A stretch of DNA of 64,000 nt from a virus: positions 6,280 through 70,279 of the IMG/VR virus record IMGVR_UViG_3300034374_010855; one strand, 5' to 3'. Both the position numbers and the translations under genes were made by a program. Numbering within the stretch: the first letter of the stretch is position 1; every line of letters starts with the position of its first letter. Below, piece after piece: positions 1-64,000 of this stretch. The notes under the pieces were generated by a model. It was not told the DNA's origin. It was given only the letters and a program-made list of their open reading frames with translations, and did not search any database.

Positions 1-464
1 TCTCCATGTGCTACATCAATTAGAATAACATTTGCTCCACATTCGGTTAATGATTTTGCTCTTTTCTTATCGTCTTCACTAACACCGATTGCTGCCATAA
101 TTGGGACTAAACTAATTTCTGAATGCCAATCATCATACATTACACCCCATTCTTCAGCAATAGTTACACTAAAACCATCACCATAAATTCTTTCATACAA
201 TCTTTCTACAATATCACATTGGTCTTCAATTGACATAAATCTATGAATACATCCAACCCCACCTAATTCTGCCATTTTTAATGCCATATCATAACCACAT
301 ACGGTATCCATTGGTGATGCCACTATTGGGTTTAGTAATCCGTATCTCCTACTCAGTAGAGTTTTGAGATTGATATCCTGACGAGATTTGATTGTTGAGA
401 ATGATGGTATTAACTGAATATCATCATAGGTTAGTGCGTAACCATTATTTGTTGAATTATACAT
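1..464 (-). CDS. guaB: IMP dehydrogenase / GMP reductase family protein (CBS-less), 5' part; runs off window edge
   Basis: Not in ORF track; manual translation MYNSTNNGYALTYDDIQLIPSFS..PIVASPMDTV..GGVGCIHRF..AAIGV..ILIDVAHG matches IMPDH/GMPR motifs; GuaB vs GuaC not resolvable. Confidence 0.8.
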   Translation of the reverse strand, partial: MYNSTNNGYALTYDDIQLIPSFSTIKSRQDINLKTLLSRRYGLLNPIVASPMDTVCGYDMALKMAELGGVGCIHRFMSIEDQCDIVERLYERIYGDGFSVTIAEEWGVMYDDWHSEISLVPIMAAIGVSEDDKKRAKSLTECGANVILIDVAHG

Positions 465-658
465 AATTATTGTTATCTTTTAAAAAGGTATATTAAATAT
501 GTGATTAAAAATTAAACAAGTAAAGTTATGTGTAAACTTTTTATCTAAATAGAATAAGTTCGGACATAAAAGAAAATTTTTGTATAATGACATTCTTTAT
601 ATATTATATTTAATGGGTATTATTAAAATAATAATTCTATAAAAAAATTAAAAGTAAT

Positions 659-1807
659 ATGTTAAACACAAAAATCGAACAATTATTGTTTAATGAAAAT
701 GAAAGACAAAAAAATGAACATAATTTTATTGCATCAGAAAACTTTGCATCTGATGAAGTAATGAGATTATGTGGTTCAGAATTTACAAATAAATATGCTG
801 AAGGATATCCAGGTAAAAGGTATTACAATGGTTGTAACAACTATGATGAACTTGAAAACTTGGGTATAAAAATACTTACTGAACTTTATGGTTGTAACTT
901 CGCAAATATTCAACCACACTGTGGTGCGAATGCAAATCTTGCAATATTCAAAGCGTTTTTAAAACCTGGTGATGTAATATTGGGTATGGACCTTTCAGCT
1001 GGTGGTCACCTTTCTCACGGTTCACCTGCAAATATTAGTGGCAAATGGTTTGATAATAATTTTTATGGTGTTGATGAAAATGGTTGGTTGGACTACGATA
1101 AAATTGAACAATTGGCAAATGAACTTAGACCAAAGTTGATTATTGCTGGTGCCTCAGCTTATCCTCGTCAAATAAACTTCAAAAGATTTAGAGAAATTTC
1201 TGATTCTGTTGGTTCATTATTGCTTGTGGATATGGCACATTATAGTGGTCTAATTGCTGGTGGAGTTTATGATTCACCATTACCTTATGCTGATTTTGTT
1301 ACTTCAACAACACATAAAACATTACGAGGGGCAAGAGGTGGTATGATTTTATGGAATGATGAAAAATATACTAAAAAAATTAATGGTGGTGTATTCCCTG
1401 GAACTCAAGGAGGTCCACTTATGAATCAAGTTGCAGGAAAAGTCCAATCATTTTATGAAGTATCTCAACCTGAATTTAAAGAGTATGTGAAAAATGTTGT
1501 TGAAATGTCACAATATATGTGTGAAGTTTTTATAAATAATAATATAAAAATAACTACTGACGGAACTGACTCTCACATTATATTAATACATACAGATAAA
1601 AGGTCAGGTGCTGATGTGGCGAATGACTTAGAGGAAAAATATAATATAGTTGTAAATAAAAATAGTATACCTAATGACCCAAGAGGTGTTTGGGAAACTT
1701 CAGGTATTAGAATTGGTACTGCGGCTATGGTAACAAAGAAAGGTAAGGACCGTAAATATTTCCACGACATTGCATTAAACATTGTAAATACAATTAAAAA
1801 TAAATAA
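659..1807 (+). CDS. glyA: Serine hydroxymethyltransferase
   Basis: IASEN, NKYAEGYPGKRYY, GGHLSHG, DMAH, PLP lysine motif STTHKTLRG, SGIRIGT. Confidence 0.97.
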   Translation: MLNTKIEQLLFNENERQKNEHNFIASENFASDEVMRLCGSEFTNKYAEGYPGKRYYNGCNNYDELENLGIKILTELYGCNFANIQPHCGANANLAIFKAFLKPGDVILGMDLSAGGHLSHGSPANISGKWFDNNFYGVDENGWLDYDKIEQLANELRPKLIIAGASAYPRQINFKRFREISDSVGSLLLVDMAHYSGLIAGGVYDSPLPYADFVTSTTHKTLRGARGGMILWNDEKYTKKINGGVFPGTQGGPLMNQVAGKVQSFYEVSQPEFKEYVKNVVEMSQYMCEVFINNNIKITTDGTDSHIILIHTDKRSGADVANDLEEKYNIVVNKNSIPNDPRGVWETSGIRIGTAAMVTKKGKDRKYFHDIALNIVNTIKNK

Positions 1808-1896
1808 TATAACCCACAATCAAAAATGGTGAAACCTTTTTATTTAAATAGGGTATTTATTGTGTGAATAATTAAATTTAAAAAAAATATAAAAAA

Positions 1897-2451
1897 ATGA
1901 CATTAACAGAAAAAGAAAAAATTAAAGGTTTAGAAAAAACAACTTCAGTTATAAAAGAAAATTATAGGTTAACTGAAGGAACAATATTGGCGACATTGAA
2001 CATTGTATCCGATAAAATTTATGACAAATTACCTAAAGATTTTAAAAACACAATTAAAAAAGTAAGAGAAGAAGCTGAAGCGGGAAAACATAACAAAAGT
2101 TATGGTGAAAAGGCTGTGGAAGGTGTAACTGATTTTATTAAAGTAAATAAGGTTTTGGTTCCTATTGAACAAACAGAAATAAGAAAGAATATGAAAGATT
2201 TTGCTAAAAAAACAATTTCATTTTTACTTAATGATAATAAGTCAGAGAAAATAGACCAACCAATAAATTTAACTGATAGTGCTATAAAAATTATTGATAA
2301 TGCTCACAGTAAAATGACTATAGATTTAATTGATTTGTTCCAAAAGAATGGTGTTGATGTTGAAAAAATGGAATTTGTAACTGAGTTGAATAACAAAGTC
2401 AAAAAAGGTAAAGATAAACTAATTAACTACATATACGAGACTGTTAGTTAA
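1897..2451 (+). CDS. Hypothetical late protein
   Basis: 184-aa ORF; TATTTAT motif at 1854-1860. Confidence 0.7.
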   Translation: MTLTEKEKIKGLEKTTSVIKENYRLTEGTILATLNIVSDKIYDKLPKDFKNTIKKVREEAEAGKHNKSYGEKAVEGVTDFIKVNKVLVPIEQTEIRKNMKDFAKKTISFLLNDNKSEKIDQPINLTDSAIKIIDNAHSKMTIDLIDLFQKNGVDVEKMEFVTELNNKVKKGKDKLINYIYETVS

Positions 2452-2462
2452 GGTCTTAATTA

Positions 2463-2915
2463 CTATTCTGTAATTGTTATAATAGTGTCAGGCATAAACA
2501 ACGGTCTAATCTCTAAGTGGGGTTGTTCGTTTCTAACTGGTTTTTGTGTATAACAAAATATAGGATTACCATCTATATCATAATAGAAATACTCATTGGT
2601 GTTATCATCTAAAAATGCACGATAGATTCCGTTGTTTTCGTCAACATATATTATCTGACCAGTTTCGGTATCACTTCTTAATCCAATTGAGAATGTCTTT
2701 TTCTTATTTAACCTATCTTCTTCGTATTGTTTAAGATGAGTATCCAATCTTTCTAATGTTAGATTGATAGATTCATATTGATTAACCAATTTGTTTAGAT
2801 TGGACACATAATTAATTATTGGTTTGATGTAACCTATCAGAGTTATGGTAGCACCAATTAAGGTTACCAAGAATACGATATTTCCAAACTTAGTTTTTAA
2901 TTTTTCAACAGGCAT
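2463..2915 (-). CDS. Hypothetical membrane-anchored late protein
   Basis: N-terminal hydrophobic helix then coiled coil; minus-strand TATTTATA at 2977-2984. Confidence 0.65.
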   Translation of the reverse strand: MPVEKLKTKFGNIVFLVTLIGATITLIGYIKPIINYVSNLNKLVNQYESINLTLERLDTHLKQYEEDRLNKKKTFSIGLRSDTETGQIIYVDENNGIYRAFLDDNTNEYFYYDIDGNPIFCYTQKPVRNEQPHLEIRPLFMPDTIITITE

Positions 2916-3151
2916 TTTTAACTATTTGTATTTTAGGTGATTCGGATGATAGTTCTACCGTTATTTTACCTTTATATATAAATATTTGAAATCATATAAA
3001 ACCTTATTTCACTTATACTTCATTTTATTTATCGTTTGTTTTTATGAAAATTCTGAGCAGCTTCCAAAATCTTAATTTTATTTTGGATGGTCTTCGGAAT
3101 TTAATTAATATTTTACAGAGTATGTGATATTTATAATTAAAACATTATAAT

Positions 3152-4228
3152 ATGAAAAATCATTTTCTAATATCTGAATCAGAAAAAAAGAGAATATTAA
3201 ACTTACATAACTCTTATAAACATAATCACGGAACATCATTAATTAGTGAACAAGTTGTAACTGATTATGATTCTGTTTATGATTATAAAAAGGAAGGTGA
3301 TAATTATTTTACTAAAAAGAAGACTTCAGATTCATGGATAAAACTTTCGGGTAACGCATTAAATACTGTTAAATCTAAAGTTTTTGGTGATAGTAGTACA
3401 CAAAGTACTAAAAATACTAAAGTAAATATTCCTTTTACTAATAGAGAAGAAGGTAATAAATTTAGAGAATGGGTAAATGATAAATATCCTGATTACGCTA
3501 AAAGTGAAGACTTTTCCAGAAGTGGTCCACATGATAATTCTTACATTATAAATGCATTTAAGATATATGGAGATGAATATATGAAATCTATAAATAATGA
3601 AGATGAAGTTAAAGACCATTTTGTCTTTTATTTTTCATTTCCAAGTTATGAACCAACATTTGACGGTTCGTTAGGTGGGTTTGAAGACGCTTTAGATTGG
3701 GCAAGAAAAACACTCCCTCAAGGATTATCAAGTGGTTTATTAGGTTCAAAAGGTACTTATGGTCCAATGGGACATGCGGGAGTAGCTCTTATTAATCCTG
3801 CGGGCACAATTGATATTTATGAGTTTGGTAGATACCAAGGAGCGACAAAAGGTATGGGAATTACAATACATAAAACAGTTAGAGGTGCTGAAATTGTGGA
3901 TGGTAGAATTCAAAATTTGGAAAGTGTATGTTCAATTGTTAAGAATAATGCTGCGGGTAAAGCTAAACAATATGATATGAAAGGTGTAGCGATTCCGATA
4001 ACTAAAGAAGGTTATAATAAGGGTAAACAATATGCAGATTCTATTAAATCAAAAAAATACCAAATTTTAGATTTTACTACGGGTGACAAAGATGCTAACT
4101 GTGCTACTTTCGGTCTTGAGGTAGTTAGAGCAGCAACTGGAAGTGGTGTCGAAAAATGTTTACCAAATCCAGGTGCCGCTATATTAATTGCTAAAACTTA
4201 CAGAGGGTCTGAGTCGACTAATTGTTAA
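3152..4228 (+). CDS. Late protein with ISESEKKRILNLH leader and C-terminal permuted papain-like (His...Cys) domain
   Basis: GHAGVALI..YEFGRY..ANCATF; TATTTATA at 3128-3135. Confidence 0.6.
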   Translation: MKNHFLISESEKKRILNLHNSYKHNHGTSLISEQVVTDYDSVYDYKKEGDNYFTKKKTSDSWIKLSGNALNTVKSKVFGDSSTQSTKNTKVNIPFTNREEGNKFREWVNDKYPDYAKSEDFSRSGPHDNSYIINAFKIYGDEYMKSINNEDEVKDHFVFYFSFPSYEPTFDGSLGGFEDALDWARKTLPQGLSSGLLGSKGTYGPMGHAGVALINPAGTIDIYEFGRYQGATKGMGITIHKTVRGAEIVDGRIQNLESVCSIVKNNAAGKAKQYDMKGVAIPITKEGYNKGKQYADSIKSKKYQILDFTTGDKDANCATFGLEVVRAATGSGVEKCLPNPGAAILIAKTYRGSESTNC

Positions 4229-4830
4229 TAGTTATCAAAGATTACATACGTTGAAAGACTATTGTATAAATCTACAGGAGTTACAACACTCTCATTAGGA
4301 TTAATTTCTGTATTATAACGAACTTTAATCGCGTTTTGTACGTCTTCTGATGAAAGATTGTAGTCTTTAAAATAATGTATATCACACAGTTGAATGCCAG
4401 CATTATAGTAGATTTTAAATACTAATTCAGAACAGTACATTGTGTTTTCACTCCACTGGAATTTTAAGTCATAATTTTTTCCAAGTTGTGAATATGCGTA
4501 GTCATACATTCTTTTCACCTCATCTTTAGTAAACTTTCCTTTGTATCGAACAACTGTGTATTTACCATCAACACCTCTATTAATAAACTCATCAATAGGT
4601 GTCAACTTAACTGGTTGAACAGCTTCCATAACATATGTTTGACCATCTTTAATATAGATAATACCTACGTGACTATATTTAGACTTGGTTACGTCTTGAA
4701 TCATTTTACTTTGAGTGGAAGTTGAAGTATGAAGGATAATGTCTCCATTTTTAAAATCTTCATTATTGTTACAACTTAACAATGAAACTAAAAGGATTAC
4801 TGCAAGGATGTTTGTGATTAATTTTCTCAT
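4225..4830 (-). CDS. YiiX/YebB-like permuted papain (NlpC/P60) lipoprotein
   Basis: Lipobox LLSC; GDIIL, YSHVGI, LGKNYD, MYCSELV, VTPVDL. Confidence 0.88.
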   Translation of the reverse strand: MRKLITNILAVILLVSLLSCNNNEDFKNGDIILHTSTSTQSKMIQDVTKSKYSHVGIIYIKDGQTYVMEAVQPVKLTPIDEFINRGVDGKYTVVRYKGKFTKDEVKRMYDYAYSQLGKNYDLKFQWSENTMYCSELVFKIYYNAGIQLCDIHYFKDYNLSSEDVQNAIKVRYNTEINPNESVVTPVDLYNSLSTYVIFDNY

Positions 4831-4864
4831 AATTTATTTATTTTTAAATGGTTACTTGATAGTA

Positions 4865-4872
4865 CAAATATA
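4865..4872 (-). promoter_or_regulatory. Bacteroidota sigma70-type -7 element TATATTTG
   Basis: Matches TAnnTTTG with TTG about 20 nt upstream; 35 nt before the ATG at 4830. Confidence 0.7.
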
Positions 4873-4947
4873 GTTAATTTTTTTTATTTCCACAACTATT
4901 TTCAATATTAATATTAAAAAAAAAATATTAATAGTCATTTATGATAT

Positions 4948-5154
4948 TTAATCATTTTTATTCAATAGTAATTTTACTTTAATAGTTTTTTTAAGAAACA
5001 TTTTAAGAAATGCATATAATAATTTAAACTCTTTACTATCATCATCCCACTTATTTTTAAATAACTCAACAATTCGTTCAAGTGACTGAAAATGTTTAAC
5101 GTTATTTTCTTTATGTGATAATACTTTACACACCCATTCAAAATCTTCTTTCAT
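4948..5154 (-). CDS. Hypothetical protein
   Basis: 68-aa ORF in the minus-strand gene run. Confidence 0.6.
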   Translation of the reverse strand: MKEDFEWVCKVLSHKENNVKHFQSLERIVELFKNKWDDDSKEFKLLYAFLKMFLKKTIKVKLLLNKND

Positions 5155-5305
5155 CTTTGTTTTTTTTTTGCCACATTAAACCTATTCCCCATTCTAACCA
5201 AACTAAATCAATACTATAATATCCATCTAATTTTCTTGAATATGTTATTTTAATTACTGGAATAACATATAATTGGTCACTAACTCCATATGATTCTATT
5301 TTCAT
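5138..5305 (-). CDS. 55-aa micro-protein, paralog of 11821-11958
   Basis: Manual translation MKIESYGVSDQLYVIPVIKITYSRKLDGYYSIDLVWLEWGIGLMWQKKNKDERRF. Confidence 0.7.
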   Translation of the reverse strand: MKIESYGVSDQLYVIPVIKITYSRKLDGYYSIDLVWLEWGIGLMWQKKNKDERRF

Positions 5306-5319
5306 AATTTAATTATTAA

Positions 5320-5727
5320 AAGTGAGTTCTTTAACGTTTTATGGATTACCCGTTAATAACGGATTTTCCTTCATTTTCAAGTTTATCTAACTGACGGTAA
5401 ATGTCAGAAATCTGATGGGATACCCCATCATTGGTTTTGTCTACACGACTATCGATGTGACGATACAGTCTTTCTATCTCATCACTAAGATTTTGGTCCA
5501 AACCATTACCAAAACTATATAGTTGTTGTTCTGTGTCTTTCAAAGCTCTATAAAGATTTTCATCTTCTTTTTGAAGACCGTTTATTTCCTTTTTCAAGGA
5601 CATTGTTGTCATATAATTCACTAACGTACCCACGACCATCATAATAACAATGACCGCACATACACCTAAAATAAATGATGTTATTTCCATAATTTGTTAA
5701 AGTTTAAATATGTCAAAGAACTCACTT
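5320..5727. repeat. 16-bp inverted repeat pair (5320-5335 and 5712-5727) enclosing one ORF
   Basis: AAGTGAGTTCTTTAAC on + vs AAGTGAGTTCTTTGAC on -; 15/16 identical. Confidence 0.75.
5346..5690 (-). CDS. Membrane-anchored coiled-coil protein
   Basis: N-terminal TM helix; coiled coil with YRHIDSRVDK. Confidence 0.75.
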   Translation of the reverse strand: MEITSFILGVCAVIVIMMVVGTLVNYMTTMSLKKEINGLQKEDENLYRALKDTEQQLYSFGNGLDQNLSDEIERLYRHIDSRVDKTNDGVSHQISDIYRQLDKLENEGKSVING

Positions 5728-5728
5728 A

Positions 5729-5802
5729 GCTGATATAAGAGGATTTGAACCTCTTTACCTGAACTCCAATTATGGTTTCCGTGCCCTCTACACTAATATC
5801 AA
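5729..5802 (-). ncRNA. Degenerate tRNA-like element (pseudo-tRNA)
   Basis: T-arm AGAGG-TTCAAAT-CCTCT, acceptor-like TGATAT/ATATCA, D-like GTGT/GCAC; anticodon arm irregular. Confidence 0.5.
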
Positions 5803-5847
5803 TCGACAATTTATAATCTGTCAGTTAAAATTTATAATAACATAATA

Positions 5848-6471
5848 TTATCCTATTGTTTCACCTCTACTGGTGTATATTTCTAATGTTGCTGCTTTTC
5901 CATAATTATCCAAATAATCCTCAGGCTCCAATTCTATGTCTTTGAAGAATACTCGTGAAATAAAATCCCAATCACCTTCAGGTGTTTCAACGATTCCACC
6001 CATCAATGAAAAATCAGATGTTTTAGGTAATTCTTCTGATTCAAAACTACATTCAAACAAACCACCTTTGTTTTCGTCTACAACTAACAATACGTTATCG
6101 GTCCCATCCAAAAACTCAGGTAATGCAATATAATTCTCGTAAGGATATAACTCTTCGATTTTATCATCATCACCGATATAATCATACATATCACCCAAAT
6201 CTTTGTAATCAATTTCCAATACGACATTACCATCCTCATCAAATACTTTACCCCAAAAGGTATCATTATAAAAAGGTTTTGATACGTGAAACAGGTCCCC
6301 TTCATCCCATATGTCAATACCGATGTCTTCCATTTCACTACGGATTTCCCATAGTTCATCATATCCGTTATCTTCCATAAGTTCACGGACCTGTTCTACT
6401 TGTTCATCACTGAGAGAATATCCTTGAGCTTCCATCTCCCAACCATAAAATTCTACTTTATATTTTGCCAT
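5848..6471 (-). CDS. Acidic hypothetical protein
   Basis: 207-aa ORF, D/E-rich. Confidence 0.75.
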   Translation of the reverse strand: MAKYKVEFYGWEMEAQGYSLSDEQVEQVRELMEDNGYDELWEIRSEMEDIGIDIWDEGDLFHVSKPFYNDTFWGKVFDEDGNVVLEIDYKDLGDMYDYIGDDDKIEELYPYENYIALPEFLDGTDNVLLVVDENKGGLFECSFESEELPKTSDFSLMGGIVETPEGDWDFISRVFFKDIELEPEDYLDNYGKAATLEIYTSRGETIG

Positions 6472-6480
6472 TTTTTTATA

Positions 6481-6993
6481 TTAATCCCACCAAGTTTGAA
6501 TATCTTTTTCTATCATAGACCACAATATTCTATGTGCTCTTTTTTGTTTTTCTTTTGACATATGAACTAGTTCGTCATGAATTTGAGATATTTCTTCAGC
6601 GTTATCCCAGTTTTCATACTCATATTTCATAGTGTATAGTTTTTCAGTACTATTAGTAAAATCATTAAAAGTAGTACTATCTGTTTCAATAAAAGAAATA
6701 TTTAAAACATCTTTACCATACATTTCTTTTAATATTTCGACATAATCAATAGAATATTCATCATTATAAACTTTATCCATTAATTTAATGACTGTACGAA
6801 TACGTTTTGCTCTATCTTTAGCACATAGAGTCATCGCCTTTTCTGATTCTAAAAACTCAGCCTGTTTTTGTAATTGAAATTTGAAAACTTCAACTGAATA
6901 ACTATAATCAAAGTCATATTGCTTCCATATGATTGGTAACCATCTAAGGACGTTTTTAATTTGCCAAATTTTTCTTTTAATAAAATATTTCAT
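6481..6993 (-). CDS. Hypothetical phage protein
   Basis: RWLPIIWKQYDFDY N-terminus and ..IQTWWD C-terminus, a pattern typical of large-phage hypotheticals. Confidence 0.75.
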   Translation of the reverse strand: MKYFIKRKIWQIKNVLRWLPIIWKQYDFDYSYSVEVFKFQLQKQAEFLESEKAMTLCAKDRAKRIRTVIKLMDKVYNDEYSIDYVEILKEMYGKDVLNISFIETDSTTFNDFTNSTEKLYTMKYEYENWDNAEEISQIHDELVHMSKEKQKRAHRILWSMIEKDIQTWWD

Positions 6994-7013
6994 TTTAAAT
7001 ATTTTTAAATTTA

Positions 7014-7802
7014 TTAAATAATACTAAAATAATCAACATTAAATTCACCATCAATCTCAATAAGATATTCACCCGATGGTAATGTATCGATATAATAATA
7101 TCTACCACCTGTTGAATAACCTTTAATGTCAATATGGTCTTGTTGTGTATGACCAACTATTTGAACATACATCTTTTTAATGTCTTCGTTTTTGTTTGCT
7201 CTTTGTAAAGACTTTGGTCGAATCCAAATAGGTGTTTGTTCTTCATTATCACCATAACCATCACCATAACCCATATATCGGTATGAATATGAACTAAATG
7301 TAAATTCATTTGGTTTGTGTTTAAACAACTCATTCAAAAAATCTGCAATATGGGATTCATCTACATAGTTATGTTTCCAATATCCAACATCTTTTAAAAA
7401 CTTTGCACTTACACCTGCGTGAGAACATAATCTACGATTATCATCATTACCCAAAGAAACTGCCATCTGAAACATATCTTCATTTTCTCTGAAGAACTGT
7501 TCAAATTGAAACATCATTCTATGTTGAAACCCTGAAGTCGTTCCTCTATCTTTAACACCTGGCCAATAATGAATGTCGTGATTACCGATGAGTAGGTATA
7601 CTTTTTTGTTTGGGTCTAACTCTTGTGATTTTTTGAACTCAACAATATCTTTAACGTTATGGAGTTGTTCTAAACCCCCAATATCAAATGAATCGAAGTA
7701 ATCACCAATAAAAACAAAGACATCAGCATCAGAGTGTTTTTTAACAATCTCTTTCCATACATCTCTTCCGTGAATATCACCTATGTAAATTACTTTACTC
7801 AT
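7014..7802 (-). CDS. Calcineurin-like metallophosphoesterase
   Basis: GDIHG, GDYFD, GNHD, SHAG, VGHT motifs. Confidence 0.92.
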   Translation of the reverse strand: MSKVIYIGDIHGRDVWKEIVKKHSDADVFVFIGDYFDSFDIGGLEQLHNVKDIVEFKKSQELDPNKKVYLLIGNHDIHYWPGVKDRGTTSGFQHRMMFQFEQFFRENEDMFQMAVSLGNDDNRRLCSHAGVSAKFLKDVGYWKHNYVDESHIADFLNELFKHKPNEFTFSSYSYRYMGYGDGYGDNEEQTPIWIRPKSLQRANKNEDIKKMYVQIVGHTQQDHIDIKGYSTGGRYYYIDTLPSGEYLIEIDGEFNVDYFSII

Positions 7803-7858
7803 CCTTAAAAATATACAGATTAATTTTTTAATTATCTTATATTTGTAAAGATTTTTTT

Positions 7859-9778
7859 TTAATTAATTAAAGTTAAAGTTCCGTTTAATCTTTCCATTGT
7901 ATCTGATGACGTAAATGAATAACTCAAGTTGTAAATGTATACACCCACGTTGGATTGATTAAATTGATGAATACTTCCATCCCAACCTTCTGTTGGGTTA
8001 TTTGATGCGAAAACTAAGTTACCCCATCTGTCATATATTGTTAAGTGATAGTAAGATAAGTCTTCTTCACATTTAATGATTGTTCGGAATATATCATTAA
8101 CACCATCAAAGTTAGGACTAAATCCTGAAGGAAGAACAACTACACATTCCTCTATATTATATTCATCTTCTATATCGTATTCATCTTCTACAACATACTC
8201 TTCATCTACATCTTCTATATCGTATTCATCTTCATCTTCTTCAGAATTTATTTCTTCTTTAATGTCTTCAATATGCACTTCATCTTTGATATTATCAACA
8301 TCCACTTCATACTCAGTATTTACATCGTGTTCAACAACCACACCATCTACTTCATCTACTACAACCGTATCACTGTCTTCGTTACAATCTACAATTTCAA
8401 TTTCCATTGTATCTGAAACCAAACAACTTGTGTTGATATCTTCATAAGTAACAATATAAGTACCTGTATTAGTAGGGTATAAATATTGTCCTTGTGTTCC
8501 ATCACTCCAAGTAATTTCTTCACCTACTAATTCAAAAAATAATTCATTTTCATTTTCAACACATAAAGTTGTATCAGTTAAAACATTTTGAACGATATTA
8601 TCTGCATTACTTTTTACATTCACAATATATGTGTATGTAGATGTTCCAACTATAGGACAAGCATCATCAACCACATTAACAGAGAAGTAATTTAAACCTA
8701 AATCCGTGGATTGAGGTGTCCAACAGAAAGTTGCTTCAGGTGTCGTGGTATTATTGTTTACCACTTGAAAAGACCCTGTTGGTATTTCTTGATTCCAAGT
8801 AACTGTTAAATTATCACTGTTAGAATCTGAAAATGATAAGTCAAAACAAACTTGTCCATTTTCACAAACATCTATTACGAAATTAGTAGAATTGGTAGAT
8901 GATGTTTTATCGATACCTGAAGCTATCGGAGAATCATTTGATGCTGAAATTACATTAAACTGAATATCTCTAATTACTTCACCAATTTTAATACCTGACC
9001 TAAATTCTTCTACTTTAACACACATTACACCTATTTGTTGAACAGTAGGTGTAAAAGATATCGCTCCAGTTCTATGGTCGATATAAACCCCATTAGAGGT
9101 AGTTAACGGATTAGTACCACTGAAACCTGGAAAGTATTCAACAGGGTCGTTATATCCTTCATAACAATCAGAAAGAGAAAAATATAAAGAATCACCATCT
9201 GTATCAAATACACCGTGATTATACACAACAGGTTTATTTACACTTACAATCGGTGCAGGGTTATTATTAAAAACAGGCGAATTGTTTATAAGGTTTGAAA
9301 CATTTTCATGTTTAGCTGATAAAAATATGTATTCATTGGTTGGGAAAATCAAGGTAGTTATTACTTGATTTCGACAACATAAACTATAGTCAAAACGTAA
9401 ATCAGAACAACCCGATGGTACGGTTATTATAGTGGTATAAATATGTTCTTCAATTCCTGTAATACCAGAACCTCCTTGACAGGAAGTTTCCATAGTAGGA
9501 CAAATTGGTGTTATATCTGTTAAGTTATTACGAAAAGCGAAATCACTACCTGAACCACAACTACCATCCCAAAATATCTCAGCATAACTAGACATTGCAA
9601 TACCATTACAATCTCGGTATAATCTTAGAGTTACCTCAAATTCTGTTGGACTTAGTTGCTCATACATTAAGTCACCACCAAGTGCGTGAGTTGCTTTGGC
9701 TTGAGTAAAGGATACGATAAATATTAGTGAAAGAAAAAAAGTTTTAAAAGTTTGGATATATGTCATCATGTTCATCAT
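7859..9778 (-). CDS. Secreted protein with type B T9SS sorting domain (gliding-motility-associated C-terminal / CHU_C)
   Basis: Signal peptide ..AKA-TH; THALGGDLMY..LYRDCNG N-domain; acidic repeat linker; LPSGFSPNFDGVNDIF..IYDRWG..WDG..GVYIY..GTLTLIN. Confidence 0.88.
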   Translation of the reverse strand: MMNMMTYIQTFKTFFLSLIFIVSFTQAKATHALGGDLMYEQLSPTEFEVTLRLYRDCNGIAMSSYAEIFWDGSCGSGSDFAFRNNLTDITPICPTMETSCQGGSGITGIEEHIYTTIITVPSGCSDLRFDYSLCCRNQVITTLIFPTNEYIFLSAKHENVSNLINNSPVFNNNPAPIVSVNKPVVYNHGVFDTDGDSLYFSLSDCYEGYNDPVEYFPGFSGTNPLTTSNGVYIDHRTGAISFTPTVQQIGVMCVKVEEFRSGIKIGEVIRDIQFNVISASNDSPIASGIDKTSSTNSTNFVIDVCENGQVCFDLSFSDSNSDNLTVTWNQEIPTGSFQVVNNNTTTPEATFCWTPQSTDLGLNYFSVNVVDDACPIVGTSTYTYIVNVKSNADNIVQNVLTDTTLCVENENELFFELVGEEITWSDGTQGQYLYPTNTGTYIVTYEDINTSCLVSDTMEIEIVDCNEDSDTVVVDEVDGVVVEHDVNTEYEVDVDNIKDEVHIEDIKEEINSEEDEDEYDIEDVDEEYVVEDEYDIEDEYNIEECVVVLPSGFSPNFDGVNDIFRTIIKCEEDLSYYHLTIYDRWGNLVFASNNPTEGWDGSIHQFNQSNVGVYIYNLSYSFTSSDTMERLNGTLTLIN

Positions 9779-10045
9779 TTTAAGTTGATTTACATGAGAT
9801 ACGAATATAGTCCAAATATAGTTACATAATGAGAAATATTGTTAAGTGATTTTTATAGAAATACCGACTTAATCTGATTTTAATTTTTTATTTGGTTTTG
9901 GTTTATTATCATTAGATTCAATAATTTCTTTTATATCCTCATCAGATAAATCATCGACCATTGAATTCAATACCATATCGTGAGCGTGGTCTCCATCCCA
10001 AAATTCCTCATTTCCAATTATAATATTTTTTGTCACAACTGTTTT

Positions 10046-11125
10046 TTACTTAATTATCATTTTCTTAACTATACGATTATCATAAATTTCTATAATCATA
10101 TTACCATTCACATCTTCTTGTCCTAATATATTAACCCGTTTTACACTTATTGGTTTTTGTAAATTAATATCGGTTAATGTTAATGGTTCAATATTAAAGT
10201 ATTCATACTGACCATCATAATCGATTTGTTTCAATTGATAGTAGTAAGTTATTCCTTTTTCGATTGAATAATCTTCATAGGTGTATTCTGTGATTGTTGT
10301 TTGGTTTCCATTACCATTAACCCATCCAATAACTTTAAAGTTTTCACCATCAGTACTTCTCAATACTTCAAATCCATCATTGTTAATTTCAGATGCGGTT
10401 ACCCATTCTAATCTAGCGTATTGGTTGTTGATTGGTGTAACATCAAATGAAAGTAATTCAACAGGTAATAATGTAGTAACTTCAAATAGTTCAAAGTTAT
10501 CCATCCACCAATCTTCACCAGGTCTGTTAGCTCTTGTTTGAATATCAATAGCAATTGTTGTTGGACCTGCAGGTATGATTAACTCAATATTTGAATAACC
10601 ATCACCTGTTGAAGTTCTATCTCCACCACTATTTGGTCTAAATTGTGTAAGACTACCATCAGCAACTTTTGAAGCAACTGCAGTTGATGAATAATCCCAA
10701 ATAGCATTTGAAAACCCTGCAACTCTTAATTCACTAACATAACTTCCACCATCTTGACTTAATTGTACTGTAATATAATCTCCACCATCTAAACCTTTGG
10801 TAGATGCACCAGGTGATGATATAACTTGAGCAGCCAATTTCATTCTGAATATGTGGTCTTTTGTTGGGTCTACAGTTACTGCTGGTAGAACATAAAAGTC
10901 TTGTTCATTTGTAGTATTACCATCACCATATAAAACCGCACTAAGAGTTGGAGTTACAGATATATTTGAATAATACCCAGTTGTAGGATTATTATACCAC
11001 CAAGCACCCATCCAATCATATGATTCAATATAATCATAATAAATTAAGGTTTCTGTAGTTTGTGATTTTAAAACATTACTTATTAGTAATATAAAAACGA
11101 TTGTAATTGTGTGTAACTTATCCAT
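10046..11125 (-). CDS. Secreted protein with LPVEL Ig-like domain and short type A T9SS-like C-terminal tail
   Basis: Signal peptide ..LKS-Q; LPVELLSF..LEWVTASEINNDGFEVLRSTDG..YYYQLKQIDYDG; VNILGQE..KKMIIK; TATTTATT 3 nt before ATG. Confidence 0.8.
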   Translation of the reverse strand: MDKLHTITIVFILLISNVLKSQTTETLIYYDYIESYDWMGAWWYNNPTTGYYSNISVTPTLSAVLYGDGNTTNEQDFYVLPAVTVDPTKDHIFRMKLAAQVISSPGASTKGLDGGDYITVQLSQDGGSYVSELRVAGFSNAIWDYSSTAVASKVADGSLTQFRPNSGGDRTSTGDGYSNIELIIPAGPTTIAIDIQTRANRPGEDWWMDNFELFEVTTLLPVELLSFDVTPINNQYARLEWVTASEINNDGFEVLRSTDGENFKVIGWVNGNGNQTTITEYTYEDYSIEKGITYYYQLKQIDYDGQYEYFNIEPLTLTDINLQKPISVKRVNILGQEDVNGNMIIEIYDNRIVKKMIIK

Positions 11126-11174
11126 ACTAATAAATATCTGTATGGTTTAAAAAATAATTAGTAGTGAATCATAA

Positions 11175-11810
11175 TTATGTATCTTTATTAATATTATAAA
11201 AGAAATTATCATCATCTGATGTAGCCCATTTATCATGACTTTCACAATGATATTTTTTCATATTTAATTTATAATCTGGAATATGTTGAAATGGTTCTGA
11301 TACCATACTAGGTTCAGCCCATAGTATTCTATTGTTAGGGTAAGCACAAAAGTATCCGTCATTTAACTCTATAACGTGAGCTGATTTATGTTGAGATGGT
11401 TCTTCTGCATAAGAAGTGGAAACACCTTTAGACATATCAGCATCCCAATCTATTGTAAATCTATATATACCTTCCCGCTTTGTACCATCTTTTAATAGTA
11501 CCATACATCTCTTACCTTTTAAAAACATAAACTGGGTTACGTGTGGAGAGTATGAAAAGCAATCCCATAACTGTAATATATGAAAGTCTATATGTGGAGC
11601 ATCTTCCTTTTCAAATGGAACTAATGCTGAAATAGGAATCTTGTCATAAACAGCCCCTATATCTGTCATTACTAAAAATAATAATGCAGTACCTTGAAGA
11701 CTTTTAACTGCAAACGCAGTCCCTTCTACAAGCTCTCCATGACCTTTCTCTAAGTTATAAAGATATTCTTTTCTAATGTAACATTCTATTGGAGGTATAT
11801 TGATATTCAT
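11175..11810 (-). CDS. Conserved-looking phage hypothetical protein
   Basis: NIPPIECYIRKEYLY..LQLWDCFSY..YPNNRI, a pattern recalled from aquatic T4-like phages. Confidence 0.75.
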   Translation of the reverse strand: MNINIPPIECYIRKEYLYNLEKGHGELVEGTAFAVKSLQGTALLFLVMTDIGAVYDKIPISALVPFEKEDAPHIDFHILQLWDCFSYSPHVTQFMFLKGKRCMVLLKDGTKREGIYRFTIDWDADMSKGVSTSYAEEPSQHKSAHVIELNDGYFCAYPNNRILWAEPSMVSEPFQHIPDYKLNMKKYHCESHDKWATSDDDNFFYNINKDT

Positions 11811-11820
11811 TTTTGTTTTT

Positions 11821-11958
11821 TTACCACATTAAACTTACTCCCCAACCTAACCAAACTAAATCTATACTATAGTATCCGTTTAATATTTTAGTATATGTTA
11901 GTTTAATTGTTGGGGTAAGATATAATTGGTCACTTACTTCATACGCTTCTATCTTCAT
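11821..11958 (-). CDS. 45-aa micro-protein, paralog of 5138-5305
   Basis: Manual translation MKIEAYEVSDQLYLTPTIKLTYTKILNGYYSIDLVWLGWGVSLMW. Confidence 0.72.
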   Translation of the reverse strand: MKIEAYEVSDQLYLTPTIKLTYTKILNGYYSIDLVWLGWGVSLMW

Positions 11959-12088
11959 ATTTTTTATTTAAAAAAGTTTCCTTCAATTAATCTATTAATT
12001 TCATATGTTAAGTAAAGTATTATAACGTACAATGATAATAACCACCTATCTATACGTTTAATATTTCCTTTTTTCATAAAATCTAGTT

Positions 12089-12451
12089 TCAAAATCTTTT
12101 ATGCCATTCTTCTAAATCAATTAGGTAATCATCATTAACCTTTATCTCCCATCTATTAGTAGTTACATAAACCCTATAATCGGCAATGTATGAATATTCA
12201 GTTATTAGAACATTTAATTTATTATAAACAGGATATTGTGTGTTATACATTGTATCATCCCAATACCATAATCCAGGTTTGTTTGCATCCCACCTGTTAT
12301 TTACTTTTTTTATTATTATATCGGATTCCCATCTATATTCAACAAATTTAATTACAATATCTGCTTGATGTGGGTATTTAACAAAGTTTATAACTTGTCC
12401 CTTAACATTAAGAGTAAATAATACACCTAATAATATTAATAATTTTTTCAT
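12089..12451 (-). CDS. Secreted protein, DUF6150-like
   Basis: Start revised to MKKLLILLGVLFTLNVKG-Q (signal peptide); repeated V-x-Y-x-x-QAD pattern and GLWY. Confidence 0.6.
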   Translation of the reverse strand: MKKLLILLGVLFTLNVKGQVINFVKYPHQADIVIKFVEYRWESDIIIKKVNNRWDANKPGLWYWDDTMYNTQYPVYNKLNVLITEYSYIADYRVYVTTNRWEIKVNDDYLIDLEEWHKRF

Positions 12452-12480
12452 ATTTACTTTATTCTTTTTTCTTAGTATTT

Positions 12481-12542
12481 GAACCCCACCCAACCTACTA
12501 AGGTACTAAAGCAAGCTTAGTCGTTCAGTTGGTGCAGGGCCC
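12481..12542 (-). ncRNA. GC-rich long imperfect hairpin, candidate structured RNA
   Basis: Nested stems GGGCCCUGC/GUGGGGUUC, CCAAC/GUUGG, ACUAAG/CUUAGU in AT-rich intergenic DNA. Confidence 0.5.
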
Positions 12543-12586
12543 TTATTCAGATTAAAAATGTTGAGATTTTCTAACTATACTCATAA

Positions 12587-12781
12587 TTATTTATTTTTTA
12601 TAATTTTAAAACTAACAAATAAATTTCCAATACCCAAAATTAAAGCTGAGTAGGTAAAAAACATTTCACTAAACACACTATTGAACCCAATAATATTTTG
12701 AGTTAAACCCAATATTGTGAATATACTCAAACCTAAACTAACTATAGCTCCTATCAAATACTTTAAATTAACTTTTATCAT
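12587..12781 (-). CDS. Small two-TM membrane protein
   Basis: Two hydrophobic segments. Confidence 0.6.
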   Translation of the reverse strand: MIKVNLKYLIGAIVSLGLSIFTILGLTQNIIGFNSVFSEMFFTYSALILGIGNLFVSFKIIKNK

Positions 12782-13237
12782 AACTTTTATTTTTAATTAC
12801 TCATCTTAATAAATCTAAGATACTGACAATATCTTAAATAATCAAATTTAATTAAATAAAAGTAATTTAAATATCAATCAATAAGAAACCATATTATTAA
12901 ATATAATATGGAACTACCAGGTGTTATTATAAAGAAGAGTCTCCATAACCAAGTTGGTATATTTTTATTCTTACCTAAATAGGTACACACACCACCTATT
13001 AATCTATTATCATTTATTGCTTTCATATCTTTTTGTTTTAATTTTAAATACAATGGTCAACTAATGGGTAATCATTCTCATTCATATAATCAAGTGCAAG
13101 TGTAATATTATCTTTAGTAGTAAGCATTGTGCCATCTTTGTAAGTGATAGTTGTTACCCCATCTTTGACTTCAATCATTTGAACATTATCTAATGGTTTT
13201 ATCATTATCTCTTCTTTGTTTTATTTTTACTCTTATT

Positions 13238-13477
13238 TTACTTAGTATTAATATTTATTGTTATATCAGATTTACCTGTAGATAAGTCATATGTGTTGTT
13301 TCTATTATCATTAATGAAACCATAATCTTTAAAATTGAAAATAATTACATCTTCATTATTTAACCATCCGTGTATAGAGTTAGTAGCATAATCAATGGAA
13401 AGATGTTTTATAAGTCCCATCTTCCAAGATTCACGATACTCCTCAACCAATTCATTAGGTGTTATATTTATTGTCAT
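13238..13477 (-). CDS. Hypothetical protein
   Basis: 79-aa ORF in gene run. Confidence 0.6.
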   Translation of the reverse strand: MTINITPNELVEEYRESWKMGLIKHLSIDYATNSIHGWLNNEDVIIFNFKDYGFINDNRNNTYDLSTGKSDITININTK

Positions 13478-13498
13478 TTCTAGTTACTTAAAGGTGCT

Positions 13499-13717
13499 TT
13501 AATTGTTGGATGTGATTGATAATTTATATTTCAAAGTCCTATCATTCATATCCATAATACCAAACACTACCGAGTTGTCTTCGGGGTTAACCATAGTTGG
13601 TGTTATCATATAACCATCAATTTTATCTAAAACCTGTTTAATCTCAGTTACTAAATTAATTGGTATTTTAGTTTCGATTTCTGTTTTCTCAAATGTTTCT
13701 GGGTTGTAGTAATCCAT
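13499..13717 (-). CDS. Hypothetical protein
   Basis: 72-aa ORF in gene run. Confidence 0.6.
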   Translation of the reverse strand: MDYYNPETFEKTEIETKIPINLVTEIKQVLDKIDGYMITPTMVNPEDNSVVFGIMDMNDRTLKYKLSITSNN

Positions 13718-13757
13718 AATTTGTTTATTTTTAATTTGATAAAGGTAACCCTAAAAG

Positions 13758-14846
13758 TTAATTAGAGAGTGGCATTTTTATGGTAGGATGACTTTGATAC
13801 CCCTCAATTTTAAAATCAGATATTGAACAACTATTTAAAAATTCATCTATTGTACCCGTAAAGTTTACATCTTCTGAAATAACTAATTTAGGTAATGGAT
13901 ATGGTTCTCTGATTAACTGTTCTTTAATACCTTCAATTTGATTAAGATATATGTGACAATCACCCATATTAGTAATCAATTCATCAGGAATCATATTTAC
14001 TTCTTTTGCAATAATTTCTAATAAAAGAGCATATGATGCGATATTGAACGGCGTCCCCAATGGAACGTCTTGACTTCTGGCATTATACATTAATGAGATT
14101 GCCCTAGTTGGGATGTTGTGTTTATCCATATATTCCTTTGCCTTTGTCTTTGGTTCCTTGTAATGGATAGTTAACCACTCATTCGAATCACCATTTTTCA
14201 TTATTTGGTATCTTTCTTCAAATGACAACTCTCTTGTATAAACTTGAAATCCATAATGACAAGGTGGAAGAACCATATCAGGAATATCGTTAACATTCCA
14301 TGCATTAACCATTAATCGTCTTGAGTCTGGGTTTGTTTTAAGGTCGTTGATTAGGTTTTGGATTTGGTCTATTGCTTGATACTTAAAATATGTTTCACCA
14401 TCAATATACTCGCTATCGGTAGTCCAACTTCTCCATTGTGCTCCATAGATAGGACCTAACTCGCCCCACTTCTTACCAAACCCATCATTAGTCTTAATCT
14501 TCTCAATAAATTCACTCATACTCAATGAATGGTCGTGTGGGGGATTACATTCAATACTTGCGTAATTCTTATACGCATCGCCATTCCAAATGTTACATCC
14601 GTTATCTACTAAGTATTTAATGTTGGTGTCACCTCGTAAGAACCATAGTAATTCAGTCACCATCGTTTTCCAAGCCATTTTCTTAGTAGTCAATAGTGGA
14701 AATCCATCACTCATCTTATGTCGAATCTGTCTACCAAATACACTTAGTGTACCTGTTCCAGTTCTATCTTTTTTTTCTACTCCATTATCTAAAATGTCTT
14801 GAAGTAGTTTTAGGTATTGATGTTCTATGTTTTTATCCTTGTCCAT
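13758..14846 (-). CDS. thyA: Thymidylate synthase
   Basis: DRTGTGT, FPLLTTKK, LGPIYGAQWR, SRR, LPPCH, RSQD..PFNIASY, GDCHIYLN. Confidence 0.97.
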   Translation of the reverse strand: MDKDKNIEHQYLKLLQDILDNGVEKKDRTGTGTLSVFGRQIRHKMSDGFPLLTTKKMAWKTMVTELLWFLRGDTNIKYLVDNGCNIWNGDAYKNYASIECNPPHDHSLSMSEFIEKIKTNDGFGKKWGELGPIYGAQWRSWTTDSEYIDGETYFKYQAIDQIQNLINDLKTNPDSRRLMVNAWNVNDIPDMVLPPCHYGFQVYTRELSFEERYQIMKNGDSNEWLTIHYKEPKTKAKEYMDKHNIPTRAISLMYNARSQDVPLGTPFNIASYALLLEIIAKEVNMIPDELITNMGDCHIYLNQIEGIKEQLIREPYPLPKLVISEDVNFTGTIDEFLNSCSISDFKIEGYQSHPTIKMPLSN

Positions 14847-14847
14847 C

Positions 14848-15072
14848 TTAATCTAATTTTAAATCATTGTTATCCAATATCTCAAAAAACTCCCCTCGCA
14901 TTGCTTCCCATTGTTCTAACTGCTCATCATTCAACCCAGTTGGATTGTACTTCAATGTGCTTCTAAACAACTGTTTTATATCCCACAAAGCCATATACAT
15001 CTTGCTGGCATTGTTTGCCATTTCGTATTCCTCTTTATCTTCGGGTAGTTTAAATTCTATTATCGCTTTCAT
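14848..15072 (-). CDS. Hypothetical phage protein
   Basis: MKAIIEFKLPED N-terminus, common among phage hypotheticals. Confidence 0.7.
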   Translation of the reverse strand: MKAIIEFKLPEDKEEYEMANNASKMYMALWDIKQLFRSTLKYNPTGLNDEQLEQWEAMRGEFFEILDNNDLKLD

Positions 15073-15332
15073 TTTCTTTTATTTTATGTCTATAATTTTA
15101 GACGTAGATGATATTAGCACGTTATGTGCAATTAACCGCACAACCATTTCCCATCATAAGAATATTTTACACAAGCACCACCGAAGTAATCAACCACAAC
15201 AGTCTTGCTTAAATAATCCCTACGCACACTTACACCACTTTTACCAGTTGCTTTTAAGTGTCCTAATATCTTTGATTTTAGCCAGTAAGTCATATCTTTC
15301 TCATAACCTTTATTAGTTAATTTCTTATACCA

Positions 15333-15364
15333 CAAAGATAAGAAACTTATTTGGATATACCAAA
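15333..15364 (-). promoter_or_regulatory. Bacteroidota sigma70 promoter (TTTG ... TATCTTTG)
   Basis: -33 TTTG at 15364-15361 and -7 TATCTTTG at 15340-15333, upstream of the thyA run. Confidence 0.75.
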
Positions 15365-15383
15365 TTATAATGTTGAGAAATTG

Positions 15384-15566
15384 TTAAATTCCACTACCTA
15401 TTTGTTTCAGTATTTCTACTACTTTAAATATTTTTTTAAAATCTTCAAGTGGAAGTTTTTTGATTTGACTGGCTAATACATATGCTTCTTCAATATTAGA
15501 GGCATCAAATATATATATTGCATCTTCATCCTTATCTGTTAAATTATAGAATTTGTATTTTTTCAT
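15384..15566 (-). CDS. Hypothetical protein
   Basis: 60-aa ORF overlapping the GH16 stop codon. Confidence 0.6.
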   Translation of the reverse strand: MKKYKFYNLTDKDEDAIYIFDASNIEEAYVLASQIKKLPLEDFKKIFKVVEILKQIGSGI

Positions 15567-16306
15567 AACTTATTTTTTGAATAATATTCTTCTAAGGTAG
15601 AATACTTAAAGTAGTTAATTATAAACTCAGAATTTTCTTCTTTAGATATTCTTTTACCATCTCTCATACTCGTATTGATTATTACATTCATGTCAATATT
15701 ATTGAATTGTGATAGTATCTGTTCATCAGTAAATTCTCTTATCTTCCTTCCATCATAAAATATAGTTATCTTATTCTCCTCCCAAAGACAAGCATACTTT
15801 ATAAAATTCTTTTGTGGGTTTTTAAAACCTAAAAACTTTTTAACAGACCCTGTATTTTTAGGATTATCTGGAGTGTTGTAATAAAAGTTTGTTTCTATCT
15901 TCCAAAAATTAAAAATCTTAGGAAAGTTAATAGATAGGTATGTTTTGAATATAGGTGAACTGTAAGCTTCAAATACATCAATTTCAGGAGGCCATGAATC
16001 AAATCCCCACATCCAAAATGCGGGCCAGAGGTTTTTACCTGTTGGTAACTTTGCTTCTATTTCAAAGTAACCATACTTAAATCTCGTAGTATTTGATACC
16101 AACCCTATACCAATAGGACTGACAAACTCTTCCCCATCTATAGTAAATGTTTTAGGGTTGTATTGTGTTTTTAAAACTAACTTACCATCTCTGATTTCTA
16201 TAGCCGATGAATCATACCAGTTAAATCTTTTTTTAGGATGTATCTCACCAAATCTTTCTTGGGTTAACCATTCATAACCTGACCAATGTATTGTTTCTTT
16301 ACTCAT
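15563..16306 (-). CDS. Glycoside hydrolase family 16 (laminarinase-like)
   Basis: YGYFEIEAKLP, LWPAFWM, catalytic EIDVFE, YACLW..FYDG. Confidence 0.9.
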   Translation of the reverse strand: MSKETIHWSGYEWLTQERFGEIHPKKRFNWYDSSAIEIRDGKLVLKTQYNPKTFTIDGEEFVSPIGIGLVSNTTRFKYGYFEIEAKLPTGKNLWPAFWMWGFDSWPPEIDVFEAYSSPIFKTYLSINFPKIFNFWKIETNFYYNTPDNPKNTGSVKKFLGFKNPQKNFIKYACLWEENKITIFYDGRKIREFTDEQILSQFNNIDMNVIINTSMRDGKRISKEENSEFIINYFKYSTLEEYYSKNKL

Positions 16307-16641
16307 AACAATTCCGTTTCAGTTAATGTAAAATAAATGTTTTGTAATTGGTGAATGTATTTTACTTTAGGAAAGTTATTAACACTATTCTCCCAATCAT
16401 AATTATCAGAGCTATCTAACTTAAATTGAACCTTATTATTATTCCGAGTAGGATAGCTTGTTTTATTCCGTAATCGTTTCTGAAACCCAATCTCTTCCAA
16501 CCATTCTGATGTTATTGGTATTGGCTCAAAGTTTTTGATATCCCCAATATTTGATTCAGTAATAGTAATATTAGATTGTGACTTATTATCGTACACTAAA
16601 TTACCTACTCTCAAACCTATTAAAATATTTTCTACTACCAT
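16303..16641 (-). CDS. Hypothetical phage protein
   Basis: LRVGNLV..PIPITSEWLEEIGF..YIHQLQNIYFTLT pattern recalled from Bacteroidota phages; start revised to the ATG at 16641. Confidence 0.7.
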   Translation of the reverse strand: MVVENILIGLRVGNLVYDNKSQSNITITESNIGDIKNFEPIPITSEWLEEIGFQKRLRNKTSYPTRNNNKVQFKLDSSDNYDWENSVNNFPKVKYIHQLQNIYFTLTETELL

Positions 16642-16651
16642 AATATTATTT

Positions 16652-16912
16652 TTAAAAGTTGTCCCAACACCATATTGGGGTCTTGTCTCCCATCCATGCA
16701 CCACTCACATTGTATGTGAAGTATTCCATCGCATCTAACTCTGACATATCCCTTTCAAGAATTTTTAAACATTTGGAAACGGAGTATATTAACCTCATTT
16801 CTTTTTCTTCAACACCAATAACTGCATCATCAAATCCGTCTGCTTTTAAAAATTCGTATTCGTAATAATTTTCTATTATATCTTCTAACATATATTTTAT
16901 CTTTTTAACCAA
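16652..16912 (-). CDS. Hypothetical phage protein
   Basis: ADGFDDAVIG..AMEYFTYNVSGAWMGDKTP, a common phage hypothetical pattern. Confidence 0.75.
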   Translation of the reverse strand: MVKKIKYMLEDIIENYYEYEFLKADGFDDAVIGVEEKEMRLIYSVSKCLKILERDMSELDAMEYFTYNVSGAWMGDKTPIWCWDNF

Positions 16913-17109
16913 TCACCAACTTTAATCCTAACTACTGTTAGTAAAGTTATAATTAGAATTGATACAAACAAATTAATCTTAGGTAGGAATGGTATCACAT
17001 ATACTAATCCAACATTCCATAGTATCATCAATGCTACTGATAGTATCACTCCAACCAACGGAAATATTAATATAAAACTTCCGTAAAAAAATAATTCTCT
17101 TAATGTCAT
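16897..17109 (-). CDS. Small two-TM membrane protein
   Basis: Hydrophobic 70-aa ORF. Confidence 0.6.
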   Translation of the reverse strand: MTLRELFFYGSFILIFPLVGVILSVALMILWNVGLVYVIPFLPKINLFVSILIITLLTVVRIKVGDWLKR

Positions 17110-17112
17110 TGT

Positions 17113-17586
17113 TTAATTTTTAGTTCTGTAAATAATTCCACCTATAATTTCACCATCAGCTAAATGGTCATACTTACCATAAGTACCGATTCTATATCCC
17201 GTTTCAATAGGAGTAATAGTACTTACACAAAGGTTTTTAAATTCTTCACCTAACCAATCGAGTTGTTGATGAAGTTTAATACAAGGTCCACCTGATGGGT
17301 CTACCATATCAATAGTTTTGGTGTCTGAATACACTAAATGACGATATTTTAATCCTATTTCTGATAAACCAAGCCATTCTCCATTCTCGTATACCTGTTC
17401 ATGTACTTTTTCTATGAAAGTATCAATATGCATATAACCACCATCTTTACGGTATTGTTGATATGCTTCTTTGTACGCATTAGGATAACCTATACGACAA
17501 TATTTAAAATCACCTTCCCATAAAATACTTCCATCATCTTGTAGTGTGAAAGTATAAATGCCTCCATCTCTATTTTCCCATTCCAT
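17113..17586 (-). CDS. Hypothetical protein
   Basis: 157-aa ORF containing MVDPSGGP. Confidence 0.7.
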   Translation of the reverse strand: MEWENRDGGIYTFTLQDDGSILWEGDFKYCRIGYPNAYKEAYQQYRKDGGYMHIDTFIEKVHEQVYENGEWLGLSEIGLKYRHLVYSDTKTIDMVDPSGGPCIKLHQQLDWLGEEFKNLCVSTITPIETGYRIGTYGKYDHLADGEIIGGIIYRTKN

Positions 17587-17761
17587 TTGATATATTTTTA
17601 TTTTGTTTAGTAAATATAGAATCTATAGTTGTAACCATTTCATCTACACCATCACGATATCCTATTTTATATGCTGAATTATAGACTTGATTGTAAGCCC
17701 AAAGTTCAAATAATAAAATAAATGATATAATGCTTATTATAATTAACTGGTATTTTCTCAT
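17570..17761 (-). CDS. Single-TM micro-protein, paralog of 18049-18228
   Basis: TM then AYKIGYRDGVDEMVTTIDSIF. Confidence 0.7.
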   Translation of the reverse strand: MRKYQLIIISIISFILLFELWAYNQVYNSAYKIGYRDGVDEMVTTIDSIFTKQNKNISNGMGK

Positions 17762-17765
17762 ATTT

Positions 17766-17939
17766 TTATTCGTTTCTATCTTTGTTAAATAATTCTTTCT
17801 CTATCTCTTCTATTGAAATTTCTCTGAGTTGTTTTTCAAACTCTTCAATTTCAGATAGGTATAATTGTATATTTGATTCTGCTTTCTTAATCCAATTCTT
17901 TCGTGATTGGATTTTCTGTTCTAATAATTCTCTTTCCAT
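17766..17939 (-). CDS. 57-aa coiled-coil protein
   Basis: Manual translation MERELLEQKIQSRKNWIKKAESNIQLYLSEIEEFEKQLRE.. Confidence 0.55.
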   Translation of the reverse strand: MERELLEQKIQSRKNWIKKAESNIQLYLSEIEEFEKQLREISIEEIEKELFNKDRNE

Positions 17940-17968
17940 CAATATGATTGTTTATGTTTTATGTTTAG

Positions 17969-18042
17969 TGAACCAGGAAGGATTCGAACCTTCGACCTAC
18001 TGCTTAGAAGGCAGTTGCTCTATCCAGCTGAGCTACTGGTCC
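17969..18042 (-). tRNA. tRNA-Arg(UCU), CCA not encoded
   Basis: GGACCAGTAGCTCAGCTGGATAGAGCAACTGCCTTCTAAGCAGTAGGTCGAAGGTTCGAATCCTTCCTGGTTCA folds as a cloverleaf with anticodon TCT. Confidence 0.96.
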
Positions 18043-18048
18043 AATCCT

Positions 18049-18228
18049 TTACTCTACTTCTTTGAGTTTCTTTTGGTTTACGAATATGGAATCAATAGTT
18101 GTAACCATTTCATCAATCCCATCTTTACGACCTTGTCTATAAGCATAGTTGTATGTTACACTAATAGACCAATACTCAACGAGTAAGATACTCAAAAAGA
18201 AAATTATAATTACTAGTTTTTTATTCAT
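18049..18228 (-). CDS. Single-TM micro-protein, paralog of 17570-17761
   Basis: Manual translation MNKKLVIIIFFLSILLVEYWSISVTYNYAYRQGRKDGIDEMVTTIDSIFVNQKKLKEVE. Confidence 0.72.
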   Translation of the reverse strand: MNKKLVIIIFFLSILLVEYWSISVTYNYAYRQGRKDGIDEMVTTIDSIFVNQKKLKEVE

Positions 18229-18234
18229 AATATT

Positions 18235-18651
18235 TTAATTTAGTTCTTTGTTATAAAAATGAACAATGATTAATGGTTCTTCATAGATTAAGTTTAAACC
18301 ATATCTTCTATCATTGTAAAGTTGGAAGTATACAATATCAGATGATACTGCTTCAATAGTTTTAATTAACTGATAACTATCTCCATAATCATCTTCACCT
18401 TCCATCGTACTACCCACATAGATATATCTTTCAGCATCACCTTTGTGTGGGTAATACATAATTGAGTTACCATCCACATTAAACGTAAAAACATTTGCTC
18501 CTTCATAATGAGTAACAGAATCACCATAACTCAACATCACATTTAAGTATGCACGACTAAACTCAGGTAGGATTTCTTCGGTTGTGTTTTGTGAGTATGA
18601 TACCATACCAATCCCAAATAAGGTAATCACACTAAATAATAGTTTTTTCAT
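18235..18651 (-). CDS. Secreted hypothetical protein
   Basis: Sec signal MKKLLFSVITLFGIGMVSYS-Q with Gln at +1, as is typical in Bacteroidota. Confidence 0.75.
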   Translation of the reverse strand: MKKLLFSVITLFGIGMVSYSQNTTEEILPEFSRAYLNVMLSYGDSVTHYEGANVFTFNVDGNSIMYYPHKGDAERYIYVGSTMEGEDDYGDSYQLIKTIEAVSSDIVYFQLYNDRRYGLNLIYEEPLIIVHFYNKELN

Positions 18652-18654
18652 AAT

Positions 18655-19251
18655 TTATTTAATTTTATTTTCATTTAATAATTTTTTATAATGTTTTCTA
18701 GAAATTGGTTTATACGACTCATTTCCCCCAATTTGTACTTGCTCACCTTTAAATATTGGCTTACCGTCATTAATTCTCATATTAATTGACGTTTTACCCC
18801 CAAACTCACAAATTGTTTTCAGTTCTTCTATTGTGTCGGCTAAAGTCATTAAATAAATTGAGCCTTCAAAAGGTTCTCCTAAATAATCGGAACGTAAACC
18901 ATAACAAATAACTGGTATATTTAGATAATCTACTACGTCAGTAAGTTGCCAAACTTGTTCTTTGGTTAAAAATTGAGCTTCATCTACTAAAACACAAGAT
19001 ACTTTATTTATTTGATTAAAACCTAATTTTTCATAAACCATTTTATATAAATTACTTTTTTTATTAAAAGTATTAGCATCACGACTAATACCAATCCTAG
19101 AAGTGATTTTCTTTTTACCAAATCTATCATCTAAATCAGAAGTTAAAACAAATACTTTTTTGTTTTTTTCTTCATAGTTATATGCTGTTTTCAATAAATC
19201 AAGAGATTTACCAGCACCCATGGTCGAATATCTAAAATACAGTTTTTCCAT
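18655..19251 (-). CDS. tdk: Thymidine kinase
   Basis: YSTMGAGKS, SRIG, LVDEAQFL, YGLRSD..PFEGS, IGGNESY. Confidence 0.96.
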   Translation of the reverse strand: MEKLYFRYSTMGAGKSLDLLKTAYNYEEKNKKVFVLTSDLDDRFGKKKITSRIGISRDANTFNKKSNLYKMVYEKLGFNQINKVSCVLVDEAQFLTKEQVWQLTDVVDYLNIPVICYGLRSDYLGEPFEGSIYLMTLADTIEELKTICEFGGKTSINMRINDGKPIFKGEQVQIGGNESYKPISRKHYKKLLNENKIK

Positions 19252-19492
19252 TTTTATTTGTTATAAATTCTATTTCATTTTTAGTTTCTATCCAAACTCT
19301 AGCACCACAAGATAATGGTTTATCTGGTGAATATATAATGGTAGCTACCTCATCACCATCTTTATCTTTAATAATCACTTTATCAGCATAATCATTAGTT
19401 TTATATGTCTTACAAGTAATAACTGGATTTCTTTCACCAGTTTTTGTATTTCTTCTAATTACATGTTGATTAATATGAATTATTTTCTTCAT
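19232..19492 (-). CDS. Hypothetical phage protein
   Basis: IHINQHVIRRN..KPLSCGARVWIET. Confidence 0.75.
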   Translation of the reverse strand: MKKIIHINQHVIRRNTKTGERNPVITCKTYKTNDYADKVIIKDKDGDEVATIIYSPDKPLSCGARVWIETKNEIEFITNKNGKTVF

Positions 19493-19883
19493 AATTTTCT
19501 AAATCATATTTTAATTTAACTCTTTCAGATATACTTATTGGGTCACCTTGTTCATCAATCCTAACAAAAGTCATATTTGTTGTAAGAATAATCTTTTGTT
19601 TGCCACTATAAACATTGTGACTCCTAGCTTCTAATTTTAATGTAAGACTAGTATTACCAATTTTAAGAACTTTACCATATATTTTCAACAATTGACCTTC
19701 TCTAGCTGGTTTATTAAAAATACACTTATCTATAGATTTAGTTACCATCCGTGGTGTGTCACAAACTTCAGAAGCGAATCCAGCTGCTGCTGCATCCATC
19801 CAAGCGAGAAGTTTTCCCCCGAATAGATTCCCATGAAAACCTAAATCAGATTTTTTTATAGGGTGTGTAGTTATGTGTGTCAT
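19470..19883 (-). CDS. Acyl-CoA thioesterase (hotdog fold, YciA-like)
   Basis: DLGFHGNLFGGKLLAWMD..F-x-x-P..GNTSL..TFVRIDEQG. Confidence 0.88.
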   Translation of the reverse strand: MTHITTHPIKKSDLGFHGNLFGGKLLAWMDAAAAGFASEVCDTPRMVTKSIDKCIFNKPAREGQLLKIYGKVLKIGNTSLTLKLEARSHNVYSGKQKIILTTNMTFVRIDEQGDPISISERVKLKYDLENYEENNSY

Positions 19884-19899
19884 AACCAATATTTCTTCT

Positions 19900-20259
19900 T
19901 TATTTTCCAAGTTTTTTAATTTTATCTCTTATTTCGGCTGCTTTTTCATAATCTTCATTAAGTAAACTCATTTTTAACTCATGTTTTAATATTAATAACT
20001 CATCATATGTCTCACTTTTATTAATTCCATAAAAATTATCATCAAAATCATCTAAATCTGTAAAAAAATTAGGATATTTTGGTACAATACTTATTTTAGG
20101 TAAGTTGTTTATGAAATCTTCCATTATTTTTTCCCTAAACTTTTGTTCATGATATTTTCTAAGAGCATAACCACAAAAAAAGCTGATTAGTGAAAGTAAA
20201 ATTATTACTATTATGACTAAAAATGTTACCATATTTACAATATACACAACATTTGACAT
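19900..20259 (-). CDS. Membrane-anchored UVR (UvrB/UvrC motif) protein
   Basis: N-terminal TM; C-terminal LLNEDYEKAAEIRDKIKKL. Confidence 0.75.
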   Translation of the reverse strand: MSNVVYIVNMVTFLVIIVIILLSLISFFCGYALRKYHEQKFREKIMEDFINNLPKISIVPKYPNFFTDLDDFDDNFYGINKSETYDELLILKHELKMSLLNEDYEKAAEIRDKIKKLGK

Positions 20260-20310
20260 AAAATCAAAAACTATTTACAAAAAATACAATATTTATATAT
20301 AAAAAAACAC

Positions 20311-20730
20311 ATGGAAAAATTATATACTAAAGAAAGTGAAAAAAATCGTATAAGAAAACTTCATTTACAAGAACAAACATCATCTTCATCGTCAGGTTCT
20401 TATGAAACAACTAAAGCTTGGCAAAGAGGTGGTGATTTAACTAATAATTTTAGAGGTGATAATATAGTTGGTGTTGAATTAACAGTAGATTTACCAAATG
20501 AAGTAGATATTACTGGTGGTAAAATAGGTGGTTTTGGTGATTTTAACTTAGAAGATGATATTGTATTATATGATATGATGGATGAACCTTATGAAGAAGT
20601 TGATTTTATGGACTACGAAGAGAAAAGTGATGTTTTACCAGATTCTTTAGTTAACTTATTTGGTAATTTAGATATGGAATTAGATGAAACTCCAAAAAAA
20701 ATGAGAGGGTCAAGAAAATGGAGAAAATAA
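20311..20730 (+). CDS. Late protein with ESEKNRIRKLH leader
   Basis: TATTTATA at 20290-20297; leader shared with 3152. Confidence 0.7.
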   Translation: MEKLYTKESEKNRIRKLHLQEQTSSSSSGSYETTKAWQRGGDLTNNFRGDNIVGVELTVDLPNEVDITGGKIGGFGDFNLEDDIVLYDMMDEPYEEVDFMDYEEKSDVLPDSLVNLFGNLDMELDETPKKMRGSRKWRK

Positions 20731-20741
20731 TATAATTAATT

Positions 20742-20951
20742 TTATATTAATTTAGAAAGTTTTTCTTTTTCTTTAATCAATCCATCTAAAGTCCAACCAT
20801 CGTAGTATTCCCCATGGGTTATTTCTACGTTTAATTGTTTAACTCTATTTCTTATTTTATTTTTATCTATTTCAGTTAGATTAGTGAACCAATTTAATAA
20901 GTCATTATCGTTAACTGAATCATATTCATGCCAAAATTTATCTTTATTCAT
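20742..20951 (-). CDS. Hypothetical protein
   Basis: 69-aa ORF overlapping the dCMP deaminase stop. Confidence 0.6.
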   Translation of the reverse strand: MNKDKFWHEYDSVNDNDLLNWFTNLTEIDKNKIRNRVKQLNVEITHGEYYDGWTLDGLIKEKEKLSKLI

Positions 20952-21405
20952 TTTCTATATATTTAACGTTCACACCACATTCTTTAAACATTTCTTGTGA
21001 TATTTTCCAAGATTCACCCCACCTATGGTGTGTAAAGTTAGGTTTTGGTGAACACACTTCTTTTATACCAGACTGAATTATTGCTCTAGCACAATCCACA
21101 CATGGGAAATATGTTACATATATTTTACATCCTTCTAATTGGACACCATTTTTCCCAGCTTTATAAATAGCGTTTCTTTCAGCGTGTTCTACCCACATAT
21201 ATTTTTGTGGTTTTTCATATCTATCAAGTTTATTTATATCAGCATTGTTAGGTAAACCGTTATAACCTATAGATTTTTCTGTATTGTCATCACCCACAAT
21301 CACAGCACCAATTTTTCTATTAGGGTCTCTAGACCATTTAGATATGTGTGAAGCTAAATTCATAAATCTATCATCCCAATCAGTTGAAATATTATCTTTT
21401 TTCAT
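20944..21405 (-). CDS. dCMP deaminase (ComEB family)
   Basis: SRDP..IGAVIV, GYNG, HAERNAI, FPCVDCAR. Confidence 0.94.
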   Translation of the reverse strand: MKKDNISTDWDDRFMNLASHISKWSRDPNRKIGAVIVGDDNTEKSIGYNGLPNNADINKLDRYEKPQKYMWVEHAERNAIYKAGKNGVQLEGCKIYVTYFPCVDCARAIIQSGIKEVCSPKPNFTHHRWGESWKISQEMFKECGVNVKYIENE

Positions 21406-21538
21406 TTTTAAATATAATTTAAATAAGATAATAATATAAATATTTTAAAAATTAAACATTTTCACCATCATTTAGTTTGTTATCACACAACTCAATTAGA
21501 TGTCTATGAAGATGGTAAAAAAAAGTGTTTATTGGAAA

Positions 21539-21784
21539 TTAAGGTCTAAACCCTTTAATCTTTTTTCGAGTAGCTGCACTTATTATTGTTTCTAGGAAAT
21601 TTATTCTTTCCTGTATTTTACTACTGACTATTTGTAATAAATCTAAATCATATTCTGAGTTTACCCAATTAATAAAATCATCACTACTAAAAGGAGCTTC
21701 ATAGTTATCTAAATCTACTTCTTCTTCTTGTAGTTTATTAAATAACTCATTTACTTGTTTCTCTGTCAGTATAATTTTAGACAT
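21539..21784 (-). CDS. Late protein with KIILTEKQ leader
   Basis: Minus-strand TATTTATT at 21796-21803; leader motif. Confidence 0.7.
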   Translation of the reverse strand: MSKIILTEKQVNELFNKLQEEEVDLDNYEAPFSSDDFINWVNSEYDLDLLQIVSSKIQERINFLETIISAATRKKIKGFRP

Positions 21785-21857
21785 CTTTTTTATATAATAA
21801 ATATAGAGTAATTGTACTTTATATTAATTTTTATATATCCTTATAAAAAAAAATATT

Positions 21858-22046
21858 ATGGGAAAAATGAAAAATTTATTTATGATAGAAAGAGAAAACC
21901 AATCACTTAATGATGACTACTTAGATGATTCATTTCATTATGACTGTTGGTTAAAATCAGAAATGTTAAGGTCCACAGATGGTCGAAATTTTAATTCTCT
22001 ATCTGAACGTAAGGACAAAGATTTAGATGACTCAAAAAAATATTGA
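21858..22046 (+). CDS. Small hypothetical protein
   Basis: MGKMKNLFM start behind an A-rich leader. Confidence 0.55.
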   Translation: MGKMKNLFMIERENQSLNDDYLDDSFHYDCWLKSEMLRSTDGRNFNSLSERKDKDLDDSKKY

Positions 22047-22213
22047 TTTTTTTTACCTAAAAAATTTCTTTTTTTGTACCTAGGATTAGGTATAACTAGT
22101 TTAAATTGTATTATCATATTTATTTTTATTTTGTAGTACAAATATAAAAAAATATATCAAAACAACTATATATTTGATTATTTATTTTTATATTTACACT
22201 AAAATCTAATACA

Positions 22214-22384
22214 ATGAAATTAAGTACAAAAGACAAAAAAATATTAGGTGTATGTGGTGGTATCGCTGAATACCTAAATGCTGATGTTACACTGACAAGA
22301 TTTATTTTTATATTGTTATTTATATTCCCAGCTACACCAGCTATTTTAATATACATAATTCTATGGTTATTAATGGAAAAATAA
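22214..22384 (+). CDS. pspC: PspC domain membrane protein (56 aa)
   Basis: Not in ORF track; MKLSTKDKKILGVCGGIAEYLNADVTLTRFIFILL..LIYIILWLLMEK carries the GVCGGIAEY and Y-x-x-x-W PspC signature. Confidence 0.88.
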   Translation: MKLSTKDKKILGVCGGIAEYLNADVTLTRFIFILLFIFPATPAILIYIILWLLMEK

Positions 22385-22454
22385 TTTATATCCTTTTTTG
22401 ATTTTCTAAAAAATCACTATATATATTATAGCAGCATGCGTTAAAGCAAAAAGA

Positions 22455-22488
22455 AAAAAAGCAAGCTATTTAAATAGCTTGCTTTTTT
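22455..22488. repeat. Perfect 34-bp palindrome, likely bidirectional terminator
   Basis: AAAAAAGCAAGCTATTTAAATAGCTTGCTTTTTT. Confidence 0.85.
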
Positions 22489-22551
22489 AATGCTTGGAAA
22501 ATCCAAAACTAATTTTAGAATTTATATGTCTATTAAGAATATTTATAAGAT

Positions 22552-23361
22552 ATGAAAAACGATATCCGTAAAGTTTTAAGAGAATATTGGGATAACCAAC
22601 AAGACAAATGGGAGTTGTTAGAAATGGATGTTCGTGCTCTCACAGATAAAATTATTGAACGTCACAAAGATAATTGGGGTGGAGACCAATACGCTGTTAT
22701 TAATGCAATACAACAAGTATTTGAAGATATGTTCGAAAAAGTACCAATTAATGAAGTCATAGATAATATTAGAAGTGGGGAAGATAAATTAAAAGACTCC
22801 ACTACTACTCTTATTGGGTCACAACATTATAAAGGTTGGGGCGATAATCAGGGTTATTATAATGAGACTATAAATAAAGACATGTTTTTTAAATTAATAA
22901 AAACAATAGTCGAATACACCCCTTGGGAAAAAATAGAAAAAATCAACGATGATGAACATTACCGTTGGGCGGAAATTATAGACCCCATAGTTAAATTATT
23001 TGGTGTTAAAGATATAAACTATTCATCAGACGGTCTGGGCACAAGAATGTGGTTTACACTTAAAAACCCTAAAAATTATGATGGTATAAAAGATGGTACC
23101 ATCACTAATGTTAACCAATTAGAAATACCCGAAATAAAAACTTTTGAAGTTTATATGGAACAAAGTGACCTTGAAAGGGTAGCTTATAAATATACTGTAA
23201 CTGTTGTGGGTTATGATAAAGACTATGTTTATAATACAGTAAAATACGATGAAGATAATTTATATAATTGGTACGACCATGATGATAGTAAGGGGTTTGA
23301 TAGGGAAGTGTACCACTCGGAGCCAATAGAACAAGAAATTTTATCAATAAAAGAAGTATAA
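22552..23361 (+). CDS. Late protein with IRKVLRE leader
   Basis: TATTTATA at 22540-22547, 4 nt before ATG. Confidence 0.75.
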   Translation: MKNDIRKVLREYWDNQQDKWELLEMDVRALTDKIIERHKDNWGGDQYAVINAIQQVFEDMFEKVPINEVIDNIRSGEDKLKDSTTTLIGSQHYKGWGDNQGYYNETINKDMFFKLIKTIVEYTPWEKIEKINDDEHYRWAEIIDPIVKLFGVKDINYSSDGLGTRMWFTLKNPKNYDGIKDGTITNVNQLEIPEIKTFEVYMEQSDLERVAYKYTVTVVGYDKDYVYNTVKYDEDNLYNWYDHDDSKGFDREVYHSEPIEQEILSIKEV

Positions 23362-23385
23362 AGATTTTAAAAGTATTTATATATT

Positions 23386-23922
23386 ATGAAAAGAAAAGTA
23401 TCAAACAAAAACATTAGAAAAGTTTTAAGACAAATTATTAGTGAAGGTCACGATTCTTCTTATATGGCAAAATCACAATTATACAATATAGCAAGAAAAG
23501 CTCAAAGTATGTTTAATAAACTTGAAAAAGGTCAACCATTAGATGATTGGATGGAATCACATATAGCTAAAATGGACAGTATGATGGATAGTGTAAATGA
23601 TTCTTTCACATATGACCACCATGAAGGTAAAGGATGTCCTAAAGGGATGTACTGGTGTGAAAAAGACCAAATTTGTAAACCAGATTCACAAAATATGAAT
23701 TTAATTATCTCAACACAGGACATGATGGAACAAGACTTTACTGTAGAACCTCAAATACCAACTCAACCAAGAGAAAAAGATATTAGAGGAGTATTTGGTG
23801 ATAAATACGGTCCTTATATCCCTATGGATGTTTTAAGGTATATGAGAAAAAATCCAGAAGCTATAATTAAAAGATTGTATGGACTTTATGGTGATAAAAT
23901 TTATGATTATATGCCAAAATAA
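23386..23922 (+). CDS. Modular late protein with IRKVLR leader
   Basis: TATTTATA at 23374-23381; modules MAKSQL..WMESHI, CPKGMYWC..CKP, KYGPYIP.. Confidence 0.75.
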   Translation: MKRKVSNKNIRKVLRQIISEGHDSSYMAKSQLYNIARKAQSMFNKLEKGQPLDDWMESHIAKMDSMMDSVNDSFTYDHHEGKGCPKGMYWCEKDQICKPDSQNMNLIISTQDMMEQDFTVEPQIPTQPREKDIRGVFGDKYGPYIPMDVLRYMRKNPEAIIKRLYGLYGDKIYDYMPK

Positions 23923-23942
23923 TTTTAGTAAAAAAAATAAAA

Positions 23943-24062
23943 ATGGCTAAAATATTAATTACAGAAAGACAATTAAAACGACTAAGTAAATTAGTTTTAA
24001 AAGAACAGAATAGTAGACGTAAAGTTGTTCCAAGACATAAAGTACTATCACAAAAAAAATAA
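23943..24062 (+). CDS. 39-aa peptide consisting of a leader plus a basic tail
   Basis: Manual translation MAKILITERQLKRLSKLVLKEQNSRRKVVPRHKVLSQKK. Confidence 0.55.
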   Translation: MAKILITERQLKRLSKLVLKEQNSRRKVVPRHKVLSQKK

Positions 24063-24219
24063 TTACTTACTAAAATTTTCAGTTGCTGGTAACTGAACAG
24101 TTATTATTAAATTTAATTTTTTATTGTAAGTAATGTAATCTCCATATTAATACTTAAATGTTTTTACTTTGTGAGGTATATTTATAGTAAAATAAAATTG
24201 TCAAATAAAGATATTTAAA

Positions 24220-25665
24220 ATGAAAAAAAATTTAATTAACGAAGACATCAGAAAAATGATGGGACTTATTGATTACGATAGAGGTAAAACTTTAACAGAA
24301 AATAAGACTAGACAATATTTGTCTGAACAAAATGAGGATGATGTTTTTATTTCTCTCAAAAATGAATTAAGTAGAGCCTCACAAGGACCGGGAACAAATG
24401 AGGATAAATTTCTAAATGCGTTTAACCTTATCCCTGACGATAGATTCGATGAAATGATAGAAAAATTAATGACCACTAAAATGGTTGGTGAAGATGGTCT
24501 AAATGAGTTAATTAAAAGTGAATTTGATAGGACAATACCTACTGATGTTGAGGTAATCCGAAAGATAAAGATTATTTTAGATAAAAAAAGTAATAAATAT
24601 ACTATTGATTTAACACCAGCACCAAATAAAAAATATCCGAGCAGTTTAAATATAATATCTAAAGGTGAAATGTCAAAAACAGAAGAACCTAGAGGTGAAA
24701 TGTCAAAAACAGAAGAACCTAGAGGTGAAGGTAAAGCTTCAGTAAGAAGAATATTTATAAAATATCCTTGTGTTCAAGACACAATAGACATTGCATCAGA
24801 AATTATTTACCCATATAAAGAAAAGGATAACCAAGTTCTTATAACATTAGAAAATGGGGACAAGATGTTAGTTAGTACAGCTGGAAAATATGTAGCTATA
24901 ATTGGTGGTAATAAAAGTTCCGGTACTATAGAATGTGAAGGTGACCTTACTCTTGATGATGAAGAATTAACTTTGTCTGAATCAAGATATATTTTTGAAC
25001 AAACTTTCGGTTCAATTAAATTAATTCCAAAATCTGAAGTTGCTGGTAAAGAGGTTACAAAAGGAACAAGTGGTCCTTCGGGAACAAGTGGACTTAGTGG
25101 TTCATTTACTAGAACAGATGTGACATATGCAGATATAGCTGCTGGTAAAGGTGAATTCAAAAAAGGTGATAAAGGTGAAGAAGTTAAAAAAGCACAAGAA
25201 GAATTAAATAAATCAAACAAAGTAAATCCTAAATTAAAAGTAGATGGTATGTTTGGCCCTAAAACTGAAACCGCTGTAGGCCAAGTTGGTGGTGAAAAAG
25301 TATTTAACAAAGCTGTAATTGATATGTTAAGTGGTCAATCAAAAGCTACTGGTGAAGCTGCTGGTGAAGAAGTCACACAACAAGAAGAAAAGAAATTAGA
25401 CATGGTTACTGTTGAGAAAGAAAAATCTGATGCAGAAACTTTAAAAAACCAAGTAAAAGATTTAGAACAGGCAATTAGTCAACAACCAACTAAAGAACAA
25501 TGTATGGATTTAATTGCTACAGCCGCTGCTGGTATTAAAAAAGGTGTTAGAGTAAGTGACACATCTACATTAGAACAATGTTATAATAGTTACAATTTTG
25601 GAAAAATTGGTGATGGTTCCAAAAAAGTTAAAAAAGCTTATGGCCTAAAAGGAAAAGGAAATTAA
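24220..25665 (+). CDS. Late protein with annexin-like repeat, peptidoglycan-binding domain and C-terminal domain shared with 38168
   Basis: LSRASQGPGTNEDKF; FKKGDKGEEVKKAQEEL..VDGMFGPKTETAV (PG_binding_1-like); 30-bp tandem duplication at 24664-24723. Confidence 0.7.
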   Translation: MKKNLINEDIRKMMGLIDYDRGKTLTENKTRQYLSEQNEDDVFISLKNELSRASQGPGTNEDKFLNAFNLIPDDRFDEMIEKLMTTKMVGEDGLNELIKSEFDRTIPTDVEVIRKIKIILDKKSNKYTIDLTPAPNKKYPSSLNIISKGEMSKTEEPRGEMSKTEEPRGEGKASVRRIFIKYPCVQDTIDIASEIIYPYKEKDNQVLITLENGDKMLVSTAGKYVAIIGGNKSSGTIECEGDLTLDDEELTLSESRYIFEQTFGSIKLIPKSEVAGKEVTKGTSGPSGTSGLSGSFTRTDVTYADIAAGKGEFKKGDKGEEVKKAQEELNKSNKVNPKLKVDGMFGPKTETAVGQVGGEKVFNKAVIDMLSGQSKATGEAAGEEVTQQEEKKLDMVTVEKEKSDAETLKNQVKDLEQAISQQPTKEQCMDLIATAAAGIKKGVRVSDTSTLEQCYNSYNFGKIGDGSKKVKKAYGLKGKGN

Positions 25666-25674
25666 TAAAAAATT

Positions 25675-25863
25675 ATGGATAAATTAAAACAATTATTTTC
25701 AAAAGTAAAAAAGTGGGTTAACACCAAAGGTTTTTCTGCTTTAGTATCTCTAGGTGTTGGTGTAGGTTTATGGGTTTTTGGGTATAAAATTTATGCTGGT
25801 ATAGCTTTCGGTGTATTTTTAACCAAAAATTGGGACATTATTAGAGGTTGGTTAAAAAAATAA
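25675..25863 (+). CDS. Small membrane protein
   Basis: Amphipathic N-terminus plus hydrophobic hairpin. Confidence 0.65.
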   Translation: MDKLKQLFSKVKKWVNTKGFSALVSLGVGVGLWVFGYKIYAGIAFGVFLTKNWDIIRGWLKK

Positions 25864-25865
25864 AG

Positions 25866-25890
25866 AAAAGGGACTTAAGTCCCTTTTTTT
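25866..25890 (+). terminator. Intrinsic terminator
   Basis: AAAAGGGAC-TTAA-GTCCC-T7. Confidence 0.85.
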
Positions 25891-25917
25891 ATGCACAATT
25901 ATAACATATTTATAAGT

Positions 25918-26847
25918 ATGTTGTACATCAATGAATCAAAAAAAAGAACTAATGTAATATCTAACAATCTACCTTTAGATTTAGATAATAGACTTTATAC
26001 TCTACTTTATTTATTTGGTGGGTTTAATGTGGAGGATGTTTTACGATTTACAGAAAAAGCAACCAATAAAAAAATATCTGAATTACAACATAAAGTATCA
26101 AACTTCCCATCAACACAAAGTGAAGTTATGCCATTTTTAGGTGGGTTAGAATATTTAAAAAATTCAAAAGAATATTTAGAAATTTTAGACTTATTAAAAA
26201 ACAATCAAAAAAATTTAAATGAAAATTTAGAAATAGGACCTGACGGATATCCTACAATTGATACTCATCCATATTTTTTAGAGTATATAACTCCAAAATT
26301 AAAAAAAAGTCTATTTAAATTGTGGGATAAAAAAGGTAAACAAGATATAAATGATTTAAAATTATTTGGTGTTGATATTACAGGTTATGATGCAAACTAT
26401 TTTGATAATGTATATGGTATAGTATTTCCTTTACTAGTTTTAGAATGGAAAGGTGGGATACAAAATACTGATTTCGCTAAACTTAAAGGATTTACTGAAA
26501 TAACACAACTTGAAGAAAAACCAATAAATTTTAAAATTGAGCCAATATCATACGATTACCAATTTGATGAATCAATAAGTTTTGGAGATGCAGGTTGGTC
26601 TTGTTGGAATATAAGAATTTTAATTGATAAGGATGCTATAGTAGATAATTATACTGTTTATTTGGGACAAAATTCATCTATTAAAATTACTGATTTATTT
26701 CCACAAAAATATTTAAATAAAGAAATTAGATATAAAAATTTTAATAAAACACAATTAGAGTTATTGTACAAAATGTGGGAACAATATGAAGAAGTAGCGT
26801 GTGAATATTTCTGTAATTTCTGTGAAGCTGAGATAGTATTAGTTTAA
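25918..26847 (+). CDS. Hypothetical late protein
   Basis: Start revised to the ATG 3 nt after TATTTATA (25907-25914). Confidence 0.7.
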   Translation: MLYINESKKRTNVISNNLPLDLDNRLYTLLYLFGGFNVEDVLRFTEKATNKKISELQHKVSNFPSTQSEVMPFLGGLEYLKNSKEYLEILDLLKNNQKNLNENLEIGPDGYPTIDTHPYFLEYITPKLKKSLFKLWDKKGKQDINDLKLFGVDITGYDANYFDNVYGIVFPLLVLEWKGGIQNTDFAKLKGFTEITQLEEKPINFKIEPISYDYQFDESISFGDAGWSCWNIRILIDKDAIVDNYTVYLGQNSSIKITDLFPQKYLNKEIRYKNFNKTQLELLYKMWEQYEEVACEYFCNFCEAEIVLV

Positions 26848-27011
26848 AGACCTTTTTCTTTTTCAATATATTCATTATTACTAATTAAACAATTTAAAAA
26901 ATCTCTAACTTTAGTTCCTAAAGTGAAGTCATTAGGGTTATTTTTTTTAAGTTTTTGTAATTCATTAATTACTTCTATGTAATATTCTTTATTTTTAATT
27001 TTTTCTTTCAT
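26844..27011 (-). CDS. 55-aa hypothetical protein
   Basis: Manual translation includes NPNDFTLGTKVR. Confidence 0.5.
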   Translation of the reverse strand: MKEKIKNKEYYIEVINELQKLKKNNPNDFTLGTKVRDFLNCLISNNEYIEKEKGL

Positions 27012-27013
27012 GT

Positions 27014-27193
27014 TTAATTTATTTTAGTTGTTCCACTTAAATTTAATGACAGTTGATTTGGGTCGTTAGTTTTATTTCTTCTAATATATATAATTTTTTC
27101 TTTTCCTTTTTTAATAGTTCTAGTATGAGCTTTTACAAATGTCCCATCTTTTCTTCTATATTCCTTTATCTGTACTTCAATATACGCATCCAT
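27014..27193 (-). CDS. Small basic protein (Y-R-x-K-DGT-x-V-x-x-H-x-R motif)
   Basis: VQIKEYRRKDGTFVKAHTRT; start revised to the internal ATG. Confidence 0.65.
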   Translation of the reverse strand: MDAYIEVQIKEYRRKDGTFVKAHTRTIKKGKEKIIYIRRNKTNDPNQLSLNLSGTTKIN

Positions 27194-27251
27194 TATAACA
27201 AAATTAAATAATTTTTTAGACTTTGTCACTATTTATTATAAAAAAAGAATC

Positions 27252-27887
27252 ATGAATTTAAATCATCCACGTTGGGAAGGTCATCAGTTTAATATGAGAA
27301 GAGCCAATCCAGTACATTATAATAATTCTGCTGCTGAAACTTCAAGAATTAGAAAATTACATTCTTCACTTAATGAATCTAATAAAAAACAATTAAATGA
27401 ATGGGGAAGTTCAGACCAATATTATTTCAACCAATCAATACACCGAGATTTAGGAGAACCTGATACAATGCCAAGTCCATTTTCTCCTGAGTTCCAATCT
27501 GCAGTTGAATCGGCAGTTGATTTCTATTGGGACGATTGGGACGAGTATCGAACTGATTATGAAGGTTTAGTAGACCATGCAAAAAGAATATATCTTAGAA
27601 CTTATTTCCCTGAAAAATTTTCAGCGTTGGTTAGAATGTTTGAACCTGGTAACGATGATGATGTAGATGATAATGATTTATTAAATGAATGGGCTACTTT
27701 AAGTTCTGATAAAGGACAATTAAATATGGAACCAGAAAACCACGCATTATCAGATGATAGACATGGTTTAGTGGTTAACCATTTGAACGAAGTAAATAGA
27801 TACATCAACCAAGAGTCTTTACACCAATTCGTAGAAGAAGTAAATAAGGTTGAAGAAAGGTTGGGGTATGTTAAGAAAAATCGTTAA
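27252..27887 (+). CDS. Late protein with ETSRIRKLH leader and three LNE sites
   Basis: TATTTATT at 27230-27237. Confidence 0.72.
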   Translation: MNLNHPRWEGHQFNMRRANPVHYNNSAAETSRIRKLHSSLNESNKKQLNEWGSSDQYYFNQSIHRDLGEPDTMPSPFSPEFQSAVESAVDFYWDDWDEYRTDYEGLVDHAKRIYLRTYFPEKFSALVRMFEPGNDDDVDDNDLLNEWATLSSDKGQLNMEPENHALSDDRHGLVVNHLNEVNRYINQESLHQFVEEVNKVEERLGYVKKNR

Positions 27888-28348
27888 ACGTTACCCCAAG
27901 AAATATTTTTTATTTTAATTTTTCTTTCATTGTTCCACGTTATACGTGTAGATATTCCGAACAACTTTAAATAGTTAGCGATTTCGTTTTTAATATTATT
28001 ACGTATATGGTCTCTAATTTTTTTGTTATGTTCACGACCCCACACAATATTATAAAGATTAATAGTGTTTCTTTTAACAACAGCAACCTCTTCTATAGGT
28101 GAAAGAATTATAGGATTACCCCAACCATTTTTATGAGTAATTTTACCAGAAACCACAAGATTAACATATAATTCATTAAAACTAGAACGATTTATTGGAT
28201 TTTCATCAAGCCATTTTTCACACGAAACACCAATTCTTTGAATTCTAATTTTAACATCCACACCTTCATTTCTACCTTCAGTTATGGTGTTAAGTGTGAA
28301 TACTTTTTTTTTGATTATTTTTGTAATTTCTTTAGGTAGTGATTTCAA
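27884..28348 (-). CDS. Hypothetical early protein
   Basis: TTG start; TTTG/TATCTTTG promoter at 28407-28380. Confidence 0.65.
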   Translation of the reverse strand: MKSLPKEITKIIKKKVFTLNTITEGRNEGVDVKIRIQRIGVSCEKWLDENPINRSSFNELYVNLVVSGKITHKNGWGNPIILSPIEEVAVVKRNTINLYNIVWGREHNKKIRDHIRNNIKNEIANYLKLFGISTRITWNNERKIKIKNISWGNV

Positions 28349-28456
28349 TTTATTCGTATTATTTTATTAATTGATAACACAAAGATAATTAAAAATATCA
28401 TAACAAAAAATAAAAGAGTAATTAATTTATATTTATTATTATAGAAAACAATTAGC

Positions 28457-29872
28457 ATGAAAATTAAATTATCAGAAGAACAATATAAAGCATTAATTAA
28501 TGAAATTGGTGGTTATGATGACCCTATTATTGGTATGCAAGATGAATCGTCTATAATTAAACAAATTTTGGAGGCTCATACACATTTAAAACAAGGTATG
28601 GATATACTTACAAGATTAATACCTGGTATTATAGTTCAAGATAGGTTAAGGTCTGAATTAAGTTATGTTAGAAACCAATTAGTTGACCCAATGAATGAAT
28701 TTAATGGTCTTTTGAGAAGGATTATGGGTAATCAAGGTCAAGGACATGAAATAGATAGAGAGTTAGACGAATCAAAAAAAAAAAGTAAGAAGAAAAAAGA
28801 CGCGTGTTATTACAAAGTAAAAAGTAGATATAAAGTCTGGCCTTCTGCTTATGCATCGGGTGCTTTAGTTAAGTGTAGAAAAGTAGGTGCTAAGAACTGG
28901 GGTAATTCAACCAACGAATCAGAAGAAATCCAAGAAAAATGGTCCAAATCAGAAAGAGAAAAAAGGGCAAAAAATTGTGATAACCCGAAAGGATTTACCA
29001 TGCAACAATTTTGCAAGAATCAGAAAACTAGGTCAAAAGAAGGTGAAAAATTAAATGAAAGAAAACTAACTTCAAAACCTAGTTCTGAAACAAGTTTAAG
29101 AGATTGGTTCAAAAGAAAGGGCGCTAAAGGTAGTACTGGAGGTTGGGTAGATTGTAATTCACCTGACGGAAAAGGTGGTTACAAATCTTGTGGAAGACAA
29201 GAAGGTGAAAAAAGAAGTAAATATCCAGCTTGTAGACCTACTCCAAGTGCTTGTAAAAAATATAAAAAAACTAAAGGAAAGTCTTGGGGTAAAAAAGCTT
29301 CTAAAAATGAATCTATATCTGAAGGTTTACAATATCATATAAATAATAATATTCCGTTAGTTGAAAACATTTATAGATGGGGGTCAGAGGGGTTTTTTAA
29401 TTTAATCAATGAAACTAGAGAGTTATATTATAATGGTGATATTGAATTAAATTCTATAGATAAAGAATTAATTGAAACAAATATAGGTGAAAAAGCTATA
29501 TTTGAAAATAAGAAAGTTTGGTTAGATATTCCAATGGAAGACATTGAGTATTTAACAGAAGAAGATAAATTTAAAGGTAAAAAATCTGGTTCACCACAAA
29601 GAGACTCTTCAGGTGGCAAAGCCTATAAAGTTTATGTTGCTGGTTGTGCTAAGAAAACAGATACAAATCCAAGAGGTATTAAATTAATTAGATTTGGTTC
29701 GGGTGGTTTAAAAGCTAAATTAAATAACCCTGAAGCTAAAAAATCTTTTAACGCTAGACATGGATGTTCAGAAGGACGACATAATGATAAATGTAAGGCA
29801 GGTTATTGGTCATGTCGCCTCCCACGTTACGCTAAAGCGTTAGGACTTAGTGGAGGAGGCACATGGTGGTGA
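28457..29872 (+). CDS. Polyprotein-like late protein with several basic Cys-rich modules
   Basis: Leader KIKLSEEQY; modules DACYYKVKSRYKVWPSAYASG, CDNPKGF, LRDWF..GWVDC..CGR..YPACRP, FNARHGC..AGYWSCR. Confidence 0.75.
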   Translation: MKIKLSEEQYKALINEIGGYDDPIIGMQDESSIIKQILEAHTHLKQGMDILTRLIPGIIVQDRLRSELSYVRNQLVDPMNEFNGLLRRIMGNQGQGHEIDRELDESKKKSKKKKDACYYKVKSRYKVWPSAYASGALVKCRKVGAKNWGNSTNESEEIQEKWSKSEREKRAKNCDNPKGFTMQQFCKNQKTRSKEGEKLNERKLTSKPSSETSLRDWFKRKGAKGSTGGWVDCNSPDGKGGYKSCGRQEGEKRSKYPACRPTPSACKKYKKTKGKSWGKKASKNESISEGLQYHINNNIPLVENIYRWGSEGFFNLINETRELYYNGDIELNSIDKELIETNIGEKAIFENKKVWLDIPMEDIEYLTEEDKFKGKKSGSPQRDSSGGKAYKVYVAGCAKKTDTNPRGIKLIRFGSGGLKAKLNNPEAKKSFNARHGCSEGRHNDKCKAGYWSCRLPRYAKALGLSGGGTWW

Positions 29873-29873
29873 T

Positions 29874-30134
29874 ATGAGTTTCCCTTTTAAAGAACATATA
29901 AAAAACGGTTATCATATTAGAATATTCTCTGAGGATATAAAAGAAGATGAATTAGTTTGGCATAGAGATAAAGAAGACCGAATAGTTGAATCAGTAGGTG
30001 ATACAAATTGGGAGATACAATTAGATAATGAATTACCTAAATCACTTACAGAAACTATTTATATACCAAAAGAGACATACCATAGAGTAATAAAAGGTAG
30101 TGGTGAGTTAATAGTTAAAGTTAAAAAATTATGA
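29874..30134 (+). CDS. Cupin-like small protein
   Basis: WHRDKEDR..IYIPKETYHRVIKG. Confidence 0.7.
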   Translation: MSFPFKEHIKNGYHIRIFSEDIKEDELVWHRDKEDRIVESVGDTNWEIQLDNELPKSLTETIYIPKETYHRVIKGSGELIVKVKKL

Positions 30135-30778
30135 ATATTGTAATAAGTGAATCACAATATAAATTATTGTTAGAAGAAAATAATGAACTATTCAAAAGAG
30201 TTAAGTTACCATATGATTATAGTGACTTAAAAGAATTTGTTGGTCCAGAAACTATGTGGGAACATTACAATAGACACTATAAAGGTTATACTGATAAATT
30301 AAATGAATCTTTTTCACATAGAAAAAATCCTCCAACTGACATTTTAGCTATAATAAAAAATATAGATAAATACAATACTTTTGTTAGAGACAACGCTGGT
30401 GGATATTACAATCACAGTTTATTTTGGGATTACATTACACCAAAATCAACTAAACCATCTTTAGAACTTAGTAAAAAAATAGACAAAGATTTTGGTAGTT
30501 TATCTAAATTAAAAAAGGTTTTTAGTGAACAAGCTATTAAAGTCTTTGGTTCTGGATGGTGTTGGTTGGTATATAAAGATGGTAAACTAAAAGTTGTAAC
30601 TACACCTAATCAAGATAATCCATTGATGAGTGATTTGGGTAAACCCTTATTGGGTTTAGATGTTTGGGAACACGCTTACTATCTTAATTACATGTCTAAT
30701 CGTAAAAAATATATTAAGAATTTTTGGAAAGTTGTCAATTGGGATACTGTCTCTAAAGAGTTTAATTTGGTAGTTTAA
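30131..30778 (+). CDS. sod: Fe/Mn superoxide dismutase (Mn-type signature) with extra N-terminal leader
   Basis: LPYDY, H-x-x-x-H, GGYYNHSLFW, FGSGW, NQDNP, DVWEHAYY. Confidence 0.95.
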   Translation: MNIVISESQYKLLLEENNELFKRVKLPYDYSDLKEFVGPETMWEHYNRHYKGYTDKLNESFSHRKNPPTDILAIIKNIDKYNTFVRDNAGGYYNHSLFWDYITPKSTKPSLELSKKIDKDFGSLSKLKKVFSEQAIKVFGSGWCWLVYKDGKLKVVTTPNQDNPLMSDLGKPLLGLDVWEHAYYLNYMSNRKKYIKNFWKVVNWDTVSKEFNLVV

Positions 30779-30814
30779 TTTTTTTTACTTATCTTTGTAT
30801 TATAAAGAAAGTAT

Positions 30815-31096
30815 ATGACATTAAAAGAATTAAAAGAAGAGTGTAGAAAAAATGGATTAAAGGTTTCGGGGACTAAAGATGAGTTAATAGAAAGACTTAA
30901 AAAACCAACCGAAAAAGATATTTCAACGGATACAACAAAAAAATTTTTAACTATAGGGTTTAGACTAGGTGACCCTAAAAAAGAAAAATTAAAACGTTTA
31001 TTAGTTAAAGGTCTCGCTAAGTTTAAATATTATTCTTGTGATATATATTACTATCGTGTAGATAAAAAATCTTGGGTGGAAGTATTAAAATCTTAA
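30815..31096 (+). CDS. SAP-domain protein
   Basis: MTLKELKEECRKNGLKVSGTKDELIERL; TTTG(30766)/TATCTTTG(30790-30797) promoter. Confidence 0.85.
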   Translation: MTLKELKEECRKNGLKVSGTKDELIERLKKPTEKDISTDTTKKFLTIGFRLGDPKKEKLKRLLVKGLAKFKYYSCDIYYYRVDKKSWVEVLKS

Positions 31097-31189
31097 AAAA
31101 TATTATAAAATATTGACTTATCGTAATTTTTAATATATTTATCTTTGTCTTACCTAATAGGGTAAAACTTTATACTTTCCTCATTATAG

Positions 31190-31219
31190 AAAAAAAGGGA
31201 CTATTCGTCCCTTTTTTTT
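31190..31219. terminator. Bidirectional intrinsic terminator
   Basis: A7-GGGAC-TATTC-GTCCC-T8. Confidence 0.85.
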
Positions 31220-31302
31220 AGATACTTTCTCTCCTTTTTTTTAGTTTAATTTATTTAACTAGTTACATCTATAAATATCACTTAAAAAGTATAAAATTTA
31301 AT

Positions 31303-31647
31303 TTATTTCCAAAAAATTTGAATCAAAACAAGTGTAAATGCTAACACTAATGATAAAAATGTTTTGTTACTGATACTCTCACCCAAAAAAAACCAAGTAC
31401 AAAAGGCGAATACAACTATACCTAAACTAAACGCTAAAAATCTCTGTGGCCACAAAAGTCCATTAAAACCACGATAACCTAACCTAGTAGCCTCAATAAA
31501 AAAGTAGCTGATTGGGATTCCTAACAATGACAATAACAAAGTATTTTTTTCAAACCACTTCCAAATAAATTGCCCATTTAATTGAAACCACACACTTATT
31601 TGTCCAATAGATATAAATAAAATAAAAAGTAAGATATCTTTATTCAT
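31303..31647 (-). CDS. Four-TM small membrane protein (DMT/SMR-like topology)
   Basis: Four hydrophobic helices; FFLGESIS..K. Confidence 0.65.
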   Translation of the reverse strand: MNKDILLFILFISIGQISVWFQLNGQFIWKWFEKNTLLLSLLGIPISYFFIEATRLGYRGFNGLLWPQRFLAFSLGIVVFAFCTWFFLGESISNKTFLSLVLAFTLVLIQIFWK

Positions 31648-31699
31648 ATTAATAATGGTAGTATTTTTATTTAAATAAGTACATGATATTTATTAATGT

Positions 31700-34309
31700 A
31701 TGCAAGAATATAAACCTAAAATACAAAAAGAGTTATTAGAACTTTATATTGAAAAATTTTGGCCGAGATGGAGAAGAGAATTGTGGAATAAAGCTTATCG
31801 GACATTTCATCCAACTACATATAGGTTGGGTTTTTCTACTCCCGAGGACAATTTTTCGGATACGTTGGAATTTTTGAGTGACGAAGTAGTATCTGAAGGT
31901 ACAAAATTAGGTTTACTTAATCCTGACACACTTAACAGTTTTCCTAAATTAAAAGGTAAATTGATTTTAAGTTTAGGAACTAATTTAGATTGGGTAAGTA
32001 GTATGTTACTTTATTCAGTAATATACGATTTAGTTATGGATTTTAGATGTTATAAAGGTGAGGAAGGTATTGACCCTAATTGTGAAGGAAGATTTATGGA
32101 TGATTTCAACTGTTTACAAGATATTTATGAAACATTGTATGATTTTATGTTGGAATTAGAGAATTTTGGGGTACCTGTTGGTGATTTAATTGGTAGTGAA
32201 AAATTAAAAAAAATACCATTAGTAAATAAAACAAAGTGTAAACATAAACATAGATATTTGAGGATTAGTCCACTTTATGTGAAGTGTCACACTTGTGGTG
32301 ATGAAATATACGAACCTTTAGAACTTGGAAAAACTTGGAGAGGTCTTAGTGTTGATGGTGAAGGAAATGTTGTAGATGATGAAGGAAATATAGTAGATTA
32401 TGAAAACACTAATGAATTATTACAAGAGGCATTAGAAGATGACCAACAGGTTAAATTTCTTTTAGATAATATAGATTTGGTTAAAATAATGAAAGGACCA
32501 GATTCTATACTTTTATCTGATTTTGTTGAGGGTTTACGTCAATGGTCTAAGTATAATCCAATAACAACTAATTTATCACCATTTTTAACTGACCCAGAAA
32601 CAATGTTTAAAGGTGAGTACGCGTCTGAGATAATGCAGTGGGCAACCGAAAATAATTCTTGGCCACCAAACTATAACGAATATTTTAAAAAACAAGAAGA
32701 CCCATTACCTTATCTTTGGTCTGTGAGACAAGAAGTTAGAGAAGCTATGACGAGAATGACTTTAAATTTCATGCAAGAAAATAATTTAGATATGGGTCTT
32801 GATAATGTTAACAAAATATTTAAAGAATTAGCAAGAAGATTATATCGTTTTATTTTATTTGGTCCTTATCTTAAAAAAGCTCAATCACGTTCACGTACAC
32901 AATTAGATGAAAATAATAAAATTAATCCAAAAGTATCTGTTGGTGACATAATACAACTATTGCACATGGAAGACTCTTACAATCCAGTTCCTATCGCTAC
33001 AAAAGGTATAGTTGTTGGTTTTGATAAAGACCCATGGGAAGATAGAATTTTAGTGAAATGGATTATAGATGATGATAAAAAAATATATAAAAACATACCA
33101 TTATATCCATCTATAGACGCTTATAGAATTGTTGGTAGTGATGAAATATTGAGTGAATCCACATTATTAAATGAAGGTGATGTACAAGAAATAAATTATA
33201 CTAGTTTTAGTGAACCTAAATTTTATGGTGGTAAAGGGTACATTTACTTTAAAACTAAAGATTTTAAATTACCAGAATCTGAAAAAATAATATTAATAGG
33301 TCCAAATGATAAAGATTATCCACAAATAAACATAGATGCTAGTGAAGTTACAAAAGGTAAATATGGTGGGTTACAAATTAATTACAATAGTAATACAAAA
33401 CAAGAAATAGATTTACTTTTTAGAGATAATTTAACGTCTAAGTCTGGTGAAAATAAGTGTGATTTTAGTTGGGTTCTAAACCCAAAGTATTGGTCTAATA
33501 CTTCATGGAAAAAAAGATTATTTAAGGTTATTTTAGATAGTTTAAAAGAGGTTTATAGTGAATATATTGCCCCAACAGGATTACCTACAACTAAACACAT
33601 TAAAAATGGATTTATTAATTTACCTGGAACTGATGCTTATGGAACAAATCATGGTTGGTCAATAATAAATTTCTTTTCAACTAACCCATTAGTTAGAAAA
33701 ATATTATTAAAAGAATTTGAAAACTTTGTAAATTCAGACACTAAACAACCTAAATCTGATAATTGTAGATTTAATATAGACGAATTTATAAAATGGGTGG
33801 ATGATGAAAAATATAATATTTTTGGTTTTGACACACCAACCTTTAAAGAAATGGTAAAAGTAAATCAATCTTCTTGGAAACGTGGAAATGAAAATGAACA
33901 AAAAGCTGCTAAATTTTTAATCGATTTATATGATGGTTGGGATATTATTTATGGTGGTGAACCTGGAATTTATAAAGACGCATTAGAAGGGTCAGATATA
34001 ATGATGATTGATAAAAAAAGTGGTGAAAAAATGAATGTTCAAGTTAAACCTTTATCTAATTCTAATGATGTAAATGAAAAAGATGGTAAATGGTGGGTTA
34101 AATCCGCTTGGTTAAAAAAATACCCTTTAAGTGTTACTCACTTATTATTTGGTCCATCTAAAGATGATAATAATACGGTATTTATATTTAAGAACGAAGG
34201 TCAAGAACCGACACATATGGATAAGAATGAATATATGGTATTTAATTCACCACCAATCAATTCAAAACAGATTAAAGAATCTACATATAGTTTATTCTGG
34301 AATATTTAA
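31700..34309 (+). CDS. Large modular late protein with DUF4314-like central domain and C-terminal PD-(D/E)XK-like domain
   Basis: VGDIIQLLHMEDSYNPVPIATKGIV..VKW; GNENE..GSDIMM..VQVKP; CHTC; TATTTATT at 31687-31694. Confidence 0.6.
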   Translation: MQEYKPKIQKELLELYIEKFWPRWRRELWNKAYRTFHPTTYRLGFSTPEDNFSDTLEFLSDEVVSEGTKLGLLNPDTLNSFPKLKGKLILSLGTNLDWVSSMLLYSVIYDLVMDFRCYKGEEGIDPNCEGRFMDDFNCLQDIYETLYDFMLELENFGVPVGDLIGSEKLKKIPLVNKTKCKHKHRYLRISPLYVKCHTCGDEIYEPLELGKTWRGLSVDGEGNVVDDEGNIVDYENTNELLQEALEDDQQVKFLLDNIDLVKIMKGPDSILLSDFVEGLRQWSKYNPITTNLSPFLTDPETMFKGEYASEIMQWATENNSWPPNYNEYFKKQEDPLPYLWSVRQEVREAMTRMTLNFMQENNLDMGLDNVNKIFKELARRLYRFILFGPYLKKAQSRSRTQLDENNKINPKVSVGDIIQLLHMEDSYNPVPIATKGIVVGFDKDPWEDRILVKWIIDDDKKIYKNIPLYPSIDAYRIVGSDEILSESTLLNEGDVQEINYTSFSEPKFYGGKGYIYFKTKDFKLPESEKIILIGPNDKDYPQINIDASEVTKGKYGGLQINYNSNTKQEIDLLFRDNLTSKSGENKCDFSWVLNPKYWSNTSWKKRLFKVILDSLKEVYSEYIAPTGLPTTKHIKNGFINLPGTDAYGTNHGWSIINFFSTNPLVRKILLKEFENFVNSDTKQPKSDNCRFNIDEFIKWVDDEKYNIFGFDTPTFKEMVKVNQSSWKRGNENEQKAAKFLIDLYDGWDIIYGGEPGIYKDALEGSDIMMIDKKSGEKMNVQVKPLSNSNDVNEKDGKWWVKSAWLKKYPLSVTHLLFGPSKDDNNTVFIFKNEGQEPTHMDKNEYMVFNSPPINSKQIKESTYSLFWNI

Positions 34310-35266
34310 ATCTTCTAAACTTTTTTTCATAGCTTGTAAAGAATACGTATATTCTAAAGTTTTGTTTACCAAAGAATCGACATCATAAGTTGTGGTAGTA
34401 TTATTATCACCATTATAAATAGTCCAAATAGGTTGTTCATAAATTCTATTAGACCTATAAATATTGTCACCAATTATACTATCATCAATAACCGTATCCT
34501 CTATAGTAGGAGTATAAGGAGTAGGATATTCTCCACCATCATTGTTTACTATTCTTTCACAATTTTCTTTATCAATACCTTTAAAATAATAAGAATTAGG
34601 TTTTTTATGTTCTAAAAAATGGTCTAAAACTATTTGAGTTATCTTAGATGGTAATTTTAAAGTCATAGAATCTACTTTTCTATCCTCTGAATCCCACCAA
34701 CTCATTTCGACACCTTTTTCTTTTTCTAAGTACCAATGAACACCAAATTTTTCATTTGTACCTAATTTTATCACATACAACAATATACCATCGTTTGAAT
34801 ATCTATAAAATGGAGTATTTTCATTTCTACTACTTGTACACCATTTTGTACCTGCACCATATATTTTAGATGATTCATAACTTAATGGTTTTAATATTAA
34901 CCATTCATCATCTTTGTAAATTATTTTTATTTCTTTTTTTAAATCATTTTTCTTTAATTTAATTTCAGCAAATACTAATTGTTCGTGTAAATCAGCAAAA
35001 TCATTTAAAAGTGAAATATCTTTAATTTTAGTTCGATTATTTTCTAAATGTGTGTTAAAATCTTTTAAAGCTTTTAAATTTTCTGAACCGATAACGTATT
35101 TTAATTCCTCTTTAATATGACTTTTAAAACTAGTTATTTCTTCTTTAAATTTTTTAATTAATAAAATTAAAAATTTATTTGTTTTTGAAGGGTCTAGTTC
35201 AGACAATAAGTCAATTATGTCTATCTGTAAATCTTTATGTTGTAACTTTAAATCTTTTTTTCCCAT
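34292..35266 (-). CDS. Hypothetical phage protein (YG-x-GTKWC, PcfJ-like motif)
   Basis: WLILKPLSYESSKIYGAGTKWCTS..LLYVI..WWDSED. Confidence 0.7.
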   Translation of the reverse strand: MGKKDLKLQHKDLQIDIIDLLSELDPSKTNKFLILLIKKFKEEITSFKSHIKEELKYVIGSENLKALKDFNTHLENNRTKIKDISLLNDFADLHEQLVFAEIKLKKNDLKKEIKIIYKDDEWLILKPLSYESSKIYGAGTKWCTSSRNENTPFYRYSNDGILLYVIKLGTNEKFGVHWYLEKEKGVEMSWWDSEDRKVDSMTLKLPSKITQIVLDHFLEHKKPNSYYFKGIDKENCERIVNNDGGEYPTPYTPTIEDTVIDDSIIGDNIYRSNRIYEQPIWTIYNGDNNTTTTYDVDSLVNKTLEYTYSLQAMKKSLEDLNIPE

Positions 35267-35348
35267 AACATAAAAATATTAATTTTTTTAATAGAGTAAA
35301 CGTCTTTTTGATATATTATAAATACTTATCGTCAAAATAAAAAATATC

Positions 35349-35495
35349 ATGGATATATATGAAATAATTGAATTGTTGGATGAAGCAATCAACGATAAAG
35401 ATTGGGATACTGTACAACTATGTAAGGATAAGTTGGAAGATATTTATAATTTGAATGATGGTACACTAGACGGATATTATCATTCAGAAGATTAA
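35349..35495 (+). CDS. 48-aa acidic micro-protein
   Basis: Manual translation MDIYEIIELLDEAINDKDWDTVQLCKDKLEDIYNL.. Confidence 0.5.
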   Translation: MDIYEIIELLDEAINDKDWDTVQLCKDKLEDIYNLNDGTLDGYYHSED

Positions 35496-36406
35496 TTTAT
35501 CTTTTCCATCCATAAATTAATTGAATTGTTTGTCCCAAAAATACCATTCATCACAATATTATTTAATTCACCATCAATTATAGAACTTAAAGATACTTGA
35601 CCAGAATAATTACCACCAATAGTAATACATTCGTAAAGTGTTAAGTTATATAGGTTATTACCGACATTGTTAGATAATGAATAAGTGTTAGTATTTAAAC
35701 CATTTATTGAATATGCTACACCACTTATGAAATTAATGGTATCGTTTGGATAATAAGGTGTTGTACCGTTATCATAACGAGTTATCACCCAAGTAGTACC
35801 ACTTAATTGTAAATGACCTGGAATATCTTCAATATTTATAGTGATGGTACCACCAAAAGTATAATCTAATCTACTTTCAAAATCACAATCATTACAACTA
35901 TAACCATCTCTAACAAATGTTAATACTGTATAATAATGGTAATTATCACCATCATAAGATTCATTAGATTCATATATTTTAACTTGTAAAATGTTTTCAT
36001 CTAGATAAATTACACCTAAGTGTCTAACAGACCCATATGGTGGTATACCTAATAATGTATAATTTTTTGCAACACCACTACCACTACTATTATATTCGTA
36101 AGTGTTCCCATTATTTAAAACAAATATACCATCATTAAAATACCAAGTAGTCACACCTAATTCAATGTTATCAATGTCTATTTGTGAACCACCAAATATA
36201 TCTAAATTAGAAATATCTTGTGAATTATCAAAATGGTTATAATATACCATTTCACCATTTGTCAAATTTTCTACATATACATTACCACTATTTAAAACCC
36301 ACAAAGTATTCTCAATTGTTGGGTAACCCTCAGTCAATTCATATTTCTCACAACTACTAAAAATTAGTGTTATTAATAACAGATAAGTAATAATTTTATT
36401 ATACAT
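35492..36406 (-). CDS. Lipoprotein with two beta-rich (lipocalin-like) repeats
   Basis: Lipobox FSSC-EK; two L/I-x-x-T-x-W-V-L/I starts; promoter TTTG(36484)/TATATTTG(36460-36453). Confidence 0.72.
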   Translation of the reverse strand: MYNKIITYLLLITLIFSSCEKYELTEGYPTIENTLWVLNSGNVYVENLTNGEMVYYNHFDNSQDISNLDIFGGSQIDIDNIELGVTTWYFNDGIFVLNNGNTYEYNSSGSGVAKNYTLLGIPPYGSVRHLGVIYLDENILQVKIYESNESYDGDNYHYYTVLTFVRDGYSCNDCDFESRLDYTFGGTITINIEDIPGHLQLSGTTWVITRYDNGTTPYYPNDTINFISGVAYSINGLNTNTYSLSNNVGNNLYNLTLYECITIGGNYSGQVSLSSIIDGELNNIVMNGIFGTNNSINLWMEKIN

Positions 36407-36505
36407 ATTTAATTTTTTAAATTTTAATGGTGTTTATATTGCTTTAGTTTGTCAAATATAATCAATTATTCTGTAATATACAAATATTTATATGAAAACT
36501 CTAAA

Positions 36506-36829
36506 ATGGGTAATTCGTTTAAATTAAGTTTATATCTAGAACATATCGTAAATGATATAGTTAATAAACGAAAACTGCATTATACAGAAGAAGGGCTTAA
36601 AAAAAATATATTTACCTTTCTTGATACTATTTATGATAATAGGGGTGGTTTTAATTTAACAGAAGCAAATAATTTAATTAAAGGAGGTTTTAAAGAACAA
36701 TTAATTGAAGAAGCTATTTGTCAAATGTCGGATGATGAAGATTATTTAACTTCAACAATCAATAAAAAAATTAACACTATCTCAAAACAATATATAAAAG
36801 AATGGATAAACAAAAAAATAAGTAGATGA
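36506..36829 (+). CDS. Hypothetical late protein
   Basis: Start revised to the ATG after TATTTATA (36485-36492). Confidence 0.6.
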   Translation: MGNSFKLSLYLEHIVNDIVNKRKLHYTEEGLKKNIFTFLDTIYDNRGGFNLTEANNLIKGGFKEQLIEEAICQMSDDEDYLTSTINKKINTISKQYIKEWINKKISR

Positions 36830-37158
36830 AAAAAGTAATAAGACTTACGGAATCAGAATTAGTTTCAATAATAGAAAATTTAACATTAGGTTATGAATTG
36901 GAAGAAAAAAAAGGAACTTCTTCGATGAAAAATAAAACTAAACCTAAATCCACAGATGCTAATGCTAATCCAATAGCGAAAAAAACCTTTAATGATATTG
37001 TTGGTCATTTAGAAGCTACTAAAGGTGCTTTTAGTTTAAGAAATAAAAGTACTACAGAAAATTTAGAAGATGATAAACTAAAAAAGACTTGGAAGTGGAA
37101 AACTAACGATGGTAAAGTTAATGTTGTGGTTAGTGTAGACGTTAAAATGAATAGTTAA
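36826..37158 (+). CDS. Late protein with KVIRLTESEL leader
   Basis: Leader motif; overlaps the upstream stop codon. Confidence 0.72.
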   Translation: MKKVIRLTESELVSIIENLTLGYELEEKKGTSSMKNKTKPKSTDANANPIAKKTFNDIVGHLEATKGAFSLRNKSTTENLEDDKLKKTWKWKTNDGKVNVVVSVDVKMNS

Positions 37159-37160
37159 TA

Positions 37161-38117
37161 ATGAAAAAAGTAAAAGTAACAGAAACTGAATTAATTACAA
37201 TCATTAAAACAATGATTAACGAACAAGAAGAAGGTAGTGAAGGTGGTGGTACTACTGGTGCTAAGACTTGGGAAAGTGGTTTAACTAGAGGACCCGCTAA
37301 TCCAGCAGGTAGTATTGGTAAATGGGCTGACACTTATTCTATCAGTAGAGGTAAAGCTAATCCATTATGGGAAGATGAAGATTATGAAGAATATGATGAT
37401 GATGAAGTTGATATAGATTTATTAAATGAAAGTAAATGGTACAACACATTTCTTGATTTTGTTGGTGTTGTAGACCCAACTGGTGTTGCTGATGCCATTA
37501 ATGCTGTTTCATATTTTAGACAAGGTGATATTTTATATGGTATATTAAGTTTGATATCCTTAGTTCCTTATGTTGGAGATGCTATAGCTAAACCATTTAT
37601 TGTCATAATGAAAAGTGGTAAAATCAACACAAAAATAATTAATGCTGGATTAAAAAGTGGTAATGCATCCAAGATAACTGCTGAAATGGGAAAAACAAAA
37701 GCTGGTAAAGCGGTGTTAGAAACTATGAAAAATCCAACAACACAAAATTTCTTAGGGAATATATTAGGTAAAATAAGTAAAATACCAGGATTCAAAAATT
37801 TCTCAAAAGATGCTAAAACTTATCTTAATCTATTTACACAAGCAGCGAAACAAACTGGTAAAATCAAAGTGTTTAGACAAAGTGGTGGTTTGTTGACTAG
37901 AATGCAAAGAAAAGGACTACTAAATAGAACAAAATTATATAGTAAATTTATAAATTATCTTATGGGTACTGGTGTTGGTGCTGCAGCAATAGAAGGTATG
38001 GGTGAAAATAAATTAAATAGTAAATTTGAAGAATTTTTAAATTCACAAGATGGGATGGATTTCTTTAATAGTATGAATAAACAAGACCAAGGTGATTTTG
38101 TTGATGCTTTAAAATAA
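37161..38117 (+). CDS. Late protein with leader and pre-toxin TG (PT-TG)-like hydrophobic hairpin
   Basis: LDFVGVVDPTGVADAINAVSYFRQGDILYGILSLISLVPYVGD directly after LLNE. Confidence 0.65.
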   Translation: MKKVKVTETELITIIKTMINEQEEGSEGGGTTGAKTWESGLTRGPANPAGSIGKWADTYSISRGKANPLWEDEDYEEYDDDEVDIDLLNESKWYNTFLDFVGVVDPTGVADAINAVSYFRQGDILYGILSLISLVPYVGDAIAKPFIVIMKSGKINTKIINAGLKSGNASKITAEMGKTKAGKAVLETMKNPTTQNFLGNILGKISKIPGFKNFSKDAKTYLNLFTQAAKQTGKIKVFRQSGGLLTRMQRKGLLNRTKLYSKFINYLMGTGVGAAAIEGMGENKLNSKFEEFLNSQDGMDFFNSMNKQDQGDFVDALK

Positions 38118-38167
38118 TGAACTAAAATTTTATTAAATAAATTAATATTTATAATAAAAAAAGAACT

Positions 38168-40279
38168 ATGAATAAAAATAAAAAATCACTTAATGAAGAA
38201 TTAAGGATATTTGACCATTTGAATAATTATGATAAAGATTTTACCTTAGAAGAATCAAGATTATATTCTAAAGAAATTAAAAATCGTAAATATGATTTAA
38301 AAATAATTACAGAATCGGATATTAAAAGTAAAAAACCACATTTACTAAACGAATGGGCTCCTTTAGTTGGTGCACTCGCAAGAATAGCTCCTTGGGCTGT
38401 AAGAGGATTAGCTTCTATTGGTAGAGGTAGTGCCGCTCTTGGAAGTAGAGGTCTACTATCAAAACTACCTTCTTGGGGTAAGAGTTTATTAGGTTTAGGA
38501 AGGGTATCAACCAAAGGTCTACAAACCGCAAGTGGTAAAGCTTTAAAGTCTGGTTTGGCTTCTAAAATTGCATCTGGTAGTAAATTGGGTGCTGTAGGTA
38601 AAAATATACCAGGTTTGGTAAATGCACAAGCAGCTAAAGGTTTAGGTGCTTTACTTACTTGGGGGACGGGAGCTTCCTTAATTGGTAAATTTGGTAGTGG
38701 TGGTGGTAGTTCACCACTTCCAGGTGATGTTGTCGCAGGTCAAGAAGCTTGGGCAAGTGGACAACAACCATCAGAAGATGATTTCTTATCTATGGCATTT
38801 TCACCAGAATATTACGATAGTTTGAACGAACTAGATAAGTCAGATAGTGATATAACAGTAACTTTCCAATCAGAAAATGAAATAATACAAATCGCTGATG
38901 CACTTTATAACGCTATGGAAGGTGGTGAAAAATATTTTGGTAAGGGTATTATAGATACCTTAACTTTTGGAGCTACTGAAGGTGCTGGTACTGAGGAGGA
39001 AGATGTATACAAATCTTTCCAAGCTGTTAGAACAATAGGTGATTGTTCATATCTATCTAAAATATATCAATTAAAATATAATGTACCATTATTAGAAAAT
39101 CTATTAGAGGAATTAAATGAATCAGATTTTCAACCAATAGTAAACATATTGAGAGATAAACCAATAACAATAATTAACGATAAAAAAATATATGATTCTA
39201 AAGATTTAGAAGGAATTATTAAAAGTGAAACTGAAAAAATAATTCAAAGACCAGAAGGAATGCCAGCATACAGAGTAAAATTCAAAAGTTTGTTTGATGG
39301 TAATACTGTAGATTTATTTGTTGGTATGAATGCTGGAAACGCTACTATGGCAATAGTTTTCTACGCTGGTAAGGAAGAATATTTAGGTCAATTTCAATAT
39401 ATTGAGAATTCTGATGATAAATACTATTTTGAAACTCCAGATGGTAACGTATATACAATTTCAGATGAAGAAGACAAAGCTCAATTAGCTAAAGTATTCG
39501 GTAAGGCTAAAGATGAAGAAGAAGCTTCTGAAGATATCATGGTGTTAACTAAAGATATTGATGTTAATGGTGCTATATATGAAACTGGAGAAAATCTAAT
39601 GGACATTGAAGGTCCAGAGGGGACAGCTGATGAATATCTTGATGAATTACTTCAAGATAACCCAACAATAGCTAGTAGAAAACCTACAGCTTTACAAGGA
39701 GCTGCAATAGCATTAGCTATGGGAGTTAAAGATTTTGAAATTTTAACAGAATCTGTTAGTGGTTTGGCTGAAGTCTTGGGAGAAAGTAGATTAGTCGTAG
39801 AACAAAAATACACTGTTAATTATAGTAAAGAAGATAATAAATATAAAATCAGCAAAGTAAGAACAACTACAGAAACAGAACCTACAACATCAACACCTAC
39901 TAAACCTCAACAAACACCTACAAGACCAACAAGACCAACAAGACCTCAACAAACACCTACTCCAGTAGTACCTGAACCAGATGTTGCAGCTGAAGAAGAA
40001 ATACAAGATTTTGCTGGTAGATATAGTAGTAAAAAACAGGCTGAAGAAAGTTTAGAAAATCTAGAAAGAATAAACGATACAAAAGCAACTAAAAATGAGT
40101 GTATCGCTGTTATAGGTGCAGCATCTAAAGCGTTACCTACGGTTGGTGGACCTAACACATACAAAGTACTACAATATTGTTATGACGCTTATAATTTTAG
40201 TGGTAAAGAAAGTAGACGTGTTAAAAGCGGTTATGGTATAACAGGAAAAGGTGACTTAAAAAATAAAAAAAGAAAATAA
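38168..40279 (+). CDS. Late protein with Gly/Ala amphipathic region, annexin-like repeat, PT-rich linker and shared C-terminal domain
   Basis: IADALYNAMEG..GAGTEEEDV..YQLKYNVPLLENLLEEL; TATTTATA at 38146-38153. Confidence 0.7.
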   Translation: MNKNKKSLNEELRIFDHLNNYDKDFTLEESRLYSKEIKNRKYDLKIITESDIKSKKPHLLNEWAPLVGALARIAPWAVRGLASIGRGSAALGSRGLLSKLPSWGKSLLGLGRVSTKGLQTASGKALKSGLASKIASGSKLGAVGKNIPGLVNAQAAKGLGALLTWGTGASLIGKFGSGGGSSPLPGDVVAGQEAWASGQQPSEDDFLSMAFSPEYYDSLNELDKSDSDITVTFQSENEIIQIADALYNAMEGGEKYFGKGIIDTLTFGATEGAGTEEEDVYKSFQAVRTIGDCSYLSKIYQLKYNVPLLENLLEELNESDFQPIVNILRDKPITIINDKKIYDSKDLEGIIKSETEKIIQRPEGMPAYRVKFKSLFDGNTVDLFVGMNAGNATMAIVFYAGKEEYLGQFQYIENSDDKYYFETPDGNVYTISDEEDKAQLAKVFGKAKDEEEASEDIMVLTKDIDVNGAIYETGENLMDIEGPEGTADEYLDELLQDNPTIASRKPTALQGAAIALAMGVKDFEILTESVSGLAEVLGESRLVVEQKYTVNYSKEDNKYKISKVRTTTETEPTTSTPTKPQQTPTRPTRPTRPQQTPTPVVPEPDVAAEEEIQDFAGRYSSKKQAEESLENLERINDTKATKNECIAVIGAASKALPTVGGPNTYKVLQYCYDAYNFSGKESRRVKSGYGITGKGDLKNKKRK

Positions 40280-40291
40280 AAATAATAGATA

Positions 40292-41116
40292 ATGTCTAAA
40301 TTACAATTTAAAGAATCTGAATTAGTTTCATTTATTGAAGACCTAGTAAATGAAGAGAGAACTACCCTTTCTGAATCAAAAGAAAGAAAAATAAATATAT
40401 GGGTAGATAGGTTTGAAAGAAAAAATAAGAATAATTCTCCAGAACTTGTTTTTGAAAATTTCTCTAGAGAGATAAACAAACTTTCTAGAAATGGTATAAG
40501 CACTGATGATTTATCACTTTATTTAACAAAAAACAAAAAAATAATAAATGAACAAGCAGCTTTTACAATGTCTCAAAACCAAGGAATTTTTGGGACAATA
40601 TGGGAAACTATTCGTGAAGGATTATATAGATGGCTTTTAGGTTTTATGGGAATAAAAGATGGTGAATTAAAAGAAGTTTTGGCTAACACTTTGGGTAACG
40701 TACCATTCACAGATTTACCTAAATTAATGAATTGTAATTTTTTAGCACCAATCCTAACTAAAGGTATTTTGGAATATGGTATAAGAAGAATTAATAGGTC
40801 AATTACTGGTATGTCTGGAGGTTTCGAACAAATTTTTGGTAATTCGATTACTAATTTAGGTGACAACACAGAATTCTATCAAGACTTAGAATCTCAAGTT
40901 AGAGACTTTTTATGTGGTGCTTTAGGTAAGAAAAAAACTCAGGTACAAAATACTTTAGATGATGTGGAAGAACAAAACAAAGAAATGTGGGGTTCTGGTA
41001 GAAAAGAAAAAGGTGGTGAAGTGCCACCAGAAAGTTCTGGTCAATCAGTATCGTCTGGTTTGAATGATATTGCTAAAAAGTATTTTACTCAATTTATGCA
41101 AAATTTAGGAAGATAA
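40292..41116 (+). CDS. Late protein with KLQFKESEL leader
   Basis: Leader motif; LSE and INE sites. Confidence 0.72.
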   Translation: MSKLQFKESELVSFIEDLVNEERTTLSESKERKINIWVDRFERKNKNNSPELVFENFSREINKLSRNGISTDDLSLYLTKNKKIINEQAAFTMSQNQGIFGTIWETIREGLYRWLLGFMGIKDGELKEVLANTLGNVPFTDLPKLMNCNFLAPILTKGILEYGIRRINRSITGMSGGFEQIFGNSITNLGDNTEFYQDLESQVRDFLCGALGKKKTQVQNTLDDVEEQNKEMWGSGRKEKGGEVPPESSGQSVSSGLNDIAKKYFTQFMQNLGR

Positions 41117-41138
41117 CCTAAAAAACATAGAAAACAAT

Positions 41139-41164
41139 AAAAGGTTCCATTAGGAACCTTTTTT
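41139..41164. terminator. Bidirectional terminator between the late operon and tmRNA
   Basis: AAAAGGTTCC-ATTA-GGAACC-T6. Confidence 0.85.
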
Positions 41165-41170
41165 ATTTTG

Positions 41171-41559
41171 TGGAGGTGTCGGGTTTCGAACCCGAGTCTT
41201 GCTCGCAATATCCATAAAGGACTACACGCTTAGGTCAATACTGATTCTCAATATTCCGAAATAGTCAGTTTGTTCTTCACCATCGTAAACTTGACAACCA
41301 ATGGACGACTCGATTTTGGGTTCAGTCGTTTTTTCACCACAACAACGGACTTCTGTTCAAAGGTATATGTCCTGACCGACCCGTTTCACTGTCACGTCTT
41401 ACGCTACAGCTACTTCTTCAGTTCGTAGAAGACCTACAGCCTGAAGTTTTGCGAATGTTTCGCCATTTAAAAAATTGTATCCATAGATTAAAGTGATAGG
41501 AAACCTCTCACTGCGTGCCCCGTATGACTATCTACGCCAATCAATTCCAGTTCACCCCC
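41171..41559 (-). ncRNA. ssrA: tmRNA; predicted tag (A)GETFAKLQAVGLLRTEEVAVA
   Basis: 5' GGGGGTG pairs with 3' CACCTCC-A including G3-U70; T-arm TCGGG-TTCGAAA-CCCGA; tag ORF 41464-41399 after UAAAU; promoter TATATTTG at 41635-41628. Confidence 0.93.
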
Positions 41560-41702
41560 ATATTTCAAAGAACTAAGATTATAAGTATAATCTGTTTAAC
41601 TTAAATATCTAATTTTTGATTAGAGTACAAATATAAAAAATAATTTTCAATAAAAAAATAATTTAATTTTTTTTTTTAAAATATTATTATTATCTTTAGT
41701 TT

Positions 41703-42524
41703 ATGGATAAAGAAAGATTAAATAAATTAAAAAAGTTATTATCTGTACCAACATATACATGGTCTGAAGATAAGTTAATTAAACACGTAATTGAGTATAT
41801 TAGTTCAATTGATGGTGTTAGTCATTTTCAAGATGATTTAGGGAGTATTTATATCACTAAAGGTGAATCAAACACTTACCCTTGTTTAGTTGCACATTTA
41901 GACAGTGTACATCAACTAACTGATATGAAAGTTGTAGAAGAAGAATTACCAAATGCACAAGGTGAACTTAAATTAGCTTTAAAAGCTTATGATTCAGAGT
42001 TTGGTTTACCTACTGGTATTGGTGGTGATGATAAAGCTGGTGTTTTCATTTGTTTACAATTATTGGAAATGGTGGATGTGTGTAAAATATTTTTACCTGT
42101 AGCTGAAGAAACTGGATGTAACGGTTCTAGAGAGGCTGACCCAAAATTTTTTGAAAATGTTGGGTATGCAATTCAATTTGATTCTACAGAAAATAACACT
42201 ATGAGTAAAACTTTGATGGGAGTTAAATTATATGAAGAAGAAAGTAAATTTTTCAATTCTGTTAAAGATATAATTTTAGAACATGGTTTTACTAAATGGT
42301 TAAATCATCCATACACTGATACTATGATGTTAAAGAAGAAATTTAATTTCCCTTGTTTAAATTTTGCGGCAGGGTATTACAATTATCACACCAAAAACGA
42401 GTATGTAATTGTGGAAGATGTTGAAAACGCAATAAATTTGGGTTTAAAAGTGATAAATCAACTAGGCAATAAAAAATATGAATTTGTTCATATTCCAAAT
42501 AGTTATCCTAATATTCTTTTTTAG
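41703..42524 (+). CDS. Zn-dependent M20/M28-family peptidase
   Basis: AHLDSVH, GGDDKAG, AEETG, YYNYHT. Confidence 0.88.
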   Translation: MDKERLNKLKKLLSVPTYTWSEDKLIKHVIEYISSIDGVSHFQDDLGSIYITKGESNTYPCLVAHLDSVHQLTDMKVVEEELPNAQGELKLALKAYDSEFGLPTGIGGDDKAGVFICLQLLEMVDVCKIFLPVAEETGCNGSREADPKFFENVGYAIQFDSTENNTMSKTLMGVKLYEEESKFFNSVKDIILEHGFTKWLNHPYTDTMMLKKKFNFPCLNFAAGYYNYHTKNEYVIVEDVENAINLGLKVINQLGNKKYEFVHIPNSYPNILF

Positions 42525-42566
42525 TATTATTTTATTTTTAGAGGTATTTATAATAAAAAATAGTTT

Positions 42567-45236
42567 ATGCCTTTACCAATACCATTTTATTTAAGGACTT
42601 CACAAAACACACCATTAACACATGTTCAATTAGATGGTAATCTCAGTATTTTAAATACTAAAATTGATAATACAACATGTTTAAATGTGGGTAATGGTAT
42701 AGGTATGTTTAGAGATAAGGATGTTAATCCTAATAGTGGTACTATTAATTTATATTCATTATCTGGTACAAATGGAGTTAACATTTCATTATCTAATAAT
42801 AGTTTAATTATTGATGGTTCTGCAACTTCTTTTACTGGAAACACTTCTGGTAATTGTATAACAGATTTATATATAACCAATTTATATGGTTGCTCACCAA
42901 TAACAGTACATGATAATATACAACATGTTGGTTCTACAGCGAGTGGTTTATTATCTACAGCTATGGGTTATCAAACAACTGCTAGTGGCTATTATTCACA
43001 TGCAGAAGGTGCTTTTACAATTGCTAGTGGATTTACATCACACGCAGAAGGTAGTGGAACAACTGCTAGTGGTATTGTTTCACATGCAGAAGGTGGTTTT
43101 ACAATTGCTAGTGGTCTTGGTTCACATGCAGAAGGTGGTGAAACAATAGCTAGTGGTCTTGCTTCACACGCAGAAGGTGGTGGAACAATTGCTAGTGGTG
43201 ATGTTTCACATGCAGAAGGTGCTGTAACAACTGCTAGTGGTATTGGTTCACACGCAGAAGGTAGTGAAACAGTAGCTAGTGGTCTTGTTTCACATGCAGA
43301 AGGTAGTTTAACAATTGCTAGTGGTGATGGTTCACACGCAGAAGGTAGTGAATCAGTAGCTAGTGGTATTGCTTCACATGCAGAAGGTAGTCTAACAATA
43401 GCTAGTGGTGTTTTATCACATGCAGAAGGTGATAGTACTATAGCTAGTGGTCTCACTTCACACGCTGAAGGTATTTTAACTCTATCTAGTGGCGAAGCTT
43501 CACATTCAGAAGGTGAAAATACTATAGCTAGTGGTAATGCTTCACATGCAGAAGGTAATGGAACAATAGCTAGTGGTACTAATTCACATTCAGAAGGTAG
43601 TTCAACAACAGCTAGTGGTGATTACTCACACGCAGAAGGTGAAAGTACTATAGCTAGTGGTGAATCTTCACATGCTGAAGGTGGTAATACAACTGCTAGT
43701 GGTGATTTATCACATGCAGAAGGTGAAGATACTATAGCTAGTAGTGCTGCTTCACATGCAGAAGGTGCTGGAACAACTGCTAGTGGTCCTAATTCACATG
43801 CTGAGGGTGGTAATACTCTAGCTAGTGGTAATAGTTCACACGCAGAAGGTTTTAATACAATAGCTAGTGGTGCTAATTCACATGCTGAAGGTGGTGATAC
43901 AATAGCTAGTGGTAAACAGTCACATGCAGAAGGTGCTAGTACGGTAGCTAGTGGAAATACATCACATGCTGAAGGAAATTTTACAGTAGCTGGTGGTAAT
44001 TATTCACATGCAGAAGGCAGGTATTCAATTGCTAGTGGTCTTGTTTCACATGCAGAAGGTTTTGAAACAATTGCTAGTGGTGATTATTCACATACTGAAG
44101 GTAGTGGAACAACAGCTAGTGGAATTTATTCACACGCAGAAGGTGTTAATACTGTAGCTAGTGGTGTTACATCACATGCTGAAGGTAGAAGTACAATTGC
44201 TGGTGGTACTTATTCACATGCAGAAGGTAGTGGGACAATTGCTAGTGGTGCTTATTCACACGCAGAAGGTGCTGGAACAACTGCTAGTGGTACTTATTCA
44301 CACGCAGAAGGTGGTGAAACAACAGCTAGTGGTGATTATTCACACGCAGAAGGTTATAATACTCTAGCTAGTAGTGATGCTTCACATGCTGAAGGTAGAA
44401 GTACAATAGCTAGTGGTGAATATTCACATGCAGAAGGTAATGGAACAATAGCTAGTGGTGAATCTTCACATGCAGAAGGTAATGGAACAATAGCTAGTGG
44501 TGATTACTCACATGCTGGTGGTAGTAGTACAGTTGCTAGTGGGGTTACTTCATTTACTCATTTCACAAATAATACAGGTGGGAGATTAGGAGCGTATGGT
44601 GATTATTCAGCAATTCTTGGAGGTATTAATTCAAATGTAGCTGATACAGGTCATTATTCTGTGATACTTGGTGGTAGTGGTAATACTATTAGTGGTTTGT
44701 ATAGTGCAGTTATAGGTAGTAGTGGTATAACAGCAACTGCTGATAATACAGTATATGTACCAAATTTAATTATAGATGGTCTTACAAATGTTAGTGATTT
44801 ACAAACTAATGGTGATGGTTTAATAATTGATGGAGCTTCAGATATATCCCTTAAAAATAATGTGGAAACTTTGTCTAACGCTTTAGAAAAAATCATTTTA
44901 TTAAATCCAGTTTCATTTGAGTGGAAAGAAGAAATGAAATTAAGAGAAGGTAAAGTATTTGGTTTAATAGCACAAGAAGTAGAAAAAGTAATACCACAAA
45001 TAGTAAGAGAAAGAGTTAATGGTAGTGGTACTTTAACTGTAGAATATAAAGAATTAATTCCTTGGTTAATTTCAGCGATACAAGAATTAATCAAAGAAAA
45101 TAATATCGTCCCAGAGTACACCCCAACCTCAACAGACGATTCATTTGGTAGGGTAGGTACTATGGTTAGGGACGATAATTATTTTTATATTAAAGGGAGT
45201 GACGGTTGGCGTAGAACTTCCCTTGAAAAATTTTAA
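42567..45236 (+). CDS. Tail fibre/adhesin with YadA-head-like 14-aa repeats and C-terminal intramolecular chaperone (peptidase S74)
   Basis: 36 SH(A/S/T)EG units; SDISLKNNV..LNPVSFEWK..GLIAQEV; TATTTATA at 42545-42552. Confidence 0.85.
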   Translation: MPLPIPFYLRTSQNTPLTHVQLDGNLSILNTKIDNTTCLNVGNGIGMFRDKDVNPNSGTINLYSLSGTNGVNISLSNNSLIIDGSATSFTGNTSGNCITDLYITNLYGCSPITVHDNIQHVGSTASGLLSTAMGYQTTASGYYSHAEGAFTIASGFTSHAEGSGTTASGIVSHAEGGFTIASGLGSHAEGGETIASGLASHAEGGGTIASGDVSHAEGAVTTASGIGSHAEGSETVASGLVSHAEGSLTIASGDGSHAEGSESVASGIASHAEGSLTIASGVLSHAEGDSTIASGLTSHAEGILTLSSGEASHSEGENTIASGNASHAEGNGTIASGTNSHSEGSSTTASGDYSHAEGESTIASGESSHAEGGNTTASGDLSHAEGEDTIASSAASHAEGAGTTASGPNSHAEGGNTLASGNSSHAEGFNTIASGANSHAEGGDTIASGKQSHAEGASTVASGNTSHAEGNFTVAGGNYSHAEGRYSIASGLVSHAEGFETIASGDYSHTEGSGTTASGIYSHAEGVNTVASGVTSHAEGRSTIAGGTYSHAEGSGTIASGAYSHAEGAGTTASGTYSHAEGGETTASGDYSHAEGYNTLASSDASHAEGRSTIASGEYSHAEGNGTIASGESSHAEGNGTIASGDYSHAGGSSTVASGVTSFTHFTNNTGGRLGAYGDYSAILGGINSNVADTGHYSVILGGSGNTISGLYSAVIGSSGITATADNTVYVPNLIIDGLTNVSDLQTNGDGLIIDGASDISLKNNVETLSNALEKIILLNPVSFEWKEEMKLREGKVFGLIAQEVEKVIPQIVRERVNGSGTLTVEYKELIPWLISAIQELIKENNIVPEYTPTSTDDSFGRVGTMVRDDNYFYIKGSDGWRRTSLEKF
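42930..44550 (+). repeat. 42-bp coding tandem repeat, about 38 units
   Basis: Recurring gctagtggt-N6-tcacaYgcagaaggt with 42-nt period. Confidence 0.92.
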
Positions 45237-47278
45237 TTAAATTGTATTAATTACAATTTCATTATCTTTAGTAACACTAATTTTATATTTCATATTTTCT
45301 AAAATATCACCTTTTAGTATATTTTCAGAGATAAAATCTTCTATTTTATTTTGAATAGCTCTTTTAATTGGTCTAGCTCCAAATTTTTCATCATAACCTT
45401 CATTAAGAATAAATTTAGTTATTGAATCGTCAAATGAAATATCATAATTTTGTTCAACTAATCTATCTTGCAGTGATTTTATTTCTAATTTGATAATTTT
45501 AGAGACTGTAGATTTTTCTAAAGGTTTAAATACAACTGTTTGGTCTATTCTATTTAAAAATTCAGGTCTAAAGGTATTTTTAAGTGCTTTTTTAATTATA
45601 GCTTCTCTTTTTTCCTCAAGTCTTGATTCACTTTCTTTTGTTGAGAACCCTAAAGGACTATTAAATTCGGAAACTTGTTTTGCTCCAACATTAGATGTCA
45701 TAATTAATAAAGTGTTTTTAAAATTAATTTTTCTACCCAAACTATCAGTTATATGACCATCATCAAATATTTGTAACAATAAGTCATATATGTCAGAGTG
45801 TGCTTTTTCTATTTCATCTAAAAGAATTACAGAATAAGGTTTTTTTCTAACCGCTTCGGTTAATTGACCACCTTCATTATAACCTACGTAACCTGGAGGA
45901 GACCCAATTAATCTAGTAGAATTAAATTTTTCTTTATATTCTGACATGTCTAATCTTATTAAAGCATCTTCACTACCAAAAACTTCTTTAGCTATCGCTT
46001 AGCTAAATGAGTCTTACCTACACCAGTAGAACCTAAAAACATAAATGAACCAATAGGTTTTTTAACTTCACGAATACCAACTCTATTTCTGCGAATAGCT
46101 CTAGCTATTTTTTGTATAGCTTCATCTTGCCCAATTACTAATTTTTTAAGTGATTTTTCTAATGTGAGCAGACTTTTTGTTTCATCAGCATCTAATTTAG
46201 ATAAAGGAATTTTTGTTATTTGGGACACTACATCATATATGTCTTTTTCTGTAATATCTATTCTACTACTTTCCATTTCTATTTCCCATTCTAACTTTCT
46301 ATCTTCCAATTCTCTAACTACATTTTTCTCCTCATCTCTAAGTTCAGCAGCTTTTTCATATTTTTGTGATTTAACAACTTCAACTTTTTCTAATTTTAAA
46401 TCACTTAACTTAGACCTTAAATCTTCAATTTCTTTAGGATATTCAATATCAACTTGAACTTTAGCTCCCACTTCATCCATAATATCAATAGCTTTATCTG
46501 GAAATTCTCTATTTGTTATGTAACGTTCAGCTAACATAACACAAGTAGATAATGACTCTTCAGTAAATTTTACTTTATGGTGGTCTTCGTATTTTTCTTT
46601 AATGTTCTTTAAAATTTGTAATGTTTCTTCCATTGTTGTTGGTTCCACTACAACTTTTTGAAATCTTCTTTCAAGAGCACCATCTTTTTCAATATTTTCT
46701 CGGTATTCATTTATGGTGGTAGCTCCGATACATTGAACTTCTCCCCTCGCCAAAGCTGGTTTGAATATATTTGCAGCATCTAAAGAACCAGAAGCGTTAC
46801 CAGTTCCAACAACTGTATGAATTTCATCTATGAATATTATAATATTTGGATTGTCCTTCAATTCATCAATAATAGCTTTCATTCTTTCTTCAAATTGACC
46901 TCTGTATTTTGTTCCAGCTACTATTGAAGTTAAGTCTAAAGCTATTATTCTTTTGTCTAAAAGATTTCTAGGACATCTACCTTCATTTATTTTAATAGCT
47001 AAACCTTCTACTAAAGCGGTTTTACCACAACCTGGTTCACCTATTAATACAGGGTTATTCTTTTTTCTTCTAGAAAGTATTTGAGCTATTCTATTTATTT
47101 CATCTCCTCTACCAACAACTGGGTCTAACTTTCCTTCTTCCGCATATTTTATCAAATCTCTAGAAAAATTATCAAGAACTGGTGTTCTACTTTTAATAGA
47201 CGTTTTTTCTTTTCTTGTTTTACTTTTGTTTTCGTCAGATTCAAAATCAGCGAAACTTCCTTCTAATTTCATAGGCAT
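45237..47278 (-). CDS. clpC: ClpC-type AAA+ unfoldase lacking the N-terminal Clp domain, split by a 1-nt frameshift near 45999
   Basis: GEPGCGKT, IFIDEIH, UVR middle domain, GSTGVGKT; the shifted frame continues [21 protein letters not shown]; LGF ClpP-docking loop. Confidence 0.9.
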
Positions 47279-47335
47279 ATTTAAATATTTTTAGTTAATT
47301 AAAATCATATCAATAATAATCCCAATAATCAACCC

Positions 47336-47397
47336 TTGTCTTTTTGACAATACGATATGACATAATGTCAGTATTTTTGTCATGGTATATTATTTGA
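47336..47397 (+). promoter_or_regulatory. Clustered TGWCA palindromes plus a GG-N10-GA element in the clpC/dnaK divergent region
   Basis: TTGTC-T5-GACAA (47336-47350), TGACATAATGTCA (47358-47370), TGGTATATTATTTGA (47383-47397). Confidence 0.55.
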
Positions 47398-47470
47398 ATA
47401 CTTGATTTACGAGAAAAATATTAATATATTTCTCATAAATAAACAAATAAATATAAATAAAATTAAACAA

Positions 47471-49336
47471 ATGGGAAAAGTAATCGGAATAGATTTAGGA
47501 ACCACAAATTCATGTGTTGCTGTAGTAGAAGGCAACGAACCTAAAGTTATCGTTAATGGTGAAGGTCAAAGAACAACACCATCTATTGTAGCTTTTAAAA
47601 ATAAAGGAGAAAGATTAGTTGGTGACCCAGCTAAAAGGCAAGCTGTAACTAATCCAGAAAAAACAATATACTCTGTAAAAAGATTTATGGGTAGTAAGTA
47701 CTCAGAAATTAAAAAAGAAGCTACTAAAATGCCTTATAAAGTATCAAAAATAGACAATGATGGTATTGGTATAGAAATAGAAGATACTAAGTATGTTCCA
47801 CAAGAAATTTCTGCTGTTGTATTACAAAATCTAAAGAAAACAGCTGAAGAGTATTTAGGTGAAACAGTTACAGATGCAGTAATTACAGTACCAGCTTACT
47901 TTAATGATTCACAAAGAAATGCTACTAAGGAAGCTGGAGAAATTGCAGGATTAAATGTCTTAAGAATTATTAATGAACCAACCGCAGCTTCATTAGCTTA
48001 TGGTTTAGAAGATGATAAGGATAAAAAAGTTGTTGTTTATGACTTGGGTGGTGGAACTTTTGATGTGTCAGTTCTGGAAATTGGAGATGGTGTATTTGAA
48101 GTTTTGTCCACAAACGGTGATACTCACTTAGGTGGTGATAATTTTGATGAAACCATAATGGACTGGGTTATGGATGAATTTAAATCACAAAATGGTATTG
48201 ATATTAGTAAAGATACTATGGCATTACAAAGAATTAAAGAGGCTTCTGAAAAAGCAAAAGTAGAATTGTCCTCATCCCCAAGTACTGAGATTAATCTACC
48301 TTACTTAACTGCTGATTCTACAGGACCTAAACATTTGGTTCTTACCTTATCACGTTCTAAATTTGAATCTATGGTTAAAGATTTGGTTGATAGAAGTATT
48401 AAACCATGTGAAAAAGCACTTAAAGATGCTAAATTAACAATAAACGATATTGATGATGTTATTTTGGTTGGAGGGTCAACTAGAATACCAATCATTCAAG
48501 AATCTGTAGAAAAATTCTTTAATAAAAAACCATCTAAAGGTGTTAATCCAGATGAGGTAGTTGCTATGGGAGCTGCAATTCAAGGAGGAGTTTTATCTGG
48601 TGATATAAATGATGTTGTCTTATTAGATGTTACACCATTATCTTTAGGTATCGAAACTATGGGTGGTGTTATGACTAAATTAATTGATGCTAATACTACA
48701 ATACCAGCGTCTAAGTCACAAGTATTTTCCACAGCTTCGGATAATCAACCATCAGTAGATATTCACGTATTACAAGGAGAACGTGCAATGGCTGTAGATA
48801 ACAGAACATTAGGAAGATTCCAATTAACAGACATTCCACCAGCCCCTAGAGGTATTCCACAAATTGAAGTAACTTTCGACATTGATGCTAATGGTATTAT
48901 AAATGTAAGTGCAAATGATAAAGGAACAGGAAAATCACAGAAAATTAAGATTGAGTCTGGAAGTAGTTTATCTGATGAAGAAATAGAAAGAATGAAAATG
49001 GAAGCAAAAGAAAATTCAGCTAAAGATGAAGAAAAGAAAAACAAAATTCAAAAGTTGAATGAAGTTGATACTATGATTTTCCAAACTGAAAAACAGATGA
49101 AAGAGTTTGGTGATAAATTAAATGAAGATGACACAACTAAACTAAATAAGTGTTTGGATGAACTTAAAGAAGCTCACAAAAATGAAGACATGGATAATAT
49201 GTCAATGTTGTTGGAAAATTTAAATAAGGAATGGCAGACAATCTCAACTAAATTATATCAACAAACAGAAGGAACTCAAAATACTGAGAATAATCAAGAA
49301 GAAACTACGGATGTAGAATTTGAGGAGGTGAAATAA
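47471..49336 (+). CDS. dnaK: Molecular chaperone DnaK
   Basis: [34 protein letters not shown]-terminal DVEFEEVK; start revised to the ATG at 47471. Confidence 0.97.
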
Positions 49337-49337
49337 T

Positions 49338-49583
49338 ATGGGAGTATTATCAGAAGTATACAGCGGTGATAGAATTATCAATCAATATAAATCATCAAAT
49401 ATAAAAGGTTCGATTTATAATAAAAAAACCAAATTACTCATAATTGAGTTTAATGGTGGCAGAAAATACGAGTACGAAGATGTTCCCGATGATGTAGCTG
49501 CTGGATTAAGAATAGCTAAAAGCCAAGGTGTTTATTTCAATAAAGAGATAACAAAAAAGTACAAATATAAATTACTTGATTAA
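49338..49583 (+). CDS. KTSC domain protein
   Basis: SSNIKGSIYN..LIIEFNGG..YEYEDVP..SQGVYFN. Confidence 0.88.
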   Translation: MGVLSEVYSGDRIINQYKSSNIKGSIYNKKTKLLIIEFNGGRKYEYEDVPDDVAAGLRIAKSQGVYFNKEITKKYKYKLLD

Positions 49584-49611
49584 CTTACGTTAAAGTGAAG
49601 TATTTATAGGT

Positions 49612-50376
49612 ATGAATCTAGCGGATAGAATTTTAAAAAGTTTTAATCAGAAAAAAAGTTTAAATCCCGAAATTTGGACCTTAGACAAAAATAAAAATTA
49701 TGTTCTAAGAAAAGAAGTTCGGGATAAACTTTTGCTTATAGCTAATGATTTCTTGGATTTCATAGATATTGATAATTTAGATTGTGACGTTGACACTAAA
49801 CAATGTGATATTGCTGATATTACAATAACTGGAAGTATTTGTAATTATAATTGGTCTAAATTTTCAGATATAGATTTACATTTATTAATTGATTATGAAT
49901 CAATTGATGAAAATGTGGATTTAGTTAAAAATATATTAAATACTAAAAAAAATCTTTGGAACGCTTCACATGATATCGAAGTTAAGGGTTATGAGGTTGA
50001 GGTATATGCTCAAGATATAGATGAAGTACACCATTCTACTGGTGTTTATTCTGTATTATACAATGAATGGATTGTAGAACCTAGTAAAACTAAAATAGAA
50101 GTAGATGTTGATAAAATATTAGAAAAATCACAAGGGTGGATGGAAATAATTGATTCCATTCATCATGAAGCATATCAAAAATCACCAAATGAAATATTAG
50201 AATTAATAGAAAAAATTAAAACAAAACTTAAAAAATTTAGAAGTAGTGGGTTAGAAGAAGGGGGTGAGTATTCTGACGAGAATCTAACCTTTAAATTTTT
50301 AAGAAGAAGTGGTTATATTAAAAAACTATTTGATTTAAAAAATAAAGTACTTGATTTGACTCTAAGTTTGGATTAG
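49612..50376 (+). CDS. Pol-beta-superfamily nucleotidyltransferase
   Basis: ITGS..SDIDLH, EVEVY; TATTTATA 3 nt before ATG. Confidence 0.8.
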   Translation: MNLADRILKSFNQKKSLNPEIWTLDKNKNYVLRKEVRDKLLLIANDFLDFIDIDNLDCDVDTKQCDIADITITGSICNYNWSKFSDIDLHLLIDYESIDENVDLVKNILNTKKNLWNASHDIEVKGYEVEVYAQDIDEVHHSTGVYSVLYNEWIVEPSKTKIEVDVDKILEKSQGWMEIIDSIHHEAYQKSPNEILELIEKIKTKLKKFRSSGLEEGGEYSDENLTFKFLRRSGYIKKLFDLKNKVLDLTLSLD

Positions 50377-50428
50377 AATAGTTTTTTTTCTATTGGAGTT
50401 AATATTTATATAAAAAAATAAATTTATT

Positions 50429-50785
50429 ATGGCAAATTACGCTGGATTATCTTTTGGAGAAGAATTGTATTGTGGAACGGGAATACAACCGTTTTTAAAT
50501 GGTGGTGGTGATTTAACAGGTAAAACTTGTACTTCTGTTGTTGCTACTGGTGGTAATGTAAGTGGTTTAACTATAAACGGAGCTACAGTTAACATTACTG
50601 ATGGTAATTCTTTAGATATAGTAATAAAGAATATCGGTGGTACATTAACAAACGCTTGTTTTACTTGTGATTGTAGAACTTGTTTAGACCCAGACGGTAA
50701 CGCACAAAGAGCAACATACAGTGGAAACACAATAAACCCATCTAGCCCTTATACATTAATCGGTATGGGTTATTTACAAAGTTAA
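50429..50785 (+). CDS. Gly/Thr/Cys-rich late (likely virion) protein
   Basis: TATTTATA at 50403-50410; composition. Confidence 0.65.
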   Translation: MANYAGLSFGEELYCGTGIQPFLNGGGDLTGKTCTSVVATGGNVSGLTINGATVNITDGNSLDIVIKNIGGTLTNACFTCDCRTCLDPDGNAQRATYSGNTINPSSPYTLIGMGYLQS

Positions 50786-50813
50786 AATAAAAAAAGAATT
50801 AAAATAACAAAAA

Positions 50814-52292
50814 ATGGCAGATTTAAAACCAATAGGGAGTGAAAAACTTCCATTAGATAAAAAACTCCAAAGAATAATGGAAATAGCTAATTATGGTATT
50901 ACAAAAAAAACCAAAGACCATAAAACAGCTTCATTAGAGTATAGTATAAAAGCAGCTGACGGAAACAGGTATGGAATTATCAGAGAAAATTCACAATACC
51001 TAATCTTAAAGGAAGGAAGTAAAGGATTTACATATCTTAATGGTATGAGAAACAATTCAAGATATACATTCAATTCTTATGCAGAAGCTTTAAAGAAACT
51101 TAATTTATTAATGAAACCTATTAATGAAAGTTATAATAATGGTAGACAATTAAATTTAATTGGGGAACAAGAGGAAGATAAAAAATTTGTACTTAAACAA
51201 CCAAAATCAGAAGAAGATGATACGGATTTAAGTATTTCAGATACTATGGATTTAGGAACTGGTGATGAAGAATTAGATGTTGATACCGATTTTGACATGG
51301 GTGGTGATACTGAAATTGAAATGGACACTGAAGTAGAAGGTGAAATGTCTGAAGATGATGATGATGCAACAAAAGCTATACAAAAATTAACTGGAAAGTT
51401 AGGTCAAAAGTTAAGAGAATTATCAGAACCAGAAATGACAGCTGACATTATTAAATACGTACTTAATTCAGTTATATCTGCTGTAGATTTAGAAAAGTTA
51501 ACTACAGATGATAGAGATGAAATTGTAAGTAAATTTGAAGATGAAGATGTTGATTATACTGAAGAAGGAGAATTTGATGTTGATTTATCTGGTGAAGAAG
51601 AATTAGATATGGGTGATGAAGAATTAGATTTAGAAACAGAATTGGCTGAAGAAATGATGGGTGATGATTATGAAGAAGAAACTAATGAAAATTTAGGAGC
51701 ACTAGCTAGAATGGCGGCAATTGGATTTGGACAAAGAGCTGCGGATAGAGTATTCAACGAAGAAAAAGAAATGGACGAAAATGCTTTTGTATTAGCTGCA
51801 GATGAAGCTAGAGACAAAGGTAAAAAAGTATTTGAATTTCCTAAAGGAAGTGGTAAAATGCATCCAGTAACTATTAAAACAGATATAGATGTTAATGAAG
51901 AAGATACATTAAATTTTAGTGGAGAAGTTGAGGATGTTGACGCTATTGATGCTGTAGCTGACATTTTCAATGAAAGTTTCGTTGGTAAAACACTTAAAAA
52001 ATACTTTGAACTTACACCTAGAGAAAAGAAACAAAAAAGATTACAAGAACAAAAAAGAAAACAAAGAATTAACTCATTTAAAGATAATTTTTTAAAAGAA
52101 AGTGTTAATCAAATAAAAAGAAATAGATTATTGGAATCTTCTTTTAGTTCTTATGAACAAGAAATTACAACTAAAAATTTCTTAAAAGAAAATAGAGAAT
52201 TTAATTTTATAGGTAAAAATAAAAGAGGTGGTTTAGTTTTTAAAAGAAATAATAATTTGGTAGAAATATCAACAACTGGTAGAATTATATAA
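50814..52292 (+). CDS. Acidic late protein (putative head/core component)
   Basis: D/E-rich; many x-x-E sites; upstream of terminase. Confidence 0.7.
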   Translation: MADLKPIGSEKLPLDKKLQRIMEIANYGITKKTKDHKTASLEYSIKAADGNRYGIIRENSQYLILKEGSKGFTYLNGMRNNSRYTFNSYAEALKKLNLLMKPINESYNNGRQLNLIGEQEEDKKFVLKQPKSEEDDTDLSISDTMDLGTGDEELDVDTDFDMGGDTEIEMDTEVEGEMSEDDDDATKAIQKLTGKLGQKLRELSEPEMTADIIKYVLNSVISAVDLEKLTTDDRDEIVSKFEDEDVDYTEEGEFDVDLSGEEELDMGDEELDLETELAEEMMGDDYEEETNENLGALARMAAIGFGQRAADRVFNEEKEMDENAFVLAADEARDKGKKVFEFPKGSGKMHPVTIKTDIDVNEEDTLNFSGEVEDVDAIDAVADIFNESFVGKTLKKYFELTPREKKQKRLQEQKRKQRINSFKDNFLKESVNQIKRNRLLESSFSSYEQEITTKNFLKENREFNFIGKNKRGGLVFKRNNNLVEISTTGRII

Positions 52293-52293
52293 T

Positions 52294-52698
52294 ATGAAAT
52301 TAGTATACATTAATGGTTTAGGTTCTAACTTTAGAGGTAACTACGTATACGAATTTATATTTTCTTCAAACTTAACAGATATTTGGGGACCAGATTGGGA
52401 TTCTGTCCCAGCACTTGGAAAACCACTACCACCTGATATTGAGTACATTGAAAAAGTCGGTGTACTTTCAAAAGAAGGTTTAGAATTTGAATTAGTTCAA
52501 AATTCTGATTATTTTTCATTTACTGACGCTATTGATGATGTCATTGCTTTAGGTTGGGAAAAATATGATGAAGAAAATATGGATAGTTCTAGATTAGTTT
52601 TTAGATTTGGTGAAACTATAGAATCTGTTACTGACAAATTATATTCTAGAGATTTAATTTTAACTACAAATGAAACAGAAAAACATGAAAAAATTTAA
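52294..52698 (+). CDS. Hypothetical protein
   Basis: 134-aa ORF in the late operon. Confidence 0.75.
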   Translation: MKLVYINGLGSNFRGNYVYEFIFSSNLTDIWGPDWDSVPALGKPLPPDIEYIEKVGVLSKEGLEFELVQNSDYFSFTDAIDDVIALGWEKYDEENMDSSRLVFRFGETIESVTDKLYSRDLILTTNETEKHEKI

Positions 52699-54100
52699 TA
52701 AAATAGACACACTATCTAAATTAGTTAAAGAAGGGTTCAATATTGAAACCCTTTTAAAGTTTGATGACAGACAGTTACAAGCTTTGAGTAGTAAAGTTTT
52801 GGGTGAACAAACAACAACTCAGTCAACCACTACAACTTATGATTTAAAAAATCCTGGAGAAAAAGAATCTTTTATAGAAAAAGTTACATCTGATGTAGAT
52901 AATGCTGGAAATGTAGAAATTGATACAACAGGAGATACTGCAAAAGTAACTGAAATGAGTGAAGAAAAAGAATTAACTAAATTTAATGAACCCATACAAA
53001 CTTATATGAAAGGTGGTAAAGAAGTTCAAGTATTGGAAGATGGTGAATTAGATGAAGAAATTATGGATATGGGTGCTGGTGATTTTGATGACACATCATT
53101 TTACAACCCATACGCTGGAGGTTTTGATGATTCACAAGGTCCTATGGACTCTTATTATTCTACAGATAATAAAGGAAGATTTGTTCGTAGTGGAATGAAA
53201 GGTGACGCTGGAAGGTATAGTAGAAACGCTGATTACTTAGATACACCATCATTTAATAATCCAGACGCTAGAGGTTTTGACTCTTATGGACCAACAGATT
53301 CTTACGGTGGTAATGGTTGGGATGAAGGTGGATTTGCTGGTGAAATGAATGAATATGGAGCAAGAGAAGTTGACCCAAGACCAGCTTATCATTTTAAATC
53401 AGGAGGACCAAGAGGTCATAGTAGTGGTTTACACGAAGACGATGAATTAGTTCGTACACAAAAAGATGATGATGGTATGGATACAGACCAAGATGCACCA
53501 CAAGTAGGACCAGATAATAATTCAAAAGCTAATGATGGGATGGGAATGTTTGAACGTTATTTAACCAAAAAACAATTACTTGAAGTAGCTGTTTCTAAAA
53601 AACAATATAATTTTTATCAGTTAGTTAGAGATTGTAAAAAAAGTAAATATAAAAAATGTGGTGATGGAAGAAATGATAATGCTGTTCGTAAAGCAGCAAA
53701 AGAAATGACTATGAAACAAATTGAAGATTTTACAAGCACACCTAATCCAGAAAATTTACCTTTAGAAAAAAATGAACAAAGAATTACAGAACAGTGGTTA
53801 TTGAATTTAGTAGAAAAATATGAAAGACCTTATATGACTAAATCACAATTTTTGAAAACTTTAAATGAAATCGCTGTAAAAACAAAAGATGTTGAAATGG
53901 TAGATAATGACGTTGAAGTGATTGATAATGATGTTGAAGATGCTAAATATGAATTACCTTCATGGTTGGACTTTGATAGTTTATTTGTAAATACTACAAC
54001 AAAACCAGCACCAACTAAGACACCTACACCGACTAAAAAACCAGGTAGAAAGTCACCATATAAACCAAAACATAGACCAAAACCTAAAGCTCGTAAATAA
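52685..54100 (+). CDS. Acidic late protein with F-D-x-x-GP repeats and basic Pro-rich tail
   Basis: GFDDSQGPMDSY / GFDSYGPTDSY / HFKSGGP; start may be 52670 or 52685. Confidence 0.7.
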   Translation: MKKFNKIDTLSKLVKEGFNIETLLKFDDRQLQALSSKVLGEQTTTQSTTTTYDLKNPGEKESFIEKVTSDVDNAGNVEIDTTGDTAKVTEMSEEKELTKFNEPIQTYMKGGKEVQVLEDGELDEEIMDMGAGDFDDTSFYNPYAGGFDDSQGPMDSYYSTDNKGRFVRSGMKGDAGRYSRNADYLDTPSFNNPDARGFDSYGPTDSYGGNGWDEGGFAGEMNEYGAREVDPRPAYHFKSGGPRGHSSGLHEDDELVRTQKDDDGMDTDQDAPQVGPDNNSKANDGMGMFERYLTKKQLLEVAVSKKQYNFYQLVRDCKKSKYKKCGDGRNDNAVRKAAKEMTMKQIEDFTSTPNPENLPLEKNEQRITEQWLLNLVEKYERPYMTKSQFLKTLNEIAVKTKDVEMVDNDVEVIDNDVEDAKYELPSWLDFDSLFVNTTTKPAPTKTPTPTKKPGRKSPYKPKHRPKPKARK

Positions 54101-54110
54101 AATAACTAAG

Positions 54111-55487
54111 ATGAGTACAACTAATATGTGGAATAAAAAAAGAATACAAAGATTTAAAAAAAATTTACGTGAAGCACCAATAGATTATGGTGATAGACCA
54201 GAAAGAATGGACCCTAGTATTCAGAGAAAAATTGAATCTGGTGAATTTCCAGGTGCTGGTTCAGAAGCGTTTCCATCTGTAGACCCAAGTGGGATTCCTA
54301 GTAAATTTGAGGAATTAGTAGCTTCTGAAAGGTTTAAGTCTGTTGTTGATAAAGTTAAAACTTATACTGGATTAAGAAATGTTACCCCACAATCATTCAT
54401 GCAATTACAACAAATGATGATGGCGGCAACACAAAGAATATTACAATTAGAATCACAACATAAAGAAGAATTAGAAGAATTAGCTGTTAAAATAGTTAGA
54501 GAGGAAATGGCAATTCCAGAAGACGCTTTACAATTTGACGCTAAAATTGTCGGCATGGGTCAGATAGATATGTCTGGAATGCAGGGCCAATCACAAGAAC
54601 AACAAATGGACTCTGAAGAAGAGGCTATGGAAGAATTCGAAGATTTTGATTTGGAGAAACAAAAAAGACGGTTTTTAAACCAATTAATACAAGGAGCTTC
54701 TAAAAAAGGACATTACATGTTTCATTTAGTTGAGGATGAATTAAATAATATCGACCCAAATCTAATTAATTTATATGGGGTTATGATGTCAATAAATGAT
54801 TTGGTTTATTGGATTATGCCAGACCAAACAACAATGATGATGGCACAGAGTGGAAGTAGTATGGCTGGTAAAGAAGAAGTTGACCCAGACACTGACCCAC
54901 CAACTGTTATTGCTAGAGGTATAACTTTCCCAGTATTAGTTCACGAGTTAGTTAAAGGTGTTATGGAGGTATTGGCAACTCAGGGATTACCAGACGACCC
55001 AAATAAAGCTCAAAGAGTTATGGATTCTGAAGATACTTTAGTTGCTGAAGTTTGGGATTTAAGATTAGGTCCAGTTATTTGGGAAAAATTTAGAGAGTCA
55101 TATCCACATGAATTATTACAAGACGATAAAAGAGAAATTCAAAATTATTTATTTAGTGAGTTTGCTAGTATGGATGCTAAAGACATGTTTAGATTAGCTA
55201 AAAAAATTCTAAGTGGTGGAGAAGAAGGGAAAGAAGAATTAGAAAGGATGGTTAATGATATCATAGCTCAACTAAATGAAGAATCTTATGAGGATGAATA
55301 TTATGATGATGAAGGTGACACTATGTATGATGATGGTGGTGACGTATTAGGTACTCTAGATTTACCAAAAAATGATGGTGGTAAAGAATATAATATTGAC
55401 GATATATTAGATAAAATTGGTAGAAGTGGTATGTCATCTTTATCAAAAGGTGAATTAGAATTCCTTAGAAACCAATCAAAATCTTAG
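54111..55487 (+). CDS. Hypothetical late protein adjacent to terminase
   Basis: 458-aa ORF with FPVLVHELVKG..E..DLRLGP; function unknown. Confidence 0.75.
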   Translation: MSTTNMWNKKRIQRFKKNLREAPIDYGDRPERMDPSIQRKIESGEFPGAGSEAFPSVDPSGIPSKFEELVASERFKSVVDKVKTYTGLRNVTPQSFMQLQQMMMAATQRILQLESQHKEELEELAVKIVREEMAIPEDALQFDAKIVGMGQIDMSGMQGQSQEQQMDSEEEAMEEFEDFDLEKQKRRFLNQLIQGASKKGHYMFHLVEDELNNIDPNLINLYGVMMSINDLVYWIMPDQTTMMMAQSGSSMAGKEEVDPDTDPPTVIARGITFPVLVHELVKGVMEVLATQGLPDDPNKAQRVMDSEDTLVAEVWDLRLGPVIWEKFRESYPHELLQDDKREIQNYLFSEFASMDAKDMFRLAKKILSGGEEGKEELERMVNDIIAQLNEESYEDEYYDDEGDTMYDDGGDVLGTLDLPKNDGGKEYNIDDILDKIGRSGMSSLSKGELEFLRNQSKS

Positions 55488-55514
55488 TAAAATACATTTT
55501 AAATATTTATAAGT

Positions 55515-57239
55515 ATGGGAATGACTAAACAAGAACTCATACAAGAATATGTTAAGTGCCATGGTAACACACCATACGCACTTAAAACATATTTGCAAAC
55601 ATACGACAATACTCAACAAAAACATGTTCCTTTTGTGTTATTTCCAGAACAAAAGGAAATGATTGAGGACTTTGAAAATTACTCTGATAATATAGTTTTA
55701 AAATACAGACAAGCTGGTGTATCAACAGCAACAGCAGGATGGATATCAAAAAAACTACAATTTGCCTCAAAAGAATCTCCAGAAAAGATTTTGATTCTAG
55801 CAAATAAGTTAGATACAGCTACAGAAATGGCAAATAAAATTAAAGGTTTTTTAAGACAATGGCCTGATTGGATTAATGTTGGTTTTGATAAAGATAAAAA
55901 TTCACAAAAACATTATAAATTAAATAATGGTTCTGAAGTTAAAGCAGTCGCTACTTCAGTAGATGCTCTTAGGGGTTACACTCCCACTATATTAGTTTTT
56001 GATGAAGCTGCATATATAGAATCTGGTGGTGATTTATGGGCTGCTTGTATGGCATCTTTAGCTACAGGTGGTAAAGTAATAGTAATATCTACACCAAATG
56101 GGTTTGACCAAATTTATTATGAAGTATTTGACCAATCAATTAGAGGATTAAATAATTTTAAAATAAGTTATCTTAGTTGGTATTATGACCCTAGATTTAC
56201 AAAAGATTTGGGTTGGGTTAAAACTAAAGATATTGTACATTTCTTATTAAATAGAGATGAGTATAAAGAAGAAGATATAACATATAATTTAAAACAAGAT
56301 GAATATCAAACTTATTTAGACATGGGTTATAAACCTTTTTCTAGTTGGTTTGAGTCTATGTGTAAAAAATTAAAGTTTGATAGACGAAAGATATCACAAG
56401 AGTTAGAGTGTGCGTTCTTAGGTTCGGGTGACAACGTTATCAATAGTACAACTATGGAACAAATACAAGAACATATTTGTGAACCAATAGAAAAGTGGGT
56501 TGGTAATGGTTTATGGGTTTGGAAAGAACCAGTACCTGGTCACAAATATATTATGGGTATAGATGTTTCTAGGGGTGATAGTGAAGATTCTAGTGGTTTT
56601 ATCATTATAGATTTTGATGAAAGAGAACAAGTTGTAGAATATTTGGGTAAGATACCACCAGATATTGTTGCGGATTTAGCTAATAAATGGGCTAAAAAGT
56701 ATAGTTGTTTTGTGGTTATTGATATTACTGGTGGTATGGGAGTAGCTACATCTAGAAAAATGTTAGAATTAGGTTATAAAGATTTTTATTATGATGGTGT
56801 TAAAGCTGAAGAAATGTGGAAATTCAATCCAGATACTAAAACACCAGGTATAAACTTTAATAGTAAAAGAGCTCAAATAGTACAAGCTTTAGAAGAACAA
56901 TTAAGAACTGGATTTAAAATTAGGTCACAAAGATTGGTTAATGAATTAAAAACTTTTGTTTATATAAATGGTAGACCAGACCATATGAAAGGACATCATG
57001 ATGATTTAATTATGTCTTTAGGTATGGCACTTTATGTAGCACAAAATTCATTTACACAATTAAAAAAGAATGTGGAACAAGCTAAAGCGATGTTAGATGC
57101 GTGGATAAGTGATGAAAGAAAATTTAGACCGAATCAAGGTCAACCTGTTTTTAAACCAAGTAGAGCATCTAGTAATCCACTTCCACCATCTTCTAATGAC
57201 CCTAAAGACTATTTATGGATGTATACAGGATTAAAATAA
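55515..57239 (+). CDS. Terminase large subunit (T4 gp17-like)
   Basis: LKYRQAGVST, ILVFDEAAYI, ISTPNG, QELECAF, GIDVSRG, HDDLIMS. Confidence 0.95.
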   Translation: MGMTKQELIQEYVKCHGNTPYALKTYLQTYDNTQQKHVPFVLFPEQKEMIEDFENYSDNIVLKYRQAGVSTATAGWISKKLQFASKESPEKILILANKLDTATEMANKIKGFLRQWPDWINVGFDKDKNSQKHYKLNNGSEVKAVATSVDALRGYTPTILVFDEAAYIESGGDLWAACMASLATGGKVIVISTPNGFDQIYYEVFDQSIRGLNNFKISYLSWYYDPRFTKDLGWVKTKDIVHFLLNRDEYKEEDITYNLKQDEYQTYLDMGYKPFSSWFESMCKKLKFDRRKISQELECAFLGSGDNVINSTTMEQIQEHICEPIEKWVGNGLWVWKEPVPGHKYIMGIDVSRGDSEDSSGFIIIDFDEREQVVEYLGKIPPDIVADLANKWAKKYSCFVVIDITGGMGVATSRKMLELGYKDFYYDGVKAEEMWKFNPDTKTPGINFNSKRAQIVQALEEQLRTGFKIRSQRLVNELKTFVYINGRPDHMKGHHDDLIMSLGMALYVAQNSFTQLKKNVEQAKAMLDAWISDERKFRPNQGQPVFKPSRASSNPLPPSSNDPKDYLWMYTGLK

Positions 57240-57248
57240 TTTAGTAAA

Positions 57249-57539
57249 ATGGCAATAATAAAAAAAAGTGGATTTGGTTTTAGTGGTAGATACAGAAGTG
57301 GTAGACTACTAAGACAAGTTTTAGGTACTACAGTATATTCGTGGAAACCTACACCTACTGAATTTATGACCAAAAACAGTAATCTAGCACCTAAAGAACC
57401 AGAAGATGTTATTTGCTGTCAAACTTGTGATGGTGTTACTGTAGACAATTGTGTTACTTATGTTTATGGTGGTGTGTGTAAAGAAAATAAAGGGGTACCT
57501 ACAGAGGCAGCATATGTTGATTGTGATTATGTTGTTTAA
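57249..57539 (+). CDS. Small Cys-rich protein
   Basis: Basic N-half; CCQTC..C..C..C. Confidence 0.6.
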   Translation: MAIIKKSGFGFSGRYRSGRLLRQVLGTTVYSWKPTPTEFMTKNSNLAPKEPEDVICCQTCDGVTVDNCVTYVYGGVCKENKGVPTEAAYVDCDYVV

Positions 57540-57579
57540 AGGTTTACTAGAAAAAAAAATGTTGTAAAATTATATAGTT

Positions 57580-59388
57580 ATGGCAGAACAAAATAGAATG
57601 ACGATATTTCAAAGATTAAACAATCTTTTTGGTGCTGAGGGGCCTCAGTCACCTAAAAGGTCATATAACTTTGATAAAAAAGATATATTAAAAACAACTT
57701 CTAAGGTTGATTACGAAAGAACTAAATTAGAATTACAACAAGGTCAATATTTGGCCAACCAATGGCAAAAAATAGAATCCCAACTTTATTCACAAGCAGT
57801 TTATTATGAACCTACTAGATTGGCTTCATATTATGATTATGAATCTATGGAATTTACACCTGAAATATCAGCAGCTTTGGATATTATTTCAGAAGAAGCG
57901 TGCACAATTTCAGAAAGAGGTTATATGTTAAACATTTATTCTGAATCTAAAAGAATAAAATCCATACTTGGTGATTTATTCAATAATGTGTTAGATTTAG
58001 AATCAAATTTACCTATGTGGGTTAGGAACACATGTAAATATGGTGATAATTTTGTTTACCTTAAAATAGACCCAGAAAGGGGTATTGTTGGTGCTAGTCA
58101 ATTACCTAATATAGAAATAGAGCGTATTGAGAAAGGAATGAATACGTTTGAAACAAGAACTGGAGATAAGGAAGAACGTGAAGTTAAGTTTATTTGGAAA
58201 AATAAAAATATGGAGTTCAATACATGGGAAGTTGCTCATTTCAGATTATTAGCTGATGATAGAAGATTACCTTATGGTACTTCTATGTTAGAAAAATCTA
58301 GAAGGATTTGGAAACAACTTTTATTAGCTGAAGACGCGATGTTAATCTATAGAACTTCTAGAGCTCCAGAACGTAGAGTTTTTAAAGTTTATGTTGGTAA
58401 TATGGAAGACCAAGATGTTGAAGCTTATGTACAACGTGTAGCTAATAAATTTAAAAGAGACCCAATAGTTGATAGAGATACTGGTAATGTTGATTTACGT
58501 TATAACCAAATGGCGGTTGACCAAGACTTCTTTATACCGGTTAGGGATTTAGCTGCACCTAATCCAATAGACACATTACCTGGAGCACAAAACTTAGCTG
58601 AAATTGCTGATATTGAATATATTCAGAAAAAATTATTAGCAGCACTAAGAATACCAAAAGCTTTTTTAGGATTTGAGGATGTAGTTGGTGAAGGTAAGAA
58701 TTTAGCTATTCAAGATATTAGATTTGCTAGAAGTATTAATAGAATACAAAAATCAATTATTCAAGAATTAAATAAAATAGCGATTATACATTTGTATATG
58801 TTAGGATTTGAAGATGAGTTGGGTAACTTCACACTAGGATTAACTAACCCATCTACACAGTCTGAACTATTAAAAATAGAACAGTGGAAAGAAAAAATCA
58901 CACTTTATAAAGATGCTGTTACGGACCCAGGTTCTGGTATCCAAGCTGTGTCTGCAACTTGGGGTAAAAAACACATACTTGGTTTCTCAGATGAAGAAAT
59001 TAAATTAGATTTACAACAACAACGTATAGAAAAAGCTGTTGGTGAAGAACTTAATCAAACTGCTACAATAATTAAGAACACTGGTATATTTTCTAATATA
59101 GATAAATTATATGGGGAGATGGAACCAGATGGTGGTGGAGCTGAAGAAGCAGCTGAAGGTGGTGAAATTGAATCTCCTGCAGATACAGGTTTAGAAACTG
59201 GAGTTGAAGAAACCCCACCTGAGACTGGTGAAGCTGGTGCAGGGTTAGACTTAGCTTCTATCAGTAAATCTAAATTACCCTTAATATTAGAAACTATTGA
59301 TAATAATAATTTTGAATTAAATTTATCAAAAGGTAAAGATAAATTAGATGAAGTTAGTGAAAAGTTAGATAGTTTATTAAATGAATAG
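57580..59388 (+). CDS. Portal protein (T4 gp20-like)
   Basis: PEISAALDI, EDAMLIYRTSRAPERRVF, DFFIPVR, IDTLPG, DIRFAR. Confidence 0.95.
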   Translation: MAEQNRMTIFQRLNNLFGAEGPQSPKRSYNFDKKDILKTTSKVDYERTKLELQQGQYLANQWQKIESQLYSQAVYYEPTRLASYYDYESMEFTPEISAALDIISEEACTISERGYMLNIYSESKRIKSILGDLFNNVLDLESNLPMWVRNTCKYGDNFVYLKIDPERGIVGASQLPNIEIERIEKGMNTFETRTGDKEEREVKFIWKNKNMEFNTWEVAHFRLLADDRRLPYGTSMLEKSRRIWKQLLLAEDAMLIYRTSRAPERRVFKVYVGNMEDQDVEAYVQRVANKFKRDPIVDRDTGNVDLRYNQMAVDQDFFIPVRDLAAPNPIDTLPGAQNLAEIADIEYIQKKLLAALRIPKAFLGFEDVVGEGKNLAIQDIRFARSINRIQKSIIQELNKIAIIHLYMLGFEDELGNFTLGLTNPSTQSELLKIEQWKEKITLYKDAVTDPGSGIQAVSATWGKKHILGFSDEEIKLDLQQQRIEKAVGEELNQTATIIKNTGIFSNIDKLYGEMEPDGGGAEEAAEGGEIESPADTGLETGVEETPPETGEAGAGLDLASISKSKLPLILETIDNNNFELNLSKGKDKLDEVSEKLDSLLNE

Positions 59389-59412
59389 ATATTTATTGTT
59401 AAATACAATAAT

Positions 59413-60141
59413 ATGTTCGGTAAAACTAAAAATAAAATAGATAGTATTTTAATTAATACTTTTTCACAGAAACCTAAATTTAAGAATGCTTTCCACACTC
59501 TTATGGAAAGTTTAAAGGATAACCCAACTAACAGAGAATTTTTCGTACTTTACTCTCAAATAGAGAATAAAGCTTTTAGTGATATTAAAGATGCGGAAGA
59601 ATATCTTAATGAATCAATCAAAACTTTAAAATCCAAAAAGAATAAGGTTAATTTAAAAAATATTAACGAATCTATATCTAAATATAAAAATTTTATCGGT
59701 GACTCAACTAATAAATTATATGAAAGTATTGATACGTTAGTGTTTAATGAGAGTGTTTTAGGTATTGAAAAAAGAATAGAGGCTAAAAAATTAATTTTAA
59801 AAAAATTACATAATAGAGAAACAAAAAAAATATCTGAAGCTAAAATACCAAATTCATTATTAATTAATTTATCTACTAAAAATTTCAATAAAAAATATGA
59901 AAATTTAACTGAAAATGATAAACTTGAATTTAAGTCATTATTAGGTAAAAACAATATAGAATTTAAAAATGAGTTTAAAACTTTGGTTGAAGAAGTAACA
60001 ACTAAGTTGGATAATTTAATATCAGAAACTAAAGATTCTCAATTATTGGGTAAATTAAATGAAACTAAAGAAAAAATTTCAAAAACAGTTATAGATAAAG
60101 TTTCTTACTACAAAATAAAAGAACTTAATAAAACATTATAA
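59413..60141 (+). CDS. Hypothetical head-module protein
   Basis: Between portal and protease; TATTTATT at 59390-59397. Confidence 0.72.
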   Translation: MFGKTKNKIDSILINTFSQKPKFKNAFHTLMESLKDNPTNREFFVLYSQIENKAFSDIKDAEEYLNESIKTLKSKKNKVNLKNINESISKYKNFIGDSTNKLYESIDTLVFNESVLGIEKRIEAKKLILKKLHNRETKKISEAKIPNSLLINLSTKNFNKKYENLTENDKLEFKSLLGKNNIEFKNEFKTLVEEVTTKLDNLISETKDSQLLGKLNETKEKISKTVIDKVSYYKIKELNKTL

Positions 60142-60152
60142 AATAAATTATT

Positions 60153-60422
60153 ATGAATAGGGTAATTAATATTTTTAAAGATAGTAACGACATCAATGAA
60201 AAAACTATTGTAGGTTTTTCTTCATTTGCTGTTATGGTTATTTTTGCTATCGCAGATATTGTATCTGGGAGTTTAGGTAAAGATTTAATTATAAATGAAT
60301 TTATTTATAATTCTTTTTTAATTATTACATTAGGTAGTTTTGGTATAGCTGAAGTTGGTAGGATTGCTAATGTTTTTACAAATAAAAAAGATAATTCAAA
60401 TGAACAATTACTTACTGAATAA
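60153..60422 (+). CDS. Two-TM protein, holin-like
   Basis: Two hydrophobic helices and a charged C-terminus in a late operon. Confidence 0.5.
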   Translation: MNRVINIFKDSNDINEKTIVGFSSFAVMVIFAIADIVSGSLGKDLIINEFIYNSFLIITLGSFGIAEVGRIANVFTNKKDNSNEQLLTE

Positions 60423-60501
60423 TAATATGTTCATAAGTAAAAAGTTAATTTTGACACTAGAATAAAATGCTGTTATATTTAAATATAATAACATTTTATT
60501 T

Positions 60502-60933
60502 ATGAAAACAGGAAAACAATTTAAATTAAATTTAAACAAAGATTTTAACACTTACTACGGTAGTGTTGATTACAAAAACCCCAAATCAATATACATCAAC
60601 ATCTCTTCATGGTTTTCTCCTATAAAGGAGTGTGACAATTGGGATAGAGCTGTTAGTGGGTTAAAACGAAATATACAATCAAATATAAATTCTACAAATT
60701 TAAATAATTTATTTTTAGAAAAAAAACAAATTGTAGATTTAGATATTAGAACTAGTGGTATACGTGAAAATAAAAGGAGTTATATGAGTTGTGAAATAAC
60801 TTTATTCCTTAAAAATGAAGAACCCATAAAATCTGATAATGTAAAATTAGTCGTTGAAAACATTTTAACTAACATAATTAACAATAGTTTTAACACATCC
60901 ACATATTTTAATTTTTATAGAACAAAAAAGTAA
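60502..60933 (+). CDS. Hypothetical protein
   Basis: YGSVDYKNPKSIYI..IVDLDIRTSGI. Confidence 0.75.
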   Translation: MKTGKQFKLNLNKDFNTYYGSVDYKNPKSIYINISSWFSPIKECDNWDRAVSGLKRNIQSNINSTNLNNLFLEKKQIVDLDIRTSGIRENKRSYMSCEITLFLKNEEPIKSDNVKLVVENILTNIINNSFNTSTYFNFYRTKK

Positions 60934-60979
60934 ATGATGTATTTTATTATTACTAAAGTATTTATAGTTAAAAGTAATA

Positions 60980-61696
60980 ATGGAAATATTGAAACCAGGA
61001 AAGGTAGGTACGGGTATTTTAATAGAATATGACGCTGGTCACGTATCACCCACTAACACTAATAACAAAAAAGTTATTAAAGAAATGACAGATAGGTCCA
61101 TCCAAGAAGGACCCATAATTTTCCATGCTATACTACAAAAAAGTGGTGTAGAAAATAGAAACGGAAGAGTTTATCCAGAAAACATATTAAAAAGAGAAGT
61201 AGAAAACTATCAGAAATTAATAGAGAAAGGTAGTGCTTTATCAGAACTAAATCACCCAGAATCATCATTAGTCGATTTGGAAAGAAGTTCTCACAGAGTT
61301 TTAGAGACTTGGTGGGATGGTAATATTCTTATGGGTAAATTAGAAATCTTAACATCACCCGCATACCACCAAACTGGTGTTATATCTTGTGTGGGTGATA
61401 TCGCAGCTAATTTATTGAGACACGGAGTAACGTTAGGTATTTCATCAAGAGGTGTCGGTTCATTAGAAAGAGAGAATGGTCAAAATGTAGTACAAGATGA
61501 TTTTGAATTAATTTGTTTTGACTTAGTTTCATCACCATCAACCCCAGGAGCTTATTTATTTAAAAATTTAGAAGATAAAGAACTTTATGATGAATCTTTA
61601 AATCACGATAAACCACAAGAACAAATAACAACTCAAGCTTTAAGTGGTTCATTAAGATTAATGGATAAGTTAGATAGTTTCTTATCGGGATATTAA
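60980..61696 (+). CDS. Prohead core protease (T4 gp21-like)
   Basis: NRNGRVYP, ELNHP, GISSRGVGS, FDLVSSPS; TATTTATA at 60959-60966. Confidence 0.95.
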   Translation: MEILKPGKVGTGILIEYDAGHVSPTNTNNKKVIKEMTDRSIQEGPIIFHAILQKSGVENRNGRVYPENILKREVENYQKLIEKGSALSELNHPESSLVDLERSSHRVLETWWDGNILMGKLEILTSPAYHQTGVISCVGDIAANLLRHGVTLGISSRGVGSLERENGQNVVQDDFELICFDLVSSPSTPGAYLFKNLEDKELYDESLNHDKPQEQITTQALSGSLRLMDKLDSFLSGY

Positions 61697-61798
61697 AAAT
61701 AATAATTTATCTTTTATTTGTATTATAAGAGGAGTTTTTAATTATTGGTAGTATTTATAATAAAAATAAAACTTTAAAAAGCGCTTAATAAAAAAGAT

Positions 61799-63277
61799 AT
61801 GGCAGATAACAAATCAGTCTTAGAACAGGCCTTACTAGAGGCACAACAGCTAGAAGAAGCTGTTAAATCTAATGCAAAAGAAATACTTGCAGCTACTATG
61901 AAGCAAGAAATTGAAGAGTTAGTTAAAGAATCATTAAATGAACAAGAAGAAGATGACTTTGTCGGTACTAGTGAAGAAGAAGTCTCTGTTGAGTTCGATG
62001 ATGATGATTTTGATGACGAAGAATATGAAGACCAAGAAGAAGAGGAATTAATGATTCCTGCAGGAGAAGAAGCAATGGTATCTATGGAAATGGATACGGA
62101 TGAACCAACACTCGACCTAACACAAGCATCTGACGAAGAAGTAATGAAAGTTTTCAAAGCTATGGGAGCTGAAGATGGAATCGTTGTTACACAAGATGGA
62201 GACACAATTGAACTTGAAGACCAGGGAACTGGTACTGAATATAAAATTGAATTGGCCGAGAGTAAATTTAAGAATAATCTTCTAATTAACGAAGGTTATG
62301 ATAATGATTCAATGGAGTACGTTGATGATGAAGAAATTATGGAAATGGAAAAAGATTTCGAAGAAGGTTGGAAAAAAGGTATGTATGAAATGAAAATGAA
62401 AGACATGTATGAAATGGATGACGAAATGTCAGAAATGAAAATGAAAGGTATGTATGAAATGGAAATGGATGATGAACCTATTTATGAAATTTCTTTAGAG
62501 GACGAAATGGATATGGATGAAGAAGACATGGACATTAAGGAATTACAAGAAATGGGAGATATGTCTTACGAAGAAATGGAAGAAGGTGATTATGGTTTTA
62601 AACGCCCTATGGGTCGTTCAAAACAAGGTTACCTAGATAGAGAGGATGAAATGTTGGGTGGTGAACACGGACATGAAGACTCTGAATTTTCATTAAAAGA
62701 TAGAGCTAGAATGGCTAGAGGTACTAGAAAATTTGACCAAGAAATGGGAGAAGCTTCAAGAACTTATGGTTTTGGTTCTAAATCTGGAAGAGGACTTAGA
62801 AAAGGATTTACTAACAACAGAAATTTAGACTTCCCAATTAATGAATCATCTAGAGAATCTATTAACAAGATACTTAAAACAGCTAAACAACTACAAACAG
62901 AGAATCAACATTTCAGACAGAAAAATAAAGAATATAGACAAGCTCTTAAAGTATTCAGAGATAAATTAAATGAAGTAGCTGTATTTAACGCTAATTTGGC
63001 TTATTCAACTAAATTATTCACTGAACACACAACAACTAAAAAAGAGAAAGTTAACATTCTTAGACGTTTTGATGGCGTTAAAACTCTGAATGAAAGCAAA
63101 AACTTGTTCAATACATTAAATTCAGAATTTAATTCTAAAGTTAATAAGTTGAATGAGTCGGTTCAAAAAACCATTACTAAAACCCCTTCTGGTGGTTCTT
63201 CAGTCAATTTGATTGAAAGTAAAACTTATGAAAGTCCTCAAATTACTAGGATGAGAGAGATTATGAATAAGTTATAA
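61799..63277 (+). CDS. Prohead scaffolding/core protein (gp22-like)
   Basis: Between protease and MCP; acidic with coiled-coil C-terminus; numerous LNE/INE sites; TATTTATA at 61752-61759. Confidence 0.82.
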   Translation: MADNKSVLEQALLEAQQLEEAVKSNAKEILAATMKQEIEELVKESLNEQEEDDFVGTSEEEVSVEFDDDDFDDEEYEDQEEEELMIPAGEEAMVSMEMDTDEPTLDLTQASDEEVMKVFKAMGAEDGIVVTQDGDTIELEDQGTGTEYKIELAESKFKNNLLINEGYDNDSMEYVDDEEIMEMEKDFEEGWKKGMYEMKMKDMYEMDDEMSEMKMKGMYEMEMDDEPIYEISLEDEMDMDEEDMDIKELQEMGDMSYEEMEEGDYGFKRPMGRSKQGYLDREDEMLGGEHGHEDSEFSLKDRARMARGTRKFDQEMGEASRTYGFGSKSGRGLRKGFTNNRNLDFPINESSRESINKILKTAKQLQTENQHFRQKNKEYRQALKVFRDKLNEVAVFNANLAYSTKLFTEHTTTKKEKVNILRRFDGVKTLNESKNLFNTLNSEFNSKVNKLNESVQKTITKTPSGGSSVNLIESKTYESPQITRMREIMNKL

Positions 63278-63315
63278 TAATTAAATAAACGCTAACTAAA
63301 AAAAACAAATTAAAA

Positions 63316-64000
63316 ATGGGAGCATTATTAGAATCTGGTATGGTCGGAAACATTGGTTTAAAACACCTTAAAGTTATCCGCGAAGATACTATTGGAAAAT
63401 GGAACAAGCTTGGGTTCCTTAACGGATTAAATGGGCACACAAAAGAAAACATCGCTCAATTATACGAAAATCAAGCAACACACTTAATTAACGAAGCTAC
63501 GTCATCTGACGCTTCAGGTTCATTCGAAACGGTTGTTTTCCCAATCATTCGTAGAGTATTCTCTAAGTTATTGGCAAACGATATCGTTTCTGTACAAGCT
63601 ATGAACTTACCTATCGGTAAATTGTTCTACTTTGTACCTAAAATTTCACAAAGAGTTGCTGTTAACGGTAGCCCTCAAGCAGGACCTGCAGGTGGTATGG
63701 AAGGACACACTAACCCAATCGGAGGTGGTTTTTCAAATGATACTACTACTTTTGACACAGTAAACCTTTATGACGCATTCTACGAAGGTAACGGAAGAGA
63801 AGGTTTATTTGACCGTTCAAAAGGAGCTTATTCAGCTTTCACTTACGGAACTACTATTCAAGTATGGAACACAACTGGTAACGCATTAGTACCAACTTCA
63901 ACTAATAACTTAGGTTCTCTTGCAGCATCTGGTAGTACAACACTTTGTACAAATGGTGGTTTAAGGTCAGCTATTGTATCTTTAACTGGTTTCCAATCTG
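63316..64000 (+). CDS. Major capsid protein (T4 gp23-like), 5' part; runs off window edge
   Basis: Not in ORF track; MGALLESG..LYENQATHLINE-ATS..FPIIRRVF..ANDIVSVQAMNLPIGKLFY. Confidence 0.95.
   Translation, partial: MGALLESGMVGNIGLKHLKVIREDTIGKWNKLGFLNGLNGHTKENIAQLYENQATHLINEATSSDASGSFETVVFPIIRRVFSKLLANDIVSVQAMNLPIGKLFYFVPKISQRVAVNGSPQAGPAGGMEGHTNPIGGGFSNDTTTFDTVNLYDAFYEGNGREGLFDRSKGAYSAFTYGTTIQVWNTTGNALVPTSTNNLGSLAASGSTTLCTNGGLRSAIVSLTGFQS

Follow-up and report, generated by a model that had tools for sequence, protein, structure and literature searches.

A phage superoxide dismutase with a candidate T4-like capsid-targeting leader

The analysis of the window (the whole stretch of viral DNA under study, 64,000 nucleotides long) indicated, by analogy with phage T4, that an Fe/Mn superoxide dismutase (SOD) encoded in it is probably packed into the phage virions. 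In the reading that we favour, and that we hold to be somewhat likelier right than wrong, the enzyme is made as a precursor with a capsid-targeting propeptide resembling the capsid-targeting sequences (CTSs) of T4, and the removal of this propeptide after a glutamate would leave a virion-packaged SOD. The gene and its parts are the following:

30131..30778, plus strand: Fe/Mn superoxide dismutase gene, 215 aa (leader, junction and enzyme)
30131..30175, plus strand: class A leader of SOD, residues 1–15 (MNIVISESQYKLLLE)
30167..30178, plus strand: candidate protease site L13-L14-E15-E16 (hydrophobic-x-Glu)
30200..30433, plus strand: Sod_Fe_N domain (Pfam), residues 24–101, with the invariant H45, H49, Y53 and H95
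30458..30757, plus strand: Sod_Fe_C domain (Pfam), residues 110–209, with the invariant Q161, D177 and H181

The Pfam search identified both domains well above their gathering cut-offs, namely Sod_Fe_N with E 5.3e-13 (49.7 bits against 27) and Sod_Fe_C with E 5e-41 (139.3 bits against 20.9). The top PDB match had an E value of 8.7e-57, and the best PDB matches were mostly annotated as Mn enzymes. The residues H45, H95, D177 and H181, which we take to be the metal ligands, as well as Y53 and Q161, presumably active-site residues of the Fe/Mn SOD family, were unchanged across 35 aligned SODs, and the pLDDT of the core in the AF2 model was 88–98. Judged by its sequence, ORF 30131–30778 encodes an intact, active-looking Fe/Mn SOD. 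The PHROGs search returned no family for it or for most of the leader proteins described below. SODs are encoded by other large phages too, namely the PA5oct-like Pseudomonas phages and the Vibrio phage 2.275.O. Since the closest cellular SODs, at ~48–53% identity and alike in both domains and in the invariant ligands, are those of Bacteroidota, a cellular (host) origin of the phage SOD is plausible, though the tree is unrooted.

The initial annotation had described the enzyme as carrying an extra N-terminal leader and had stated that cellular Fe/Mn SODs begin close to the LPY motif, and both statements were borne out. About 19 residues precede the SOD enzyme and are absent from the cellular and solved SODs compared: the Pfam match starts at residue 24, the alignments with homologs from 30 phage records begin at query residue 21 or later, and those with the 60 PDB SODs among the matches listed begin at residues 16–25. 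The Bacteroidota SODs, unlike that of the phage, start ~7 residues ahead of LPY, as cellular SODs do, or have hydrophobic signal peptides (no extension or signal peptide in P0029, P0037, P0061, P0078 and P0115). Among the best 120 SOD homologs, nine or fewer residues stand ahead of the LPY core in 33, the N-terminus is signal-peptide-like in 21 and a hydrophilic extension is present in 52, while the LPY core motif is missing in 14. In the AF2 model, residues 1–20 have a pLDDT of 56–61, which falls below 50 at residues 14–17, and a short low-confidence helix is seen at residues 7–14. The leader is, in this model, a separate appendage outside the SOD fold; like a CTS, it is an N-terminal peptide of 10–20 aa lying outside the folded cargo.

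The distribution of the extension was followed in a quick, unrooted tree with SH-aLRT support. The Bacteroidota SODs stand across a branch from the viral SODs (support 96), and each SOD on the viral side (51/51) was either extended at its N-terminus or truncated in the gene call. The alignment with Bacteroidota and phage SODs, proposed earlier as a check, confined the extension to the viral clade and found cellular SODs without it. The leader was not a recent addition in this phage, given the 51/51 count and the exchange of leader classes A and B on a nearly constant enzyme. At least three types can be told apart among the viral extensions. Stretches of viral contigs encoding SODs extended in this way number at least 590.

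The signal-peptide forms among the nearest cellular SOD relatives, together with the several leader cargos that act on or bind peptidoglycan, could suggest that the leader is an export signal by which SOD and other proteins, peptidoglycan hydrolases among them, reach the periplasm late in infection. We regard this as very improbable. The leader is hydrophilic; because it has no stretch of 10 residues free of D/E/K/R, and thus no hydrophobic core of a Sec, TAT or lipoprotein signal peptide, it was not classed as signal-like, and the SOD N-terminus was assigned to leader class A, as against the 21 signal-type homologs. Moreover, ordinary hydrophobic or lipoprotein-type signals are present on other ORFs of the contig (for example, 4225–4830 and 35492–36406), and we know of no export pathway that uses a tag of such a form.

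Leaders of the same class were found on further ORFs of the window:

28457..29872, plus strand: class A leader MKIKLSEEQYKALINE on a 471-aa ORF, the first gene of its string
36826..37158, plus strand: class A leader MKKVIRLTESELVSIIEN on a 110-aa ORF
37161..38117, plus strand: class A leader MKKVKVTETELITIIKTMINE, then a Gly-rich linker, on a 318-aa ORF
40292..41116, plus strand: class A leader MSKLQFKESELVSFIED on a 274-aa ORF
21539..21784, minus strand: class A leader MSKIILTEKQVNELFNKLQE on an 81-aa ORF

A single BLASTP comparison of SOD with ORF 28457 aligned residues 1–16 with residues 1–16 (9/16 identical, E 0.019) and revealed no similarity above noise elsewhere in the two proteins, in agreement with the near-match of leaders on unrelated genes that had been noticed initially. 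At least eight otherwise unrelated ORFs of the 70-kb contig have the leader at residues 3–17, and a post hoc regex for it gave 8 matches in 21,209 aa, each starting at residue 6–8. The cargo parts of 14 leader proteins are unrelated save for one pair, 24220 and 38168, on which ground paralogy was rejected as the source of the likeness. Conservation at the DNA level, by gene conversion or a recombination cassette, was likewise rejected, as the nucleotide identity is 44–71% and synonymous codons vary. Identical leader residues use the same codon in 70/127 cases; because they so often use different ones, the leader is conserved at the protein level.

A leave-one-out profile, trained on the seven other leaders with SOD excluded, scored SOD residues 3–17 at 10.6 bits, the top of the non-training windows (0/18,253 reach it). 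It should be noted that this score is barely above that of the next-best window, an internal chance one (9.7 bits), and convinces only together with its N-terminal register, because shuffled-proteome maxima average 8.1 ± 2.8 and include it in their range; the best other N-terminal window scored −1.3. A profile trained on the window was applied to a 298-kb relative (G004). Its six best of 77,610 windows were all located at residues 3–5, and 7 of the top 20 lay no further in than residue 8, where 3.3% would be expected (P = 2e-6). A leader common to proteins of one phage that are not otherwise related, as CTSs are, was thus found in this phage and replicated in G004, and these comparisons indicate that it is a genuine modular N-terminal element, as had been claimed for it.

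The same observations bear on whether the likeness of the leaders arises by chance or from composition in an AT-rich genome, or whether the start was mis-called and SOD begins downstream. The frequent Lys/Glu/Ile/Leu-rich N-termini in the contig, the leave-one-out score taken alone and a TTG at codon 13 speak for such an explanation. Yet the start ATG of SOD overlaps the stop of the preceding ORF (ATGA), the first in-frame ATG after it is M42, which lies within the fold, the extension is kept in orthologs down to 65% identity, and the profile replicates at N-termini in the independent genome G004. We consider this explanation barely credible.

The relatives of the SOD gene also revealed that one leader can stand in place of another. 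SOD orthologs at 80% identity retain a class A leader, those at 67–71% identity have a class B leader (MRNLIKKILNENIIAEA...), and the 28457-type cargo of one relative (L006) has a class B leader as well. The two classes are interleaved within one SOD subclade of the quick tree (SH-aLRT support 99), and the leader classes are, as far as these sequences tell, exchangeable on a nearly constant SOD. The fused relative P0004 has a Zn-ribbon-like start and no N-terminal leader, and at many type-C loci the extension lies inside a longer open reading frame. The cultured Flavobacterium phage immuto encodes an S77 protease and the leader-like ORFs immuto35A_175 and immuto35A_176; a search for SOD in it found none, and no phage in culture was found to encode this SOD.

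The cargos of the leader include a protein with Peptidase_M23, PG_binding_1 and Phage_lysozyme2 domains, an AAA_33/zeta-like kinase, a TseH-like hydrolase and a PG-binding protein, a predicted set that fits enzymes delivered at entry. Homologs of the 28457 cargo occur in T4-like cyanophages as well as in Melnitz, immuto and Tenacibaculum phages, and the leader protein 38168–40279 had no match among isolate phages by tblastn. These cargos argue against another explanation, in which SOD is an ordinary auxiliary enzyme of the infected-cell cytoplasm that limits oxidative stress in replication and the extension does no more than tune translation, folding or stability. The SODs of the PA5oct-like phages and of 2.275.O are consistent with it, as are the A-rich MKK-type starts common in this AT-rich genome. 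It leaves unexplained, however, the same leader on unrelated proteins, the swap of leader classes with the junction Glu kept and the presence of peptidoglycan hydrolases among the cargos, and we judge it improbable.

The glutamate at the junction of leader and enzyme was the most constant feature of the extension. Across 11 viral SODs whose leader is of class A or B, E15 is the sole invariant position among the first 20. The motif [LIV]xE, with its Glu 6–13 aa ahead of the core, is present in 50/52 SODs with hydrophilic extensions vs. 0/21 of the signal type, and in the fused relatives the domain/SOD junction retains IIEEE (P0001) and INE (P0004). The [LI]xE contrast of 13/14 vs. 23/83 is partly circular, because the leader set was chosen partly by eye and [LI]xE is common (1.57 per 100 aa across the contig). 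From the sequences, the conserved Glu-x-Lys-Lys could also be a structural feature of the SOD clade instead of a cleavage site.

The N-terminus of the T4 internal proteins IPII and IPIII is MKTYQEFIAE↓A. The leader has no significant sequence similarity to it and shares only its hydrophobic spacing (positions −6, −3 and −2, with Glu at 0). This spacing was found within the first 26 residues of 12/97 ORFs of the contig, including SOD, vs. 2/89 and 3/67 in internal controls (P = 0.008), and it was weakly enriched in G004 (29/319 vs. 16/289, P = 0.06).

The head genes of the phage are located downstream of SOD in the window:

57580..59388, plus strand: T4 gp20-type portal protein (Portal_T4, E 6.8e-79)
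60980..61696, plus strand: prohead protease of the T4 gp21 type (Peptidase_S77)
61799..63277, plus strand: acidic scaffold-like ORF, 492 aa, at the gp22 position (by position and composition)
63316..63999, plus strand: gp23-type major capsid protein, incomplete at the end of the window

Portal_T4, Peptidase_S77 and Gp23 stand in the T4 gene order, so that the phage encodes T4-type machinery (S77 protease, gp20 portal and gp23 capsid protein); in T4, machinery of this type loads and trims tagged proteins. The gp21-type protease and the T4-type prohead that belong with a CTS were thus both found, the scaffold by position and composition only. The S77 protease has L-I-E at its own residues 14–16, and T4 gp21 has LIE-9. 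In the scaffold-like ORF, for which Pfam and PHROGs gave no family match, there are 15 [LI]xE sites (3.0 per 100 aa vs. 1.57 contig-wide). Two candidate maturation sites, LINE60↓A and GSFE71↓T, were seen in the capsid protein. The known cut of T4 gp23 (LTE65↓A) aligns to the latter, and LINE60↓A was rejected as a read-out of protease specificity, the capsid site being ambiguous. Among the relatives, S77 was detected in 4/5 records with class A/B SODs and in 2/4 type-C records, both type-C records without it being incomplete. An Hsp70 and a ClpB-like protein are also encoded beside the structural genes.

The SOD gene is located in a string of overlapping genes behind a promoter-like motif:

28430..28437, plus strand: TATTTATT, a promoter-like TATTTATW copy, 20 nt 5' of ORF 28457
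29874..30134, plus strand: 86-aa ORF without leader, with no Pfam or PHROG match

The TATTTATW copy is likely to mark the start of a transcription unit running from 28457 through 29874 to SOD. The 86-aa ORF is fused in frame to SOD in P0001 and P0004 and has a homolog in immuto. Of the 63 TATTTATW copies, 21 lie within 50 nt upstream of a same-strand gene start (~2.1 expected by area; 6 in the reverse-complement control). The motif precedes 8/12 leader genes, 7/16 genes of the structural module and 6/57 others; for leader or structural genes taken together this is 15/28 vs. 6/57 (P = 3.4e-5), which suggests that the leader genes are co-regulated with the structural genes via the common motif. 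Meanwhile, sigma-70-type promoters around SOD were not enriched (22 vs. 17.5 ± 4.0 in shuffles), and intrinsic terminators there numbered 0, no more than in shuffles.

The modularity of the leader and the late-type motif say nothing of the destination of the proteins, and the Hsp70 and ClpB-like genes beside the structural ones offer a further partner. The leader might therefore be a real shared module with another purpose, such as tail or baseplate recruitment, Hsp70/ClpB docking, or an oligomerisation or regulatory helix, with SOD in the particles or not. We consider this unlikely, though less so than the other alternatives above: the length, the N-terminal position, the hydrophobic-x-Glu end, the junction Glu and S77 fit the T4 CTS specifically, and no tail- or chaperone-targeting tag of such a form was found in the literature searched.

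If the leader is a CTS-like propeptide, as we favour, SOD would be made as a precursor with 15–20 additional N-terminal residues acting like the CTS of T4 internal proteins, and it would be expressed alongside the late structural genes. The propeptide may dock the precursor onto the prohead core, and the gp21-type (S77) protease would cut it after the conserved Glu, E15 or E16. The mature SOD, ~4–5 residues longer than a cellular one, would stay inside the capsid and be delivered with the DNA, presumably by ejection, at the next infection. It may then shield the packaged DNA or act against ROS at entry, as the initial annotation proposed.

Precursors with removable N-terminal targeting peptides are known for the same enzyme family from mitochondrial MnSOD, and entries titled 'Superoxide dismutase [Mn], mitochondrial' were among the PDB matches. 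The targeting machinery and the destination differ there, and the tags have no sequence relation to the phage leader.

According to the available text of the source, the internal proteins of T4 have CTSs of 10–19 aa that are cut after L/I-x-E, and the CTS alone suffices to package foreign proteins (PMC9026906). As in T4 IPI, IPII, IPIII and Alt, as far as they are described there, a short propeptide (a candidate one of ~15–20 aa here) stands on otherwise unrelated proteins of one phage, ends in hydrophobic-x-Glu and occurs together with a gp21-type S77 protease and a gp20/gp23 head; the proteins that carry it vary widely and evolve fast, and Alt is itself an enzyme. By this analogy, the SOD leader would be a variant of an already known capsid-targeting kind. 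Unlike T4 CTSs, the leaders described here are longer, have an extra (L/I)-(S/T)-E-x-(E/Q) core and fall into several classes per genome. The T4 IPs are small basic proteins, whereas the cargos here, known from their genes alone, are larger enzymes (SOD, M23/lysozyme, kinase-like).

The giant phages SPN3US, phiKZ and 201phi2-1 resemble this one as jumbo phages with many head-packed proteins; theirs are cut after Glu by a gp21-related protease, and the SPN3US paralogs gp53 and gp54 have an identical N-terminal 15-mer that was called reminiscent of CTSs in the accessible part of the report (PMC5694885). Their propeptides, as given in that part, are mostly longer than 100 residues with the motif S/A-x-E, whereas the leaders here are short, and in the present phage, unlike in them, Pfam detects a portal and a capsid protein of the classical T4 type. 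Chlorovirus PBCV-1 likewise encodes an SOD, which is expressed late, packaged in the virion and thought to lower early superoxide (PMC7019647, in the text available). Packaging of the phage SOD is predicted from sequence; the PBCV-1 enzyme, unlike it, belongs to the unrelated Cu/Zn family and to a eukaryotic virus of another capsid lineage, and that text mentions no targeting leader. We found no report of a phage virion SOD in the retrieved portions of the literature on SOD in phage virions and on jumbo phage virion proteomes, and the cyanophage/T4 reviews PMC2984593 and PMC3037559 contain none of the terms 'internal protein', 'capsid targeting' and 'superoxide'.

More tentatively, and with somewhat less than even confidence, we propose that uncultured jumbo phages whose heads are of the T4 type, and whose hosts are probably Bacteroidota, load capsid enzymes via a diversified, interchangeable set of at least three leader classes and inject them with the DNA. 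SOD would then be the first case of an antioxidant enzyme brought in by a phage particle and might forestall an oxidative burst or a defence linked to ROS on entry. The cargos concerned are SOD, M23/lysozyme, NlpC-like wall hydrolases, a zeta/AAA_33-like kinase and others. If this is true, a large group of uncultured jumbo phages that are abundant in the environment follows the T4 principle of capsid targeting, and a sequence rule (leader classes and junction Glu) would predict packed, injected proteins from genomes alone. An antioxidant enzyme would also join the proteins delivered by phages, a case paralleled solely in giant eukaryotic viruses. Because the cultured immuto has both an S77 protease and leader-like ORFs, the hypothesis lends itself to a direct test. 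In the engineering of Bacteroidota phages, the leaders might be used as packaging tags.

The window has a G+C content of 29.7% and covers 64 kb of one 70,279-bp virus contig. The gene for the Fe/Mn superoxide dismutase (SOD) was located in it as follows:

30131-30778, + strand: SOD ORF, 215 aa

The ATG of this ORF overlaps the stop codon of a preceding 86-aa ORF (ATGA), which itself begins one base past the stop of ORF 28457-29872; these overlapping and adjacent starts and stops tie the three genes into a single compact string. The Pfam domains Sod_Fe_N and Sod_Fe_C were found at residues 24-101 and 110-209, residues H45, H95, D177, H181, Y53 and Q161 were invariant in an alignment of 35 SODs, and the AF2 model had a mean pLDDT of 88.4 (88-98 in the core). 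With both domains, the invariant residues and a confidently modelled core, the enzyme looks functional. The 86-aa ORF (29874-30134, + strand) is without a family match, and its residues W29, H30, D32, E34, D35, R36, Y69, H70 and R71 are invariant. In the relatives P0001 and P0004 it is fused to SOD, and a conserved version is present in cultured phage immuto (L118:3024-3281); it may be a partner of SOD. An 869-aa ORF downstream of SOD (31700-34309, + strand) matched (34% over 199 aa) part of a 3,602-aa ORF (L018:4258-15066, - strand) adjoining the SOD region of G004, an independent relative.

The initial annotation described the N-terminal leader of SOD as nearly the same as that of ORF 28457, and BLASTP bore this out: residues 1-16 of the two proteins, 9/16 identical, were the sole aligned part. 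Alignments to SOD homologs from 30 phage-collection records began at residue 21 or beyond, and those to 60 listed solved SODs at residue 16-25. A leader regex gave 8 matches in 21,209 residues (97 ORFs), every one beginning at residue 6-8, compared with 0.14 matches in all and 0.006 at N-termini in shuffles. As the regex had been composed after inspection of the sequences and this test was partly circular, a leave-one-out profile of 15 columns was built from the seven leaders other than that of SOD. SOD residues 3-17 scored 10.6 bits, the top non-training window, and 0 of 18,253 reached that score; the top chance window was internal (9.7) and the top other N-terminal window scored -1.3. Since the maxima in shuffled proteomes were 8.1 +/- 2.8, the SOD score by itself is non-significant, and its significance comes from the N-terminal register. 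Stronger evidence than this within-contig test was obtained by scanning G004 (297,623 bp, 93% complete) with the window-trained profile: the top six of 77,610 windows lay at residues 3-5 of their ORFs, and 7 of the top 20 at residue <=8 against 3.3% expected (P = 2e-6).

Paralogy was ruled out as the source of this likeness, as the cargo parts (residue 26 on) of the 14 leader-bearing contig proteins are mutually unrelated except for 24220 and 38168. A DNA cassette was also ruled out, as identical leader residues are often encoded by differing codons and the nucleotide identity between leaders is 44-71%. Accordingly, the leader is a module that exists at the protein level and is attached to non-homologous cargos. 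Further N-terminal leader types were seen on window ORFs 22552-23361, 23386-23922, 24220-25665 and 38168-40279 (+ strand); class B, the other class on SODs of relatives, has the pattern ..IRKVLRE.. / ..IRKVLRQIISE.., and window proteins of 481 and 703 aa carry the type ..L.EE[IL]....L..YD... The cargos are enzyme kinds expected to work at entry, with peptidoglycan hydrolases among them. Those of the window include a peptidoglycan hydrolase with a TseH-like domain (3152-4228, + strand) and a PG_binding_1 protein (24220-25665, + strand); those of G004 include a peptidoglycan hydrolase of 458 aa that combines Peptidase_M23, PG_binding_1 and Phage_lysozyme2 (L018:2878-4254, - strand), as well as an AAA_33/zeta-like kinase adjoining SOD.

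The N-termini of the best 120 of 8,000 scored SOD homologs were then compared. Hydrophilic extensions were present in 52 of them, signal-peptide-like N-termini in 21, and <=9 residues ahead of the LPY core (typically MAFELPK) in 33; the other 14, mostly fragments, were without the core motif. All five source-named Bacteroidota SODs (P0029, P0037, P0061, P0078, P0115) had a signal peptide or no extension. In a quick ML tree of the enzyme core (103 rows; 18 with the core missing or short were left out), a branch with an SH-aLRT support of 96 set 52 rows of cellular type apart from 51 that bear extensions; in the latter group, two rows have the label 'none' and are truncated gene calls. Two clade-specific peptide patterns, which reach close relatives, found none in one genome per species from 185,579 prokaryote species. 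In these comparisons the extension was absent from cellular SODs and confined to a viral clade, as had been proposed, and N-terminal extensions span all of that clade.

Close relatives of SOD are encoded at twelve viral-contig loci. Class A leaders (MKIRITESQYNLILEG...) are found in L001-L003 (80% identity), and a differing leader (MRNLIKKILNENIIAEA...), like those of window ORFs 22552 and 23386, in L005-L011 (67-71%); the start of L004 is not fixed by ATG-only ORF calling, and L012 ends at a contig edge. Class A, class B and the leaderless fusion P0004 are interleaved within one subclade (support 99), and the ORF 28457 cargo in L006 bears a class B type leader. By this sequence evidence, the leader class was exchanged in the course of viral SOD evolution, with class B replacing class A in relatives. 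The leader of SOD is not a recent gain. More distant viral SODs have a third extension type, type C, of 38-50 aa (MIFKKINQRINLIESKL...SIISEIKK...), which is very abundant (at least 590 of 600 candidate viral-contig stretches encode a relative). At many type-C loci (L036, L041, L046; e.g., L036:5626 onward) the frame is open for ~122 codons upstream of the extension, giving ORFs of 360-363 aa, and the fused homolog P0020 has an HExxH-containing domain (...AHEWIHEY...) there. These long frames are either true fusions, the extension then being internal, or in-frame upstream genes.

When 11 SODs with class A or B leaders were compared over positions 1-20, E15 alone was invariant. The motif [LIV]-x-E with Glu 6-13 residues ahead of the core occurred in 50/52 hydrophilic-extension SODs versus 0/21 signal-type SODs, sequences that are kin and not independent. 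The core junction of the fused relatives keeps IIEEE (P0001) and INE (P0004), and residues 14-17, right after a short helix (7-14), are the least confident segment of the AF2 model.

According to passages in PMC9026906 and PMC5694885, T4 internal proteins and Alt carry N-terminal propeptides of 7-20 residues (capsid targeting sequences, CTSs) that direct them to the core of the prohead and are cut by gp21 after L/I-x-E; in IPIII, residues 4 and 7 serve targeting, and 8 and 10 processing. The same passages describe foreign proteins packaged by the CTS alone (PMC9026906) and SPN3US paralogs whose N-terminal 15-mers are identical and are called 'reminiscent' of CTSs (PMC5694885). In the T4 record, IPII and IPIII begin MKTYQEFIAE/A and IPI has a 19-residue ...ITE/A (slash, cut position). 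A T4-derived pattern (hydrophobic at -6, -3 and -2, Glu at 0), defined independently of the window, occurred within the first 26 residues of 12/97 contig ORFs, including SOD (Glu16), and in 2/89 and 3/67 internal control windows (P = 0.008); its enrichment in G004 was weak (29/319 vs 16/289, P = 0.06). A 108-aa ORF of Synechococcus phage S-H25 (L117:2319-2645), beside a homolog of the 28457 cargo, begins MKSYKQFMSES, almost the IPII/IPIII CTS; going by this start, a near-canonical CTS may be in use among T4-like cyanophages.

The contig also encodes a head module:

55515-63999: terminase, gp20-type portal, small ORFs, S77 (gp21-type) prohead protease, scaffold-like ORF and gp23-type capsid protein, in T4 order

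The portal matched Portal_T4 (E 6.8e-79) and the protease Peptidase_S77 (E 4.5e-25); the closest isolates by portal are Microcystis phage Mel-JY01, Flavobacterium phage immuto and Rhodothermus phage RM378 (32-39% identity). S77 was found in 4/5 records of relatives with class A/B SODs, the one without a match being a 34%-complete fragment, and in 2/4 type-C records, the two without a match being 46% and 71% complete. Per 100 aa, [LI]xE sites number 1.57 in the contig, 3.0 in the acidic 492-aa scaffold-like ORF (15 sites) and 4.1 in ORF 59413 (10 sites). The protease itself has L-I-E at residues 14-16, compared with LIE-9 reported for T4 gp21 in a passage of PMC9026906. The candidate site LINE60/ATSS of the capsid protein is identical in G004. 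In the alignment to T4 gp23, the known cut LTE65/A lies opposite GSFE71/T, 11 residues downstream of LINE60, and LINE60/ATSS was withdrawn as the read-out site of the protease; the capsid protein thus offers two candidate cut sites rather than a single read-out of S77 specificity.

The motif TATTTATW occurs in 63 copies versus 45.3 +/- 7.0 in shuffles, 0/100 of which reached 63. Of these copies, 21 lie <=50 nt upstream of a same-strand gene start (~2.1 expected by area; reverse-complement control, 6). They precede 8/12 leader genes, 7/16 structural-block genes and 6/57 others; with the leader and structural sets being our own designation, 15/28 vs 6/57 gave P = 3.4e-5. The four leader genes without a copy each directly follow a gene having one. 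SOD lies behind 28457, whose copy TATTTATT is at 28430-28437, and a search for intrinsic terminators across 28300-31300 detected none. The motif, located 11-47 nt ahead of numerous structural and leader genes (e.g., 55504, 60959, 61752, 42545, 38146, 28430), is a candidate late promoter; read on the opposite strand, it matches the T4 late-promoter word TATAAATA.

In the best available reading, which we regard as somewhat favoured, SOD would be synthesised with a CTS-like propeptide and expressed alongside the structural genes, S77 would probably trim the precursor after E15/E16, and the trimmed enzyme would stay in the capsid; propeptide binding, cleavage, packaging and the role of SOD are what we infer. 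A passage of PMC7019647 describes a virion-packaged SOD of Cu/Zn type in chlorovirus PBCV-1, and a literature survey below full-text level turned up no bacteriophage counterpart. Cultured immuto encodes S77 and ORFs beginning MKKSELVKLIKEEL... and MKKSQLREIIRKEL..., and it lacks an SOD; having the protease, the 86-aa ORF homolog and leader-like starts, it makes the leader mechanism testable at the bench.

The contig further carries a phage-encoded tmRNA gene (41168-41559, - strand; ARAGORN tag peptide AKLQAVGLLRTEEVAVA; Rfam RF00023, 74.7 bits with the gathering score at 47, full model covered) and a tRNA-Arg gene with anticodon TCT (17968-18042, - strand; ARAGORN and Rfam, 73.1 bits). A ClpB-like AAA+ gene (45237-47278, - strand), adjoined by a complete Hsp70 gene (47471-49336), is split into ORFs of 428 and 236 aa by a frameshift right after the second Walker A region. 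Its G004 ortholog is a single 682-aa ORF; misassembly, pseudogenisation or recoding could account for the split.
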